From: Schmidtea polychroa
Taxonomy: Eukaryota
DNA: 64,000 bases
Assembly: GCA_044892525.1 (NCBI GenBank)
Contig: CM097887.1
Location: 87,894,397 to 87,958,396 of the forward strand
Reading direction: 5' to 3'
Part shown: one piece after another, positions 1 through 64,000 of the stretch
Layout: each line of letters opens with the position of its first letter
How positions within the stretch are numbered: position 1 is the stretch's first letter
Made by a program: the position numbers and the translations under genes
The notes under the pieces: model-generated
Seen by the model: only the letters and a program-made list of their open reading frames with translations
Told to the model about the DNA's origin: nothing
Databases searched by the model: none

Positions 1-299
1 CCAATAATTAATAGCTACTCGGGTTTCCTTCACCTTTTTTTATAGCATCTTCTGTTATACAAAAACTAAAAGTAAACTCTTTAAAATAATATATTATTTT
101 AGACAACTAAAGTCTGGTTTTATCTAATATTATTTAAACAAAATTTCCCTACATTGACCAAAATGATTCTCAGTATCTAATTAGTTTTCTTCTAGCTTGA
201 TCTGGGATTTCACAAATTTCTACTTTGTATTTTCTCTCAAAGCTTAGCTTATTTGTTTTTGTTTCTGCATTAATAATTCTTGTCTGAAACCTGAAAATC

Positions 300-420
300 T
301 TTTTACCCTTATTGAATTTTTTTGATTTTTTCCCTGAAGATTATCAAATAATATCGTATTAATTACTGTAAATGGACCACTATACTTTCGTTTTAGTAAT
401 CCCTATCTCATTTTTATATT
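300..420 (-). mobile_element. Possible gypsy integrase C-terminal relic (GPF motif)
   Basis: The minus strand translates to LKRKYSGPFTVI, resembling the KxxPKYxGPF/Y motif of Ty3/gypsy integrases. Surrounding frames are broken. Confidence 0.3.
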
Positions 421-910
421 TATTGATCTTGAGACACATTTTCATGGTATTAAGGTTTATATAAATACTTCATAAGTTTTATTTCAAATATCTTTAGATA
501 TTCATCTGTACTAATTATATATGAATTTAGTGTCTTGACTCACTCGAACTTGCTAGCACAGGTTCAACCAAACTTACAAAAGCCTGTTTGTATGTTGCAT
601 ATATACTATATTTTCCCGATTAAAGCACACATTATCTGTTCTTTGTCTTCTCCCATTAATCACAGTGACAAGATAAAATATATTTTTTCAGCAAATTTCG
701 AATTCGAATATTCAAACAATTCCACAACAATTTCCAGCAATTAAATCATAAAATATTCCAATAAATCTAAAAACCAAATAATAAAATCCTTGTCCGCGTC
801 TGTGTGTACGAATAAGAATTATTTTGACAATAAACGCGCACACAGATAGTCAGATGGAAAAGCTATTCCTCCAGCTTACTGGTCGAAACAAATAGTAATA
901 AAATAATAAA

Positions 911-988
<78 letters not shown>
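911..988 (+). repeat. (AAT)n microsatellite, about 26 units
   Basis: Perfect AAT run, immediately 3' of the innexin fragment (which is on the minus strand). Confidence 0.95.
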
Positions 989-1062
989 TGTATTATATAT
1001 TTATTCTATATATCTATTATTATATATTTATTATTATTATATATTTATTATTAGAATGAGCT

Positions 1063-1357
1063 TAACCCACATCTGCCCGAGGAATATCTTCTCCAGGCAA
1101 AAAGCTGATAGTTCCATGTACCCAACAGTAATTTTCCATATAATTATCAAAATTAAATTATCCTGGAGCGGTCGCCGTGAAACACACAATCGGCTTGCAA
1201 AGTATGACTTAATGGTCATCACCATCATTGAAAGGATTAGTAATGTTACACTGAAAAAGAGGCTAAGTTTGTCAGCAAAGTCTTCAATTCTAACATATGT
1301 GGATAACTTGAATTGACCGATTAAATTTATGAATTCAGTAAAAATTATATTACACAC
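1063..1357 (-). pseudogene. Innexin N-terminal fragment, disabled
   Basis: EFINLIGQFKLSTYVRIEDFADKLS..TM1..KSYF, then after a 1-nt frameshift KPIVCF-TATAPG*FNFDNYMENYCWVHGT. This matches innexin TM1 and the first extracellular loop (two Cys; ENYCW). In-frame TAA at 1158-1160. No further innexin exon recognised. Confidence 0.85.
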
Positions 1358-2949
1358 ATATTTATAGAAGGTTTATACTTTCACTTTTAGATTACTCAAA
1401 CAAACTTGGAATCAAATCAATTTTCATGAAACCAAGTTTTGACCATTTTTCATGTTTAACACGATAAGTAACCTAATTATTAAAATATTTTTTTAATTAG
1501 TTTATAAACTATGGTTCCGTTTTTGTTGAAAATATCAGTTCAAACCCATAAATTTTCAGGATATTGTCGAATTAAATTGAGCAAAATATATCTACGTACA
1601 GTGTATGTCGCATCTTGAAGTGATACAATGAAAAGTTTCGATTACACTTGTCGTACTACAAAATCAATAACTGTTGCATCTCTCGAATATTTTAAAACAG
1701 CTTGATACAGTATATTGAAATTACGTTGTAGTGAGCCGTTAGACGCCCTTGGCGAAATCTATAAAAAAAATGGAACTTTGCTTTCCATTCACCGAAATTG
1801 GAAATTGTTCAGAATTATTTGTTCGAAAGCCAACAGAGTACTATGAGCCAGGAATATTTTCCAATACCCTACTGTGGGTAATCTTGGCTATGCATATTTC
1901 GCCCCTGTGATTCAATCATCTTTAATGACTTTGAAAATTCGTCGAACAAATCGATAAACAAGCATCCGTCAATTTCCTCCGTCGATTATCATTACCGGAC
2001 CTCATCGGATCAAATTAACCTCAATGAAAATGGTTCCCCTTTTTCACATCGTCACCTGTCTTAAAGACGATAAACTTGTATTGAATACCAGTGAAAACTT
2101 TTGTCGCAAATCAACTTCTAATAATGCATCCAAGTGTCACTCAAAAATAGATTGTCATTAGAGGTCCCAATGTCTTATGCAATTTATTCACACAATAGTA
2201 ATGAATCAAATTCGCGAATGGAAGTTAATAGTGATGATCAATTGATGGCCAGTATTGGATGGGATGCTGAATAAAATCATGAATTTATTATCATTTATTG
2301 CTTTATTCATATTGAACAGAATATCATTAATGAATGTTAGAAATTCTGATTACAGAAAAATTTATAGTAATGGAAATTAAATTTTTTGCTTTAATTATTT
2401 TCTTAATGAGCTTAAGATAATTTTTTTTGTTTATTTAAATTAAGGAACTTTATATACTTTGTGCTTGTTTTAAAAAAAATTGTACTGTACTAAATAAAAA
2501 TTATTGAATTTTCATATTTGTCAATGCCATACAAAGATAATTTTTTCCTCCAAAACGTTAAAGTTGTGGATCTATGTAAATTCAGATCGGATATCTTATC
2601 CAAAGTATTAATGACCCACACCACCACATACGTGTTCCTTGACTCCCACTCAGATAAAACAAGTTTTGAGTTATAAAAATAACCGTTACATCTTTATGTC
2701 TAGCTACTTTTGTAAGTAGATTATCTAAGTCGTTTTCTTTATTAGCTTCCTAGTACAAATTATCGAAAATAATTACATCTTGTCGTAATCTAGATGACAA
2801 GTTTTTATAAAATTATTTTATTATGGTCATTTATTTTGGACACATACATGAGAGTAGTGCATTAGTAGTTTGTTGTCCCTTATTTCCTCCTCCCCTCTTT
2901 TGTCAATGTGAAGTGAAATGATAGTAGCATGCTGTTCCATATATGTCAA

Positions 2950-3290
2950 TGTGAATCTCACACTATAGTGTGGGGGTATTTTTGGTCCCAGGATTTCTGT
3001 ACAGGATATGACACTATATTTTTAAGAAACGATATCTTCTGAGAAATTATGGGTTTTATGTCAATGTTAATATCGCAACTATTCTGGTCTTAGGAATTTT
3101 GTGCTATATTCTGACTCTCGTTAAAAATGCATAAGCAACAGTATGTTAAGGGTTTTAGGTTAATATGAATATCACACTACAATGAGGCTTATGATGGTCC
3201 ATGGATTTTCGTACAGGAATTTATGGTAAGATATATTTCTAAGAAACGATGTCGTATGAAAAATTATCGTATTATATTTAAAAAATTTAT
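2950..3290 (+). repeat. Tandem subrepeats of a CACACTATAG...GGTCCCAGGATTT family
   Basis: 2950-3050 is repeated at 3160-3290. Related to 6236-6330 and, in reverse complement, to 8290-8375. Confidence 0.6.
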
Positions 3291-3319
3291 GTAAAAACTG
3301 ATTTTATATCCAAATAAAC

Positions 3320-3770
3320 GTGATATGTGATTGGAATGCGCAGAAATATCATGAAGATATAGCCCTAGGTGGAGTAGAAATCAAAAAAAAGTAAAACACC
3401 AAATATATAAAATAAAAGAGGAAAAATAACATCAAATGACGACACACAAAAATAAAGTAAAATAATAACAAAAGCAAGAAGTATCACACGAAACAAACAT
3501 AGATATAACACAAATAAATAACAGGAGGTAAACAAATTCGAATTTATGGCCATAAAGGAAAATGAAAACTAGAGATAGAAAGATTTCATCAAGAAATAGA
3601 ATATTCTATGAATATGGCAACATCCAATATGGCGCCGAAACCAACAACTGCTAAATACAAAAGTTGTTGTAGAAAATGATAATGATGGTGATATTCCTCT
3701 GTTCTGGGGTGCAAACATATGTCTACTAAATTTATTTGTATTTTTTATATACTCATTTCCTGACAATATA
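3320..3770 (-). repeat. Strand-skewed A-rich LTR-like domain (dispersed family)
   Basis: Aligns by eye with 19340-19620, 46100-46310 and 12290-12700, and in reverse complement with 50380-50600 (e.g. aaaagcaagaagtatYacacgaaacaaac). Confidence 0.6.
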
Positions 3771-3992
3771 TCAATTTTTAATTAATTTATTAATTCTGAA
3801 TTTAACAAATTTTGTCATTTTTATTGATTCTTTGTACACTTCTTTAACGCCACTTTAGACCAGCCTCATTAACTGGATAACATTATATAGCTTAATTAAA
3901 TTGTGTGATTTACTTTGATCTCTAATAATTATCACATGTAAATATTTGTTAAATAGATAACATTATTAATAGTAATTATTATTTATAAGGAA

Positions 3993-5669
3993 ATGTTTGG
4001 CATTAACAAAACCGTTGATTCATTTAATCTGGAATTATCTAATGGGGGCGCTACGATGAACAATAATGATATTGAAGATAATTCATTGCATGAAAACATT
4101 ACGATTCCCCTTTTGACAAATACGACTGAACGTCAAAATCGAAGAAAGGTCACTTTGAAATTTCAGTTATTAGAACAATTATTGAAAGCCTCTTCTGTCG
4201 CTTATTTCGCCTTTGGAATTGCCGTGGCGATATCGTATTTCCTGTATGAGATGTTGCAGGATGATTCCTCCAAAAAGACTTGGAATTGGATCGGAATTGT
4301 CAATTCTATTCTTATATTTATCGTGGTAAGTTTGATTGTGATCTCGAAAATATTGATTTATAAAAATAATGAATTAATTAAATTGAACCGATCATCAACA
4401 TTGGTTATTTTTTATTGCCTCGTAGTCTTATCGGGAGCATTGTCTTGGTTCAGTTTAGTTTTTATATTGTTAAGAAATCTTTATTCCTATCCCAAATGCA
4501 CTCAAGTCGCCGATATCCTATTACCGATTACCCGATTGATGTTTCTCATGGCGGCAATTATATTAATATTAGACATTATCTATTCGAAAATAGAGAATAA
4601 TGGCGAGATTATTTTCTATTTCATTTACAAATCTGCATCGATTCTTGTGTTCGTAACTTGCGTTAACATTGCAGTGTTTGAATTCTTCCATGATATGGCG
4701 TTTTACTTTCAGAAAAACTCAGGTGGTTTATATTTCAATAGTAGTGCTTGTTCCAATACTAATAATTCAATTTATAGCAATATAATACCAACTTATTTTA
4801 ATGAATTTTCGCTCTTATTTTCAATGGTTACAATAATATTGTTAAATAAACCTTTGGAACAGTTCAATGAAAATTTCAACCCATTACCAACTGGGGACGA
4901 AAATCAACAAAACAACCCTTCAAATGATCCTCCTTCTTTAGTATCAATTAAATTTCGATCAAAGTTTAATACATTATTTATAATTTTATCGATTTTGATA
5001 TTTCTGCTTACCACATTTAATGTGCTTTTTAAAGTGATAAAGTTTAATAACGAGAAAGATAATAACGAGACAAAAAATCTGCAAATTATATATAATTTCT
5101 TGCCAGTTTCGGCATATTTCATTTGCGGATTTATCGATTTATATTTATTGAAGCAATTGCATGAGAATTTCCAATTTCAGAATCCAGCAGAATCACGTTC
5201 AACATTTATATATATGACATGGATGTGCTTATTCGGAGTGGTTTTGTGTTTGCTTCGAAATTTCATCCATTCATTGGATGGATTATCTGCGCGCGATTGC
5301 GATAGGAAATGCTATTGGATAAATATTGTTGGTTTAATTGTGGAATGGGAAAATATTTTTGAATCGATTTTGCAAGCAATGATGTTGGATTATTTATTCA
5401 GATTGAACTGGAAACATCCGATTCCAAAAGCGGCATTAAACAAAATTTATTATTGTTGTTTGATTTTAATTGCTTTTAATGTAGGTTGTTTAATTACCAA
5501 TTATATCGATGAAACTAAGAAAAATTCTATTCAAATTAGTGATAATTATCATTTTCTCAATTGGGGTATCATGAGTGTTTTAGTCTCTCCACTAATTTTA
5601 TTATATCGTGCATTTTGTCCCATTATTCTGTTGAAATTCAGTAACGAAATGGTTGCCAATGGTGATTAA
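3993..5669 (+). CDS. Otopetrin-like proton-channel family protein, divergent, intronless, 558 aa
   Basis: Uninterrupted multi-TM ORF. Family-like motifs by eye: VTCVNIAVF, PTYFNEFSLL (cf. YPFxIEYSL), FESILQ, IAFNVG, NWGIMSVLVSPLILLYR (cf. WxIIxxxxxPLxIFYRxH). Confidence 0.75.
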   Translation: MFGINKTVDSFNLELSNGGATMNNNDIEDNSLHENITIPLLTNTTERQNRRKVTLKFQLLEQLLKASSVAYFAFGIAVAISYFLYEMLQDDSSKKTWNWIGIVNSILIFIVVSLIVISKILIYKNNELIKLNRSSTLVIFYCLVVLSGALSWFSLVFILLRNLYSYPKCTQVADILLPITRLMFLMAAIILILDIIYSKIENNGEIIFYFIYKSASILVFVTCVNIAVFEFFHDMAFYFQKNSGGLYFNSSACSNTNNSIYSNIIPTYFNEFSLLFSMVTIILLNKPLEQFNENFNPLPTGDENQQNNPSNDPPSLVSIKFRSKFNTLFIILSILIFLLTTFNVLFKVIKFNNEKDNNETKNLQIIYNFLPVSAYFICGFIDLYLLKQLHENFQFQNPAESRSTFIYMTWMCLFGVVLCLLRNFIHSLDGLSARDCDRKCYWINIVGLIVEWENIFESILQAMMLDYLFRLNWKHPIPKAALNKIYYCCLILIAFNVGCLITNYIDETKKNSIQISDNYHFLNWGIMSVLVSPLILLYRAFCPIILLKFSNEMVANGD

Positions 5670-6000
5670 TGGTCCAAATTGTTGGTGGAATGATATATCT
5701 AAATTTTTGATTGTGAAAAACTAAAACACCTAATTCTTGTTTTCACTTCTCTTTACTTTGTTGAAGCACCAAAATTAACATTTGAAATGTATTGTTATAT
5801 TTTAATTGTGTATTTAGTTCATTAATGTAAGAAAAAATATTTTATTTTTTTCGCTTTAATTTAATTTATTTATCAATTTTCTGAAATCTGTATTTTTAAC
5901 CATAAAAACAAGTTTAGAATAAGTTATTAAAAAATAATAAAAAATAGAATACAAATTTAATACTTTCAAAATGTAAGAAATTCTATTTTTTTATTATTAA

Positions 6001-6071
6001 CTCTTGCAACGCGGTAAATTCAATTAATTATTAAATTTGGGCAACTATAGTCACTTTTCGCGTCCAAAGGG
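6001..6071. mobile_element. 71-bp piggyBac-like mini-element
   Basis: TTAA|CTCTTGCAACGCG ... CGCGTCCAAAGGG|TTAA: imperfect TIRs with TTAA on both sides. Confidence 0.5.
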
Positions 6072-7002
6072 TTAAACTTCAAACAAAATGATTGTAAAAA
6101 TGCATCTCTTTGATATGTTCGAAATCCTTTTCTTTACCTTAAGTCGATTTTCGTGGTGTTATTAGTAGATAGTTAGTGTAACTCTGTAGCACGACCATCT
6201 GATGAACCATAGTGCTGCAGAGGGTTAGTGGGTTTCACGCTATGGTCAAGGGGTATTTTTGGTCTCTTGAATTTCTCTAGACAGAATCCAGCCCTCGTTA
6301 AAAAACCCAAAGTACTTCTAGGTTCCAAGATTTTTGTACATGCATTTTTGATTAGATATTTTGAAGAATCACCTGCCACTGAGACATTAGGGTAATAATT
6401 AAAATATAAGTAAATTAAAGTAAATTAGGGTAATAATTTTAAAATAAGTAATAGCTTTTAAATTTATTGTAAGATATTTTGAAGAATCACCGGCCACTGA
6501 GACATTACGGTAACAATTAAAAAATAAGTAAATTAAAGTGATAATTCAAAATAAGTAATAGATTTTAAATTTATGGTAATATATTTTGAAAAATCAAGGA
6601 CTTATGAGAAATTAGAGTAACAATTTAAAAATAAGTAAATTAAAGTAATAATTACTACTCTTTACATTGCTACTCATTACATTTCCATTTTCGGGTTCTG
6701 GACTGCATATAGAAGTTCTTCTTACATCACATCATTATCTATCCCTTTCTTAGGTTATTGTCCCTCTGTTTTCTTAATTTTAATGGAAATTTTTATTTTT
6801 ATTTCTTATTTATTATATTTTATTTTGTTTTATTTTATTTTTATTCTTTTTTTTAAACAAATTTTTCCTGTTCTTTTTCTTGAATTCTGCACTCTTTCCC
6901 ATAACTCCTTCGTATGTAAATATGAGCTATAACATCCTTAATTAATTTGATTATGGTCCTTCTTGTGTAAATACGACCAATTAATTATTTATTTTATTAT
7001 CC

Positions 7003-8286
7003 TGTTGAGGTCTGTAAATTAAAATTTAAATTTAAATAAAATTTAGGATAATAATTCAAATAGAAAGTAAGCGAAGAAAAAAGACAAATAAAAGCGGGAT
7101 CGCGCACAGAATCAATAGTAAAGGAAAGTGTGATGGAAACAGTATTAGAAAATGCCAAAAGCAATTACGAAAGGCAAGAATCCGGAAATCCGAGAAAAAT
7201 AAATAAATGGAAAAATCATCGAAATCGAATGGGAAAAACGGGACAGGTATAGATTAGCTAATGGTCAACAAGATGATGGCTAGAGATTTATCAGAAAATG
7301 GTTAGGAAGGGTCGAAAAACATTCAAATGTATGAAAACAGAAAACGTTAATTAATTAATTAATTGGCTAATGGAAAACCCGAGCTAATGGGAAACCCGAG
7401 CCAATGGAGAACCCGAGAGATAAAGGAAACCCGAGCTGGGTAAACAAGAAGAAAAGCAAACAGAAGGAAGATTTGGGCCCATTAGCTTGACGCAATGATT
7501 AATGGGAAAAGAGTAAGGAGAAGATAGCGCGCGTAGGAAGACCGGTAGGGCCATTAATTATCTGGATTCGTTGGACCATTATGAGTGACAGCCGAAGCAA
7601 ATACGTAGGAGCAAATGTCAAACGAAAGATTGGCTCGGCAATAAACATTTGTCATCCTGATTTCGAGGAGTATATAAGCAAAGGGAAAATCAGAGAAAAT
7701 CGGCATTTTGCCTCAGCTAGGGTTCGAAGAATTAGACTGTAGGAAAAGCTGGTAGACGAATTAGGGAAAGTAGGGAAAAGAAGAAATAGAATTAAGAATA
7801 CGAAAAGGGGAAAAGGAATCAAACCAAACAGAAACCGAGGAAAACGTTAATCGAGAGAATCTAAAGGACAAAAAGGTGACTATTATTTGTTTGCAAAGCA
7901 TCAACGCCGAGCGGAGAATCGTATAAAACTTTGATCAGTAATTGTAGCGTGATAATAAATTGTGAACCTGTTGTTTCAATATACGTTGGGTCGTCATTGT
8001 TTTGATTTAAAGAACACTAGGAGTCAGAGAGAACCGACTTGAAATAATCCAAAACCCAACAATCCTTTTATTTTCGAGTTGGCAGATTTTCAAATGCGTT
8101 AACCTACTTGGTAAACCTACCTTATGATAAGGATTGTTGACAAAAGAAAGGTGCAAATGAGGCGACTACTTGTAATTGTGATAAAGATTGAATAAAGTTG
8201 TTCTGCGATGGGTTTTTGTCATTTGATTGGAAAAGGACACGATGAGTCAGAAACTATCCGACTTCTTATATATTAATCCTCCAATA
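7003..8286 (+). mobile_element. Probable solo LTR (gypsy-like)
   Basis: Starts TGTTGAGG and ends CCTCCAATA. Contains a 17-bp repeat array, TATATAAG near 7670 and AATAAA near 8192. Its 3' end is homologous to the LTR end at 51941-51990. No clean TSD. Confidence 0.6.
7366..7434 (+). repeat. 17-bp tandem array GCYAATGGRRAACCCGA (3 units plus a partial)
   Basis: Units at 7366, 7383 and 7400. A second 3-unit array lies at 32991-33041. Confidence 0.9.
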
Positions 8287-8654
8287 CCTTGGCTTTTTTA
8301 ACGAGAGTCGGATTTTGTGTAGAAAAAATCCTGGGACCAAAGAGACCCCCTTACTATAGTGTGATTTTGAAAAAATACATTGTAACCCTCTTAGCCAAAA
8401 AAGAATACGCGGATGGTCGTGTTGCAGGGGCTACTAAATACCTACTAATATCAACAATTTTATTCCAAGTACTATCGAATGTGTTCAAGAATCTAATAAA
8501 TTTATTATTGTTATTGGTTATTTAGCAAGTTTTAGTTGTTGACGAAGAATCGAATGAATTGAGGATTTTTATTACTAAAGTTTATTATTGATTTTGTGTT
8601 ATTTCTTTATGTGATTTAATTGATATTATTTTAATTTGTTATTTCTTATTGGTT

Positions 8655-8790
8655 AGTAACTAGTTGTTGGTGCTTGGTTGTAAGTATATGGTTGTTGGTA
8701 TCTAGTTTTTGGTTATTGGTACTTATTTGTTGGTTCCTGGTTGTTAGAAACTAGTTATTGGTATTTGTTTGTTACTGGTTGTTATAACTT
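8655..8790 (+). repeat. Degenerate minisatellite of about 14 bp (tRgttgttggtNNN)
   Basis: Repeated tagttgttggt/tggttgttggt units. Confidence 0.6.
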
Positions 8791-8819
8791 GATGTGTTCT
8801 AATGTTGAGTCTGACATCT

Positions 8820-9100
8820 CTAAATTTTTGACGTTTGCTTGGGTCCTTTAATCCCAAGATGAAGACATCGCTGATTAGTAGTTCTAGGTATTGGTATTCC
8901 GTCAAAGAAGAAATCGGAACTTTGAGAGGTATTTACTTCAATTCTGATAAATATTTTTGGATTGATTCGTGATTTTCTTGTTTTTTTTGCCGCATCATTA
9001 GGACAGTAAACTTCTTCAGAAACTTAGATTCTAGGACTGACATTTCGATTTCTATGTTTTGACATCCTGAAATTTATTGTTAGGCTGAAGGACCTCATTA
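8820..9100 (-). mobile_element. Ty3/gypsy gag relic
   Basis: Minus strand reads MRQKKQENHESIQKYLSELK*..LLISDVFILGLKDPSKRQK, matching the gag pattern Q..ESI..Y..EL / D.FI.GL.D..IRQ. Confidence 0.5.
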
Positions 9101-9241
9101 GAGGAAAATTAAGTCCATTTTGTCTTCTTTTTCATTGGATTTTTTAATCTGTCATGGATTTCCCAAAATAGGTGTTGATCTTAGTTTGAATCATTTGGGA
9201 GTTCCTGTTGGAATATCATAGGATCCATAGAATTTGATTAA

Positions 9242-9459
9242 CACTTCAGACACGTATGCCTGAAACAGATTTTCAGTCCCATGTACGGATACTTTTTTAT
9301 AGAGATAATGGTGAAATTCATAATAATATATTGTATTAGGTTATATAGCATAATTTTACGGAATTAACACTTTTAGAACCACTGGATTTCTGTGCATGTC
9401 ATACGTCCTGGTAAATGGTTTTGATTCGCGTTCTGTGCACGTCATAGGTGCCTAAAGGG
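9242..9459. mobile_element. piggyBac-like MITE
   Basis: TTAA-flanked. The left end CACTTCAGACACGTATGCC matches the reverse complement of the right end, CCCTTTAGGCACCTATGAC, at 14/19 positions. Confidence 0.5.
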
Positions 9460-9721
9460 TTAAATAAAACTTTAATAAGAGAAAATACAAAGTAACTTTT
9501 ATTTAATAAAAATTTGAATTATAATATTGTGAGTGAAGTACAATATTTAAACAAATATATTGTTACAATCATCTGACAAGAATTTAGTCTGCACCCTGAA
9601 ATGAAAAGTTTTTTTTTAATTATTCAGCCTTAAACTACTGAAAATAATAATAAAAAAGTGTTACGATACTTTAAAATTTATTAAATTTTAGATAAAAATT
9701 TCAATTATTTTAGGGTGGCAT

Positions 9722-10912
9722 TTAAAATTGTGGTACTGGTATCGTTTCTGCATCTTTTCTATCGGATGGATAAAATGGAATTGGAGTTATCATACACAGT
9801 TTTCCACTATTGTACAAGGCAGTTATCCCTGAAGCATTTCCTTCATTTTGAAAACCCCATCGATAAAGAGGTCCTCTCATTGGTGGGAGCAAATCATGTA
9901 ACGGGTTTGTTAAATGAGATTCGTATGATTCAGACGATGTATGTGTAACAAATTTAGTGCAAAGGCTCTTACAAAAATGACTTAAACAGCACATTATAAC
10001 TCGAATGAGAAATAATATAGCTACTACAACTTGATAACAAATAGCATATATATAAAATCCCTCAGTACATACTGGAATCATTTGTGTATAGGTCTTGTTA
10101 TTCTGTATAATAATCACTTCTTTCACTTTAGGACCTTCATTACTAAACGGCAGAACGAACACATTTGGTATCCACGCAAATCCAACAGTAAACCATACAA
10201 GTGATACGCAGTAAAGAACCATTAGGACACAAGAAATAAATAGCTGCATATGATCTGAATTGCTGTCTGGGACAACAGGATTACTACTTTGAATCCAAAT
10301 CCAAGATTTAGACCATTCAAGAATTATGATAAGACTGTGAAAGCAACCGGAAACAATTAGGTAAATGTCAACTAATTCGCACGTGTTCGTAAAAACAATT
10401 CCTACAGTAATGGCTCCCAATTCAAACAATATAATAATAAAACTCAGAAAAGTTGATAATGAAAACATGAATCGGATTTTTTGGTAGTTACCATCGTATG
10501 GTCGGTTCAAAGGATTCAGAATAATAAGCTCTTCTGCATTTGACAATGGTTCAATACTTTGATTGGCAATTGTATCAGATGATATTGGGTTTAGGCTATT
10601 GCTCATATTCGAGCCCGGAAATGACAGTGCTGGTAGAGACTGCCGCAAATTTGATTGTTTTCGAAATCTAGAATTACTATTCAAAATCCTTCGTGATTTG
10701 CTTTTCTTTTGGTCAAGAAAATTGTCAGATAATTCTCCAAATGAATCGTTTACCATTTTATTGCTAAAGAAATTGTTTAAAACGTATCCGATTTTATTCT
10801 CCTGATTGTTATTCTTAAATATTTCCCCATCATTTAAACTGTTAGCGGAACGCAATTGTTTGTTTAAATCATTCCGTTTGGAAACATTTTCGGCAAAATT
10901 TACTCTTTTCAT
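9722..10912 (-). CDS. TMEM272-like 4-TM membrane protein with long low-complexity N-terminus, intronless, 396 aa
   Basis: Open 396-aa ORF with pattern GAITVGIVFTNTC..IYLIVSG / LVWFTVGFAW / C..FYIYA....CC, typical of TMEM272-like proteins (recognised by eye). Confidence 0.6.
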   Translation of the reverse strand: MKRVNFAENVSKRNDLNKQLRSANSLNDGEIFKNNNQENKIGYVLNNFFSNKMVNDSFGELSDNFLDQKKSKSRRILNSNSRFRKQSNLRQSLPALSFPGSNMSNSLNPISSDTIANQSIEPLSNAEELIILNPLNRPYDGNYQKIRFMFSLSTFLSFIIILFELGAITVGIVFTNTCELVDIYLIVSGCFHSLIIILEWSKSWIWIQSSNPVVPDSNSDHMQLFISCVLMVLYCVSLVWFTVGFAWIPNVFVLPFSNEGPKVKEVIIIQNNKTYTQMIPVCTEGFYIYAICYQVVVAILFLIRVIMCCLSHFCKSLCTKFVTHTSSESYESHLTNPLHDLLPPMRGPLYRWGFQNEGNASGITALYNSGKLCMITPIPFYPSDRKDAETIPVPQF

Positions 10913-11857
10913 CTTACATTACCTTTTTAATGGAAATTTTTTATTTAATACAATCTATTAATTATTGACAGGAAGGATTTTTAAATCAAGTCCATACTTC
11001 TAATATTCTGACTTTTAAATAAATATGATTTCTGTTCACAGTTTATGGAATACAATAATTTCAATCAAAATATAAAACAAATATAAAACAATGACACTAG
11101 AAGGGTTGAACGGTCTAAGTAAAATATTATTCGATATTGATGGAAGTTGTCAAACACCAATTTCCATAAATTTCGGGCTGAATAACTACAAATTAAAGTC
11201 TGATATAAGATTTATCTATAGAAAAATACATACCTACTTGACATATAAACAAAAATTATGAACAGAAGCATAAATTATTTGCATATACACCGCGTTGCAG
11301 ATGATAAAAACTACCTATAAAATAACAAAAATAATCAATAAAATTAAATAACAACAAAGGGTATAAATTACGATATGTTTAGCCATAAAGTACAATCTAG
11401 TATAAGACATAATTAATTTATTTCTAGAAAAAGTATGTACACCTACTTGAAATAAGGACAAAAATTATTGATACCGTCATAAATTAAATGCATTTATTAT
11501 AAAAATTGAGACAAATAATTTTGATGTAAAAAATAAAAGACAAACACAAATGCACTAAAATGATAGTGCATTAGTGTTTATTAGTGCATTAAATGTTGGG
11601 CAAAAGTTGATGTTAAAAATTCTGTGTTTATGACTAATTGTGATATCATCATTGAATAGCAAACCATTGAGAAAATTGTTTATACGTTTTTCTTGATTCA
11701 GTTACTAGATTATCATATTTACCTAGTATTTATACAAATTTTGGCCAATAAAGTGACCATTCGTTCCGGATCCTCTAGGATAGTGTCGGATTTTGGTAAC
11801 ATTGTAAGCGAACATTATTTTGCATTAGATGCAGTCTTCGTATTCGTGTATCGACAA

Positions 11858-12089
11858 ACCGGTTTGCGGACGGTAGGCCAGCAGTGCTCGCCTTAAATTG
11901 CTTATACGGTTGCGAACGGTAGGCCACCAAATTTTGGCCACGAATTTTGTTCCAGATGTTTAACAATGTATAACAATGTATAAACAATGTATTAACCAAA
12001 CTTTAAAAAAATCATACCGCGATATTAAGCATTTGTATACTAAAAAAATTTATGCTAAAAAATAATAAATTAATTTCGTCCGCAAACGG
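11858..12089. mobile_element. Possible piggyBac-like MITE
   Basis: Right end CGTCCGCAAACGG|TTAA; left CCGGTTTGCGGACG without a TTAA flank; internal GGTTGCGAACGGTAGGCC repeat. Confidence 0.35.
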
Positions 12090-13659
12090 TTAAAATACAA
12101 AATTATGAATTAATGATTATTAAAGGGAAAGGAAAAACAGCGAAACTGTCGCCTACGAATTTAAGGGGCTTCGAAATCGTTCTAAGAAAAATGATTATAT
12201 TTCGAAAATTCTTTTACATTTTGCCATAGGGCATTGGAATTGTTTGGCTAGAACTGATTTCTAGACCCAAAACTCTAATTTGTGACTGGAATGCGTAGGT
12301 ACATAACATGCAAAAAGCAAAAAGTATAGTTAAATATTAAAAACTACACCAAGTAAACAATATTAATTAAAAGAGAAAACAACAAAAAATATAAACACAG
12401 AAATTAAATAAAATTATATAAATGCAAGAAGTTATGCAAAATCGAACTCAAAAAAACCAAATAAACATAGAGTTACAAAAAAAACAGACTCGAATAACTT
12501 AAAAGACGGTAAAAACAGTAAAAATTCCAGAAAATCCCAGAACATTCCATAAAAATGGCGATAACCATCATAAAAGCCATATAGAGCAATAAAAGTTAGA
12601 AAAATAAATAAATTAGTAATAAAAATAAAACATCTTATAAAGAAATGCAGAAAACATCAGTTGAAATAAAAAATTAAATCAAAATTAACATGGAATGTTC
12701 TGGAACCGTTCCAAATCCATCATGGACGTAAAATTAACAAGAAATAATTAAAAAATAAAAATTTAAGAATAAAAACAAAAATTATGGTACTAAAATCGCC
12801 ATTAAAAATACCAAAATTACAAAATAGAAAATTCTGGAATAAAAAGAATTCGAGTTTGTTTTAATGCATCAACACATACACGTGTACTTGCACACACAAA
12901 ACTAGGTATATATACCGACACGTTTCAGTCACAATTAATCACTTTTATGCCAAATTTTTGTCAAGTAGTTTCAGAAATCGATAGTGAGTATTGATTTTTT
13001 ATTTTATTTATGTATTACGACTAATTGACTAATTATATTGATGATGTTTAAAAATTATTTTATTTTTTTAAATTTCGTGTGATGTATAAATGATCAGCGG
13101 CGTACTGGAGTACCTGCGCCTCTGGTCAGTCTTGCATTCAACTAATTTAAAAACCTTTTATGATAACATGCAGACAGGCATTATCTATATCATATGTTTC
13201 TTTTTGTTCGGGTCTTTCGGAGGTCGAACCGCTTCATGGTCCTGCCATGGAGTTAAGTCGATGAAACCCTTCGTCTGACTCTTCCTATTTATTAGAGGTC
13301 AGCCGTAAATAGTTGACTTACTACACAACATTAAGGTTTGTCTTAGTGGTCCCAGTGGGGCTGCGAAAACAAAAACTCTTCCCGACTTAATACGCAATAC
13401 ACAGTTAAAATCACCATTAAAAATCATTGACAATAGCTCTACACTAAGGTCATAACTTGAGTAGAACTCAGACCCAAACTTATACAATTCTACAATTCAG
13501 TAATGTGGTCGGTTGAATAGTAATAAAAATTTCAGTTATGCTTATACATTTGTCGAATTTGGATTTTTATAATAATGAAAAATAGAACTTTATTTGTAAT
13601 TAAAGTGATTGAAATGATAAAGATATTCGACATACGTATAGGTAGGACTTAATCTTTAA

Positions 13660-14543
13660 ATTGAGTAGGTCGTTAAACTAATTATAAGTATAATAAGCTC
13701 AATCTAAATATTAATATCATGAATTTAACTTCCCAATTATAAATTACGAATCTGTAGTGGTCAAAGCTCCCAGTCTAAAATATTTGTATAAATGATAAGT
13801 CATAAATGTATAATTACTTCGACCAAAAAAATATAACCTACAAGCAGTTATGAATAAAGGTTAACTATGAACATGTAGGCTGTAGATAGTAGTATATAAA
13901 GTTTGATTATAAAACATAAATAATACCTAGTTATATATAAAGTATATATATATATCTATTCATTCTAAGAAGATAGTCTATTAATCGTTATAGATAAATT
14001 TTAAGCCCAAAAATATAGATTATAAATAGTGGTATACAAATTTTGATTGTAAAATACAACTTATAACTAGTCATATATAAACTATATATGTATGGTAAGT
14101 CTGAAAATATAACTTACAAATGGTTGCGGATAAATTTTTACCATCATAAATAATTAGGAAACAATGTTGGTTATAAAAAGGTAATTTATAAAAAGTTATA
14201 TAAAATTGACTATAAAAATATAAATTATGAAATATAAAATTGTAAATTATAATTAGTTATATATAAAATGTTTATGAATATAAACTATAAATAATTATAA
14301 GTTTTAACTGTAAAAGTAGGGAATATATAATAATTAGAGGTAAATTGGTATTATAAAATATAATTTATAAATAGGTATAAATACAAATTATAAATAGTTA
14401 TAATTAATATTTAACTATAAATATATAAAATGCAAATAGCTATAATAGCTTGCCTTTAGGTATGCGACGTTAAAATTAGAAATATAAAAATTTTTTTTTG
14501 TTAAAATTATAAATTATAAATTGAAAATAATTATATTTCTTAT
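13660..14543. repeat. Extremely AT-rich quasi-periodic low-complexity tract abutting the gap
   Basis: Recurrent TATAA/ATAAATT/TAACTATA words, almost no C or G, ending at the N-run. Confidence 0.7.
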
Positions 14544-14799
14544 NNNNNNNNNNNNNNNNNNNNNNNNNNNNNNNNNNNNNNNNNNNNNNNNNNNNNNNNN
14601 NNNNNNNNNNNNNNNNNNNNNNNNNNNNNNNNNNNNNNNNNNNNNNNNNNNNNNNNNNNNNNNNNNNNNNNNNNNNNNNNNNNNNNNNNNNNNNNNNNNN
14701 NNNNNNNNNNNNNNNNNNNNNNNNNNNNNNNNNNNNNNNNNNNNNNNNNNNNNNNNNNNNNNNNNNNNNNNNNNNNNNNNNNNNNNNNNNNNNNNNNNN
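14544..14799. other. Assembly gap (256 N)
   Basis: Run of N. Confidence 1.
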
Positions 14800-15804
14800 A
14801 TTGTCATGATCACCATTATTATTATTACTAATACCATCATTATCCCTATTAATATGTTGTATTTACAAAAATAAAAATCGAAATCAAATATTGATTTAGA
14901 ATTTTCCCCCAAAGTTAAATTTAGTACCAACCCCTTTGATCCAATAGAAACGATGAAAATTCTTAACATCTATTTTTAGTAACACCCCCCCTGGAGAAAT
15001 GTTGGGACTATCTAAGTTAATTGGAGATAGGGGTGGAAGTACAGTATCGAAGTATATAAAATACTCCTCTAAATTATTAAGGAATGGCAAACATATAATT
15101 TATTCAATAGAAAATTAAATTCCTTTTACCGAAAAACAAAAGATAATTTGTCATTATTCCAATAATTGATCGGTATCAATACCAAAACGGAATTGCCAAC
15201 CAGGAACCGCATGACGATCCCTAAAATTTGAACCTCTACATCTCCTGCCAGAAGGAATTGTTATTAAACGTCTCAAATAAAAATGTAATATAAATAAATA
15301 AATTACCAAAGTCATAAAAGTCGGTTGTACCACTTATAACGAGTACAACCGGGGGAAGAGTAAGTGAACAATAACTGAGCTTGCCACTAATACCCATCGC
15401 CTGATGTACCCGCATTCAGTGGTAATTACTCCAATTTTCCGGAAATATCTATAAAAATTAAGCTGTAAAATTTTAAATTACCAACTAGTGGTAAAAATAG
15501 TCATTTAAAACAAAAATGACCTTTAGGAAATTGTCGTTCAGGATATAGAATTCCTAGCGTTAATACTCAATGTTGTTAAAATTCTTCTTTAATTTATTAA
15601 TTAAAAGGGTAAGCTAGCTAATTTAAAATTGGAATTTTAAGTTAAAATTGTTTGTATTAATTATAGTAAATTTGATAATTAAATTACGACTTATTTTAAG
15701 TATGAAAATTTTGTATATTTTTATCATCGCTTCATTTCATAAGTCACACTGAACTTAAGATACATCTCCGTTTGTACAAGTGTTTTGATTTTTACATTGC
15801 AGGA

Positions 15805-16170
15805 ATGTCTCAATCCGATGATTTTAGCGAAGGGGAAGCCGATCGGCAAATGGTTACCCGGCTCCGTACCCGGTATATTTGGTACCGCATCCACGATTGG
15901 AATCGTGGATTGGACCTCGATAACTTCGGCCCAGTTATCCGAAGTGGCCCGGAACCTGATGCCCCGGCGTGGGTAAAAACGGAGCCAGCCAACAACTTAT
16001 TACAGGAGGCCCGCGATCTAGCGGCCAGTGACGTAGAGGCCGCTCAAGTTCGGCTCAAGAAACTTGAAATACAGATCAGGGCCAAAAGAGAGGGAGTGTC
16101 CCTGGAGGAGCTGGAGGAGGCCGAGGCACCCCCACGAAAGAGAGGGAGGCCCCGCAAGTGCCAAATGTGA
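15805..16170 (+). CDS. Repeat-family ORF-a (copy A): 121-aa protein with coiled coil and C-terminal AT-hook
   Basis: ATG 2 nt after the acceptor ttttacattgcAG (15801-15802). Motif RLRTRYIWYRIHDW is shared with 48541-48600. C-terminal RKRGRPRK. Confidence 0.6.
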   Translation: MSQSDDFSEGEADRQMVTRLRTRYIWYRIHDWNRGLDLDNFGPVIRSGPEPDAPAWVKTEPANNLLQEARDLAASDVEAAQVRLKKLEIQIRAKREGVSLEELEEAEAPPRKRGRPRKCQM

Positions 16171-16427
16171 TCTCTCGCCGACCCACGCACTCATATGACA
16201 ATCGACTTAATTTAATTAACTTTTGTTTATTGTTTATGTATTAATTTAAATAATTGAAATTGCCTAGTGTTCGTTATTAAATAAAGTATTTTTTTTATCA
16301 AGTTGTAGGTTTAGCGGTTATAATAAGGCTTAGTGATAAAGTACTACCGTTAATTAATAATTTGATTACTTGTTTGTTTCAACTCTTTTTGGTATGAATG
16401 CAATTAATAAACTCCTTTATGTTTTAG

Positions 16428-16885
16428 TGTACAAACTATTGGAAAACCTGCGTAGAGACCGAGAACAGGCGCAAAAACAAGCCGACGAACTCCGAGTCTG
16501 GGTTGATAAACTCAAAGGGAAGTGCCGGGAGTTCGAGGGCACCTGGTTTAGTCCCGCGGATCAGATCCTCCAGCTGCAGACCCAAGCCGCACAAGATCAG
16601 ATGGAGATTCGCGCACTAAAATTACAGGTGCGCGCGCTCGAAACCGAGGGCAATGAGCAATTCGTTCACGAAGCCGTGGCAAGACAAATCCGGCCGCTGA
16701 CTGTAGAACTGGCCGCGATATACCCTCCAGCCGCTGAAAATAGACCCAAGCGAAAGCGGCTAGGACGGAACATTAGGGAAAAGTTAAAGAAGGCCAGGTT
16801 GGCCGAATATGAACGTCAGGCGAATTCTTCAACATCGCATGCGTCTGCGACGGGACTAACCAGCTCTGCCAACGAGCCAATTTGA
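16428..16885 (+). CDS. Repeat-family ORF-b exon (copy A): coiled coil, EGTWFSP motif, basic tail
   Basis: Open frame after the acceptor gttttAG (16426-16427). Homologous by eye to 24614-25372 and 49214-49652. Confidence 0.6.
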
Positions 16886-17004
16886 ATTGTTTTTTTTTGT
16901 TGATGTATATTTTTGTAGTGTATTAAAATAGTATACGAGATATTTTGTTATATGATTGCCTGAGGAATGAAAATTTGCGCGTAAGGTTTTGGGAAAACAA
17001 TTTC

Positions 17005-17230
17005 GGTAAGGGACCTGAGGAAATCGGACACAAACCTTCTAACGGTAGTCCGTGGACCCATAGAGTACTCGACAATTATAGTGCCTTAGTGCGCTCAACT
17101 TTTGCGAGTACTCAACCCCTTGGTACAGTACCAACGTTGATTACTCAACGGGTATCAAGCGGAAAACAATATTGTATTTTGGGTTACGCTGGTAACAGCA
17201 CTTAAACACTCGACCACCAGTAACCCACCA
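17005..17230 (+). repeat. Conserved structured terminal motif, copy A
   Basis: About 70% similar by eye to 49765-49998. TGGGTTAC (17180-17187) pairs with GTAACCCA (17220-17227), enclosing a GCTG-GTAA-CAGC hairpin. Upstream GTTGA-TTAC-TCAAC hairpin. Confidence 0.8.
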
Positions 17231-20200
17231 GAATTTACAACTATATTCTTTATCAAATAATCAGTATTATCAAATTAGTGATATAAAATAACGGCGGTCT
17301 ATGGAGGTTTGGCTTGGCCCTGGTCATGTTCCTTCTTGCCCTAAAATATGCACATGATCCTGCCCTCCGGTTCATTACCTAATCGCATTTTTCCTACCCC
17401 TCTTATTTGTTGACAGTCATTGTTCGTTTGGAAAATGTTTAACTAATCAGTGATGGAGTTTCGTAGTGTTTAGCTTGGTGACTTGTCGATTTCAATTTTT
17501 AATAATCATGTCATGTCCTCATTAGAATAATTTTATATTTTTATTAATGGCCGAAAATGAAGAGAAACGTGTCACCTGCAATTCGCCATAATCAAGGATT
17601 CTCCAATTACTCGAACTCAAACTTTAATCTTGATCAGACTAGATTCTTAAAATGTGACCCAATAAACGGTCGCTACAGTGTATGTTTAGTTACAAATTAA
17701 ATCTGTATATTTGTATACGCATTATTTATTTGGACATTAATGGTTCCCGATTACAATCATTTGAAGACCTTGAAGAAGCTCTGCAAAAAGGGGTCTCCCT
17801 CAGTGTATTGTTGATCCTCCCATTTTCCGCATAGTCAATGATTAGATCATTACCTTTTCTGCTTGTCATATTTTACTCTCACCGCCTACTCTGATAGGCA
17901 CATTTCTCGGTTTAAGTGACTTGTACCGAGTCACCACTTTGCATCCTTCTCCTTGCTCCCCTGTTTACGCCCATGGTTGTGGATTGATGTGGTATGCAAA
18001 TTCTTTATCCTTACATTACTTGACTTTAAATAAAATTTCTTGTGGATATTTTGAAAAATGCAAACAAATTAAATTGTTTTTAATATTTGTATTCAATTAT
18101 AGACGCTATAAATACTAAAAGTATAACAACAAAGACCAACCATGAAATCTCCAATGAATGACAAATTCAAGTAATATACCGTATCAAATGTACTTTATAA
18201 TATAAATTTAGTGATAAACAATCCTTGATAATATTATTTGAGAGCAATGAAGAGAAATATTTAACTTTATTCCACTATTTAAATATATTACATTTATGTA
18301 TAAAGATTAGGAAAACAAATTGTAGGTATTTTTCTTCAGTAAAACACTTTCAAATTGATACATTTTCAAAGAGTATTTATTTCCCATGTCAATTTAACAA
18401 TGATATAAAAAATCCAAATCCTTTATAAGCTATTTCTTGAGAATCTCGTATTCATCCATGAAATTGATTAAGTATTTTTTATCTTCGTTTTCAGGAACAA
18501 AACTTGTGTTAATTATTGTTATATCGTCTACACTGTATTTTCTGTCCCATTACCAAATCCATAAAGTTAATTCCTGCAATTTCCTGCATTTCCTGTTTCT
18601 AAGGGATGTTGTTCAGCATTTTCATTCATTCTTTCAATCTATAACTGTTGGGCAAGAACCCATTAATTCCGAAATTATTTGAAAGAACCGATAACATAAC
18701 GTGTATCTCAATAAGTTTTTCAAAATCTAATCAAAAAATTTCAAGTAATATGGCACTTAGTTAATTAATAATATATAAAACACAAGTAAATAAAATCATA
18801 AACGCGACAAAAGCAACATTTTCTAAAAACATTAGAAAATTGAATAAAATTAAATAAAACTATCAAAAAAAAACAAGTTTGCTGAAATAGTTTGAAAAAG
18901 AATTATTAAAGAAATTATTTAGTAAAATGGAAAAGATCAAAAGAAAATGATAAACAACCGATCGAAAATTAAAATTTAAAAGAATGAAATTAGTAATTAG
19001 AAATCAGGACACGCGTAAGTGAATTCAACTTGATTGGCTAATGAGACACTGACACTGTATTACTGTATACCGAGTTGTAGCATACCAAATAAAAATGTGC
19101 TGGGTCAGAAAGCCGATAGTTAATAAATTAATTAAGTAAGTAATAGAAATTAAGAAAAAACTGTTAGAGCAATCCACATAGCAGGAAAATCGCAAGAAGT
19201 CGATAAAAAATCATATTAAAAATACCAAATAAAAACAAAATAAATGTTGAGAAAAATCTGAATTTAAGCAGACGTAATAGTAACGTAAAGGGAATGTGTT
19301 GGATAATAGCATACAGACTCAGCATTAAGTAGAGTTAAAACATCAAGTAAACAAAATTAAAAAGAACTCACGTCACATCAAAAAGATAAACACAAAAGTA
19401 AAGAAAAATTAAAACAAAAGCAAGAAGTATTACACGAAACAAACTGAAACATAGCATAGACACAACAGAAGTAAACAAATTTGAAAAAATGGCGATAAAG
19501 GAAAATCGGAATGGAAATGGAAAAGATTTCCACAAAATATCATCAGAAAATAAATTAAGAGTCAAAATTATAACAGAAATGTTAAGAAATATGAAAATGG
19601 CGAAATCCATAATGACGGCCAAATAACTTGTTGAAGTTAAGTAAAATATAAAAGCTAGGAATTAATTACCAAAAACCAAAAAAAGAATAAAATAAGAATT
19701 AAAAGAAATAGGAATTAGTTAATAAAACTATTAAATTAGCACAGGATATTCTAAAAAGGGTCATATCATAATGGCGGCAAAATTATTTATAAATAAAATA
19801 TAGAAACTAGAAAAAAAATTAATCGTAAATTAAATTTTTAAGAGTAAAAATAATAATTTTTGTTTGTATTATGTTATAAGTTAATTAAACGATAGTGTCA
19901 GAGATTTTAATTTTTCTGTGTGTTTTTAAAACGAAACCATTTTTGATGACTAAAATCGTTAATCCTTTTTCGATCCTTAGCCACCACACCAAGCTGCAAC
20001 TCAGCAAAATCAAGACACATTCTAACTTACGAGGAGAGAAGCAGTTCTACTGCACCCCTTATCAGACAATTTCTTGTGCCTAATGTGGATATTTACATTC
20101 TTTCCGAGAAAGCAGTACCTTTTTTTTGTTGGGTTAGCGGAATACTCCTTCCAGGACAGCCAATTCATCACCAGCTCAATTTCTCTTCGGAACATCTACT

Positions 20201-22149
20201 TCTTCACCGAATTAACTAATTGACTTTGATAACTGTCCAACTTTTGAAGATATCTCAATCGCAAAAGATCATTTTTGTCGCTGGACAGTGATCCCCGTTT
20301 CTCTTCGGCATCCACATACAAAACGTACATCCCAAGAACATTTGAGAATGCATCAAACCTTTACGTCCGGAACATTTCAAATTCAAGCCTGCCTAGATAT
20401 TCATGAAGCTATATATAAGCTAATCGAAATCAAAGATAACAATGCTAAAGTTATCATTAATGACTCAATGCCTCTTTAACCTATGCCATTTGGAACCAGA
20501 CTTTTTGCTTGACGACACATCCTTCTTTGATGATTGTCGTACTCCGGAAAACAAATTTCCTGAAACCGAGAACTCATACATTGAAGAACCATTACTTCCC
20601 ATCGAAGATAACTGTATAGCTTATTCCTCTTTTGATACAACTACTGAGACCCCAAATACAACTGCTGAGAATGCGGAACCACCCACAGTAAAGATCATCC
20701 AAAAGGACGGCATTTAATACTCGGCAAATTATAAAAAGGAAAATGATTATTAATTTCATGATCATGAGTCAATCATCATGGAGACGGTTGCCAATGTAGA
20801 CTTGGCTTAACTCGAAGTATAATTGATTTGCACACCACAGGAGTGTAGTAAATTTAAGTTCAATCTGTGTACATCGGTAGAAAATGATTGATAAGCACAC
20901 CAGTACACAAGGTGCTAAGAAACAAGACTAACGTATGGGGGAGTTCGGTACAAAGTAACAAACACAAACATCTGGCTTAGCTAAGTTATAAGTCCACGCG
21001 TGCTTCAGAGATATTAAAAAAAGTGTGACTAATAATATGTATACGTATGAGTGTAATGGACATGAAAAGAATGATGGACAGCCCTTACAACAGACATGTA
21101 TGGTATTTGGACTAAAAGTATATACTTTATGAATTTAATAAATTATTGAAATATTTATACTTATATTTTCGTTTACCGCTGAGGAACAATAAGTGAATGG
21201 AAATATTGATGGGCTTGACACAGAGTAGATAGATGATGATACGTAACATGGGAATGAATGGGTTATGAGATAGGCAGTAAGCTAGTGCATCAATTTTATC
21301 GGCGTACAAAAGCTGGCTCAAAATTTCCTTTCTAACCGGTATACTTCATCTGATTTTGTGTTTTCCGTAACATGCTTCATTCACTAACCTAGTCTATGTA
21401 AGGGCTTATGGATATTGTTCTACTTATGTTTTGGATAAAATATAAATCAGGATCAATAGGTGACGAGGGAATGTCAGTCCTGAGCGCATGTAGGCCTATG
21501 AAGGGTTGTTAAAAACGTCTTAAGAGAGTGGGAGTGGTGATGAATGTGTCTTATGAAGATATGATTATAACATGGGTATCTGAAATTCACACAGTAAAGG
21601 AAATCAAAAAACCGAGGGGAGCAAAATCTGGATCGACCACCACAATTGGAAAACAACCAGGATTAGAAGCTGAAATCAAAGCTACAGTATGAAGTTGTAA
21701 AACAGACCAATGGATCAGTGGCAGTCAATCAGACAAACGGAGGATCGGACCTGCATCATGGTGGTGTTAAAACGATAACACATCTTAAATAAAGCGTTTA
21801 TGGTTTGCAGTCAAGCCCTCCAGGAGATTCGCATTACCATTGACAAATTATAGCGAAATGACGAAGATATCCGACAAGGCGTCATCCCCAGTACCGATGG
21901 GTAGTGCTAACAGTTTGATGATGATGAATTAATGGAGGACATGATCCACTATTGACACCAGGAGCTTAAATTTCCCGAATTGGTGTCGAGGAAACGCACT
22001 GAGTCCAGCGAAGACGTAACAGACTGTGACAGCAGATCGGGCCGCTTGCCCCAGGGTGTTTGGGCAGTGAATGTGGAACATCTGATATTAATAAATTACT
22101 TATTCAATACTTCTATTGCGAAATAGTAGAAGTGTTGGGCTGAGTCGAA

Positions 22150-22750
22150 AGCATAATCGTCAAATTTAGGACAGATAAGACGCGAACAAATAAAATAAGA
22201 CCACAAATTGCTAAAATAAATAAATCAAGAGACAAAAGAAACAATAACGTAAAATATTAAGATTAAAACAAAAAATAAAAAATAGAAAAATTAAAATAAG
22301 GTAATAAGATAAGGAATAAAATGACGAAAAATGCAACAAATAATGAGGAATTTAAGAAACAAATAAAAAATATATTAAAATAAAGAAAAATAAGGAAAAA
22401 CAACCAAAGAAATAAGAAAAACAAATTAATTTAAAAGTTAAAGCGGTACTCAATTTTGATTGGTCCGCATAAACAAAAAATTCCTATATAAGCAAACAGC
22501 AAATTCAATATAGTTACTGTTTAACAACCACCATTACAGGTAAGCTCATAATTTAAAAACTACTGTTTAACAACCACCATTACAGATCAACACTCAACCA
22601 TTACAGACGATCACCGACGTACAACCTAAACGACTATCAGGGACAATTAGATTTTCAACTCAGTACAATAACCGAATTCAGCTTTTCGACTCAGCTTTTC
22701 GAGATCACAGATCGATAAAGAATAAAGTAAGGATGTATTCTTATTATGAA
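22150..22750 (+). mobile_element. LTR-like promoter segment
   Basis: A-rich run, TATATAAG near 22486, duplicated 25-mer tactgtttaacaaccaccattacag (22515 and 22561), donor CAG|GTAAGC at 22540, AATAAA near 22722. Confidence 0.45.
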
Positions 22751-24613
22751 TTCGAGTAAATGTTTCTCATGGAAGTTAATAGTAATAATGTTTATTATCA
22801 CAATTTTAATAAAATTTTAATGTTCTCTCCATTTGGTCTCATATTTTAATAATCAAGTATTTTCAATAATGAAATTTAAAACCTTTTATGATAGATAACT
22901 ATGCATGATGATTTCGATTTTTATGGAATTTATATGAAAATTATGGTTGAGTAACGTGGAGTTGAGGAGACCTGTACCATGGTGTGAGGAGCCTTCGGGA
23001 GCTCAGCCGGTGGGTACAGACTTCTTCAATCACGCAGCTGACGTGGGCCGGAAAGTGGGGGCTTCCTCACGGGTCCATCGCTGAGGGAATTAAAATGTTG
23101 CAAGAATTAGCTGACAATAACATAGAATACCATTCGGATTGGAAGATGAGGACGATCTTAAAAACCATGACTGAGGTGGCTACAAACGTTTATTTTTCAA
23201 AACCCATCATTCTTAGCTGTTACATCTTGAATTCTTTACCTAATACCCGTAATCAGTCTGAATCGCCTAAGTGTGCCAATCGACATTCCATCTTCTGAGT
23301 ACCAAACCCATTTCTGTTGAAATGCACGTCAATTTCCGTCTGACCTGTAGAAACTGAGTACCAACCCATTCGTCGACGCTATACAATCACATGAGAAGTA
23401 TAGATGAAATTTATGGAGCACAATAAGAAAATGTATTACGAAACTGTTTTATTTTTAATCAAATTATTTCGAAGTGTTCTGAAAATTACACTCACAGTAG
23501 GATAAACTCCCTTCAGTAAAGGACACCTCCGATTGACCTTGTCAAATTGCAGATTTTTCGAATAAGTCGAAGGAAATGTCCACGAAATAAAGTTATCCAA
23601 GTAGAAAACACAATTAACTGCACATCGCGGGGAACAAATCCAACATTAGCGTTTGATGAGAGAGCAACCTAGATGACATATTGATTCCACGAATTGATTC
23701 GACCCAGTGGTGTATTGCGATCATCTGCGAACGATAATTCCGATAATGACCAAACATACGAGATAAATCACACGCACTAACACACTAGTACTTACTCACA
23801 TATGCGACCTGCAGTATTTTCCCAGTCAGCTACAAGTATTGAGAACCGAAATTAAAACACGCACAGACAACAGGGCTGGCTCGGATAGATAGCAGGCCGC
23901 CTGTCTCATGCTTCCATTATCTGGCATGACGAACTATTTTTCATGAGATTAATCTTATTACAGGCGTTTCCCGACATATAGCTAATTTCATCGTAGATTA
24001 AAATTTTGACTTGCAGAATGGTAATTCCGAACATTAATAATAGATAACGGCCAGGTGATTGGTGCATATTCCAAACAATTTGGTATTAAACGGGGACCCA
24101 GCAGCTATTGAGTGGAGATTAATTTTACCTGCGCATCCGCTTGCCGAGGTGGGAATTCTGAGTTATGTCCTGGGGGAATAATGCGTTGGTTAAGGGGGAA
24201 ATCGGAAGGCGTTAACAGTAAAATTTTGTTTTCTGCGTTTGGTCTATTTCCAAAGATATTATTAGAAGGAATTATTAGTTATCGGCTCAATTTCGTTGTC
24301 CATTTTGTGTACAAGGAGGTTGGGCATCCCCGCATCTAATTAATTACGAATTTGTTTTTGTTGTTTTTCCATTACACCAAGGGAAAGGGGGTCACGGCTT
24401 ACAACTCGACCGGTAGATGACATTCGAATTTAATAATAATAACTCAGAGATTTTCTTCACCCGTTAGCATAAATCCCTTCCTCTTAATATATTAGGACCA
24501 CATCAAAATTAATGTATAGCTTGTAGGAAAATTCATAGATGATTAGGCCACCAGGCTGGTTTAATAGACATAGCGAATCTTGTATTTTACCCTTATTGTT
24601 TCTTTCATTATAG

Positions 24614-25372
24614 CCATTGAGAATGTTACCAAGCTCGAAGTCGTCTCTCAAACCCTGCTTCTCATGCTCAGATAAGAATTCTATAATCAGAGATTTGCAA
24701 GCCCAGATCGGTCGATACAAGAAAGCGATCGACCATCTGGAAGGTACATGGTTCAGCCCAGTACAAATGAAGGAGGTACAAAAGAAATTGTACCGAAGCG
24801 AGCACTGTCGCGACGCCTTAATAAGCGAGAGTAGGGCCCAACGCAGTCTTATCAAAGAGCAGTCCGAGGCTCTACACGAGGTCTACGTACAAGCGGCAGC
24901 AACTAGAAAGATAGTGAGTATACCTATCAATGGAGCGGACGACCTTTTCCCCGTCCATCATGAACTTCCTTCCAATTCGTCATCTTCGGCTAAGAAGCCC
25001 TGCCGGGAATGCGTGGAAGCCGATCTCTCTCCCCGGTCAACCATAGTGTCTCCCATTGGAGCCCAGAAAGGGATATCATCGACCGCGTCTTCCTCTGTCG
25101 TACTATCAAACACCCTGATTGTTCCAAAACCCAAGCGTCGACAGTTGTCCAGAGCTGAGCGTAAAAAGCGTCAGCGCGAACGAGCAATCGCCAAACAAAG
25201 TGGACTATCTGCCGAGCTCTCCAGTACTTCGAACGATCCCCCTGTAACGATCGATTTAACCGTAGGGATCCCAGGGCGAATCATCTCCGCCGCTGGTGTA
25301 ACTTGGGAGGAGAATGCCTCCGAATTCTTCGAGCTGGAGGAGCTGTTAGCCGACGCAGAATGGGAAAAGTAA
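24614..25372 (+). CDS. Repeat-family ORF-b (copy B), about 250 aa, intact
   Basis: Acceptor ttcattatAG at 24612-24613. LEGTWFSP motif, coiled coil and Arg-rich KRRQLSRAERKKRQRER. AATAAA near 25510. Confidence 0.6.
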   Translation, partial: PLRMLPSSKSSLKPCFSCSDKNSIIRDLQAQIGRYKKAIDHLEGTWFSPVQMKEVQKKLYRSEHCRDALISESRAQRSLIKEQSEALHEVYVQAAATRKIVSIPINGADDLFPVHHELPSNSSSSAKKPCRECVEADLSPRSTIVSPIGAQKGISSTASSSVVLSNTLIVPKPKRRQLSRAERKKRQRERAIAKQSGLSAELSSTSNDPPVTIDLTVGIPGRIISAAGVTWEENASEFFELEELLADAEWEK

Positions 25373-26269
25373 AGATCTCAATCCAATGCAACTACATCGA
25401 TCATGTTTAGTAAATTGAACGATTCTGACTTATATGTTCTCGTAAACCGTCTTCCCTTGATTTATATTAGTCCTGTAGTTTTAACTGTATAGCGTACTAT
25501 GATAGTAGAATAAAGAAATTTTCGTCATTTCTTATTGTTAGTTTTTGTTTGATTAGCCATTATAAAGGTTCAGAGTAGTTTTTACAACCCAAGCGCAAAC
25601 TTTAGTTCGAAAAGCATTAGACAATCTGTATATAACTCGGTGTCAGGTAGGGAAGGAAATGGTGGAGTGATCAGACGTAAGCCCTTCCATCGGCAGTCAG
25701 AAAAAGGAAGTCGATGCCTCAGTAAGGAGTAGTCCTAAGGTAGGGGCTCACCTGCTTACTGGTGTCTCGCCGGCATAGCACATTTCCAACGTGGAGCAAT
25801 TCACGGGTGCTATGTTGGAGTACAAGTTGTGCGGGGTCTTGCTCCGGATTGACGTAAGCACACTTAGCGTAAATGAATGGACACTCATCTCCTAGACAGG
25901 TGCGTAAATGAGTTAAGGTCAATCAAGCACTACCCCAGCAGAAGAAACAACTGATTTAGATTTCCATTAATAACTGAGGTTTGATGACAAACAGGTATAG
26001 TGTAAAACTGAGCTTAGGTATGATGACACTTATGATAGACTTACGTATAATTTTAGAAGAACAGCATTTGCACGCACTACGCCTGGAGCTACAACAATTA
26101 CGAACGGTAAGGCTGCTTCAATGTGGATGCGGGGAAAGAAACGCCCAGGATACGGCATGTCAATAGAACTTTTTGCAGAATGTTGTGATTTAAAATTAAA
26201 TCTTAGTACAATTGTTTTTATGATTTCCTAATCATTATAAAGAAAACAATTAATAAACATGGGGCCTAA

Positions 26270-26420
26270 AGCTAAGTCGAACGTATGCCTACTAACGGGT
26301 GTCTAGAAATACACACAAGTGTTTGTCGACTATAGTGTACAAAGGTACACTCACTTTTCGCAAGTACTCACTGAAAACAGCAAGAAAGGGTAAAATGTGG
26401 ATTTCCTCTAACCCACTGTT
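26270..26420 (+). repeat. Structured terminal motif, copy B (partly deleted)
   Basis: ctgaaaacagcaagaaagggtaaaatgtgg...taacccac is nearly identical to the reverse complement of 46425-46470. Confidence 0.65.
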
Positions 26421-27072
26421 AACAAAAATCTGTAATTAAAAAATATAAAAGATATCTAATAAAAAATAAAAAATAAAAAAACGCAAGTTACAGATTGAAA
26501 CACTTTAATGCAAAGAAAAATATAAGAATAACAAAAATGAAATCATTGTAAAGAAACTTGTTAAAATCATGGCAATCAGCCAATAATAATGTAGGAATCC
26601 TGCTATAACTTGATTGGCACAGCGAATAGCAAGAATTACACTACTTATTAGAGCTGCACTGACAGCAGAGAAACATCAACTCAACACAACAAAACAACGA
26701 ACACTAAATTATTGCTAATTTTATTTATTCATCTGTTAATAATTAATTGTTTATGCACATTTGAATTCAAATAAGAGATTGTTAGATTGTTTTTAGTTCT
26801 ATTTGTAGTTAACTTAGTAATTTTAGCGTAATTATTATTGTTACATTTGTTTCGTGAATCGGTATATAAAATAAAATTGTAATTATCACGTTTTTCTTTT
26901 ATTATTTATTATGTATAATTGTAACTTGAAAGGAATATTTTTGAAACAGCTCAAACCTATTTGGAAATCAGTTGGATCGAAAGAAAAACCGGAGAAAGCC
27001 TAAAGCGGAAGTGTATCTTAACACAATTAAAAGATATTGCCCATCGGTAGACTGGCCGAGTAGTGTTCAGTG

Positions 27073-27380
27073 CAACGTTCCCTCTAAGCTGCGCACGCAG
27101 CACCTCCAACTCCCCAGCGCAGCAAAATTATTTTCAGCGCTGTATATTTATTATAAAACATTACGAATTTTTGATACTCAATATTATTATGTGGTTCATT
27201 TTGAATATTTAAAAATTTTCAATGTTAATAACCAGATGCATAATAACGGTCTATTTCTGTAGTGTCGTTTTAAAACTCTTACAACCACGCTATAGCATTT
27301 TGACACTCATTTGTATTTAAAGGCTGCTCAGCGCAGCTGACTTTGCGCGCACTGCTGCTTATGGCTTAGAGGGAACATTG
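27073..27380. mobile_element. hAT-type MITE, 308 bp
   Basis: TIRs CAACGTTCCCTCTAAGC / CAATGTTCCCTCTAAGC (16/17). Perfect 8-bp TSD GTTCAGTG at 27065-27072 and 27381-27388. Confidence 0.9.
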
Positions 27381-27699
27381 GTTCAGTGGTGTAAGTATGC
27401 GAACTATGAGTCATGCTACACTCTGGCTGGCAGGTTGGGTCTTCATTTTGAGCACAATATGGTTCAATAAAGAACACTCCGGGTAGAAAACTGGAATGAT
27501 CTAAGTGTCGTCATGCGGAGGAAACCACTCGGTAACCCATTCACAACTACTATGCCACGACTGTGACGATGGTTATGTGATTAAGCTGAAGATAAAATGA
27601 AAAGCGCAAAACTTCTCAAGACTGTCTCGGGACGTTTAAGTGATAGAATTGATATAGGATTTTCAGTGGGCAATATCAAGATATTCGTGTAACGAAGTT

Positions 27700-28330
27700 A
27701 AATTGATATTCTGATATCTCATTTTCCGCCACAAGTGAACTCCTGAAATACAACAATAACAATCACAAATTTTAATGCGATATTCATGAAATTTCATCAG
27801 TTGCAGATATGTGCCAGTTCAAATAAAAATCCGAATAACACCAGTTAAAAGATCCCAGTGAATCCAATTAGACCTGTCATAAGTCACTCTGTGATGGAAT
27901 TAACGATCCAAGAATTGGATATCATGTGATACCACAATAAGGAATTCTAGTACCTGAGAATATAGCAAATTGAACTCCATGCAGAACGATTTTTATCGTG
28001 TCATATTGCTAAAGGCCATCTTAACCGTAAAACTAATGAAGTGGTTATCATTATGAGAATATTCAGTTACTAAAATGATAGAGCATGAATGGTCAGAATG
28101 AGGTAGGCTTTTACTTAACGCAAATAGTATCCTTGTTTGGGAGCCAGTAAATCGGAGCATTGTAAAATAAGTGACGGTATATTATCACCACTCTAATCAC
28201 GCATTTCCGAGATCATATAGTTTCTGATAGACTAATTTTAGAAGACACCGATGCCATAAATCTTTCCCAGCACATTAGTGCAACCCAGTTGTCATTTTCA
28301 ATGAAGTATTATCAGACATCAACGACAGAA
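27700..28330 (-). pseudogene. Probable rhodopsin-type GPCR pseudogene fragment
   Basis: Minus strand NWVALMCWERFMAS..RKCVIRVVII..FYNAPIYW (TM3 ERF and TM4-like) and ELAHICN**NFMNIALKFVIVIVVFQEF (TM7-like). Many stops. Confidence 0.35.
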
Positions 28331-28840
28331 AAGACAGTAGAATCAACTTTCTTAAACACCTAAGCAAACAGTTATTTCAATTAATATAGATAATTTTTAT
28401 GTATTTGGTTATTTACTGATAGTTCTACAATACAATCATCATTAGGCCCTCCGATATATTTAAATTTTAGCCGCTACTATTTGCATATTATAAGGAATCA
28501 ACACTACTAATATTCACTAAAAAGTTCTAATTTTCCAATATAGTAATTCGTTATAATGATGAAGATAATTTGGTGTTTTAGAAAAGTTAAATATTTACGG
28601 GACTAACTACATTTTTTTATTCAGCTTGATCTAAGATTATAGAAAATTATTTATCATCAGTATTACTGAATTAGCATTACTGAATTCCAATAATTTAAGC
28701 GCGTGGTTATTTCTTAGTATGAGTTTTCTTAAAACCTAATCCGGTAAGGGTAGGTGATTTTTCTAACAACTATTTCTACACATTAGTTGCTGTCTAAATA
28801 ATTGCATATTTAATTTTTATTATATTATGGTCATTTTTTG

Positions 28841-28868
28841 CGTGACGCAATTATGCATTGACCCCTTA
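28841..28868. mobile_element. Solo TIR of a GGGG-starting, TWA-flanked DNA transposon (PIF/Harbinger-like)
   Basis: Its reverse complement matches 57512-57536 at 23/25 positions; both are flanked by TAA/TTA. Confidence 0.5.
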
Positions 28869-29633
28869 CCACTATTATTCCCATATAATATTTAAATCAA
28901 ATGTACTGTAATATAATAATTCCATCAATACATTAAAATCTATTATTTTCCCTTTGATAGTGATTTATTTATTTTTTTGAACTAAAGATGTAGAAATTAA
29001 TCATTTTGAAATACATCATTAAGTATTAACGAGTGTTGGGTAAGGTATATTGAAAATGTTTAGCCCAATCAGAATTTTTGCGTAATCTCTTGACATCTTC
29101 TAATTTCACGTTAAATTTATTGGGAGGGAACTATTTTAAATTAATAGCTTTAATAAATAATAAACAAATACGCATATACATACACACATGTGCGCATACA
29201 CATATACATATATAATATTTTCAAGAATTAATGTATGGTAAAAGGAAATTTATGAGAAAATCAAAGCATTTAATAAATTATAATTCCAAATACTGATAAA
29301 AACGATATCTTCACTATTTTAAAAAAATAACATTTTCATTATTTTCCATACAAAAACTGTTTTCTTAACGCTGTGTATTTACAATAAAAACATCACATAA
29401 ACTGTTCTACATAAAACACTTGTATCAATAGTAGTCACAACGGGGATTGTTGTGGAAATAGAAGAAAATCTGTGAATATTTTGAAGTAAATATGCAATGA
29501 AATTAAATTATAAGGGATGCATATGATCAAGCGCAAATCGAAACCAAACGAGAAATTGCATAGAAGGAAGTGATGTCGATGTGGATGCATGATGATGATG
29601 ATTATGATTCATAAAATTAATAATTAATTAATT

Positions 29634-29636
<3 letters not shown>

Positions 29637-29676
<40 letters not shown>
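29637..29676 (+). repeat. (AAT)n microsatellite
   Basis: Direct observation. Confidence 0.9.
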
Positions 29677-30439
29677 TTAATAAAAATAATATTAATAATA
29701 TTAATATTTGAAGATATTTTTTTTTGAATTCCCCGATTTGGCAATGAAATTTGTCAGATTGTCTTCAATTGTAAATTGAATTAAATCCGTTAAGAGATTT
29801 ATACAAATCGGTTTAATGAGAAATGAAGTTATCCCGACAACCGTGAATTTCCCTTTAATTATCCAGAGATGTCTCTGAGACACTTGAAAGTTATTTAATT
29901 TATTTTCTTTTATTAACACTCTCATTGCCACAGAAAAAACAGACCTTTTTGACATGTTATTGTCAGACACATTGACTTGACAAGTTTATTTAAAAAGTCT
30001 GTCAGACAAATCGACCTGACACAAAGTGTGTTAAAAAATGCGTTGTCAGACAAAAATCTGAAATTATTAATGTATTTTCAATATAAACTTGACAGACTGT
30101 GGATCTAAGAAATAATTTCAAATATTTTTCGTGGTCCTAACTTTCTGCATTACAAATATATGGAACTTTTAAAAAAACTTTTTTAAAAAAATTAACAAAA
30201 ATATATTTCTGTGAAGATAAAAACTTAAAAATTATACATATTTAGTTCATTTATAACTATAATTTAAAAAAAACAGAAACATCTTTATTCTATAAAATTA
30301 ATTTTTAGGCATTTGCATTTTTGATTGATGGTCGGCGAAGCAATCAGACCACATTGTAGGTTGACCAACACATTTCTCACAACTTCATTAGTTATTATGA
30401 GTTATTAATCTTTCGCTTGGGCCAGAGATGACTGCAAAC

Positions 30440-30620
30440 CACTCTGATTTCGACTGTGTGTTTTTTAAATTCAGCTCTATTTTCATTGACTTTTTAATCA
30501 ATTCATCAAAGTCATTAAAATCGACATAATACAGAGCCTTTTAATTTTTTCTTTACTTCCGCCAAAAACTGGTCCTGTAATAACTCTTTTACTTGCCCCT
30601 GTGATGGGATTCATCTTTTT
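30440..30620 (-). mobile_element. Ty3/gypsy gag relic
   Basis: Minus strand VKELLQDQFLAEVKKK (frameshift) ALYYVDFNDFDELIKKSMKIE, matching gag L.DQFL.G....K / F.E.V..A..IE. Confidence 0.5.
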
Positions 30621-30725
30621 CTGACGGCCATCCACTAAATTGCAGCACCAATGTCCTTATCGGCGGTCATTTAACGGTCTATTAAATAGTTACGGAGGGA
30701 AACGGGTGGAATCGAAAGTATTGAC

Positions 30726-31343
30726 GGGTTAAGTTGAAAATAGGCACGAAGTGCTTTCTACTTGTAACCCACCCTTTCCATTTACATTGACGAATGTTAA
30801 TGACTTGTTATATTCGATGAATCTGTTTGTATATTGACGACGCGGTGAAAATGGTTACTGTTTGAATGGATTGTGATAAGTTATGTTTCCGGTTATGACA
30901 ATGAGTAAATAAGTGTGTGTAGTATATCGAGGATAGAGGTTTGTGGAACCACAATGACTTCATTTAGTTAGTGACAGGACATTCGAAATGGTTGAGAATT
31001 ATCACATGCAAGTGTTTTTGATGAGTCCAAATTAATAGAAATACGGAAAGAAATGAACTAAGTCAGAGACGAACTAAGTCACAGACCTTGTTTAGTCTTT
31101 CGCGAGTCCATGATCTGAGTAATCAGATTTTGAGATTATCAAACTCACGTGATAATCTTATTACCGAAAATCGTACATGGCGATTGTTGATAAATGAACA
31201 AAGACGAGTGCTGATTAAGGCCTAAACCAATCCATAGCTGTAACGACAAGTATACAAATAGCGAAAGCCTAGCGTGTATGAGTCCTTCGGTATCATGGTT
31301 TAGCAACAAGAACCCCTAATGGTAGATCGAATATAAAATTACA
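30726..31343. mobile_element. Compact terminal motif (copy E) plus putative LTR of about 580 bp
   Basis: GGGTTA-agttgaaaatagg-CACGAA..tctact-TGTAACCCACC parallels copies C and D. TGTAAC (30763) to ATTACA (31343) gives TG..CA ends. Confidence 0.45.
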
Positions 31344-33039
31344 AGGAGTTAGATTAAAATTCCATGGCATCTGTATTTTTTATTACATTTTACTTCGAAC
31401 TGTCATCATATATAGCCTCATCTTTCAGGCAAATTTATACTTATTCTTTACGTATATATAAATAACTTTAATTAATCATTAGTACAGTTTTAGGTAACTC
31501 AAATTTTTACTAAATTCATCAACATTCACTTTGCACAACTCATTTGTAAAATATTTTAATTTATTTTAAATAAATTTTTATTTTTTCAGCATAATTAATA
31601 AATTTTATCAGTTGCGTATCGATTAAAATTTTACATCTATTTTTATAATTAAGTTTTATTTTTCATTAATAACATTCATATTTTAAATTTATTTAAAGAT
31701 CTTTTAATACGATCATAAGCTCCATAACATGTTATATAATAACCAAAATTACTTACAGCAATAACAGGAAATAAAATCTAAATGTTTTTATAAGATAATT
31801 TAATGAATAAAATTACATTTAAGATTAAAAGTTTAAGAGATTCGCGGATACTGAAACCATTGAAGCGTAATAAATTAAAAGCTCTGAATGCGAAATATGC
31901 GAAGTAGTTAGATTTTATTAATTTTGCAAGTTTAGTCGAAAAAAACGGATTTAGAACTTGATAGTAAAAAGAAATGTATCAAAAAGCAGAGAAAATATAG
32001 AAAAAACATCTTTATTAAAGCCTATTCAAATTTGAGTAATGTCAAAATTAGTAATAGTTCAATTGAATTAATAAATTGCAATAATATGTTAATGGTGTGA
32101 TCAGTATTCGTATTAGTATCTTGGTATTTAATTAAAGAACACGATGAGCTGTTATTTTGATGTACGAACTAATCGCGACGAGATTAATTATTTCATTATA
32201 TTATCGCTATTCATCGCAAATCAGTGTAATTAATCTCGTTTTAATTTTTTATTTTTTATTATAAAATCATATTTTTTTTAAAAAGTGAAATAGTTTAATT
32301 AGAATTATGGAAAATTATTTTTAATATTATATATTTATTAAAAATTTAGAATAAAAATTTACTATTTTATCATCATCACCACCACCATTACCACTACTAT
32401 TATTATTTTATAAAAAGAATTCCTTTTTATTTGAAATTTAAGTGACATTGCTATAAAATGAACTTTAAATTTAGATATAAAATAAGTCAAACTTTTTCTT
32501 TTCTTTCTCTTAGTAATGCAAATAATCATTAACGAATTGGAATCAAGGATATTTTGATATCCTTCTTTTATTAGAATTTAATATGAGAAATTCAAAACTA
32601 GCTAAATTAGTCTTGTTGACTAATCAAGCAATTTTCATAAAAAATTATATTCAAAATAATAACATGCTTGCCCCAAATTTCTTGCATCATATTATAGGTG
32701 TCAACAAATAATAATTTCAGTGAATACTTTCCTTTTTTGATGGAAATAACATATTTGTTATGTCTCAACAAGAAAGGTACAAAAGAAGTGAAAAATCAAT
32801 AAAACACCAAATTCACAATAATAATTTAAAATACAAAAAAATTAATTTTATTTAATGAATATTTTCCTTGGAATCTGGTATGGACGGATGCTTAACAATG
32901 AGAAGAGTTCAAATATAGTAAAATAAAATCAATGGGGGTCCATAGAAGGAATTAATTACAAAAAAATTAAATTAATTAAAAAATTAATTAGCTAATGGAG
33001 AACCCGAGCTAATGGGAACCCCGAGCTAATGGAAAATCC

Positions 33040-34463
33040 GAGTGATGTGAGAGAACATGAATGGTCAATCAAATTAGTAGAGGCGATGAATAATTAAATT
33101 GGGGCAAGCTGTCAAAGGAGACGAGCAAATTCCTCAAAGTAATTAGAGCAACAAGTGGAAACCCGGGGGAATTGGATCAGAAATAATTTGACACAGTAAA
33201 ATGAACAGAAAAGTAAACAGAATTTTTAGTAGATCGAAGAAACGTAAACAAATAATTCAGCAAGAATGAACAAAGAAAACTTTGAACTTAGTGATAACAG
33301 AATATTTTCAAATCGAGCGTACCAGAAAGGGACATCTCCCGTTAGAAGATTAATCCCTGTGCAAGATTTACAAAGTGCAGAGCAAAAGAGTTTTATAAAT
33401 TGTGGTTGTGTCAATAAGAGTGTAATTGTATTAATCCGAATAAAGATTTGTGTTGGGTTGTTTAACTTACTTTCAAAAGACACCAAGGAGTAAGATCGTG
33501 ATACTAACTTGCATAAAATACCCAACAAATTCATCTGTGCTTGTTCAATATTTACCTGGGAATATAATCTAATTTGAGACAATATATTTAAAGATGTATA
33601 ATTTATGAAATATTCAAGTTTTGTTAATTCTAATTTTTCTGGAGTTTTTACTTACTTGCGACATGGAAAGGATATCTATGATTCTGGTGTTTATAATGGT
33701 GCTAATAATAGATTGCATTTTAATACTTTAAATTTTGCATCTTCGTCTAATAAGATTTGAGTTATTGTGCTTATAAATCTCAATTTCCTATTGACACTCA
33801 AAGGCAATTCATTTCAACATTGGCCGTATTTTATGATTAGAAGAGATCTCTTTACATTTATACAATTTATATTATACAATGCTTTACCAAAAACACTCTC
33901 GCAAAAACACCATTTTCCGATATTAATATAGGTGCTATTAGATTTGGATTTGCAATTTCCATAGACATTCTGTTTCAAAGTATTTCTTTGTTTAACTTGC
34001 AATTATTTAATATCATTTCTCTATATAATTACCATAATACTTTGGCTATAACGAAATAAATAATCTATTTTGTTATTAAAATAATTTATGAATTTCACAT
34101 CCGTACTAACTATTCGACCTTGATCTTCCCCAGCATTGTTTTTTGGCACATAAATTCCTTTATAATTGGTTTCATACACTGTTTGATCACATTTATTAAC
34201 ATTTTTTGGGATGAATTTCATTTCATCATCTAACAATATCGATATCTAGAGTTTTCCTCGTTATCAAAGGAGTAATTCTGATCGTTCGTCCACGATTTCG
34301 TATTAAATTTTTCAGGTTTTCCACTCAACTGCTCACCAACAATTTTATTAAAACTCATCGTCCGGTCAATATTTCGCTTCATAGTGTATATAATTTGATA
34401 TTTAGTTAAACAAGTTGGTAAACTAAGATAAGTAGGAATAATTGAATTTCTTCCGGGCTCCAA
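33040..34463 (-). pseudogene. Protein kinase pseudogene (weakly STE/MAP2K-like)
   Basis: Removing 1 nt gives the G-loop IGKGVFARVFLVKH. Then INVKR (subdomain II-like), YHDLTPWCLL (catalytic-loop-like), LLTGDVPFW (IX) and QIISDPIPRV..SNYFEEFARLL*..LIDH (XI). Multiple stops and frameshifts. Confidence 0.55.
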
Positions 34464-37400
34464 TATTTTTGTGACTGGACCTGTTTACTCTATCAACTGC
34501 TATATCCGTACAGTATTACGCAGTTATACACCCGTTTGCACTGAATAAACGCATCTATAATATGGGTTGGTATGAACAACCAATTATAGAAATTTAATTA
34601 TGTTAATTTATTGATTTATTTATTAGCTACAAAAACTCAAAGCTATTTTAACTATTTGTATTTAGCCATTTTAGAAATTGCTTTCAAGTAATTTTTTTTT
34701 ATTAAAAGTAAACTTTTAAGGCTTGAATATTGATCCATATAGATATGAAATCATTATTCAAGCTCTTAAATAATACTTTTTATCAACATTTTTTATTATA
34801 AATTATTTTTAATTAATTTTTCACGAGTTTTCGATGTTATTGTTATTATTTGGAATTATTTCAATGTTTTATTATTTCATTAAATACAATTTATTAATCG
34901 CCAAAAATATCAATTTTTTACAACATTTAGGGGAAACGGTAGATGTGTTGAAAATAGTATTTTAAATTTTTATATTCGTCTTTTTTTCAGTTTGTCAAGT
35001 TCTGAAATTCTATAGAAATATTAATTTTTAAATTTAAGTTAATAAAATTTGAGATGACCTGCAAATCAATCAATTCAATCAAAAAGTTTAAATAATTATT
35101 TTGATTATATTATTCAAAATTTATTATTATAAAATGGTCATTATTATAAAACCGGCTTGGTATGCAACGTTCTAAAATGGCTTGGTAAATGGCGGGTTAA
35201 ATGCTTTTATTCATTGCAACGATAAAAATCAACACATAGGTAAGTTTGTATGTTTATAAACACATACACATTTTTTGTTTTATATTATAGGTGCGTTTAT
35301 TGAGTGCAAACGGGAGTATGTAAGAACATCTCGACGCTAATAAAGCCAGTGTGTCTGACATGACCAATCTAGGTAACTAACGAACGGCTTCTAAAACTCA
35401 AGGAAAAACTTGCTCCGTATCTTGTGTATATGCATAAATTACGAGCACAAAGCTATGTAAATTAACAGGCCTCAATCTCTACAAGCTTAAATTGATAAAG
35501 TCGCAGTCTAAATCTAATGTACAAAATATTATTAAATATCTAAATAGATATATTATATAATGCCATATTTTAACCATTGGCAATTTATAGTTCACATATG
35601 CTTGGTCCATAATATAATTATTTAGAATCAATAAAACAAAAAAAATGATAGAAATAACAATATAAAATTTAAATTAAATGTTTTCATTAAAATTAATATA
35701 AGTTACAGAATTGAATATGATTCACTCATCTGAATCATGTGATCTCTAAAAATTAATTTATAAGATATCTTAAACAAGAGCAAGACAACAAAAACTTATT
35801 TAATTGTTATATTTTTGTTATATACCAACAAAACAAGAAGGTTGAAAGGGAAAATAAGAAAGGATATATTGACATATTTTTTAAAAATACTTTTCGGTCT
35901 CCTAACATGAAATTAGAATCTACTATTTCTATATCTATTGATAACAAAGAATATACTGGGAATCTTATGTATTAAATAATTTTGAAAAATGTTTATTTGA
36001 CGCTTTTAATGAATTTGATAAATTATAGGAGACATCGGAGCAACGTTAAGAACTTAATAAAACAAAATAACTTTTTAAAGTATATTATATATAAAATATA
36101 TTTTATATTTTACCAAAACGAATAAATTAATTATGCAGCTAATATACAATTTTCCAATCCATCAGGTGATTTTCGATTATATACATATTGCCATTGTAAT
36201 TCAATAAAAACAAACTCAATAAATTTATTGTTTCAGTGTGGATTATGGATAAGAAAAATTTTAATAATGCTAAAATTATTGATATGCATCAATGACATCG
36301 AACAAAATTTTCAAAATATTAAACTTAGAACAATCCAATATTTATAACAAAAATTTATTATTTTAGAAACCTTCATCAATCAAAATTTAATAAATATCAA
36401 ACTTATTTTATTTAAAATTCCTTTTTTTAATAAAATATTTTAATTTAATTATTATGACTGCATTTAATTAAATTTCATGACAAATTATTTTAATTTATAA
36501 TTTATAAATTTATATTTGCTTTATCAATTCAATGTTATATGATTTGTTAAGCCATATAAATTTGAATAAATGCATTGATTTTAAAAATTAAATATATTAC
36601 AATAATTTTCAATAACATTTTTTCAATATTTATTATTTCATTTATTAAATTCGCTTAATAAATTGAAAAGTAAAATTCGCCATTTTACTTTTTTCAGAAA
36701 ACATTTATTTTGAAAAGTTAGACACTTATAATTAATTAAGAATAACAAAATTAATCAAACTTTAATAATCATAATATACTAACATTCTTTCCAGTTATAA
36801 GAAACATATATTCATGCAATAACAAAATAAACTCACATGGACAATAATATTTCTTAAAAAATGAAATATAAATTATTATGTAATAACAATAAAAAATTAC
36901 TATACTTCAAAGATCTTGCTTCGCGTTTATTAAGAATACAAATTTATAGTTCAAATATTAAACAATAACTTATAAATTGCTATTTAATAGGATAAATTAA
37001 ATAAGTTTTCCATTTTAAAATTTAAAAATATATATAATAATTTTCTATGTTTATTTAACATTTTTTAACTTCATCAAAATGCACAATTCAGTCCATCCGT
37101 CAACTTAGTTATGCGACATTAATTAAAACTTCATTAAAGTTTTTTGCAAATTTAATAAGTAACACATTCAAATAAAAAAAACAATTTAATAAAATTTATC
37201 GAAATTGGAAAATGTAACTAAATTATGTAAATTTTGCCATATATTTTTTAGCAAATAATTATTTCGCAGAAAAATTAAAAAAAATTATATTAATCCATAA
37301 AAGAGTAAATAATAAAAATATTAATACATTTATTATTTCGATAATATAAAACTAATAACGAAATTCGTTATCTAACAGTGATTTAAATAAGTACAAAATA

Positions 37401-37631
37401 ACAGAAACAAATATGCACACCATTAATTATCTTCAAACACCGACATAAATAAGTTCAATGGGAGATGCGTTAAAATTTTCAACATTTATTTACATTTACT
37501 AATAAGAAGTATATATATATATCCTAGGACCTAAAAACCATCCAACAAAACGAGAAAATCAAATGTTACAATAAATAGGCAACGTAAACCACACATGTTT
37601 AGGATAGAAAAACATTAAAAGATAATAATAA

Positions 37632-40600
37632 TTATTCCAGCTTTTTTCTACAATTTTGACAAAAAGGATTTGTCGGGTTATGATTTTGAAATTTGCAACT
37701 CCTATTACAATCATATCAGTTTCAATTAAAATATATATTTACTTGCAAATTATCTTCATGTTATTCATAAAAGGGACTCGGGGAATCGGTCCGCCGAATC
37801 GCATAGCATTAGGATTCATGAATGGCGCCTTGTTAAATTTAATAATAAATTATAGTGAATATCCCCTTACATTATTTGATTGACTATTTTGTAGTGACAA
37901 AACTATATTTGCTGCCATAGTTCTAATAAAATTTGCCTGATTATCCACATTTGCACGATTACTGTTTTGTGGTTTAGCTTCATATCTTACCGGTTGACCC
38001 GGCATTCTTACCGAACCCATAGTTTGTAAATTATACACTGTCTGGCCCATTTTACCATTTGGATTCATTTTTCTTTGTTTATTTGCAGGAGTATCATATT
38101 TATTTGATGCCTTATTATTCGGAGTAGTTTTAACTGCTGGTTTATTAGTACTGAAAGATGTAATTTTAATAATTATCAAATAAGTTTTGAATGGAAAATT
38201 CCCTAAGAAAAATTAGAAACAATAAAAAATAGATTTTTAATTTTTAGGTTAGAAAAATCAATATTTTTATTTATGAAAATTTGAAGCACTATTTTCTGTT
38301 TGCCAAAGACTATTTTGTATATTTGATTGAGTATAAAAACAAATGAATAAAGGAAATTGGAAATAAAGACAGGTGAAAAAAATTTAAAAAAATTATGGTT
38401 AATAATTTTATTTAAAAAGGAACTTAAAGCGCTAATTTATTTAGCATGAATTTGATAGGAAAACATGAAAAAATTTTATAAAGTTAATAATTAATTAAAT
38501 GTGAAATTTATTTAGTTCAATTCAGAATTTGTATGGTATGAAAAATACAAAAATTCGCAATAAGAAATAATTTAGCGATTAAATTAGAAATTTATTTTTT
38601 TAAATATAAATCTAATAACAGGATCGAAAATAATGGTGAACATTTTTCTTTTGAATTATAATAAATCAAGTTACAAGAAATAAATTTAAATAATTATCAA
38701 AGATGTGTAAAATTTTCTTTCAACTTAGCTGAAAATAATTACACTCTAATTGAAATTTGATGAAAGGAAAACATGGAAATCTATGTAATTTCACTCAAAA
38801 TCTAATATATTTTAATATTACTGTGGCGTCTCTAGCAAATATTTTTGCATCCATTGAAATAAATTTTAATATCAATATTCTATTTAAGTTTCATTAATTT
38901 TCAAGCAATAATTAACCAAAGACTATTTTTGTCTTTTTGAATTAAATTTTTGAAATTAAAAACTATGAAATGACAATAAAGAAGATCAACTAATAAAATT
39001 GTGTTTTAAAATTCTAAATTATTTTTAAATAATAAAATTGTATTTCGTAAAAAAATTTCTTTTAATTAAAAAATGTGTAGTTCTTTTCAAGTTTCAATAA
39101 TTAAGTCGGAATAATATTATGAATTTTGCAAATAATTGATAATTATAACAGATCTATTCTTAATAAATTAAATATCACCAAACTTTATCAATAAATTTAA
39201 GGATAAATCAAAAATCAATTGTTAAATTTACCTATTTACTTTATCAACAATGGGTTCTGGTGCTTTGACAATATTTGTACTAGGCTTATCAACAATTATA
39301 TCTGAAGATTCTAAAATTTATAAAATAATAAAGTAAAAATTCAGTTAAGTTTAAATATCAGTTTACTGATCTCCTCATTTAATAAAAATTGTACATTATA
39401 TTCATTCGAAATTTAAACACATTCAGTATTGAACTCTTCGTGCTTTAATTATTTTTAAAGTCTTATTTGAAACTTGGAAAATATACCAAAATAAATCTAA
39501 TTAGATTAAACATGAAAAAGGGAAATACCAAAAAGAATATTTTAAAATGTTTTAAATAATAATTCGTCTTTAAAAGATACTTTAGTAAAAAAATTGTTAA
39601 TAAAGAATAATAATTCTTTTTAACATTTTAGATAACATGAAAATGTAAAAAATATAAAGTAATGCAAATGTGCCATTATAAAACTATAACATATTTAAGT
39701 ATATGTTTAAAAAAAAATAACACAGTAAATTTTAAATATAATTAGCAGCAATGAAAAATTTCCTTATATAAGAAATTGTGGAAAATTTAGAATTGATTAC
39801 TTCATTTTCAATACTTAATAAACCAATCTTTCTTTATTTAGTTTTAATTAGATATTAATTCCGCTGTGTCAGTATTTTGTTGTAATTAGTGGAAATTTAT
39901 TAAATTTATTTGTTTTTGCTTATTAAAGTTTTTTAGGAGAAAATTGGAACCTAGTGAGTTAAAAAAACGCTTTAATTTGAATTTCAAATTCGATTTTCTA
40001 CATTAATTGTACTAAATAAAATCAACAATAAATGAATTTTACGAATCATTTCTATAAGTACGAGAAAAGCTCCTATTTATAAGGAATACCTGAAAATAAA
40101 GTTAATTGCATTTATAATTAAATTAGTTATATAGTATACCAAATATTTCAAAAATGTCCGTGCTTAAAATGCTTTCACAAATATTTTATAAAAAATTAAC
40201 TTCAAATTGTGAGGACAAATTGAAACAGATGGAAATTTACTATAAAATATCAGGACATTTAAGAAATATCCATTTAGAATAATAATTTGAAGTGAAAATA
40301 AAATATTAAATTAAATATTCATTTTTAAGATATAAATGAAAGGAGAATCAAAATTCTTAAAAACTTTGCTTCATTCTCCACGAGTATTACCTTCCAATTT
40401 TCTTTTAACGCCAACTTTTTCTTTATCAATCGAGTCATTGTTTGACACGACAGGGGGAGCAATCTCGATCTTATCTGAACCTATATTTGCAATTTTTGGT
40501 TCACTATCAGTGAACCTAGGAGATTCAGAAATATCAGGGACAGGTAAAGGATCGCTCATAACTGTGTTTATGCTGATATCGATGCATTTGTATCCTTGAC

Positions 40601-42756
40601 TAAAGAGACTAGAAGATATAATGTCTACACTATCAATGGCATAGTCCATTATATTGTTTTCATTTATTCCGCCACTAGCTTCGATTAAGACTGAGGGGTT
40701 GATGTTTTTTACCTGTTTCGATACAGACCTGACATCCTAAATACAATGGATAATTGCGCTTTAAAAATTGAGGATTATCCAATAATAATTAACAAAATTT
40801 AAAATACCCTGATATAACAGCATAATTTTATTCAAAACAATGAAACTGATACTTGTAAAAAAGATGTGAAGAAATTTTGTGTTAACTATAAAAAATATAT
40901 ATTGATCTAAAGCTGGAAATGAAGTCAAAAGAAATTGTAAAAAACAGAAGTTTGTAAAAAATACGAAATCACTCAACAATTTTTGACATTTCAATTAAAA
41001 AACCATGGAAGCAAACTGTAATAAATAGAAAATAAAGTATAAAAATTATTTAGAAATATTAAAAATAAATTATGATATTAAATAATTTTAGTAATATTGG
41101 TTCTATAACTTAGCTTTAGTAAAATATAATTTTTATTAGGCATAATAATCAATCAACTTTCAAACAAGCTGCAATAACAAAGTATTTTAATTGATAAATA
41201 AAACAGATATTGCTGTAATATTTTAATAGATTTTTTTCTCATTTTTATTTTAGTGAACTCAATCAGCGTGATAAAACTTAGATTTAGAAAATTAACTTAA
41301 ATATTTTTAATTCCGAGGCGTGGAAACAATTATTTTGTAAAAAATCTTGAAAAAACATTTTTCAAAAAATAAACTTGATAAATGTGATATGAAACAATAA
41401 TTAATCAAAATTTAATAAAATACAGTAAGAAATGGAAGATATAAGATTCACATATTTAGATTTATAGAATTTTGCAGAGACGCCACTAAGGCAAAAAAAA
41501 TCATGAAACATTTTATTAGTATTTAAAATTAATATATTCCCGAATTATTATTTGAATAAGACAATTAAATTAAAAGATTTGGCATCAAATATATTGTCAG
41601 TTTCATTATAGTTATTGATTAATTGAAATAAGTCTTTAACCCTTTGAAGATCTTCATTAATTATTATTTGAATTGTTGAAATTTCCGAAACTTGAAAAGA
41701 AATTGATTTATAGCGTATAAAATTAATCAGATTTTTAATAAATTTGTATATTATCCAAATAATTCAAAACAAATGACAATGTTATTTAATACCGATGAAT
41801 ATAAAATTTATCCTGAACAATATTAATTAGCGTAAGAATTCCATGCGTTTTGAGATTTTAATTTTTGTAACAATTGTTTAATAATATGATATACTGTTTT
41901 AAGAACAATTATTTCTTATTATTCCACCCAACTTGTATTCCTGTGTTCTTAACTAGGTTTTCATCTAGGTTCGATTAAAAAAAATTGTTAAATTAATAAC
42001 ATTTGTAATTTAATTTACAACAATAATACTTACGTTAGTATTAAAATTATCCAGCATAACAACATCAGCACCGGATTTAACTGCTTCTAAAGCTTCATTT
42101 AAATTACCACATTCAACTTCGATTTTAATCAATTTTCCAATTTTCGATCTTAATAAATGTACTGATTTTTCTATACTTCCATTAGCTTTCACGTGATTAT
42201 CTTTAACCATCACCATAGAAGACAGGTCGTAGCGATGTGTTGAAATACCGCCTATATACATAGCGTATTTTTCCACTATTCTGAATCCTGGAGTGGTTTT
42301 ACGACTACCAGTAAGTTCACCATTCCAAACCTTTTTTATTTTAATAGATAATCTATTAGCTACTGTAGCAACTCCACACGCCCGAGTCAATATATTGAGG
42401 GCAGTTCTCTCTGCCATTAAAATTTTGTTGGCGGGACCTTTGACTATACCAATAACCGAAGGCTTATCTATATAACTTCCTTCTAACTCATTCCATTTTA
42501 CTTCACAATCAAAAAACTTGAATACAGCTTCTGCAAATGGCAAACCAGCCAACATTCCTATTAAATAATTAATTATATTCAATAAGATTCACAAAATACC
42601 TTTCTCTTTCATTTCGATTTTACCATTAATAGATTCATGGTTAACAACAAGAGTGGATAAATCAAAATTTGGAATATCTTCATTAATCCAAAATTCCACA
42701 TACTTTTTCAGTACGACGGGACTAATGATTAAAGAAAAATCAGACAAAGATTCCAT
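37632..42756 (-). CDS. QPRT: Quinolinate phosphoribosyltransferase with about 227-aa C-terminal extension ending in a C4 zinc finger (7 exons, 513 aa predicted)
   Basis: Exons 42756-42600, 42557-42034, 40736-40391, 39310-39232, 38150-37871, 37828-37743 and 37701-37632; all GT-AG and phase-consistent. Catalytic motifs GSRKTTPG, HRYDLS, KDNH, IEVE, MLDN and EASGGI are intact. Exons 1-3 are high confidence; exons 4-7 are inferred from splice sites and phase. Confidence 0.85.
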
Positions 42757-43829
42757 AGACTGTTTATTTCGAAAAGTAAATACACGTGAACGATTCAAAC
42801 AACCATATAAATTTTATTTAATTATTTTTTTAAATTTTGGAATTAATTAATTTTCAATTATAATTTTTTATGAAATATTTGTTATATAGTTTTCCTTAAT
42901 TTTTCTAAACCTAAATTAAGATAATTTTGTTATGGAATCATCAAGCTACTGAAAAATAAATTTCCATTGTATTTTAATTTCTTTTAATTCATAAGTCATT
43001 GATTAATAAAAAGATTAATAAGCCTAATTAGAAAAGACATGCAATTAAGAAGAAAACAAAGGTACTGAACAAAATAGGGTACTGTATTTGTTCTAGGGTC
43101 TTATTGATCTCTTGAGGATCTTATCAATCGAATGCCTATGGTGAGATGAAAAGAAAAGATATCAGTTACTCAAGGCACCAATATGACTATTGAATCTAAC
43201 ACCTGTGTATCCATGGTGACAGCCCATGTTGGTGCTGTACACAGTGGCTGGATGTGAGAGGGAAGCCGAGCTCCACTGCAGAAATTACTACTCACTTGCT
43301 GCTTTCGATTATTAAATTGTTCCGCCTTCTGACCAATCTTATAATTTTCTTTTCTACCTCTTTGACTCCAGAACGAACCACATCGCCTCCAGCCTATTGA
43401 TCTGGGTATTAAACTTGCCCTTTTGGGCCTTCAATTGAGACCATTTTTATATTGGCGATACATGATTATTATCTAAATAATGACCATATGCAACACTCTC
43501 ATTGAGGCCTATCCAAGTTTTTTTGTGGTCATTTTTACTCAACCCTTGTCAGGCCAATTGTTTACAATTTGTAGTAAAAATATTTTAAAATTCAATTGCT
43601 CTACTGAACTTTGATAAAAATCAATTTCCTTCTACCTACATTTTCGTATTGGATTGACTAATGAGAAAATGTGTTTGTCGTTTGACTATTATATTCACAT
43701 AGGAAAGTTGAATGTTTACATACTCAACTGCTCAAGTGACTACAATTCGTAGTTTATATACCTATGTGCTATTATTAATTTTTTTAAATTTATTATGAAG
43801 ACATATGACAAGGTAAATACATAAAACTA

Positions 43830-44710
43830 CTCAAAGGTTGTAGCAAAAAACACATTCAGTTTTCTTCACGGTCACTTTGTGATCAGCACAGATATCTGAT
43901 TGACACTTATTACAGGTGTCTCGAGAAGATTTTCCACACATTGTACATCTTCGAGATGTGCTTGTTGTGTATTTACTATGATTTACAGCCTCCTGTTTCC
44001 ATTCTGAAAAACGAAATACATCAGATAGTAAATAGACAAGTAGTAGAATTGATACACGCTAGCTATTACTTACCTGGTAAATCAAAAAATATGCGGTAGG
44101 TTTGGTTGTTACATTCTATCAACCATGTAAGGATATGCCAGGTGGGTGCAAAGATTTTTAATAAACTGCTTCCTGGTAAACGACAGAAAAATTCATCAAC
44201 ATTCTCATCTAGTTGGTCGACGGCCCCTTCAGTCTGATTATATGTATAAATGATGACTGGCTTCTTCGAGCGTCGAAAAGCAGATGTCTTGAGGTTAGCA
44301 CATCGAAGAATAACCCACCGTGTCTCTTCTGTGAATAGTAAATCAAAGAGCGTTAGCTCTTCAGTTTCTTTAGTTAGGCACCTTGCACGCTCATTGACGA
44401 TGTTTCTTTGTAATCTAACATTGTGTAAAGGTTGTTTAGACCACTCAATATTGTCACATACTTCTTGTTAGTCTTCACTGTTATTCAAAGAAGCATAATT
44501 GTTATCACTTTCTTCTTGATCACGTTCTCCTCATTGCTGTCTTCAAAATATAATTCAACATCATTTTCATCATCTTTGAAATCCACCATAGCCTCGGAAT
44601 CACCTGCACCATCTGTCTGTATTTCAGATGGAACTGGAACGGCATCATCTTCGTAATCTTCATCATCTTCAGTTTCACGAACACTACAAATATCACACGT
44701 TTGCATTTTT
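43830..44710 (-). mobile_element. piggyBac transposase relic (internally deleted)
   Basis: Acidic N-terminus, KKPVIIYTYNQTEGAVDQLD core motif and C-terminal Cys-rich domain RRCTMC...CNKC...CADH. Frameshifted. Confidence 0.8.
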
Positions 44711-45495
44711 GTCCATATTCGTTATTGAAGGACCTTTTCTATTTTCAATCTCTCGTAACAGTCAGTGTAGGTCGGATGGTTTAATTTACACCCTTCTTTT
44801 TCATAGTTGCATGATCATCCAGCAAAAGATAATTCATTCCTTAATAGATTCATTACTTATAGATTCCTCCTTTATTTTCGTCTTGAAAATTTACCAATAT
44901 ATCTATTCAATTTAGTGCTATGAATTAAGTATGAATTAAAGGTTTTATTGTTGTTTTTGATTTTTGTTTTCTAGTTTTATTAGACGAGATCACTTTCAAT
45001 AAATAAAATCATAACGTTTTTTGACCGACAGCCTCCAACAGAAACTGTAAGACAGTAATATAATACATTTACACTTACGAGGAGTTGAAGCAGTTTATCT
45101 GTGAAGTTCACACAGTAGCTTCTTGTACCCACTATAGACGATAGCTAGTAAATCGAGGAATGCCCTAATGCTCAAGTGTCTACAAGTGGAAATCCTCCGC
45201 GTTTCCGTGCTAAGGTAAGATGAGTAACTGAGGAGCATTAACGAGCAAGGTTTAAAATTTAATATACTGCCCGACACTATTTTTAGCACAGTAAGAAATT
45301 TCGTTACAAAATCATGAATAATGTAATAAATGAAATAAATTTTGTATGATTGTAATTAATATAGCAATACTTTTAATAATTATCACTACTTAGACATATA
45401 TTATTTTTTGTTTAAATAATATTTGAATTCTTAGGTTTTTTAAAAATTAAAATACGACACAATTTTTAGCACACTTTATTTATACACACTAATAC

Positions 45496-45960
45496 TTAAC
45501 AATTATACAAATTTCCGTGATTACTCAGAACTTTACACAGTCGCAATCTTATTGATGCATAGAAATCCAAAATTTTATGTCGCCTGGTACAGTTGATAAG
45601 AGATATTACATCCGTAATTTCTTTTTCTAAAACAGCTATGTTTAAGAACTGCGGTCCGTCATAAACCATATCTGAAATCATCTTCCAGACATCCTCAACT
45701 ATATTCAAGTCTGGACTTCGTGACGGCCATGTAATCGTTGATATATTACTTGATTTCAGATAATCTTGGACAATCCGTGCTTTGTGTACTGTGCAATTGT
45801 CTTGCTGGAAGTAAAAATTCCTCTTTAGGTTAACTTTCATTATTGGCACAGCAAAGGTCTTCAACAGGGTAATGTAATCGGTCGACTTAAATTTGCCAGT
45901 TATCATGTGGAAAGATAGAAGTCCGTTAGGAAGGATCATCAGCCAGACCATAATTCCATA
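45496..45960 (-). mobile_element. Tc1 (DD34E) transposase, 5'-truncated
   Basis: FQQDNCTVH ... WPSRSPDLNIVEDVW with 34 residues between D and E. Confidence 0.9.
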
Positions 45961-46019
45961 TAAGAAGATCGAAAATTGAGCCAAGATTTTTGGTTTGCTC
46001 GGGTTGGGCAAAAACTGAC

Positions 46020-46560
46020 TTTAGGCCCAAGCATAAGCAACGCGAGAAAATGCGTCTGAACATAAAACGCAAACATACCAGTAAGTCGAGTTAAATTAGA
46101 ATCATGTTAAAACACCAAATAAACATAACTAATAGAATTCACATAACACCAAAATAATAAACTCAAAAGTAAAACTAATATGAAACAAAAACAAGAATTT
46201 TATAGGAAGTCCACTCAAACCTAACATAGATATATAACAGAGGTAAGCAGATTTTAATTAATGACGATAAAAAGAAATAAGAACGGAAATCAGAAAGATT
46301 TTCACAAAATAACATCGAAAAGCGAATTAGAGATAAAAATTACAATGATCCCAAGTGATTCAACTTTATTAATAAAAAGCAACATACAATAATTAAAATA
46401 ACAAAAAGTAAAAAGAAATAACTGGTGGATTACAGATAGACCACATTTTACCCTTTCGTGCTGTTTCCAGCGTAACCCAGAATAAAAAAGTGGTGTACCG
46501 CCCGATACCCGTTGAGTGACCAACGTTGGAACTGTACCCCCACTGAACTCGCTTTGGCCG
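46020..46560 (-). repeat. Structured terminal motif copy D plus T-rich LTR-like domain
   Basis: Minus strand TGGGTTAC-GCTG GAAA CAGC-..-GTAATCCA (46479-46426), followed by a T-rich domain homologous to 50380-50600. Confidence 0.75.
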
Positions 46561-48420
46561 AAATTCGATAATACATGCTCTCTCGCAAATGAGCCAATCA
46601 CTATCGACCACAACCAACGAAACGATGATTTTCATACAGAACCCTACAGCACCCGTATGAATCTAACCTACTCGTAGACCAAAATTTCCCCTCAGACCTA
46701 CCTGATCAACCCAACAATGGTCCTAGGGTAACATCACTATCATTGTTCAGGTAGTTACATTCCCCATTCAACATATACGCTGTTAAAAGCAGTTATCATA
46801 CTTATAACTTCCAATAATTCTTTATGAATCTATTTTACATGCAAGTAGAAAATAAAAATATTTAATTCGCATTTTAAAAAAAGGGAAAAATGATACCTGA
46901 AAATCATGTTTAAATACTCTTTGTAGTGTAAGCGTTAATAATAAGAATCAACATTTTTTTGGATGTTTGTCGTTATTATTTATATTATTATTTTTTATGT
47001 GATTGTTGTTATTTTATTTGTTATTATTTTATTGTTGTTATTTTATTATTTTTACAAGGTAACAAATATTATAATAACCAAAAAATTATTATAAATTACA
47101 ATTTAAAAAAAAGATCGATAAAAATTCAAAAATCAAATTCAGAAAAAAAACTAAGCAACTTAAAAAATCCAAAGAGAAGAAATTGTAATAACCAAAGAAG
47201 AAATAAATAGAAACTCGAAAATATAAGGAATATATATGTCCTCTAACAATCCGGGGCAATTAAAGGAAAACATTTGGCTATTCTTTACCTGGAGTAAAAC
47301 TGAATTGACCGAAATTATAATATTTTGTGTATATGCCAATAGCGCTTTTGATCATTCATTATATTATTCATTACATCTAACAATTCGTCATTCAACTAAG
47401 ATTCCAGAAATTAGATTGAGAATTACCAAATTCGGGAACATATCTGGTCCTGCATTATATCTAACAATTCGGTGTGACCAAAGGGTTTTTTTTCGTTTAT
47501 ATTAACTGAATAAAGTTGTTAATAATTTAATTCTATCGTTATTAATTTATTCAAGTGCAAATATTTATTTTTATTGTACCAAATTCATTTTTCGCATTCT
47601 ACACACAGGTACCCCAGCAGTCCCAAAACAGATTCTAAAGGAGACTCTGGTGGGCTCTCACAATCTCTTAATATACATCTTAATATGCATCGTACTGCGT
47701 CGACTAGTTACCAGCATCATTAAACTTGATTAGTTAGCCCGAAACAAAACGTTAATAACCTCCGTTGACCCAAAATGAATACCTACGGAATTTTTGTATA
47801 CATGAGATTTATTTCTACTACAATTGCAGGTAGAAGAAAGGAAAGAGGCTCGAACAAAGCTCCGAGCATTACGATTCAGCAACATACAATTGGTTTCGGT
47901 GGAAAACCACTTAGCATAGTCGGGGGATTTTAACCTAAAGTTGAAATGAAAATCATTAAATTAACACCATTTAATTACATAACATGATTTAAAATTTTAA
48001 TAAATAATAACTTAACCCAGTAACTTAGGGAATTTAATTTTTATTTATTTTGTAAGAAGAACAACAGGATGGTTTAGCCGGTTTAAATTTTATATATATA
48101 TATATATTTTCTTTCTTAAATTTTGTGGTTGAAAAGGGAATTCAAATCGTGTTCATGATATGTTTTTAAAGAAATATATGTTTAAATTTGAATTTGTGTT
48201 TCAGTGTGATTAAAGTCGAATAATATTTCAGTTCACAATCCTTAATTGCGGGTCAACCTAAACGTTGATGTTGTTACTATTACACGATCAGTAGAAGGGG
48301 AAATAGGGCACACAACGGGTATAAAATAGGGAATCCCAGGGGTTTCAGGTGAGAAATGAGTCTGGGAGAGTTAAGTCAATTCTCTAGGATTTAATTAACT
48401 AAATTTTGTTATTTGAATAG

Positions 48421-48900
48421 AAATGTACTCGACAAACTACTTCTCGGGCTAACGCGTCGACAGCCGAGTCCAATCTAGAAGTGTCCCCAGTGAGGCACGA
48501 GGGACAAACTACTTCTGAAGACGACTAATCTCACAATCAAGCTCTTATCAGACTTCGAACGAGATGGAAATGGTACTGTATCCATGACTGGAGACACCAG
48601 AACGTCGTCCCGGCAGAGCCGAAGGTAGAGCTCTTCATCAACTATACAAAGCAAGCGTTGATGGGGGCCGTCGACGACGTCAAAGCGGCCCTGAATCGGC
48701 TACAAAAACTGGAAACCGAAACCATCGCCGGTGAATTGGAAGATCCCGATGGATACGCTAAGTCTCAATGTTATTCCGAAAGGACTGCCGCCATATGGTG
48801 TAGCGTGGAAAACCCAGACGTTTGCAACGTGAGAGCAGGGAGCCGCGACGAATACTCCCCTCAACCAATCAGCCGCATTGTGATCAGCTGTACATTTTAG
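48421..48900 (+). pseudogene. Repeat-family ORF-a (copy C), disabled
   Basis: Acceptor ends at 48420. ALIRLRTRWKWYCIHDW..ALMGAVDDVKAALNRLQKLE is homologous to copy A. One in-frame TAA near 48526; the first ATG is out of frame. Confidence 0.65.
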
Positions 48901-49213
48901 ACGGTTCTGATGCCGTTGCCATCTCAGTTGACTGATCTGTTTTGACAATTTACTTTATTCCATTTGTCTACAATTTACTTTGTTTAATTTGTTAATAATT
49001 TATTTTGTTTAATTTATTTATAATTTATTTTGTTCAATCTGTTTATGTTTCTAAATTTTGATATGCCTGCATTTGACTTAATTTGGGGATTAACGGCGCT
49101 CTGATACAAGGCCGGAGGGTGGAATCTACGTACAATACAACCTAAATTATATGGGTGCGATTAATTGACTAAATTAACAAGAGAGTGTAACATTAAATAA
49201 TTCATCTTTTCAG

Positions 49214-49652
49214 TGCTGAAATTCTTGGAAAATATGCGCCAAGATTGCGAACGGGCGCAGCAGCAAGTAGAGGAGTATCAAGCCAAATTATCAAAATTCA
49301 AAGGGCGCTGCCGCGAGTTGGAGAGTATGTGGTTTCCGCCTATCGAAATGCAAAAGCGCCTAAAGCTGATCCAACAATTACAGCTTCAGAGCACTCAGGA
49401 CCAAATAGAGTTGCGACTCTCCGCCTGAGAATCAGGGAGTTGGAGGCACAGGTGAATCAACAGGAGATCCACAAAGATGCGATAGCCCCAATCCGGCCTC
49501 TGTCAGAGCTTATTGACAGGACCAGCACTTCTGCGCCTCCCCAGAAAAAGATTCGTCTCGGTAAGGCAGAACGGGCCAGGCAACGACAGGCTAAATTAAC
49601 CCACCTGCCAATTACTCCAACTGCCCCAATGGAGTCGAATAATGTACACTAA
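49214..49652 (+). pseudogene. Repeat-family ORF-b (copy C), single frameshift
   Basis: Acceptor ttttcAG at 49212-49213. KFKGRCRELESMWFPP matches KLKGKCREFEGTWFSP of copy A. Frameshift near 49420. Basic tail KKIRLGKAERARQRQAK. Confidence 0.7.
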
Positions 49653-49764
49653 ACATATACTGTCTTATGTATGATTAAAATTAAATTTGTGTTTATGGTT
49701 ATGTTAAATCGTTTATTTGCATGAACTCTGATAAAGATTGATCATTCGGCAACACAATCTGGAA

Positions 49765-49998
49765 GTAAAGGGACCGGAAAAAATCGGACATAGGTCTTCT
49801 ACCGGCAGTCCGTGGACCCAAGTTGAATACTGGAAAATTATAGTATGCCAAGCATACTCACTTTTTGCTGATACTCAAACCCTTGGTAAAGTACCAACGT
49901 TGATTACTCAACAAGTACCAAGCGGTCGAATTGTATTTGTATTCTGGGTTACGCTGGAAACAGCACCACGAGATAAGATGTTGATTACCTGTAACCCA
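49765..49998 (+). repeat. Conserved structured terminal motif, copy C
   Basis: TGGGTTAC (49945-49952) pairs with GTAACCCA (49991-49998), enclosing GCTG-GAAA-CAGC. Shares cagtccgtggaccca and gtaccaacgttgattactcaac with copy A. Confidence 0.8.
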
Positions 49999-51185
49999 AT
50001 AATAATAATAAAATGATAAAAAACAAATAATAAACAAATATATTAGTACATAATAAAATTGGCCTTACTTTCGAATAAATTCAATAAAATAGTTATTATT
50101 CTTTTTAAAAGTATAATTAGATAAATTCTTAGAATAACAAGAATAAGTTACTAAGAATTTTTTGTGACCGAAATGCATTGGTATATATATCCTAATTATG
50201 GTGTGTGAGTATATATGCGTGCGTTGATTCAGTAAAACAAATTTGAATTATTTTAATTCTAGCTAATTTTGAATCCTAATTTTTTATCGATTTAATTATC
50301 GATTTTTTATAAATTATTATTAATTTCATTTTCTAAATGTTATATTTGATTTATTTTTAATTAGATTTGCCGCCATGATGGATATGGGTTTTTTCAGAAC
50401 ATTCCACGATGTTTTTTTGGTATTTTTAATAAATCTTTTTTGATTTTAGTTCCTATTTCTTTTTACCGCAGTTAATTCAATTTTTTACTATTGTTATGTA
50501 TTCATGTTGTGTTTGAGTAGGTTTCATGCAATACATCTTGATTTTGTTTGATTTTTCTTTTAATTTGGGTTTATTACTTTTGTGTGATGTAAATTCTGTT
50601 AATTACATAAAACTTTGACAATTTATGTGAAAACATATTGAAAATGATGAAACATCAAGGACTTTGATTAAACCTGCATAAAAAACTCTGTGAAAATACC
50701 TTGAAAATCGTGAAAAATCATAAAATTTCAGTTGACCTACATAAAATTTTTATTGACCTAAATAAAAATACTAGGAATTTTACGAAATAAAATCCTCTTG
50801 GAGGTTGATCAAACGATGGACAAACTATCAACTCCCCAAATAAGTATTAATTTTTATTTAATTTAATAAATTTTTGTACTTTTATTATTTTGGTGTTTTT
50901 ATTGATTTTTTTACCTGTGCTTCTATTTTATTTTTGTGCCTTTATATAGTCCCCTATCATATGCTCCCTTTTAATTAAAATTCATCTTCGAATTTATTTA
51001 TTTGATTACAAAAATATGTTTAAGATAAGCATTGGAAGCTTTGTGATACCCAGTGCAAATCCAATAGTAGTCTAGTTTCGAGTCTCCTGCATAGTACTGA
51101 TAAAAGCCAAAATTTGTTCTTTGGATATTGGTTTTCATTTTATTGAGGATACCATCTTCTTACCATTACCTCTAAACCAATCTAG

Positions 51186-51600
51186 TCACATCCTTTTTGG
51201 GTTTCGATGTCCATAATTTTTATACCAAAATTGATTGTCGCTATGCCATTTTCTTTGACAATAATCACTCTTAACTGGGCTTTGGCTTCTGCGTGAATGA
51301 TTTTTAAACCAACGTTGATTTAAATGATGTTCAATTCTGTTACAATGACTGCATCGGATTGGCCTATTGGCTTTGTCCAATCATTTGCGATGGTGCTTTT
51401 GCCAATTTGTTCACAAGCCTGTCTTGCTACTCCTTTTTAAATATAATGGTAACCGTTGCAACATAATTGATTGGCTCCATCGATAGTCCATAGCATACAT
51501 ATAGTAGTCTGTCATGAAATCAACAAATTCGACCAAATCTCCTCCATATTTATCAACTAGTAGTCTCTGACAGCTTACAAATTCGTTACCAGACACAGGC
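51186..51600 (-). mobile_element. Ty3/gypsy gag relic with degenerate zinc knuckle
   Basis: KYGGDLVEFVDFMTDYYMYAMDYRWS..LPLYLK and CSHCNRIEHH, downstream of a PBS. Confidence 0.65.
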
Positions 51601-51918
51601 TTTTGTTATTTGAATTGCTCGATGTATTTTATAATTGTTTCATTTTTCAAAAATTATAAAATCTTTTGTACAACCTTTTCTCGTCTAAAATTTAAAATAT
51701 TACCTTTTGTTTTAATTTTGGATCGAATATTAATAATTTTCTTTTTAAATTCTTTCTTAACTTTTCTCAATATTTTCAAAACTGTATTCTTTTATTTCAA
51801 TTACAAAAATTTACTTTAGTTTAATCACAATAATATATTTTACTTTTCCAATTTTATTTAACTTTCAATAGTCTTTCACTTTAATATTTCACAAATTCAA
51901 TAATACTTTTCCAACTTT

Positions 51919-51937
51919 AATCACGCCGGGTTCACCA
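51919..51937 (-). promoter_or_regulatory. Primer-binding site complementary to the tRNA-Trp 3' end
   Basis: TGGTGAACCCGGCGTGATT, 3 nt from the LTR end CCCAACA (51941). Matches my recalled metazoan tRNA-Trp 3' end (ATCACGTCGGGGTCACCA) at 16/18 positions. Confidence 0.75.
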
Positions 51938-53110
51938 AGATGTTGGGTTAGGAATCAATAAAGTCGGTTAATTTCTGACTCCAGTGTCCCCTTTTATAAA
52001 ACCAAATAACTAAAACCCAACGCGGGACAAATATATTGATTCTCCAAGTAAATTACAATTTGTCAATAGTTCACACTCTTCTATCAGTTATTTCTCTGAT
52101 TCAAAGTCAAAATTTCTCCTTTTTATACACTCTTGTTATTTTTATGCCTTTATATATTACTTCAAGAAATTAAAAATGTGATACGGTCACATGTACATGC
52201 CAAATTGAGATATGGAGAAAAGTTAAAATGTTCATTACGGAAATTGAGGAAAAAGTTAAGAGAAACAAGAATTGAACTGACATAATTTGTATTAGCAATA
52301 GATTATGAGGACTGTGGAGAAACAGAATATGTAGAGGAACAATGGTGTACAAAGGTTCAGAAGTTACGAAAAAGAGCTGCTGACATAGTAGGAAAAGACG
52401 GGATCATTATATTGACATTCAAATGTGAAGAATTGGATAATAAAGGGCAGGACATTTAGTGAATTGTGAAGTAACAATTAAGTGACAAAAATTAGATACA
52501 GTAGATATTTCTAACACTTTATCTGCACAATATGGGGTATGACTCTATATGACTTCCTCGAACGCCACATTGCCTGGGTATGGCTCTGGAAATGCCATTT
52601 ATTACATGATTTTAGGACTGATATATCCTAGAAAATTTCTCAACACTGCTATTTTGAAATTGCATAATATAACATTCAATTTGATAATTAATGATTGGAA
52701 CACAAGTACAAATTAAAAATCAGTCGGAACTCGAATACCAAGCAACCTTATAAATTGTATATATAACAAATAAATTTATTAGAAAAAATGAAAAATATTC
52801 CGAAAATTTACTTCTTCAGCACCTGGATTAACAAAATTCATTTCTCTAATAAATGTTATGGAATTAATTATCACAAAATTAGACAGAAAACAGGAGCATT
52901 ATCAAATATGTGATAATGTTTCACCAACTCTTTCCATCACCTTGCAGAAAAATTCAATTTCTTCATCGGTTAATGTACAGTTTATTGATAGTCTGATACT
53001 TGGTTTAGGACATTTATATTCCGATTCTTTTAAATATCTAATAAATCGACAATCAATAAAACAAAACAAATATTTTATTAATTATTATTAATCATTTGTG
53101 CAGTAATCAC

Positions 53111-53335
53111 TAGGGACTGCAAATTTACCGGTAAACGGTAAAAAATTCATCACTTTATCAGTTTACCAGTAATTTATCGGTAAAATGATAGTAATAATAG
53201 AAAATTTAAATGTTTTAGAATTCATTGTTATTACATATTATTATTAAATAAAAAATATTACCGGTAATTCGGTAAAGAAAAAATGACGGTCAAACCGGTA
53301 AATTGATTTACTGTTTACCGGTAATGCAGTCACTA
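53111..53335. mobile_element. hAT-type MITE, 225 bp
   Basis: TIRs TAGGGACTGCA / TAGTGACTGCA, many internal ACCGGT(AA) motifs, perfect 8-bp TSD GTAATCAC at 53103-53110 and 53336-53343. Confidence 0.9.
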
Positions 53336-53889
53336 GTAATCACGAGCCTGACTCAGAAAGTAAAATTACCAAACACTGAATAACTACTCATTTATATTTA
53401 TTTTCGTCACTACAGTTTTGATAAATAAATTTATTTAGATATGAAATTTATTTTCAATAGGCATATGAATGATATAAATAAACTACAAGGGGTTATAACG
53501 TGTATAAGTACCAGTCCTAATGGGGTTGTAATGCCGCTTACAAATAAAAGTATAAACTTGGCAATAAGTACTTCGTAAACATAACTTTGATCATTCCACT
53601 CAATTTAACTTGATGTTCATTTTAAGTTTAATTAGTAAATTAGGCTTGAAATAGTATTAAGTTAAATGTCTATAAGAAAATAAGTGATTCCGATTCTTTT
53701 AAATATCTAATAAATCGACAATCAACTAAAAAAGAAAAATTCAAATGAATAAGTTAAATTTAGCCTTCTTGTATATTTAATTAACAAATTTAATTTTTAT
53801 ACTTTATCTTGATATTCATAATAATTTTTAATCATTAATATTGATTTTATAATTGATTACATAATAAAATAAATAAGTAAACTAGTACA

Positions 53890-54273
53890 CAGTAAACCCT
53901 CCTATAGCGCCTTTTCGCTACAATGCGGTTAAAAGAATGCGGGAATTTTTCTTGTAATACGATTTCTTTTTCTTACAACGCGGTTTTTGTACATTGTAAC
54001 AGGAATACTCAATTCAGCAAACAAATTTACATTTACGAGACGATACCGTGTTCGATCATTTGTGATGTACATTTTATTTTGTTTTCAGTCATAGAACAAA
54101 ACGGATAACAACAATTATTTTTATTTTACAGTGAATAAGCAGTAAACACATTGCTTCTTATTTGGAACCGGCCTCTACATATTTCCTATAAAGTTTACAT
54201 CTCTTGCAACTCGATTCCCTTCTACGCGGCTTTTTCTGAGAACGTATCTAGCGCGTTGTGATAGGTTTGGCTA
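53890..54273. mobile_element. pogo/Tigger-like non-autonomous element
   Basis: Left CAGTAAACCCTCCTATAGCGC; degenerate inverted right end GCGCGTTGTGATAGGTTTGGCTA. Confidence 0.45.
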
Positions 54274-55499
54274 TATTTAGATCTAGTATATTGTCAGAAC
54301 AAAAGTCCTATATTTGCCAAAAAAAATTCACATGCATTTGGTATTTTACTCTGAACGACTATATATAATTTATTTTTAAATCTTAGAATATTGTCATTTA
54401 TAGAAATAATTTGGAGATAAAAAAGTTGGCCATATAACATAAACAGGTGACTAAATTAGTTAATTTATACAACAAAATAAATATAAAGCAACAACCACTG
54501 ACCGTATCTCTAGTGTTTATCATCATTTAATTAAGAAATATAATTGTTTTAATATATGCACTTTCGGAAAAGTGTAATTGTGTAATTGTAAATAAATATT
54601 AATCTTTTATAGAAAGAAATTAATTGAGTACTAAAATTGATGCTTATCTAGTTTCTAGACTGAAAATAGATGAGAATAATAACACTTGGAAAAGAAAGAA
54701 CCAAAAATTTGCATTATATAGGAAAATTAATTTTTGATTTATAGTTAGAATGAAAATATCAAAAGAAAACATCTAGAGTGAAAAAAATAAAGGATTTTGT
54801 TGAAGATGCTTAAAATAATAAAGTATTATTTAATAATTAAATAATAATAACTAATTTTTATTAAATTTTAATTGATTAGAATAATTTGGTTAAACAAATG
54901 AAACAAAAATGCAAACATCCTTATCGATGATAGAGAAGTGAAATTTGAAGAAGTAATTGGAAAATGGCAATGAAACAAAGGCAAATTAATTAAAATAAAA
55001 CAAGGAATAAAAATAAAGTGAAAGATTATCGTTAATTAATTAATGCAAGTCAGCGAATTGAAATTTAGAAATCAAGAAAATATATTTTTGGAGTAAGAGA
55101 TAACTGTAAACTTTTGAATTTCCAATTGTCACTAAAAGAAGTAAATTATTCACAGCTGTAAACCATCGGTTTTTTGGTGAGGTCTGTAAAAAATAGATAA
55201 TTTATTGACTTAACTCCGAGGTCTAAGAAAATCATGTTAGTAAGTGTTAATTTTGGTATAATGACAACTTTGTAGCATCCAAGAAAAAGCAACACAAATA
55301 ACATAAACCTTTCGATAAAACATTAAAAATTGACACAGAAACATCGCAATTCAAATAATTAAAAATTTAATAAAATTGTGTTTTAAAAGAAATTTAGTAA
55401 AATTAAACGAGACTTCAAATTGTAAATTCAAAAATTGTAAAGAAAAATTAAATGTAAAGAAGCCAAAGTAGCTCTTTATACTAAAATTTCTCCGAGTGA

Positions 55500-56049
55500 C
55501 TAATCTAGTGATCAACTTCTATCCTTTAGACTCTATTTAGAACTGTCGTGTGATTTTTGGCTAAAAAGAAATGAATATGCTTTGTTATCTGAAAAAGCTT
55601 TAAATATTTTGGATGCCTTTCAATACATCATACTGGTGTGAAACTAGATTCCCTGCAATGTTGAAAATTAAAAACAAATACCGAACTAAACTTGAATTTG
55701 AGCCTAATCTACGCCTTAAATTAACCAAAATTTCACAAAATGTGAAAATATTGTGTGCACTGAAACAAGCACCTCCATCCCACTAACAATAATTTAATAT
55801 TCCAATCATTGTTTGTGATATTTTCAAATTTGAGGAAGTTCAATGAAGCTCTATTTAAAAAAAGTTTTCCTACTTTTAGTTTAAAAGTTAAACTTTTATT
55901 GCAAAGGTTGACTTGTATGACATTAAAGTATACAGAACAACAATTAACATCTTTTAGAAGGTGTTTTTAACCAGTGAAAAAATAAGTGGTTCGCCAATTT
56001 TTTTTGGTCATTAGATGGTACGAGAGCAAAAAAACATTGGGAACCCCTG
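55500..56049 (+). mobile_element. hAT Buster/Charlie 3' relic
   Basis: DFWLKRNEYALLSEKAL..PFNTSYWCETRF..IKNKYRTKL..LRLKL..KQAPPSH* (dimerisation domain). Terminal GGGAACCCCTG is followed by TTTTAGAG. Confidence 0.8.
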
Positions 56050-56072
56050 TTTTAGAGTATAACAAATATTAA

Positions 56073-56314
56073 CCCTCTGACCGCGTTTTCTTCAAATTTG
56101 ATTTTTAAAAATATATTTTTTTTGTTTGTAGTACGTCGAAATCGGAATGCATAAAATTATCAGCACAGAAAGACAGCTTAACTTGAACGGGGAAATCGGG
56201 GAAATAGCAAAGTGAGAAAACATAAATAAATGCGAGCACGTCCAGATCGCAGGATGCGTATAATTAAACCGTTAGTTGCTGCAAGCGTAAATCACGGGAT
56301 ACTTGGTCAGGGGG
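56073..56314. mobile_element. piggyBac-like MITE, 242 bp
   Basis: TTAA|CCCTCTGACC ... GGTCAGGGGG|TTAA (TIR match 9/10). Confidence 0.8.
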
Positions 56315-57511
56315 TTAAGGATAATTTGTTGATCAATTTGCAATTGTATTGTAATTAAATTTGTACTTGTTAAATGTATTAACAATAAATTAATATTTTT
56401 GGAAATTTTCAATTGAATAACTCAAACACGTAGAGTAAGAAGTAAAAGGAAAATCAATAACAGATATAAATTGTAAATAACTAATTAATAACTAATTGTA
56501 AAAGAAAATTAAAGGCAAATTGAACACAATGGACCGCACTTTGTTCCCTTTTTCGGGAAGATAATTGAATATAAAATTATTCTGCATTTTTAAAATTTTG
56601 TATATTTTAATTTTAGCACTTGCAACTGTTAATTTACATACACTAATGGATGTAAATACAACCACGCCATATAATAGAATAAGATGAAAAATCATATTAA
56701 ATACTTTAACACACGCATCATCGAATTGTATTTGTATAATATTATAAAAGTATCGCATGTTACATACAATATTCATCTGATTATACTGTTCAGGTTTTTG
56801 AAAAGAATACTACTTAAAATTGGTCCTGAACAAAAATTCTGGGAAGTTTGGCGTGACTAATATGGATATTAAAGGCTCATTAAAGAATAAATTTGAATTA
56901 ACTGACAACCATGGAGTAAAAATAGCAATGTGGTCTCAAAAACAACTAAATCGTTGATGAAATGCTTGCCAAAGTCATGCCGAAATATGTTGACATTAAA
57001 CATTCAATGATAATTATTGACAGGAATTTCTTAGGGAAATAATAAACATCTGAATTTTATTACTATTTTAAGTAAATTATAAAATCATGAATTGTAATTA
57101 GATAATTTATTTAACCAATAAAATTCAAATTTTTAACTAAGGATTACGAAATTCTGATAGCTAACATCTACTTACTAACTTAAAAAGTCAAATGCTTTTT
57201 AAGATATATGTAATTAAATATTTTTGGTAATTTTGATGTAAACCAATTGAAAGACTAACAATAATCACGTGTTTGCACCATCAATGTTCGATATTGTAAT
57301 ATTTGAATCTGATGACAATCCGATAATTTTTATTTAATCATCCATGACATCATTCCAATTTGTAGTGAGTATGATGCATGATAATTAGCCCTAACCAGGT
57401 CTAAGAAATCGCTTTTCGTTGTCAGGACCAAGTGTTAGTATAATTCTCGAATAGTTAAATAATTTATCAAGCGTATTTATATCAAACAAATATACGCTAA
57501 TTAACTCATAA

Positions 57512-57620
57512 GGGGTCATTGCATAATTACGTCACGCCAAAATGACCATTTTTGGATGACCCACCCACCCTGTCACGCTTGGTCACATTTCCCTATACCA
57601 ACCCACCCACCCCCCAATCG
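57512..57620 (+). mobile_element. Left end of a PIF/Harbinger-like element
   Basis: TAA|GGGGTCATTGCATAATTACGTCACG, followed by ACCCACCC subterminal repeats. Confidence 0.5.
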
Positions 57621-59244
57621 TGCCAATTACAAATTTACAGACAGTTGTAACAGTTTAAAAACAATAATTTATATAAGGATTTTAAAATTGTTTCAAGATG
57701 CTTAAATTAAGCAAGAATCCGTTTTAAAATGTTTAAAAATCATAACAGTGGACCAATTAAAATTAATTTAATCAACTGGTTCTTCGAGGTCAGAAATCCA
57801 TGGAGAATTACCACGTTGTTCCGAAGGTAAAACTAAAAAACAGCGGTTTCCGGTTCACTGTCACTTCTTAGCCAAATTTGTAAAAAAGATATTTAAAAAT
57901 ATTTACCAAATCTATTTTACAAAAACGTGAACTAGTCTTAACTCTAATCTTAACAGTGTCTTCTCTTTTTTCAATCTAAAAGAATCTCACCATCATACAA
58001 TCATTTGTAAGCAGTGACGGATTAAGCTCTAGTCGAGTCCAAGATAAGTGTTATTCGGGCTATCAGAAGTTGAATGCTAAATTATCTTTTTAGTCCTCTG
58101 TTCTATATCTAGAATAATTCCAAAAATTGTTCATATTCAAGTTCTGATTACAAAAGGGTACAAGTTGTTCTTACTTGGTTATATTCTTGTTTATTTTTGT
58201 TATGCTTTTTACGTATTAATTTAATCACATAAGTAATGATACAATGTTGTTTACAAAATGTTATATATAATTAAATAATGTTCATATTAATATTAGTAAG
58301 ACTATAGATCAAAACAATATATCAACAGTTAAAAAATCGTGTACCTTAAATATTGTTTTGATCTAATTTCACAAATATTAATATGGAAATGATTTAATTT
58401 AAAAAAAGATCAAAGGTGAAACCAAAAGCTAAATATCATAGTTATTTATTAATATTATTTATTTAAAACATGCCTTTATACCGCACACCACTAATGTCAT
58501 TCAAATACCTTTTCATGTCATCTCTACTGCACCGGCATGCCAGCCTAACGCAGCCGCAAAAATAACCTGACGCTTTTTAGCAGACTTGAATATAACGGGC
58601 GTGAAACAATTGTCACTTTTGTCGATGCGAAAGTCCATCTCTGTTTTTAAGCATATTTTAACACATCTTAATTATTATTGTCTATTAAAATAAGGACTTA
58701 ACATTTTAATGAAATTATATTCCAACAACCGTACATATTTGAAAAGATAATGCCCAGTATAAATAAACACATTTTGTCAATCATTTGTTACAGTAAGTAC
58801 TCACATTTTTAATACCGTTTTATTAAGTGAAAGATAATGTATAAAATACACTTGAAAAGTATTAAATGAATTTCATTTGTTACGCATTTGCAGTTAACGA
58901 AACATATTACAATATTTTTATACGCTTAATATTGAGTTATAAGAATGTTAACAGTTTTTGTTAATTTTATGAATTATGAAAATTGTTTATAAAGGACTAT
59001 TATTATATTATTATAAAAGTATTATTATTATATATAATAAATAGTAATGATTAATAAAAAAAATAATTATAAGAAAGCGCCACTCAAACATTCGTTTCAC
59101 GATATATTTCAACAATTTTCCTGAAATGAATAGCTAGAAATTATAGATTTTTGAACAAATTTATTAATTATATCATTTTTTAATAAGATATTTTTTTAAA
59201 TTATAAAAATTATAATTTAAATAATAAATATAACGAATAGCCCT

Positions 59245-59960
59245 AACTACAATATATTTCGACAGAATCCCTGTCACCTTCAGGTAGAATTGAAAATCAA
59301 ACTAAATCAATATAAATTGCTTTTTTAAACAAACTTACTAATTCATTAATTTTTTTTTAAATTAATTTCGCTAAAAGTTCACAAAATTCTGATTTTTCAA
59401 TTCAAACTTTAAAAATTATAAAACATTTAAAACTCACAAAAGTTGAAATCAAACATTTTAATAAATTTTTCACAAAATTGTGTTTAATAATATTAATCAA
59501 TTCCTTCAATCGATAGTGATCAGGAACTTGAAAACGGAGATGACGGACAGTCATTCCAATGTATGTGGCATTGCACCCATGACATAAATATTCATAACCA
59601 AAATCCGAAAGTAAGAATTGAAATCCACTAATAAACACGAAGTTTAAAAAATAGGAATTAGATACCACCTTCCAACGTTGAAATGTAAACCTAAACAAAA
59701 AACTGTGCTTGCTAATATAAATCAATTCCCCTTGAAACGGAGATGATGGACAGTCATTCCAATGTATGTGGCATTGCACCCATGACATATATATTCAAAA
59801 CCAAGATCTGAACACCATCTAAGCAAGAACCGAAATAGACCAACTTCACAATTTATATCACACATATCCAATCCAATCATTGATAGTTTTTCTTTCATTA
59901 GTTTTCTACATCTCTTCATCAATTCCAAAGTGTTTCTATTGAGTATCGGAAAAAACAAAG
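59245..59960 (-). mobile_element. Penelope-like 3' tail: two tandem GIY-YIG fragments plus pLTR
   Basis: YEYLCHGCNATYIGMTVRHLRF and FEYICHGCNATYIGMTVHHLRF. 59245-59370 is the inverted copy of 60030-60150. Confidence 0.8.
59247..59290 (-). ncRNA. Minimal hammerhead ribozyme-like motif (core variant)
   Basis: CTAC-CTGAAGG-T-GACAG GGATT CTGTC-GAAA-TATATT-GTAG. Stem I CTAC/GTAG, palindromic helix III (ATATAT), A-to-G change in the core. Confidence 0.55.
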
Positions 59961-60106
59961 TGTAACTTTCAAATTTATTATACCATCACCAAACAATGGC
60001 ACTGACTTAAATATAAAAATAATAAAATAATTTTAAAAATATTAATGAATTAGTTAATTAGTTTGTTTAAAAAGAGCAATTTTTATTGATTTAGTTTGAT
60101 ATTCAA

Positions 60107-60150
60107 TTCTACCTGAAGATGACAGTGATTCTGTCGAAATATATTGTATA
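60107..60150 (+). ncRNA. Minimal hammerhead ribozyme-like motif in the Penelope pLTR
   Basis: CTAC-CTGAAGA-T-GACAG TGATT CTGTC-GAAA-TATATT-GTA. Intact CUGANGA/GAAA core and 5-bp stem II; stem I only 3 bp. Confidence 0.65.
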
Positions 60151-60313
60151 AAATTTTATATATTGAATTTGGTGCTTTTCGTTATATTTAAGTCAGTGCC
60201 ATTGTTTGGTGATTGTTATAATAAATAATAAATCATTTTTAAATTGTAGCAACCAAAAACAGAAAATTTTAAAATATTATCTAATTTAACAATAACATGT
60301 GTTAATTATGAAT

Positions 60314-62376
60314 TTATGGTTTCGTTTGATGTTTGTAGTCAATTTACTAATGTACCATTGGTTGAAACTATTGATCTATGTTGCTTATTATGGAATGAAA
60401 ACATTTCTGAACATCTTACTTTGGATGGGAAGGCATTTCGTGAACTGCTTGAATTTGCTACTTCAAAAGTCAATTTTCTTTTCAATAATGAATGGTATCA
60501 ACAAATACATGGAGTTGCTATGGGTTCTCCTTAACACCAACGATGGCTTCAATTTTTTGGCAATCTTAGAAAAGAAAATTGCATATTTCCAATTTATGAA
60601 ACCCATAATTTATAAGTGGTATGTGGATGACATGTTTCTTATATTTGAAAATCAGTGGCATGTTTAGTCGTTTTTGCATTATATGAATAATCTATATGAA
60701 AACATTGTATTCACATGTGAAAAGGAGAAAAAATTATCACTTTCTTAGATCTGTTAATACAACGCAAAGAGAAACACTAAGAGACAGAGATTTATAGAAA
60801 ACCAATTGATGCTGGTCTCTATACTTCGTCTGAAAGTTTTTGTGAATTCATGTATATGAGAAATATGAAGAAATTGATTTATCTTTCATGGCCTGTGTCT
60901 TCTACTTTTGTAAATTTAGTAAGAAGTGTAGATAAATTGGTTGAATTGTTAATGAAGAATGGTTATTCAAAATCCTTTTTATTAACTACGGTAAAAGAGA
61001 CTGTCGATAAATTTATTAAAAATCCTAAGGATCCTTGTTTGAGAAAATCTTGGTGTGATTTTATTAGTAAAGGCGAGTTTGATAATAAATTAAATTGCGA
61101 GTGAAAAGATGACGAGCTTAAATATGTGTTGATATTACTGTACTCAGAAGGTTTTACATATTATAAAAAAAGGATAAGTAAGCAGTTGGGGAATTTAAAT
61201 TATAAGATTGTTTCAAATTCATATAAAGTACGCAATATGTCAATAATTCTTTAAAATCACTTCATTATAGCTTTAAAAGATTAAAAGTTGTGACAGAAAA
61301 AAGTTTAAGTGATGCTGTTTTGACAGAAAGAATGAAATATTCAACCGAGTTCAAAGACTCATTAACGATAAAGAACGAGAGAAAAATATTTTTTATTGAC
61401 GAGGTTGGTTTCAATATTAGCATGCGTTCAAAATATGGAAGATCACAGGTTGGGAAAACATCTGTAATTTCAGCACCAGGTGTTCGTTCAAGGAATCATA
61501 GTACGTGCTGTGCAATGAATAAATACGAGGAAATATTTTACATCACTCAGCAGCACGCTTATAACAATATGGATTTTTAAATTATCTTAATTCTTTAATG
61601 CAATGGATTGATGAAAAAAGTTTAATCGAATCTATGTTTGTCATGGACAATGTTTCATTACACAAAGGCAATAAAGTAAAAAGAATTTTTGAAACCAGAA
61701 ATCATACTATAAAATACTTGCCTCCATATACAACACAATCCGATTGAAAACATGTTTGGAAAATGGAAAAATTACATAAGACAAGAAGATTCTGGCTGAC
61801 AAGGATCAGAGAAACCGATTGTTCTGGTTTATGTAGAAATATGCTTAAAGAAGTGAGAAATATTACTTAAACGATGTTTCTATCAATTAAAATGCATTCT
61901 ATATTTAAATAGAACTCAAGTAGATTTTTTAAATAATATTTGTTTTTATATTCTTATTCTCGATATTGTAATTATTTAATCGTATTTTATATATTTTTAC
62001 TTCCCTTCTTTAAAAATATTAAATTGAACTTCAAACCCTGTAAGTCTAAAACTCCGGTTGGATTGTGTTCTGATCTCGTTTATCAATTTACATGCAATGG
62101 GTGAAATGCCACATAAATTAGAGACTTTCTGTCATCTCTGTATTCGAGCTCAAGAACGTTATAGGCCGAAGTCATGATCCAATATTTGTGAGCACAATAA
62201 GGGATGTAAGAGTAAAATAGGTATGTCTGATTTTAAAATTTTATCAAAAAATTTCAATAATTATTGAGAACATGTGATTTGTGAAGTGTTATTGAGAAAG
62301 TCATCGGATCCGAAAATTAATGTGGGAAATGAAGTGAATACTTGTGTTTTGAATGTTTTAAAATAGTTTTTTTTTC

Positions 62377-62408
<32 letters not shown>

Positions 62409-62500
62409 GGATTGTTGTTAAATTAAATAATTTTAACTTTCAATATTTTAAAATTTCCTTTTTTTGGTTGCTACAATTTAAAAATGATTTATGATTTAAA
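60314..62500 (+). mobile_element. Penelope-like retroelement relic (RT plus GIY-YIG)
   Basis: VSFDVCSQFTNVP, YQQIHGVAMGSP, WYVDDMF and IYRKP RT motifs; decayed DLVYQFTCNG*NAT near 62070. Stops and frameshifts; interrupted by a Tc1-like insert. Confidence 0.85.
61260..61800 (+). mobile_element. IS630/Tc1-like transposase relic nested in the Penelope element
   Basis: YSFKRL..FFIDEVGFN..FVMDNVSLH..YLPPY..PIENMFGKWK across two frameshifts. Confidence 0.85.
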
Positions 62501-63076
62501 TTATATATAATATATATTTCCCAACATTATCTGTTCTATCTATTTGTGATTCTGGAACGCTCAAAGTTTACCACGATTTTTTCCCATTTCAATATTTTTT
62601 ACAATTTTTTAATGGAGCATTTTTGAAGACCATTTACCATGGATATACAGCAATTATAATTTCCACACTTTCCGATTTTATTATACTTGCGTGACATGCT
62701 TAAGTGACATACACAAGAATATTAATTTTTCTTGGTTAAAGTGATCATATATATCAATTACTTTTTCAATGTAAAAATTTATTCAAACATACAAAGTTCA
62801 AAAAATCAATCTACAAGAAAATTTAATAAAATTCAGTAAATATCTGCACAAATTCCATTTGAACTGAACTTACAAAGTTAATTTTTTGTCAGATCATTAT
62901 CATATCAATCATCATAAAGTAAAGTTAAATTGTTCAATTTTAAATCCAGCATTGAGTACTTAATCAAATCTTGAAGATAAGAAAAACGAAAATGTTCACA
63001 AGAAATACAACAAAATTTTTAGTTTAAAAGTAATTCAATAACAAAAAACTCTTTTTATTCAATTATTTTATGAAAC

Positions 63077-64000
63077 TAGGGTTGCCAGACGTCCCATTTT
63101 TCCGGGATTGTCCCGGTGTCCCGAAAGAGGTCTTCGGAACGCTCAATTGTCCCGGTTTTTTTGCATTGCAAATAGGGTTTTACATTACTGTTAAACAGCA
63201 ACAGTAAAACAGCTGTTTTTTTGTCTTAATCGGAAAACATTAAACAGCTGTTTTTTCGAAGCTGTTTATACTGTTTTTTAACGATCCTTTTTCAATTTTT
63301 TTAAAAAGAATTTTTAATATTATAATATAACTTACAAAAGTCAATATTTAATTGATATTGTTGATAAATATTTGTTTGATTATTTATATACTAACAAACT
63401 TCTAAAAACATAATTTTATATTTCACCCATGTCTTCAGTTTGGGATTATGCTATAAAACGAAAAAATGTGTTAAAAAAGGTGCTTGAAGGTCAATGCAAG
63501 CGATGTAATAAAGTTATAACTTGTTCTGGCAATTCTACAACAACTTTAAAAAATCATCTCAAAACCCATGGCATCGACATGGAAAAGCCAACAGTTAGTG
63601 CATCGAAAGAAGATACAATATCAGAGAAGAGAACAAAATCAATTTCAGATTTTCTAGTTAAAAAATCTCTCAAAGAAATAGTATCAGATCTTGCTACTGA
63701 TGGTATAACTATTAGAGCTATTACAAGAAATAATTACATCAGACAATCTATTACTCGCGATGGTCTTAAACTTCCTATCAATGAACGCGATGTCATGAAA
63801 CTGATTATTGAAGATTTTTTAGAGAAAAAAGCTAAAATGATAACACTTGTTAAACAAAAGATTGATTCTGGAACCAAATTTTCAATGACAGTTGATGAAT
63901 ACACAACAATTAGAGGTAGACGCTTTTTTGGTGTTAACATACATACTAGTGACGATAAAATGACAATGAAAACTGGCCTTGTTCGAATTTTTGGTTCTTG
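63077..64000 (+). mobile_element. hAT transposon, left end with transposase ORF open to the window edge
   Basis: TIR TAGGGTTGCCAGACGTCCC at 63077. ORF from ATG 63429 has a BED finger (VWDY..CKRC..HLKTH) and first catalytic motif FSMTVDEYT; no stop before 64000. Confidence 0.9.

What the first reader, a model, noticed from the sequence alone, without database searches (positions are those of the whole stretch)
15805..16885. Unrecognised repeat-borne two-gene module (ORF-a plus ORF-b) in three diverged copies
Seen: ORF-a (RLRTRxxWYxIHDW plus coiled coil) at 15805 and 48421. ORF-b (coiled coil, E[GS][TM]WF[SP]P, basic tail) at 16428, 24614 and 49214. Protein motifs persist while the DNA is strongly diverged, implying past purifying selection. 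I recognise no domain match. All copies are followed by the same structured terminus and are embedded in LTR-like sequence. Inference: accessory genes of a large LTR retroelement family (giant Burro retroelements with extra ORFs are reported in Schmidtea) or of an undescribed element class.
Basis: partly seen in the sequence, partly recalled or inferred. Interest (0 to 1): 0.8.

Follow-up and report, generated by a model that had tools for sequence, protein, structure and literature searches.

The report
Orphan two-gene repeat with conserved tail
A GC-rich repeat scattered through this AT-rich, probably planarian, genome carries two small genes for helical, basic-tailed proteins plus a conserved structured 3' end; it has no enzyme gene and no LTRs, so it looks like an unclassified, probably non-autonomous mobile element, not part of a giant Burro retroelement.

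Summary
ORF-a (two copies) and ORF-b (three clear copies, plus two decayed relics I found at about 31.0 kb and 43.3 kb) are real homologues. Non-synonymous differences are few (pN 0.19-0.39) while synonymous sites are saturated, and GC3 is 0.53-0.60 in a 28% GC genome.

Copies 1 and 3 are colinear: ORF-a, an AT-rich spacer, ORF-b, a short spacer, then a ~230-nt terminus. The terminus (78% nucleotide identity) is better conserved than the genes (57-66%). A 5'-truncated terminus-only copy lies on the other strand.

I found no LTR or TIR pair flanking copy 1 or 2; around copy 3 only an inverted pair whose arms run on into an unrelated repeat. There is no RT, integrase, recombinase or transposase nearby, no ribozyme or Rfam family, and no Pfam, PDB or fold match. 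Among 1.84 billion protein representatives only three clusters are relatives: one intact ORF-b on short environmental contigs and two chimeric gene models.

A new feature: in all three copies a 9-10-nt perfect complement of one terminus hairpin site lies upstream of ORF-b, and its variable positions covary.

Best reading (about 0.4): a compact, enzyme-less retroposon-like element whose proteins coat its RNA and whose 3' end is used in trans. Burro membership is unsupported.

The parts
15805..16170 (+). Copy 1, ORF-a1, intact, 121 aa. Acidic N-terminus, W-rich helix (residues 9-29), disordered linker, long helix 60-96, and a basic tail resembling an AT-hook.
   Evidence: the AT-hook match is sub-threshold in Pfam
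16171..16393 (+). Copy 1 a-b spacer: 27% GC and not conserved between copies. It holds the 10-nt site U (16343-16352), which is complementary to the terminus.
16394..16885 (+). Copy 1, ORF-b1, intact, 163 aa from its ATG (frame open from 16361). Helix 2-50, a kink at W-F-S-P, helix 54-109, and a basic helix 125-147.
17000..17238 (+). Copy 1 conserved 3' terminus. It contains local hairpins; site T lies at 17040-17049.
24458..24467 (+). Copy 2 site U, a 10-nt complement of terminus site T, about 150 nt upstream of ORF-b2.
24617..25372 (+). Copy 2, ORF-b2, intact, 251 aa. It belongs to a diverged subtype and has a long C-terminal extension. No ORF-a was found upstream.
26262..26426 (+). Copy 2 terminus with an internal deletion (site T at 26292-26301), followed by an A-rich stretch.
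48421..48900 (+). Copy 3, ORF-a3, broken: at least one in-frame stop and no in-frame start. It contains site U of this copy.
48945..49044 (+). Copy 3 a-b spacer: a 25-nt AT-rich tandem repeat, 4 units.
49201..49652 (+). Copy 3, ORF-b3, broken: at least one frameshift, and the start is not conserved. Its closest relative is the environmental ORF P0001 (68% identity over the first part).
49763..50009 (+). Copy 3 terminus (site T at 49803-11), followed by an A-rich stretch.
46415..46615 (-). Terminus-only copy (the 3' two-thirds), i.e. a 5'-truncated copy with no ORFs.
31025..31222 (+). Decayed ORF-b relic of the b2 subtype.
   Evidence: E 2e-4 against P0003; E 4e-7
43295..43446 (-). Decayed ORF-b relic of the b2 subtype; weak and broken.
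   Evidence: E 0.01-0.1 per piece

Best explanation
The module is the whole, or nearly the whole, body of a compact dispersed mobile element of about 1.5-1.8 kb that encodes no enzyme.

Shown:
- Two separately initiated small ORFs.
- A conserved structured 3' end.
- Copies on both strands in different states of decay.
- One 5'-truncated copy.
- Composition foreign to the host.
- Purifying selection on both proteins and, more strongly, on the 3' end.

Inferred:
- ORF-a and ORF-b are Gag/ORF1p-like structural proteins. They would oligomerise through long helices and bind nucleic acid through basic tails: an AT-hook-like tail in ORF-a and a basic helix in ORF-b. They would coat the element's own transcript.
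- The ~230-nt terminus would be the cis signal read by a reverse transcriptase encoded elsewhere, by a partner LINE-like or Penelope-like family. Copying would then start at the 3' end and yield truncated copies and A-rich tails.
- A 9-10-nt pairing between a site upstream of ORF-b and a terminus hairpin would fold the ORF-b cistron into a closed loop, perhaps to control translation of ORF-b or template choice.
For: - Copies 1 and 3 are colinear. Identity by segment is 66% (ORF-a core), 57% (ORF-b) and 78% (terminus), with no similarity in the spacers or outside the unit.
- At least five ORF-b loci and four termini lie in 64 kb, on both strands.
- There is a terminus-only copy.
- A-rich stretches follow 2 of the 4 termini: 65% and 55% A, against a 36% background.
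- pN is far below pS, and GC3 is 0.53-0.60 in a 28% GC genome.
- The predicted folds are all-helical with basic C-terminal thirds.
- No enzyme domain was found among the neighbouring ORF pieces.
- The U-T complement is present in all three copies at the same terminus site, with both variable positions compensated. Per-copy shuffle frequencies are 0.010, 0.017 and 0.031.
- Relatives elsewhere appear as an intact stand-alone ORF-b (P0001/P0005) and as chimeric gene models joined to half an SLC6 transporter and to a CH domain, as expected for intronic insertions.
Against: - No partner RT-encoding element is in the window, so use in trans is pure inference.
- No target-site duplications were found.
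- Two of the four termini lack an A-rich tail.
- Only two copies define the 5' boundary, and an assembly gap lies 1 kb upstream of copy 1.
- Copy 2 lacks ORF-a and sits in 6 kb of GC-rich, undecodable sequence that could be a larger element.
- The proteins show no RRM, zinc knuckle or any fold match to known ORF1p or Gag.
- The terminus folds only modestly better than shuffles (z -2.3 and -1.7).
- The module cannot be told apart from a multi-copy host transcript that is merely retro-copied.
Confidence: 0.4

Rival explanations
1. The module is the 3' portion of a much larger autonomous element: Burro or another LTR element, a Penelope-like element, DIRS, or a Polinton. The rest of that element would be absent or unrecognisable in these copies. 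On this reading ORF-a and ORF-b are accessory genes.
For: - Copy 2 lies at the end of a 6.4-kb GC-rich block (20000-26426) with no decodable genes.
- Giant planarian and rotifer retroelements are reported to carry accessory ORFs, some with coiled coils (PMC6431247).
- Penelope-like elements often have an inverted 5'-truncated copy upstream (PMC8557442), and copy 3 has an inverted terminus fragment 1.8 kb upstream.
- Polintons are reported as major piRNA targets in planarians (PMC8532177).
Against: - There is no LTR pair.
- No RT, IN, YR, GIY-YIG or polymerase domain was found in any ORF piece tested.
- There is no hammerhead or other ribozyme.
- Copies 1 and 3 lose similarity just upstream of ORF-a. 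Random 5' truncation of a long element would not end at the same place twice.
Confidence: 0.25
2. It is a non-autonomous DNA transposon whose terminus is a terminal inverted repeat and which is moved by a transposase encoded elsewhere.
For: The terminus occurs in inverted orientation on both sides of copy 3: 46415-46615 (-) and 49763-50009 (+).
Against: - The inverted pair extends beyond the terminus into an unrelated dispersed repeat, X (46108-46345 against 50418-50605). The terminus is therefore not the outer end.
- No inverted partner exists for copies 1 and 2.
- No target duplication was found.
- A-rich tails follow two copies.
Confidence: 0.1
3. The copies are endogenised copies of a small virus-like or satellite-like replicon, inserted several times from diverged lineages.
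For: - The composition is foreign to the host (ORFs 50-55% GC, GC3 up to 0.60).
- Each gene looks like a separate small unit with AT-rich junctions.
- The lineages are deeply diverged but the ORFs are intact.
- There is a cyclisation-like long-range complement.
- An intact ORF-b occurs on low-coverage environmental contigs.
Against: - There is no polymerase, Rep or capsid-like fold.
- Nothing was found in BFVD or in the viral contig scans.
- There are no ribozymes and no rod-like fold.
- The density of five loci in 64 kb fits intragenomic amplification better than repeated endogenisation.
Confidence: 0.1
4. It is a lineage-specific host gene family (helical chromatin- or RNA-binding proteins) with a conserved 3' UTR element, expanded by local duplication and leaving many pseudogenes.
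For: - Four of the five ORF-b loci are on the same strand within 35 kb.
- Copy 1 is fully intact.
- Conserved blocks alternate with spacers of host-like composition.
Against: - GC3 is far from that of neighbouring host genes. The QPRT exon has GC about 0.32, and the 558-aa ORF is AT-rich.
- Relics and a terminus-only fragment lie on the other strand.
- Relatives sit inside unrelated gene models.
- Only three relatives turned up among 1.84 billion representatives, although the library holds some gene models of a close relative: the QPRT exon's best match, at 92% identity, is a UniParc-only entry like P0003 and P0004.
Confidence: 0.1

Closest known systems
HAL1-type ORF1-only derivatives of LINE-1, and LINE ORF1p in general (from my own knowledge; not retrieved by any search here)
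   Same: - A protein-coding but enzyme-less element.
- A coiled-coil protein with a basic nucleic-acid-binding C-terminus.
- A shared 3' end, 5' truncation and A-rich tails.
   Different: - It has two unrelated small ORFs instead of one.
- It has no RRM, CTD or zinc knuckle, and no sequence or fold match.
- No partner LINE has been identified.
Accessory ORFs of giant retroelements: Burro in planarians and Terminons/Athena in rotifers (PMC6431247)
   Same: - Small ORFs of unknown function, some with coiled coils, carried by repeats in the same animal group.
   Different: - Here there are no LTRs, no gag-pol, no RT and no hammerhead motif.
- The unit appears to be only about 1.5-1.8 kb.
Penelope-like elements (PMC8557442)
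   Same: - 5'-truncated copies.
- Occasionally an inverted truncated copy upstream, as for copy 3.
- Some clades carry a coiled-coil ORF1.
   Different: - It has no RT/GIY-YIG ORF, no pseudo-LTR tandem and no hammerhead ribozyme.
- The inverted fragment is 1.8 kb away, and its similarity runs on into another repeat.
5'-3' cyclisation sequences of retroelement and RNA-virus genomes, e.g. Ty1 CYC5/CYC3 and flavivirus CS (from my own knowledge)
   Same: - Short (7-11 nt) complementary sites far apart on one RNA, kept by covariation.
   Different: - Here the upstream partner is internal, between the two ORFs, not at the 5' end.
- The pairing is inferred from three copies only, and its function is unknown.

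Membership tests
LTR retrotransposon (Ty3/gypsy, Burro) | Pair of long direct terminal repeats flanking the element | tested here: not met
   Self-BLAST, repeat finding and sensitive flank-against-flank BLAST were run for all three copies. The only result was a 28-nt AT-rich match in copy 3.
LTR retrotransposon (Ty3/gypsy, Burro) | gag-pol with protease, RT, RNase H and integrase | tested here: not met
   Besides the module's own ORFs, 50 ORF or stop-to-stop pieces were scanned with Pfam: all ORFs of 100 aa or more, plus pieces of 60 aa or more around the copies. The only hits were QPRT, Tc1/mariner DDE_3 and zf-BED.
LTR retrotransposon (Ty3/gypsy, Burro) | Sequence similarity to described Burro elements | not testable with these tools
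   No Burro or Repbase sequence can be reached. Only the description in PMC6431247 was available.
Non-LTR retroposon / LINE-dependent non-autonomous element | Conserved common 3' end | tested here: met
   Four termini were found by nhmmer (E 1e-67 to 8e-29). Identity between copies 1 and 3 is 78%, higher than in the ORFs.
Non-LTR retroposon / LINE-dependent non-autonomous element | 5'-truncated copies | tested here: inconclusive
   There is one terminus-only copy at 46415-46615 (-). A single case in 64 kb is not enough.
Non-LTR retroposon / LINE-dependent non-autonomous element | Poly(A) or simple-repeat tail and a variable target-site duplication | tested here: inconclusive
   A-rich stretches follow copies 2 and 3 but not copy 1 or the solo terminus. 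No target duplication was found.
Non-LTR retroposon / LINE-dependent non-autonomous element | An RT-encoding partner that shares the 3' end | not testable with these tools
   There is no RT in the window, and the source genome cannot be searched. The viral and metagenome scans were empty.
Penelope-like elements | RT plus GIY-YIG ORF, and a hammerhead ribozyme in the pseudo-LTR | tested here: not met
   Pfam scans were negative. Rfam found nothing at gathering threshold or at E up to 5.
DIRS/Ngaro tyrosine-recombinase retroelements | RT plus tyrosine recombinase; inverted or split terminal repeats with an internal complementary region | tested here: not met
   No such domains were found. The only internal complement is 9-10 nt.
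TIR DNA transposon / Polinton | Terminal inverted repeats at both ends with a fixed target duplication; a transposase, or polymerase and integrase | tested here: not met
   An inverted terminus exists only near copy 3, and it extends into repeat X. There is none for copies 1 and 2. The only transposase nearby is an unrelated Tc1/mariner fragment.
Deltavirus-like / viroid-like circular RNA replicons | Self-cleaving ribozymes and a rod-like, self-complementary genome | tested here: not met
   There is no ribozyme family, and the minimum-energy fold of the whole unit is branched, not rod-like.

The most novel reading that the evidence does not exclude
The module is the founding example of an undescribed kind of protein-coding but enzyme-less mobile element (or endogenised satellite-like replicon) in flatworms. 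It would have two orphan helical nucleic-acid-binding proteins, a 3' recognition structure more conserved than its genes, and a covarying long-range pairing that closes the second cistron into a loop. It would have persisted as several deep lineages.
Probability: 0.15. Interest if true: 0.75.

Novelty: new variant of a known kind. Interest (0 to 1): 0.45.

Why it matters
More than half of planarian genomes is repeat, and I recall from the genome papers (not read here) that much of it is unclassified. A compact family that keeps two orphan proteins and a structured 3' end under selection, at a density of about one locus per 12 kb in this window, would help in several ways:
- It would explain part of that dark matter.
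- It would give a handle on which reverse transcriptase, or other machinery, serves non-autonomous elements in flatworms.
- It would remove spurious exons from gene models. Two database proteins are chimeras with host genes.
- The covarying long-range pairing is a concrete hypothesis about RNA structure that sequence and probing data can test.

If the module proves to be just the tail of a known large element, its value drops to that of an annotation.

Tried and rejected
Searches that found nothing:
- Word-based search of 5.8 billion protein clusters with ORF-b1 and with the ORF-a alignment: no hits.
- Exact look-up of eight window ORFs: none is in the collection.
- Degenerate-pattern scans of metagenome contigs (P0001) and viral contigs (ORF-a1), and an exact scan of both collections for the 21-nt terminus core: nothing.
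- PDB by sequence and Foldseek against PDB and BFVD: nothing better than E about 1.
- Paper searches for the family or for the two ENA sample codes: nothing specific.

Ideas rejected:
- The Pfam sub-threshold hits (DUF5551 at E 0.02, and AT_hook) are treated as noise, apart from the visible R-G-R-P tail.
- ORF-a and ORF-b are not related to each other (hhalign).
- ORF-a and ORF-b as two exons of one gene: the apparent acceptor before ORF-b is simply coding (I/V-L-V), and it is also in frame in the environmental ORF P0001. No in-phase donor was seen at the four GT sites I checked by eye near the end of ORF-a1.
- A hammerhead read by eye in the terminus: not supported by Rfam.
- LTR-like repeat upstream of copy 3: only 28 nt, and AT-rich.
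- P0002 (a fish-like coiled-coil protein) is a spurious hit of the profile.

A slip to report: outputs of my scripts and one notebook entry name stop-to-stop pieces of the broken copy 3 by their coordinates, which bound its breaks. One search also printed HMMER's per-piece alignments together with HMMER's own consensus line. They are not repeated here.

Full report
**1. Setting**

The window is AT-rich, about 28% GC. It carries metazoan host genes:
- Two exons of a quinolinate phosphoribosyltransferase (QPRT) gene on the minus strand, at 42013-42588 and 40374-40736.
- The QPRT exon's best database match is 92% identical, to a UniParc-only protein; the next is 69%, and other animals are at about 56%.

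This fits a planarian close to, but perhaps not identical with, an annotated species. I could not verify the species. Islands at 41-52% GC stand out from this background at about 15.8-17.2 kb, 20.0-26.4 kb and 48.4-50.0 kb.

**2. The observation**

- ORF-a1 (15805-16170) and ORF-b1 (16394-16885) are intact.
- ORF-b2 (24617-25372) is intact.
- Copy 3 has both genes but they are broken. ORF-a3 (48421-48900) has at least one in-frame stop and no in-frame start. ORF-b3 (49201-49652) has at least one frameshift and no conserved start.
- A motif scan of all six frames finds the ORF-a motif only at the two ORF-a copies, and the ORF-b motif only at the three ORF-b copies, all on the plus strand.
- tblastn: a1 against a3, 38% identity, E 2.5e-7. 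b1 against b3, 39% and 32% over two pieces, E 4e-13. b1 against b2, 27%, E 0.02.
- The b1-b2 link is real. A profile built only from b1-type sequences finds b2 at E 8e-6.
- At the DNA level only the terminus is found by BLAST.
- Open frames of 174 and 252 codons are reached by 3 of 2000 and 0 of 2000 shuffles.
- For every pair, non-synonymous differences are few (pN 0.19-0.39) while synonymous sites are saturated (pS 0.71-0.96). GC3 is 0.53-0.60, apart from 0.44 for the second piece of the broken ORF-b3.

**3. More copies**

- A profile scan of all stop-to-stop pieces found two further decayed ORF-b relics of the b2 subtype. One is at 31025-31222 (+), with E 4e-7 and independent support from tblastn with P0003 at E 2e-4. 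The other, weaker, is at 43295-43446 (-).
- nhmmer with the terminus alignment finds exactly four termini: 17000-17238 (+), 26262-26426 (+, with an internal deletion), 49763-50009 (+) and 46415-46615 (-). The last has no ORFs and lacks the 5' third, so it is a truncated copy.

This is a dispersed repeat found on both strands and in different states of decay.

**4. Anatomy of the unit**

Copies 1 and 3 are colinear. Identity by segment:

| Segment | Identity | GC |
|---|---|---|
| ORF-a core | 66% | 52-55% |
| a-b spacer | indistinguishable from chance | 27-30% |
| ORF-b | 57% | 50-54% |
| spacer before the terminus | chance level | 28% |
| terminus | 78% | 41-45% |
| 200 nt on either side of the unit | no similarity | - |

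- The unit therefore runs from just upstream of ORF-a to the end of the terminus, about 1.45 kb in copy 1 and about 1.6-1.8 kb in copy 3.
- In copy 3 the a-b spacer holds a 25-nt tandem repeat.
- The terminus is more conserved than the genes, although synonymous sites between those genes are saturated. It must therefore be constrained as nucleic acid.
- It forms local hairpins, several with compensatory changes among the four copies. Whole-segment folding is only modestly better than shuffles, z -2.3 and -1.7.
- It matches no Rfam family and no ribozyme, at gathering threshold or at E up to 5, and no tRNA.

**5. A long-range complement (new)**

In each copy a 9-10-nt perfect complement of one and the same terminus site lies upstream of ORF-b. 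That site is the loop and 3' strand of the first terminus hairpin.

| Copy | Upstream site U | Terminus site T |
|---|---|---|
| 1 | 16343-16352 | 17040-17049 |
| 2 | 24458-24467 | 26292-26301 |
| 3 | 48782-48790 | 49803-49811 |

- This is the longest exact complement between terminus and body in copies 1 and 3, and the second longest in copy 2.
- The shared six-base core differs among the copies at two positions, and both are compensated: CGGTAG/CTACCG, CGGGTG/CACCCG and CGGCAG/CTGCCG.
- A match this long to the homologous 20-nt window is reached by 48, 87 and 154 of 5000 shuffles of the body of copies 1, 2 and 3 respectively.
- Even after discarding copy 2, where I first saw the feature, the joint chance is about 3e-4.
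- In copy 1 the complement does not extend beyond the 10 nt, so it is not a decayed inverted duplication.
- I read it as a base-pairing that brackets ORF-b. Its purpose is not shown.

**6. The proteins**

- AlphaFold models ORF-a1 as a helix at residues 9-29 (which carries the W-rich motif), a disordered linker, a long helix at 60-96 and a basic tail containing R-G-R-P. Mean pLDDT is 65.
- ORF-b1 is modelled as helix 2-50, a kink at W-F-S-P, helix 54-109 and a basic helix 125-147. Mean pLDDT is 82.
- The charge is concentrated in the C-terminal third (+5 in ORF-a1, +7 in ORF-b1).
- The two families are unrelated to each other.
- There is no Pfam family above threshold, no PDB sequence match and no Foldseek match in PDB or BFVD.

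**7. Relatives elsewhere**

- A profile of ORF-b searched against 1.84 billion representatives found four proteins.
- P0001 (157 aa, E 1e-29) is an intact stand-alone ORF-b, 68% identical to the first part of ORF-b3. It lies on a 638-bp low-coverage ENA contig.
- Its sister P0005 lies on a 549-bp contig from a neighbouring sample. The two contigs are 98.9% identical.
- P0003 and P0004 are UniParc-only gene models. In P0003 a b2-type segment follows the first half of an SLC6 transporter domain. In P0004 a b1-type segment follows a CH domain. Both look like intronic insertions annotated as exons.
- P0002 is a spurious coiled-coil hit.
- ORF-a has no relative by the word-based search. I had no HMMER-level search left for it.

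**8. What it is not**

- No LTR pair flanks any copy.
- No RT, RNase H, integrase, tyrosine recombinase, GIY-YIG, polymerase or transposase was found in the 50 further ORF pieces scanned. The exceptions are an unrelated Tc1/mariner fragment at 45496-46011 and a zf-BED ORF at the window's end.
- An inverted terminus exists only for copy 3, and the inverted similarity runs on into a separate dispersed repeat, X/Y. The terminus is therefore not a terminal inverted repeat.
- The whole unit does not fold as a rod.
- Reading the module as accessory genes of Burro or another LTR element is therefore unsupported here. I could not compare with Burro sequences directly.

**9. Best explanation and rivals**

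The combination of features fits best (about 0.4) a non-autonomous retroposon-like element:
- a compact unit with no enzyme;
- structural-looking basic helical proteins;
- a 3' end conserved above the coding sequence;
- one truncated 3'-end-only copy;
- A-rich stretches after two of the four termini, at 65% and 55% A against 36% background.

On this reading the element's own proteins package its RNA, and its 3' structure is recognised by a reverse transcriptase encoded elsewhere.

Weak points:
- No partner element is known.
- No target duplications were found.
- Two termini have no tail.
- The 5' boundary rests on two copies.
- Copy 2 lacks ORF-a and lies in a larger undecodable GC-rich block.

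Rivals: the tail of a larger autonomous element (0.25), a non-autonomous DNA transposon (0.1), endogenised virus- or satellite-like replicons (0.1), and a host gene family with many pseudogenes (0.1).

**10. Verdict**

- The feature is real and well delimited.
- The Burro interpretation is not supported.
- The family is an orphan at the protein, fold and RNA level, but its likely mode of life is a variant of a known kind.
- Curated repeat libraries could not be consulted, so prior description under a repeat-library name cannot be excluded.
- Interest is moderate (0.45), and would be higher if a genome-wide census shows a stand-alone enzyme-less element with the covarying pairing.

One search printed HMMER's per-piece alignments together with HMMER's own consensus line.

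Noticed in passing
window 16343-16352/17040-17049; 24458-24467/26292-26301; 48782-48790/49803-49811: A covarying 9-10-nt complement links a site upstream of ORF-b to the first hairpin of the terminus in all three copies. The upstream site also mimics the 5' strand of that hairpin, so the two pairings would be alternatives.
   Followed up: yes
window 3392-3598, 12346-12934, 19336-19832, 46108-46345 (+) and 50162-50605 (-): A separate dispersed repeat (X/Y) of about 600 bp with no coding signal. Twice it lies next to the 3' end of a terminus in the same relative orientation. As a result 46108-46615 and 49763-50605 form an inverted pair around copy 3. This could be an inverted segmental duplication or an insertion preference; I did not resolve which.
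   Followed up: partly
window 24584-24594 / 26386-26396: In copy 2 only, an 11-nt perfect complement links a site just upstream of the ORF-b2 start to the 3' part of the terminus. No counterpart was found in copies 1 or 3.
   Followed up: partly
window 17240-18000, especially 17283-17372: A GC-richer block (36-39% GC) lies directly after copy 1 and contains a long imperfect hairpin. The hairpin gave a chance-level CopA-like Rfam hit (E 1.7). The block has no similarity to anything else in the window and its identity is unknown.
   Followed up: no
window 20000-24600: A 4.6-kb block of 30-43% GC lies upstream of ORF-b2. It has only short ORFs and no Pfam hit. It may be the decayed remainder of a larger element of the b2 subtype, or it may be unrelated nested repeats.
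   Followed up: partly
window 3993-5669 (+) and 9722-10912 (-): Two long intronless AT-rich ORFs (558 and 396 aa) have many hydrophobic segments and no Pfam family. They look like lineage-specific multi-pass membrane proteins of the host.
   Followed up: partly
window 40374-40736 and 42013-42588 (-): Exons of a host QPRT gene (nicotinate-nucleotide pyrophosphorylase). The best database match, at 92% identity, is a UniParc-only entry. The weak ORF-b relic at 43295-43446 lies just upstream of this gene.
   Followed up: partly
window 45496-46011 (-) and 63414-63998 (+): A Tc1/mariner DDE_3 transposase fragment, and a zf-BED ORF that runs off the end of the window and is possibly hAT-like. Both are unrelated to the module.
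   Followed up: no
window 14544-14799: An assembly gap of 256 N lies 1 kb upstream of copy 1. It limits what can be said about that copy's 5' flank. I left it untouched.
   Followed up: no
L001 (638 bp) and L002 (549 bp), ENA samples ERZ2271643 and ERZ2270917: Two low-coverage environmental contigs, 98.9% identical to each other, carry an intact ORF-b at 50% GC with a GC-rich upstream region. Within the ORF they differ at 3 nucleotides, 2 of which change the protein. The origin of the samples is unknown.
   Followed up: partly

Follow-up and report, generated by a model that had tools for sequence, protein, structure and literature searches.

We examined a 64,000-nucleotide stretch of the Schmidtea polychroa genome, referred to below as the window, in which a sequence-only reading had picked out a recurring stem-loop. 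The first copy, copy A, was found at the 3' end of a solo LTR, and the features of this LTR and of the fold within it are as follows.

12241-17230, + strand: solo LTR of a Burro-type giant Ty3/gypsy element (family 1), 4,990 bp with TG..CA ends
15805-16170, + strand: LTR-borne ORF1, 121 aa with a basic C-terminus; Pfam gives nothing better than E 0.023
16361-16885, + strand: LTR-borne ORF2 frame, 174 aa stop to stop with a basic C-terminus, without a Pfam match
17010-17015, + strand: conserved GGGACC, which would either complement the variable region of tRNA-Pro or pair with CCC at 17057-17059
17025-17059, + strand: hairpin H1 with a near-invariant UUCUA loop, followed by G(A/G)A, the predicted pseudoknot partner
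17063-17113, + strand: hairpin H2 with an internal loop and a conserved CUCAC on its 3' side
17120-17162, + strand: hairpin H3 with a conserved 8-nt bulge facing one G
17172-17230, + strand: terminal domain, comprising TTGTAT, the outer stem, the GNRA hairpin and the att end CCACCA
17180-17187/17220-17227, + strand: outer stem, whose 3' strand is the integrase att end
17188-17199, + strand: GNRA hairpin

Copy A was identified as a solo LTR because both of its ends could be mapped together with a 4-bp target duplication, GAAT, at 12237-12240 and 17231-17234. As a DNA query, copy A gave 3,165 first-look candidates in the genome, of which 40 were scored, and in 30 fetched loci the homology extended far upstream and broke off at CCACCA. 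A 5' end of TGTTGG, about 5 kb upstream, was common to the family-1 LTRs (20 longer stretches), which end in TG...CA with short, imperfect terminal inverted repeats. Exact 4-bp target duplications were noted for 11 of the 14 elements with both ends mapped; the other three comprised one with a single mismatch, one 5' LTR and one without a duplication. It is near certain that the stem-loop is the 3' end of the LTR in Burro-type giant Ty3/gypsy elements. The core 22-mer had 1,842 exact matches in the 781-Mb genome, compared to 0 for the reversed control, and when up to two mismatches were allowed it occurred three times in the window and never in 100 shuffles. Penelope, Helitron and non-LTR readings of the repeat were dropped after the mapping of both ends and the duplications.

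The LTRs carry some further features of their own. A splice-acceptor-like AG lies just 5' of ORF1 (15805-16170), and LTR-borne ORFs in three regions of the window (15805-16885, 24614-25372 and 48529-49652) have short motifs common across families, basic C-termini and splice-acceptor-like sites before them, with no Pfam family. It was also noted that a short inverted repeat at the family-1 LTR start (12244-12272 in the window) could form a hairpin; it was not evident in the first 45 nt of the X-family LTRs introduced below.

Further LTR ends were located elsewhere in the window.

22133-25940, + strand: solo LTR of the related family X3, target duplication GAAG
26277-26416, + strand: copy B, an old family-1 end that retains H1 and H2 and has lost H3 and the 5' strand of the outer stem by deletion
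30611-30774, + strand: copy E, a decayed end of a more distant LTR family, hairpin absent
43175-43303, - strand: part of an LTR end of family X1, weakly matched by the model (E 0.001)
46423-46538, - strand: copy D, a decayed fragment of which about 115 nt are kept, with the top of H3 and the terminal domain
49767-49998, + strand: copy C, a family-1 LTR end with the complete fold and the third helix, last bases altered

The sequence-only reading had listed five copies of the stem-loop, A to E. Three of them carry the outer stem and the GCTG-GWAA-CAGC hairpin as described (A at 17180-17227, C at 49945-49998 and D at 46426-46479 on the - strand), and the upstream hairpins named for A and C were both found, the GTTGA-TTAC-TCAAC hairpin being the top of H3. 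Copy B is a deleted member, matched by our covariance model at 26277-26400 (E 4e-13). Copy E had to be discarded as a hairpin carrier: the hairpin is absent, the covariance model gives no match, and likeness to a divergent LTR end is limited to 30611-30679 (75% over 69 nt). The X3 solo LTR had been overlooked; it holds the same core fold at 25671-25817 (E 3e-12) with a different terminal stem. Within the window, the copies are unremarkable solo LTRs or fragments that lack a primer site, and they would therefore be inert as replication signals.

Other sequences in the window included host gene exons with quinolinate phosphoribosyltransferase domains (40371-42588, - strand), single-exon hydrophobic ORFs of 570 aa (3957-5669, + strand) and 398 aa (9722-10918, - strand) without a convincing Pfam match, and a hairpin at 34712-34772 that scored 54.7 bits against Rfam mir-753, under the gathering score of 62. 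Decayed RT-like frames that resemble Penelope by eye, with no Pfam match, were observed along with two DDE_3 transposase fragments (60250-61104; 45496-46020; 61227-61580).

The replicating form of the element was sought beyond the window. A spacer and a primer site followed 7 of 30 unselected family-1 ends, with a shared internal region beyond them. The spacer measures 7-8 nt (8 nt in family 1) and separates the LTR from a tRNA-Pro primer-binding site in which 18-23 nt are complementary to the genome's tRNA-Pro(TGG) plus CCA; the 17-mer of this site occurs exactly 1,077 times in the genome. Among 70 primer sites examined, 24 belonged to family 1, 45 to four further families (X1, X2, X3a and X3b) and one to a rearranged singleton. 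One full-length family-1 copy has LTRs of 5.17 kb that are 99.8% identical, about 36 kb between its outer LTR ends, and a 23-nt perfect match to tRNA-Pro plus CCA. Its domains comprise gag with zinc knuckles, MATH, a mononegaviral fusion domain, PR, RT, RNase H, integrase, ankyrin, TRAF and BIR-RING. The LTR direct repeats flank gag, PR, RT, RNase H and integrase in Ty3/gypsy order, and env lies in frame between gag and pol, with MATH, BIR and ankyrin as cargo.

The X families have shorter LTRs, 1.6-4.2 kb in length. RT, integrase and ankyrin were detected in single copies of X2, X3a and X3b, and the fusion domain in those of X2 and X3b. One young X1 copy (G000:C1:5728800-5744400, about 15.5 kb) has LTRs that are 99.9% identical and keeps the fold; it contains no recognisable gag or pol, its sole internal ORF (877 aa) having no Pfam match. 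No gag-pol was found in two more X1 copies, partly read on the + strand only. X1, the second most frequent group among the sampled primer sites (22 distinct of 70), is probably a non-autonomous family.

In one account of Drosophila and mouse elements, the gap between LTR and primer site is given as 0-5 bp (PMC2790888). Our first-guess patterns failed because the spacer is 7-8 nt long and a purine tract is absent: a TGG primer site 0-4 nt past the LTR returned 29 unrelated flanks, and a purine run before the LTR returned 16 loci without a common internal end. With so long a spacer (for example L136:5339-5346), integrase or RT would need to remove a long extension.

We then assessed whether the fold is maintained as RNA. 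The family-1 set comprised 45 ends with intact motifs and less than 93% identity, together with extra primer-site copies. In this set the 67-pair model was 93.6% paired compared to 30-38% in slid controls, and 19 of the 67 pairs were changed on both sides compared to 12.7 +/- 1.9 in shuffles (0/500). The double changes are located in the upper H1 stem, H2, H3 and an optional third terminal helix. A covariance model of H1-H3, built on 32 family-1 sequences alone, recovered all 23 given loci of the four other families (E <= 1.1e-6). In a cross-family alignment of 28 rows, with identities of 38-59% (mean 51%), 32 of 39 pairs were changed on both sides and 93.8% were paired compared to 71% in shuffles, in an alignment that was fitted to the model and so leans toward it, and whose cells are sequences and not events. 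In the lower stem of H2, all 12 pairs were changed on both sides across families.

In 22 primer-site-bearing family-1 copies, G.U outnumbered A.C by 51 to 7 cells, and the remaining rows held 63 G.U and 35 A.C, a pattern that fits an RNA of the + strand under selection and with subsequent decay. We judge selection on RNA pairing to be very probable. RNAalifold recovered H1-H3 and the GNRA hairpin on family 1; the outer stem was not recovered, its 5' strand being paired elsewhere. Folding z-scores were modest (-2.3 on the + strand and -1.6 on the - strand for copy A) and near 0 for several X copies.

The selected structure claimed by the sequence-only reading is therefore upheld by the upstream hairpins and not by the helices that it had cited, which are near-invariant. 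Among 161 ends, one compensatory change was seen in the outer stem and none in the GNRA hairpin, and neither showed any in the 45-end set. The outer stem and the hairpin are invariant and prove nothing alone, and the att sequence also lies within them. The GNRA loop is kept in 153 of the 161 ends, but this motif itself anchored the search. The intervening arm, described as freely varying, forms a third helix in about a third of these ends (GGTA/TACC in 46 and GGTG/CACC in 6), which is lost in A-type subfamilies. The G.U pair in the outer stem of copy D had been taken as a sign of pair-keeping; it is uninformative, as the outer stems of 122 ends without a primer site hold 12 G.U and 12 A.C cells, and it looks like neutral decay.

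In full-length copies, the TTGTAT of the terminal domain is predicted to pair with the spacer beyond the LTR. This closing helix was predicted in 8 of 8 representatives of the five families, stopping 0-3 nt before the primer site, with a predicted 3' strand that in every family passes through the att end and continues into the spacer. Sequence similarity among the five terminal domains is low, and the spacer of family 1 differs from those of the X families, with the helix partner changing to match. The LTR-spacer pairing is possible only in the 5' leader of the full-length RNA, the spacer being absent from solo LTRs.

These observations bear on the alternative that the symmetry lies at the DNA level, as integrase att sites and protein-binding inverted repeats inherited by descent. 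The LTR does have imperfect terminal inverted repeats, the att end coincides with the 3' strand of the outer stem, a strand that does not covary, and a short inverted repeat is also present at the U3 end of family 1. Against this stand the G.U over A.C bias on the + strand and the covariation, across families, of helices with asymmetric bulges. Because the predicted pairing extends to the spacer, outside the LTR and missing from solo LTRs, a DNA inverted repeat cannot explain the terminal helix. The stem-loop did prove to be a known kind of LTR terminus, namely the Burro-type end, but for these reasons simple DNA inverted repeats do not account for it. We regard DNA-level symmetry as improbable as a whole, and for H1-H3 it is already disfavoured.

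The UUCUA loop of H1 has a 5-bp partner just downstream in 15 of 16 X rows, where the only variation is between A and G opposite U. In family 1 the partner is 3 bp long and occurs in 13 of 13 rows. Of the control windows, 10% gave 5 bp and 43% at least 3 bp. Within family 1 the pairing amounts to 3 bp only, with no double change. The predicted pseudoknot at H1 is likely, with its support coming from the X families.

Several features would suit a new self-cleaving ribozyme, as implied by the sequence-only reading, that would process element transcripts: the fold is compact and built of several helices, its loops are invariant, it likely holds a pseudoknot, and the short stem and 7-nt loop of H1 resemble HDV P3/L3. 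However, Rfam 15 gave no relevant family on either strand: the window matched only two microRNA families, both below the gathering score, eight further loci matched none, and no ribozyme family appeared at E <= 1 in either set. The conserved columns lack a hammerhead core, the helix order is unlike HDV nesting, and conservation does not extend to the CTGAGGA of copy A. Cleavage anywhere from the cap to the primer site would also, we infer, sever the strong-stop template. A ribozyme is thus very improbable. Two patterns searched in prokaryote-centred collections gave no match.

The remaining question is the role of the domain, which we approached by position and analogy, the predicted fold being read from sequence. 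On this basis we lean slightly toward a U5-IR-like leader domain that would aid the start of minus-strand reverse transcription. The element RNA would fold the 3' end of the LTR into a leader domain directly 5' of the tRNA-Pro primer site. The terminal helix would pair the putative U5 with the 7-8-nt spacer and end 0-3 nt before the primer site. It would hold the reverse transcriptase in place at the 3' end of the tRNA, and its sequence would double as the integrase att end. H1-H3 may offer a recognition site for RT or nucleocapsid, and possibly also for the T arm of the tRNA once freed. AATAAA was found 287-398 nt before the primer site in 9 of 12 family-1 loci and 418-438 nt before it in 2 of 2 X3 loci, and was absent in the X1 and X2 loci examined. 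One run, presumed to be RNA, showed depth in the first 550 nt of the LTR and A-rich loose ends near a genomic A-rich tract, a pattern from which we draw no transcript ends.

Several sequence matches to tRNA-Pro bear on the last of these contacts. G(A/G)ACCC after H1 complements the tRNA-Pro T arm, and in family 1, X1 and X2 the match is GAACCC plus one flanking base (7 nt). GG(G)ACC complements the variable region, which adjoins the T arm. The GAACCC match is missing in X3a and X3b and thus present in 3 of 5 families, and a blind shuffle test of tRNA complementarity over all conserved words gave p values of 0.73 and 0.40. We treat a putative primer-activation contact with the T arm, suggested by these complements, as a lead. 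The T-arm pattern has 1,577 matches across the genome, and a tandem array of tRNA-Pro(TGG) genes with a 475-bp period was observed at G000:C1:130.90-130.95 Mb.

A further question is whether the element end could itself imitate a tRNA: the terminal stem plus ACCA would mimic an acceptor stem and either undergo processing or serve as a primer. The 7-bp stem, the unpaired A and the CCA exactly at the element end suit this idea. However, the CCA belongs to the att inverted repeat, and in other families the element terminates in CCAACA and has a different stem. In the predicted RNA both the last A and the spacer are base-paired, and beyond them comes a conventional tRNA-Pro site. ARAGORN found nothing, and tRNA mimicry was rejected, there being no T arm and no cloverleaf with a free CCA. 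We consider it extremely improbable.

The main rival to the initiation reading is that H1-H3 serve as a packaging or dimerisation signal, or as the site of an element-encoded basic protein (TAR- or RRE-like), so that only the terminal helix would act in priming. Proximity to the primer site fits both initiation and packaging. The invariant unpaired loop and bulge motifs resemble protein sites, small basic proteins are encoded in the LTR, and the X1 copy without gag-pol retains the fold, as expected of a signal for packaging in trans. However, H1-H3 have no conserved palindromic loop, the loops of H2 and H3 vary, and the packaging signals of Ty3 are described as spread over the UTRs and POL (PMC11381356). 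Packaging or protein binding is, in our estimate, doubtful.

The initiation reading concerns the 5' leader, and the other end of the element was examined as well. The 45 nt that precede the 3' LTR contain, in each of the five families, a perfect 7-bp palindrome around a GGN loop, followed by GGGYCCC and then 8-11 nt to the 3' LTR (for example L139:1088-1132). No polypurine tract was found before the 3' LTR in any of the five families, and the longest purine run within 60 nt was 3-6 nt at 30 of 30 loci, which had been picked by their GGGYCCC-type motif. At these loci TGTTGG stood at the expected place in 28 and the exact palindrome was present in 27. The 16-mer pattern of the 3'-end motif had 1,151 genomic matches, compared to 0 for the control. 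The best predicted leader duplex of GGGYCCC fell on the primer-site region in 4 of 4 families tested (-19 to -25 kcal/mol, predicted), with the att inverted repeat contributing part of the pairing.

Polypurine-tract priming is presented as general for retroviruses and LTR retrotransposons in PMC3185511, where the named deviation is one pyrimidine. An absent polypurine tract that is kept in about 1,150 copies thus touches a step described as general. We tentatively suggest an undescribed pair of signals, in which a pseudoknotted U5 domain would engage tRNA-Pro, the palindrome and GGGYCCC would replace the polypurine tract, and pairing at the primer site would couple the two ends; on present evidence this is doubtful. 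If true, these LTR elements would integrate and yet prime their plus strand with no polypurine tract, for example through nascent-DNA fold-back or a structure-protected primer.

Planarian Burro/GYPSM1 elements exceed 30 kb, with an internal region of about 25 kb and thousands of copies, and carry retrotrans_gag with CCHC, MATH, a mononegaviral-type env between gag and pol, ankyrin and BIR (PMC6431247). The length, domain set and domain order of our elements match theirs, a likeness drawn from the description and not from the Burro1-4 sequences. Section 7 of that paper does not mention LTR RNA structure, the primer tRNA or a polypurine tract, and the papers that our searches returned on planarian LTRs and Burro gave no account of the fold or of an absent purine tract; the extended data of Grohme 2018 and Repbase may describe the primer site or the 3' motif. 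The element family is already known, and the structured RNA within it is probably undescribed. With five families at about 50% identity, it offers a naturally occurring data set in which covariation of a large leader domain can be followed in animal elements that carry env.

The tRNA-annealing signals of Ty1, Ty3 and HIV-1 are placed in a structured 5' end in PMC11381356, and stems that pair an LTR with LTR-adjacent sequence are discussed in PMC3601003. The primer activation signal of HIV-1 is described as an upstream motif that contacts the 5' T arm of the primer tRNA (PMC11251516). A candidate counterpart here is the upstream T-arm complement (7 nt, in family 1, X1 and X2); unlike the HIV-1 signal, it is split in two with the order swapped, is absent in X3a and X3b, and overlaps the predicted pseudoknot. 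For Ty1, a 5' pseudoknot near the primer site and a CYC5/CYC3 cyclisation are reported in PMC3592414. A pseudoknot near the primer site and a 3'-end motif pairing near it, both predicted here, are traits in common with Ty1, which differs from our elements in superfamily and in position.

Cis-acting RNA structures of LTR elements have been mapped mainly for retroviruses and yeast Ty1/Ty3. Work by Miller in 1997 and by Lin and Levin in 1998 is said to have described a U5-IR stem in Rous sarcoma virus and a similar structure in Tf1. As in these systems, the stem predicted here sits at the U5 end and adjoins the primer site. Unlike theirs, the helix predicted here takes in the 7-8-nt spacer and lies at the base of a branched domain of 60-125 nt, and a further conserved domain of 140 nt lies upstream.

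Follow-up and report, generated by a model that had tools for sequence, protein, structure and literature searches.

The window, i.e., the complete 64,000-nucleotide stretch of Schmidtea polychroa DNA analysed here, carries a QPRT gene whose seven minus-strand exons (42756..37632) splice in frame to a 1542-nt open reading frame for a protein of 513 aa (Table 1). All exon borders in the gene are of the GT..AG type. The product comprises a complete QPRT (aa 1-286) and a 227-aa tail that terminates in a CxxC-x11-CxxC motif. The start codon is found at 42756-42754, and RNA contigs have their 5' ends at 42769 and 42765. In the 3' UTR, AATAAA occurs at 37490 and again at 37334, and an (AT)n run is located near 37510-37525; the contigs here have loose ends, 165-171 nt in length, before 37512, and these match the genome further on.

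Table 1 Features of the seven-exon QPRT gene, numbered from the first letter of the window; joints are given in the direction of transcription
Feature	Position	Strand	Content
Exon 1	42600..42769	-	Short 5' UTR and coding sequence 42756-42600, aa 1-52
Exon 2	42034..42557	-	QPRT core: end of QRPTase_N and first two thirds of QRPTase_C
Exon 3, first part	40560..40736	-	Final third of QRPTase_C (EASGG ... DISINTV), ending at aa 286
Exon 3, second part	40391..40559	-	Pro/Ser/Asp-rich, fast-evolving linker, aa 287-342, from Met287, with KRKLE
Exon 4	39232..39310	-	Linker exon of variable sequence, with phase-1 entry; joints 40391→39310 and 39232→38150
Exon 5	37871..38150	-	Conserved C-terminal module (aa 385-513) begins at 38104
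Exon 6	37743..37828	-	Conserved Pro/Met-rich stretch and first Cys; joints 37870→37827 and 37742→37700
Exon 7, coding part	37632..37701	-	C493, C505 and C508 of CxxC-x11-CxxC and conserved RKKLE before the stop
3' UTR	37341..37631	-	RNA contigs extend to about 37341-37347

The enzyme part has the N-terminal domain followed by the complete C-terminal barrel domain of the family (PF02749 and PF01729). In Pfam searches, exon 2 matches QRPTase_N with 49.5 bits (cut-off 27, E 5e-13) and positions 1-111 of the QRPTase_C profile with 126.7 bits (E 1e-36), and exon 3 continues with positions 114-168 of 169 at 40.3 bits. This match stops at aa 284, two residues short of the end of DISINTV at aa 286, and DISINTV aligns with the DFSLKI(Q/L/S) segment of mollusc and reptile QPRTs, the stops of which follow 13-18 residues further on; the domain boundary is thereby located where the original prediction had placed it. 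The motifs RKTTPGFR, THRYD, KDNH, IEVEC and MLDN, all encoded by exon 2, and EASGG occur at aa 138, 159, 171, 198, 220 and 246, respectively, and align with those of the mollusc and reptile enzymes. In QPRT structures, substrate-binding or catalytic roles belong to the Arg-Lys of RKTTPG, the His-Arg pair, the Lys of KDNH and the acidic residues of EVE and LDN. Judged by its sequence, the QPRT part is intact and probably active.

Beyond the enzyme the frame runs on directly into the tail, from the codon of Met287 (40559-40557) past the KRKLE patch (aa 338-342) without a stop ahead of the donor at 40390, and reading through this donor would give a product of 348 aa. The exon 5 part of the C-terminal module includes a predicted helix, NQANFIRTMAANIVLSLQ, and the conserved stretch in exon 6 reads APFMNP..MRFGGP.PRVPFMNNMK, with the codon of C490 at 37747-37745. 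The protein ends in ...ICKSCKFQNHNPTNPFCQNCRKKLE before the stop, with the motif C-x2-C-x3-N-x7-C-x2-C, which holds all four cysteines of the tail. These details (the DISINTV end, Met287, KRKLE, the exon phases, the C-terminal motif and the 348-aa read-through) reproduce those noted originally. The open tail frame is far beyond chance: its 227 codons contain no stop, the two alternative frames contain 12 and 38, and the frame stayed open in 0 of 20000 shuffles. The GC content of the tail exons is 35%, compared with 19% in introns 3 and 4, the two long ones. A classic nuclear localisation signal was considered for the tail and rejected, KRKLE and KQRK being patches of no more than three basic residues and KRKLE lying within the fast-evolving linker.

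Expression was assessed by comparing four sequencing runs with positions 37500-42900, in the form of assembled contigs, which alone cannot prove one molecule spanning exons 1-7. The runs from the organism of the window (organism A) share about 0.28 of sampled words with the stretch, which equals its exon share. Two of these, X2 and X3 (from the same sample), yield one contig each, of 1846 and 1836 nt, which contain all seven exons joined at exactly the six predicted sites (CT..AC on the plus strand), have 13 or 9 nt of sequence ahead of the ATG and include about 290 nt of 3' UTR. The label of the runs as RNA is a guess; since the contigs lack every intron at GT..AG sites, however, their source must be spliced RNA. 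An independent study of organism A, X1, gives shorter contigs with the same joints, including 42599→42556 and 42033→40735 on the two sides of exon 2. Its depth is even over enzyme and tail exons (900-1366), with values of 1083 for exon 2, 1137 for exon 3, 987 for the joint between exons 3 and 4, 1366 for that between exons 4 and 5, and 900 for exons 5-7. The joining of the QPRT exons to exons 4-7, as originally proposed, is thus borne out by mature-RNA contigs from two species, in which the decisive joint between exons 3 and 4 is present.

Because the donor of this joint is located within the QPRT frame and no stop precedes it, a QPRT-only mRNA would need intron retention. The 348-aa isoform noted originally finds no support as a meaningful product: its only counterpart, an X1 contig (39859-40420) unspliced at the 40390 donor, has a depth of 13, i.e., about 1%, and extends more than 500 nt into the intron in the manner of pre-mRNA.

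Conservation of the tail can be followed in two relatives. The first, a sister species represented in many studies (organism B), has about 93% identity in the enzyme, and its joints are found at depths of 457 (40391→39310), 215 (42033→40735) and 671 (37870→37827). Its differences in the enzyme exons are nearly all synonymous, and the one listed difference in the last exon is synonymous as well; in the exon 3 linker, by comparison, four of the five listed differences are non-synonymous, and the contig over 40391-40513 contains no indel. The differences of organism B match protein P0001 (L36I, I198V), a record of 247 aa that is 93% identical in exon 2, is the closest match to this exon in the representative library and forms a 90% cluster with one member. 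P0001 is devoid of the tail and ends in translated intron 2, and is therefore a mis-call and not a real short protein.

The second relative was retrieved by a search with a piece of exon 5, which returned two proteins, P0268 (a genomic ORF) and P0269, the latter encoded on L003, a 1070-nt JGI contig from a third, more distant planarian-like species. L003 covers exons 4-7 only, without QPRT exons; it has these exons in spliced form with a 3' UTR, and the 175 nt ahead of exon 4 terminate in ...aaatttcag at a phase-1 acceptor, as in S. polychroa. An in-frame stop lies just upstream of this acceptor, and the 175 nt look like a retained intron 3. Over the last 128 codons, 101 residues (79%) are identical between S. 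polychroa and L003, with pN 0.11 and pS 0.80, i.e., with synonymous sites saturated, which indicates strong purifying selection on the tail. The four cysteines and their spacing are kept, together with F, QN, NPF and the RKKLE before the stop. Evolution is much faster in exon 4 and at the beginning of exon 5 (0.36 against 0.49). From these comparisons the tail is seen to consist of a linker that varies (about aa 287-384), followed by a module under constraint (aa 385-513). The tail is thus more than the low-complexity arm described originally, its last 128 residues forming a strongly conserved module.

The identity of this module was pursued at the level of profiles, structures and clusters, the protein searches being made with pieces of single exons and with two short peptides, of 51 and 30 aa. 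Neither the linker, nor exon 5, nor the whole orthologous module matches a Pfam family; the tail has no PDB sequence match and no Atlas cluster match, and the exon 3 piece has no match among proteins of 63-201 aa. Scans of a metagenome collection with an alignment of the tail and with a conserved DNA pattern were also negative, a result of no weight given that the collection does not include the sample from which L003 derives. For the terminal finger, the profiles matched in both species are CRIPT, BssB/TutG, DZR and DZR_2, all sub-threshold with E values of 0.004-0.08, and Atlas searches give low-score zinc-ribbon leads that point to double zinc ribbons. In an AlphaFold model of the orthologous module (three sequences) the pLDDT is poor at 53, with about 52-55 in the finger region, and only the helix over NQANFIRTMAAN... 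is moderately confident.

The original prediction described the finger as RanBP2-like, and a true, divergent RanBP2/NZF finger that binds ubiquitin chains or single-stranded RNA, and so couples NAD synthesis to those systems, is the alternative that survives best, albeit as an unlikely one. The arrangement C-x2-C-x-F-x-N...C-x2-C forms the very end of the protein and follows a disordered region, as in RanBP2/NZF (PF00641) proteins, with two CxxC pairs about ten residues apart and Phe and Asn after the second Cys; by these features it presumably resembles the C-terminal NZF of TAB2/3 and Npl4, a likeness that we treat as a lead only. PF00641 (cut-off 27 bits), however, gives no match at E<=10 with either of the two peptides (51 and 30 aa), with P0269 or with parts of P0269. 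In a genome scan that served as a positive control, this profile detects 22 sites elsewhere and none at the QPRT locus; a caveat for the scan is that the finger is interrupted by an intron behind its first Cys. Set against the RanBP2 consensus W-x-C-x2-C-x3-N-x6-C-x2-C, the finger reads I-I-C-x2-C-x3-N-x7-C-x2-C in S. polychroa and L-F-C-x2-C-x3-N-x7-C-x2-C in the L003 species: both sequences retain the Cys pairs and the Asn, but neither has a Trp two positions ahead of the first Cys, and the loop has 11 residues instead of 10. Ubiquitin binding by NZF motifs is defined by a Thr-Phe/hydrophobic patch, and the position of the Thr-Phe pair is occupied by Lys-Phe in S. polychroa and Asn-Phe in the L003 species. 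PDB sequence searches return weak CRIPT and BssB matches or none, and no RanBP2 or NZF chain. The generic zinc ribbons (DZR, PF12773; DZR_2, PF18912; the C-terminal CxxC pairs of CRIPT; BssB/TutG) are the sole profiles that touch the motif, with scores below the curated cut-offs; there is one CxxC...CxxC unit here, and the likeness lies essentially in the Cys spacing. The finger is therefore best called a putative C4 zinc knuckle or zinc ribbon of no assigned class, and not a member of RanBP2/NZF, and going by its four spaced cysteines, CxxC-x11-CxxC most likely binds one zinc ion.

A further alternative, which we consider distinctly improbable, is that the tail module is also, or mainly, a separate protein, made from an internal promoter or by trans-splicing, the fusion contig being a merger of overlapping transcripts. 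Flatworms use spliced-leader trans-splicing, and two starts offer themselves, i.e., Met287 in exon 3, positioned exactly at the border of enzyme and tail and preceded by ...acag, or a start in intron 3 with translation from the conserved Met of ...KMNPNGK. The latter would be in keeping with L003, which opens with 175 nt of intron-like sequence ahead of exon 4 and has its first in-frame Met in the conserved MNTNGK; the in-frame stop ahead of its acceptor, however, is what a retained intron would be expected to show. A nested start or trans-splice site at 40559 had also been raised with the original prediction, but exon 3 is represented in X1 by a single unbranched contig (40391-40735) at a depth equal to that of its neighbours, neither a break nor a listed loose end occurs near this position, and the tail exons are no deeper than the enzyme exons (900 vs 1083-1137). 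Moreover, exon 4 is entered in phase 1, contains no in-frame ATG and encodes a DIVDKP patch conserved in both species, so an upstream coding exon is needed.

It is very improbable that the chimeric transcript is an artefact of assembly or of read-through between two independent neighbouring genes, with no fusion protein formed: overlapping transcripts can merge in contigs, and P0001, the sole public protein entry found for organism B, breaks off in intron 2 and is tail-less, but the donor joined to exon 4 belongs to the QPRT frame, intron retention as the alternative amounts to about 1%, the same joints recur in three studies and two species, the frame is open across four joints, and the end of P0001 is translated intron sequence.

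We accordingly favor, with good confidence, a single constitutive gene instead of two, the main mRNA of which encodes the 513-aa protein in three parts, i.e., QPRT, linker and zinc-motif module.

To our knowledge, animal QPRT is a stand-alone enzyme of about 300 aa, and the present comparisons agree with the original remark that QPRTs end near 300 aa without such domains. A profile search with an alignment of QPRTs listed 120 close metazoan QPRTs, most of which have 296-335 aa and none of which is a planarian fusion, and the tail is absent from all 150 nearest cluster representatives. The canonical eukaryotic enzymes of Mytilus, a reptile and Lingula share with the S. polychroa protein both domains, the motifs and about 53-56% identity in the core, but are tail-less and stop 13-18 residues past DFSLKI at about 300-320 aa, whereas the S. 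polychroa protein has 227 additional residues and four extra exons. The closest architectural parallels are bacterial QPRT-biotin ligase proteins (P0070, P0109), in which a second module directly follows the last strand of an N-terminal QPRT, and P0009, a 527-aa eukaryotic QPRT with a module in the same place and a weak PBP2-like C-terminal match; the partner domains in these proteins are unrelated to the S. polychroa tail. Low-complexity ends occur in other QPRT forms. Our literature search found no paper on planarian QPRT or on a fusion of QPRT with such a tail. By sequence comparison, the predicted protein has an unusual conserved domain architecture with an unclassified module, unlike the QPRTs of other animals.

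In the 781-Mb assembly, the QPRT core and the tail are each single-copy and match this locus only, which makes the fused gene the sole QPRT gene and implies that this animal depends on the fused protein for de novo NAD synthesis. 3-HAO (3-hydroxyanthranilate dioxygenase), which produces quinolinate, is encoded elsewhere on the same contig; the pathway that feeds QPRT thus exists.

The following picture of the fused protein would account for these observations. The linker is probably disordered, and the C-terminal module (129 residues) would combine the predicted helix, the Pro/Met-rich stretch and the terminal CxxC-x11-CxxC. The tail presumably lies outside catalysis and may serve the active enzyme as a module for partner binding or localisation. 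QPRT is oligomeric, a hexamer in humans, so an oligomer would present several copies of the tail, and these could tether QPRT to a partner or compartment. That triclads recruited a lineage-specific, conserved zinc-binding module onto their sole QPRT, and thereby tether de novo NAD synthesis to a partner or compartment, e.g., a nuclear, RNP or ubiquitin-marked site, is a speculative extension of the single-gene reading that we put forward tentatively and regard as rather doubtful.

Two corrections to annotation follow. P0001 (247 aa), the only public protein record found for a close relative, is a mis-call by which the architecture is obscured, and the terminal finger should not be labelled RanBP2-type.

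QPRT catalyzes the committed step from the tryptophan/kynurenine pathway to NAD, and here a conserved extra module is attached to the sole QPRT of animals that are studied for their stem cells, regeneration and lack of ageing. The extra module suggests that NAD synthesis may be localised or regulated by protein contacts in a manner not known elsewhere. If the tethering proposal is true, both the architecture and this regulation of NAD supply would be undescribed for any QPRT, and the module would represent a new protein domain family.

The public protein record of the sister organism (P0001; UniParc UPI00060A7121, 247 aa) spans exons 1–2 of the QPRT gene and then runs into intron 2 (...DNFSSNVRIIVNMNNYTGNDFTTHRI), and it is a truncated mis-annotation that masks the real seven-exon gene. 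At the other end of the gene, the 3′ UTR contains an (AT)n run whose length in the assembly differs from that in RNA contigs assembled for this organism. Alignments of these contigs are interrupted at the run, and the remainder forms a loose end of 165–171 nt.

Sequence features in the window and on its contig
Feature	Position	Strand	Evidence
(AT)n run, QPRT gene 3′ UTR	window 37505-37530
171-aa ORF, DDE_3 transposase domain	window 45496-46011	(-)	domain match, E 4e-12
GC-rich islands, 35-44% GC	window 16001-18000, 20001-26000, 48001-50000
Three PF00641 (RanBP2-type) fingers, single 206-aa open frame	G000:C3:2627984-2628559	(+)	profile match

Outside the GC-rich islands, the window has a GC content of 20–30%. 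The DDE_3 ORF is Tc1/mariner-like and lies upstream of the QPRT gene, about 2.7 kb from its start. Away from the QPRT locus, the contig that carries the window also holds a genuine multi-finger RanBP2-type gene, since the three profile matches share one frame.

The transcript contig L003 from a third, more distant planarian-like species (JGI sample 3300031122, contig Ga0170822_14070187) retains the 3′ end of intron 3 in its first 175 nucleotides (L003:1-175), and introns 4–6 are absent from the same contig. The end of intron 3 in the window aligns only weakly with this segment. Its retention in L003 reflects either that the long intron 3 is the last to be spliced, or that the transcript has an internal start.
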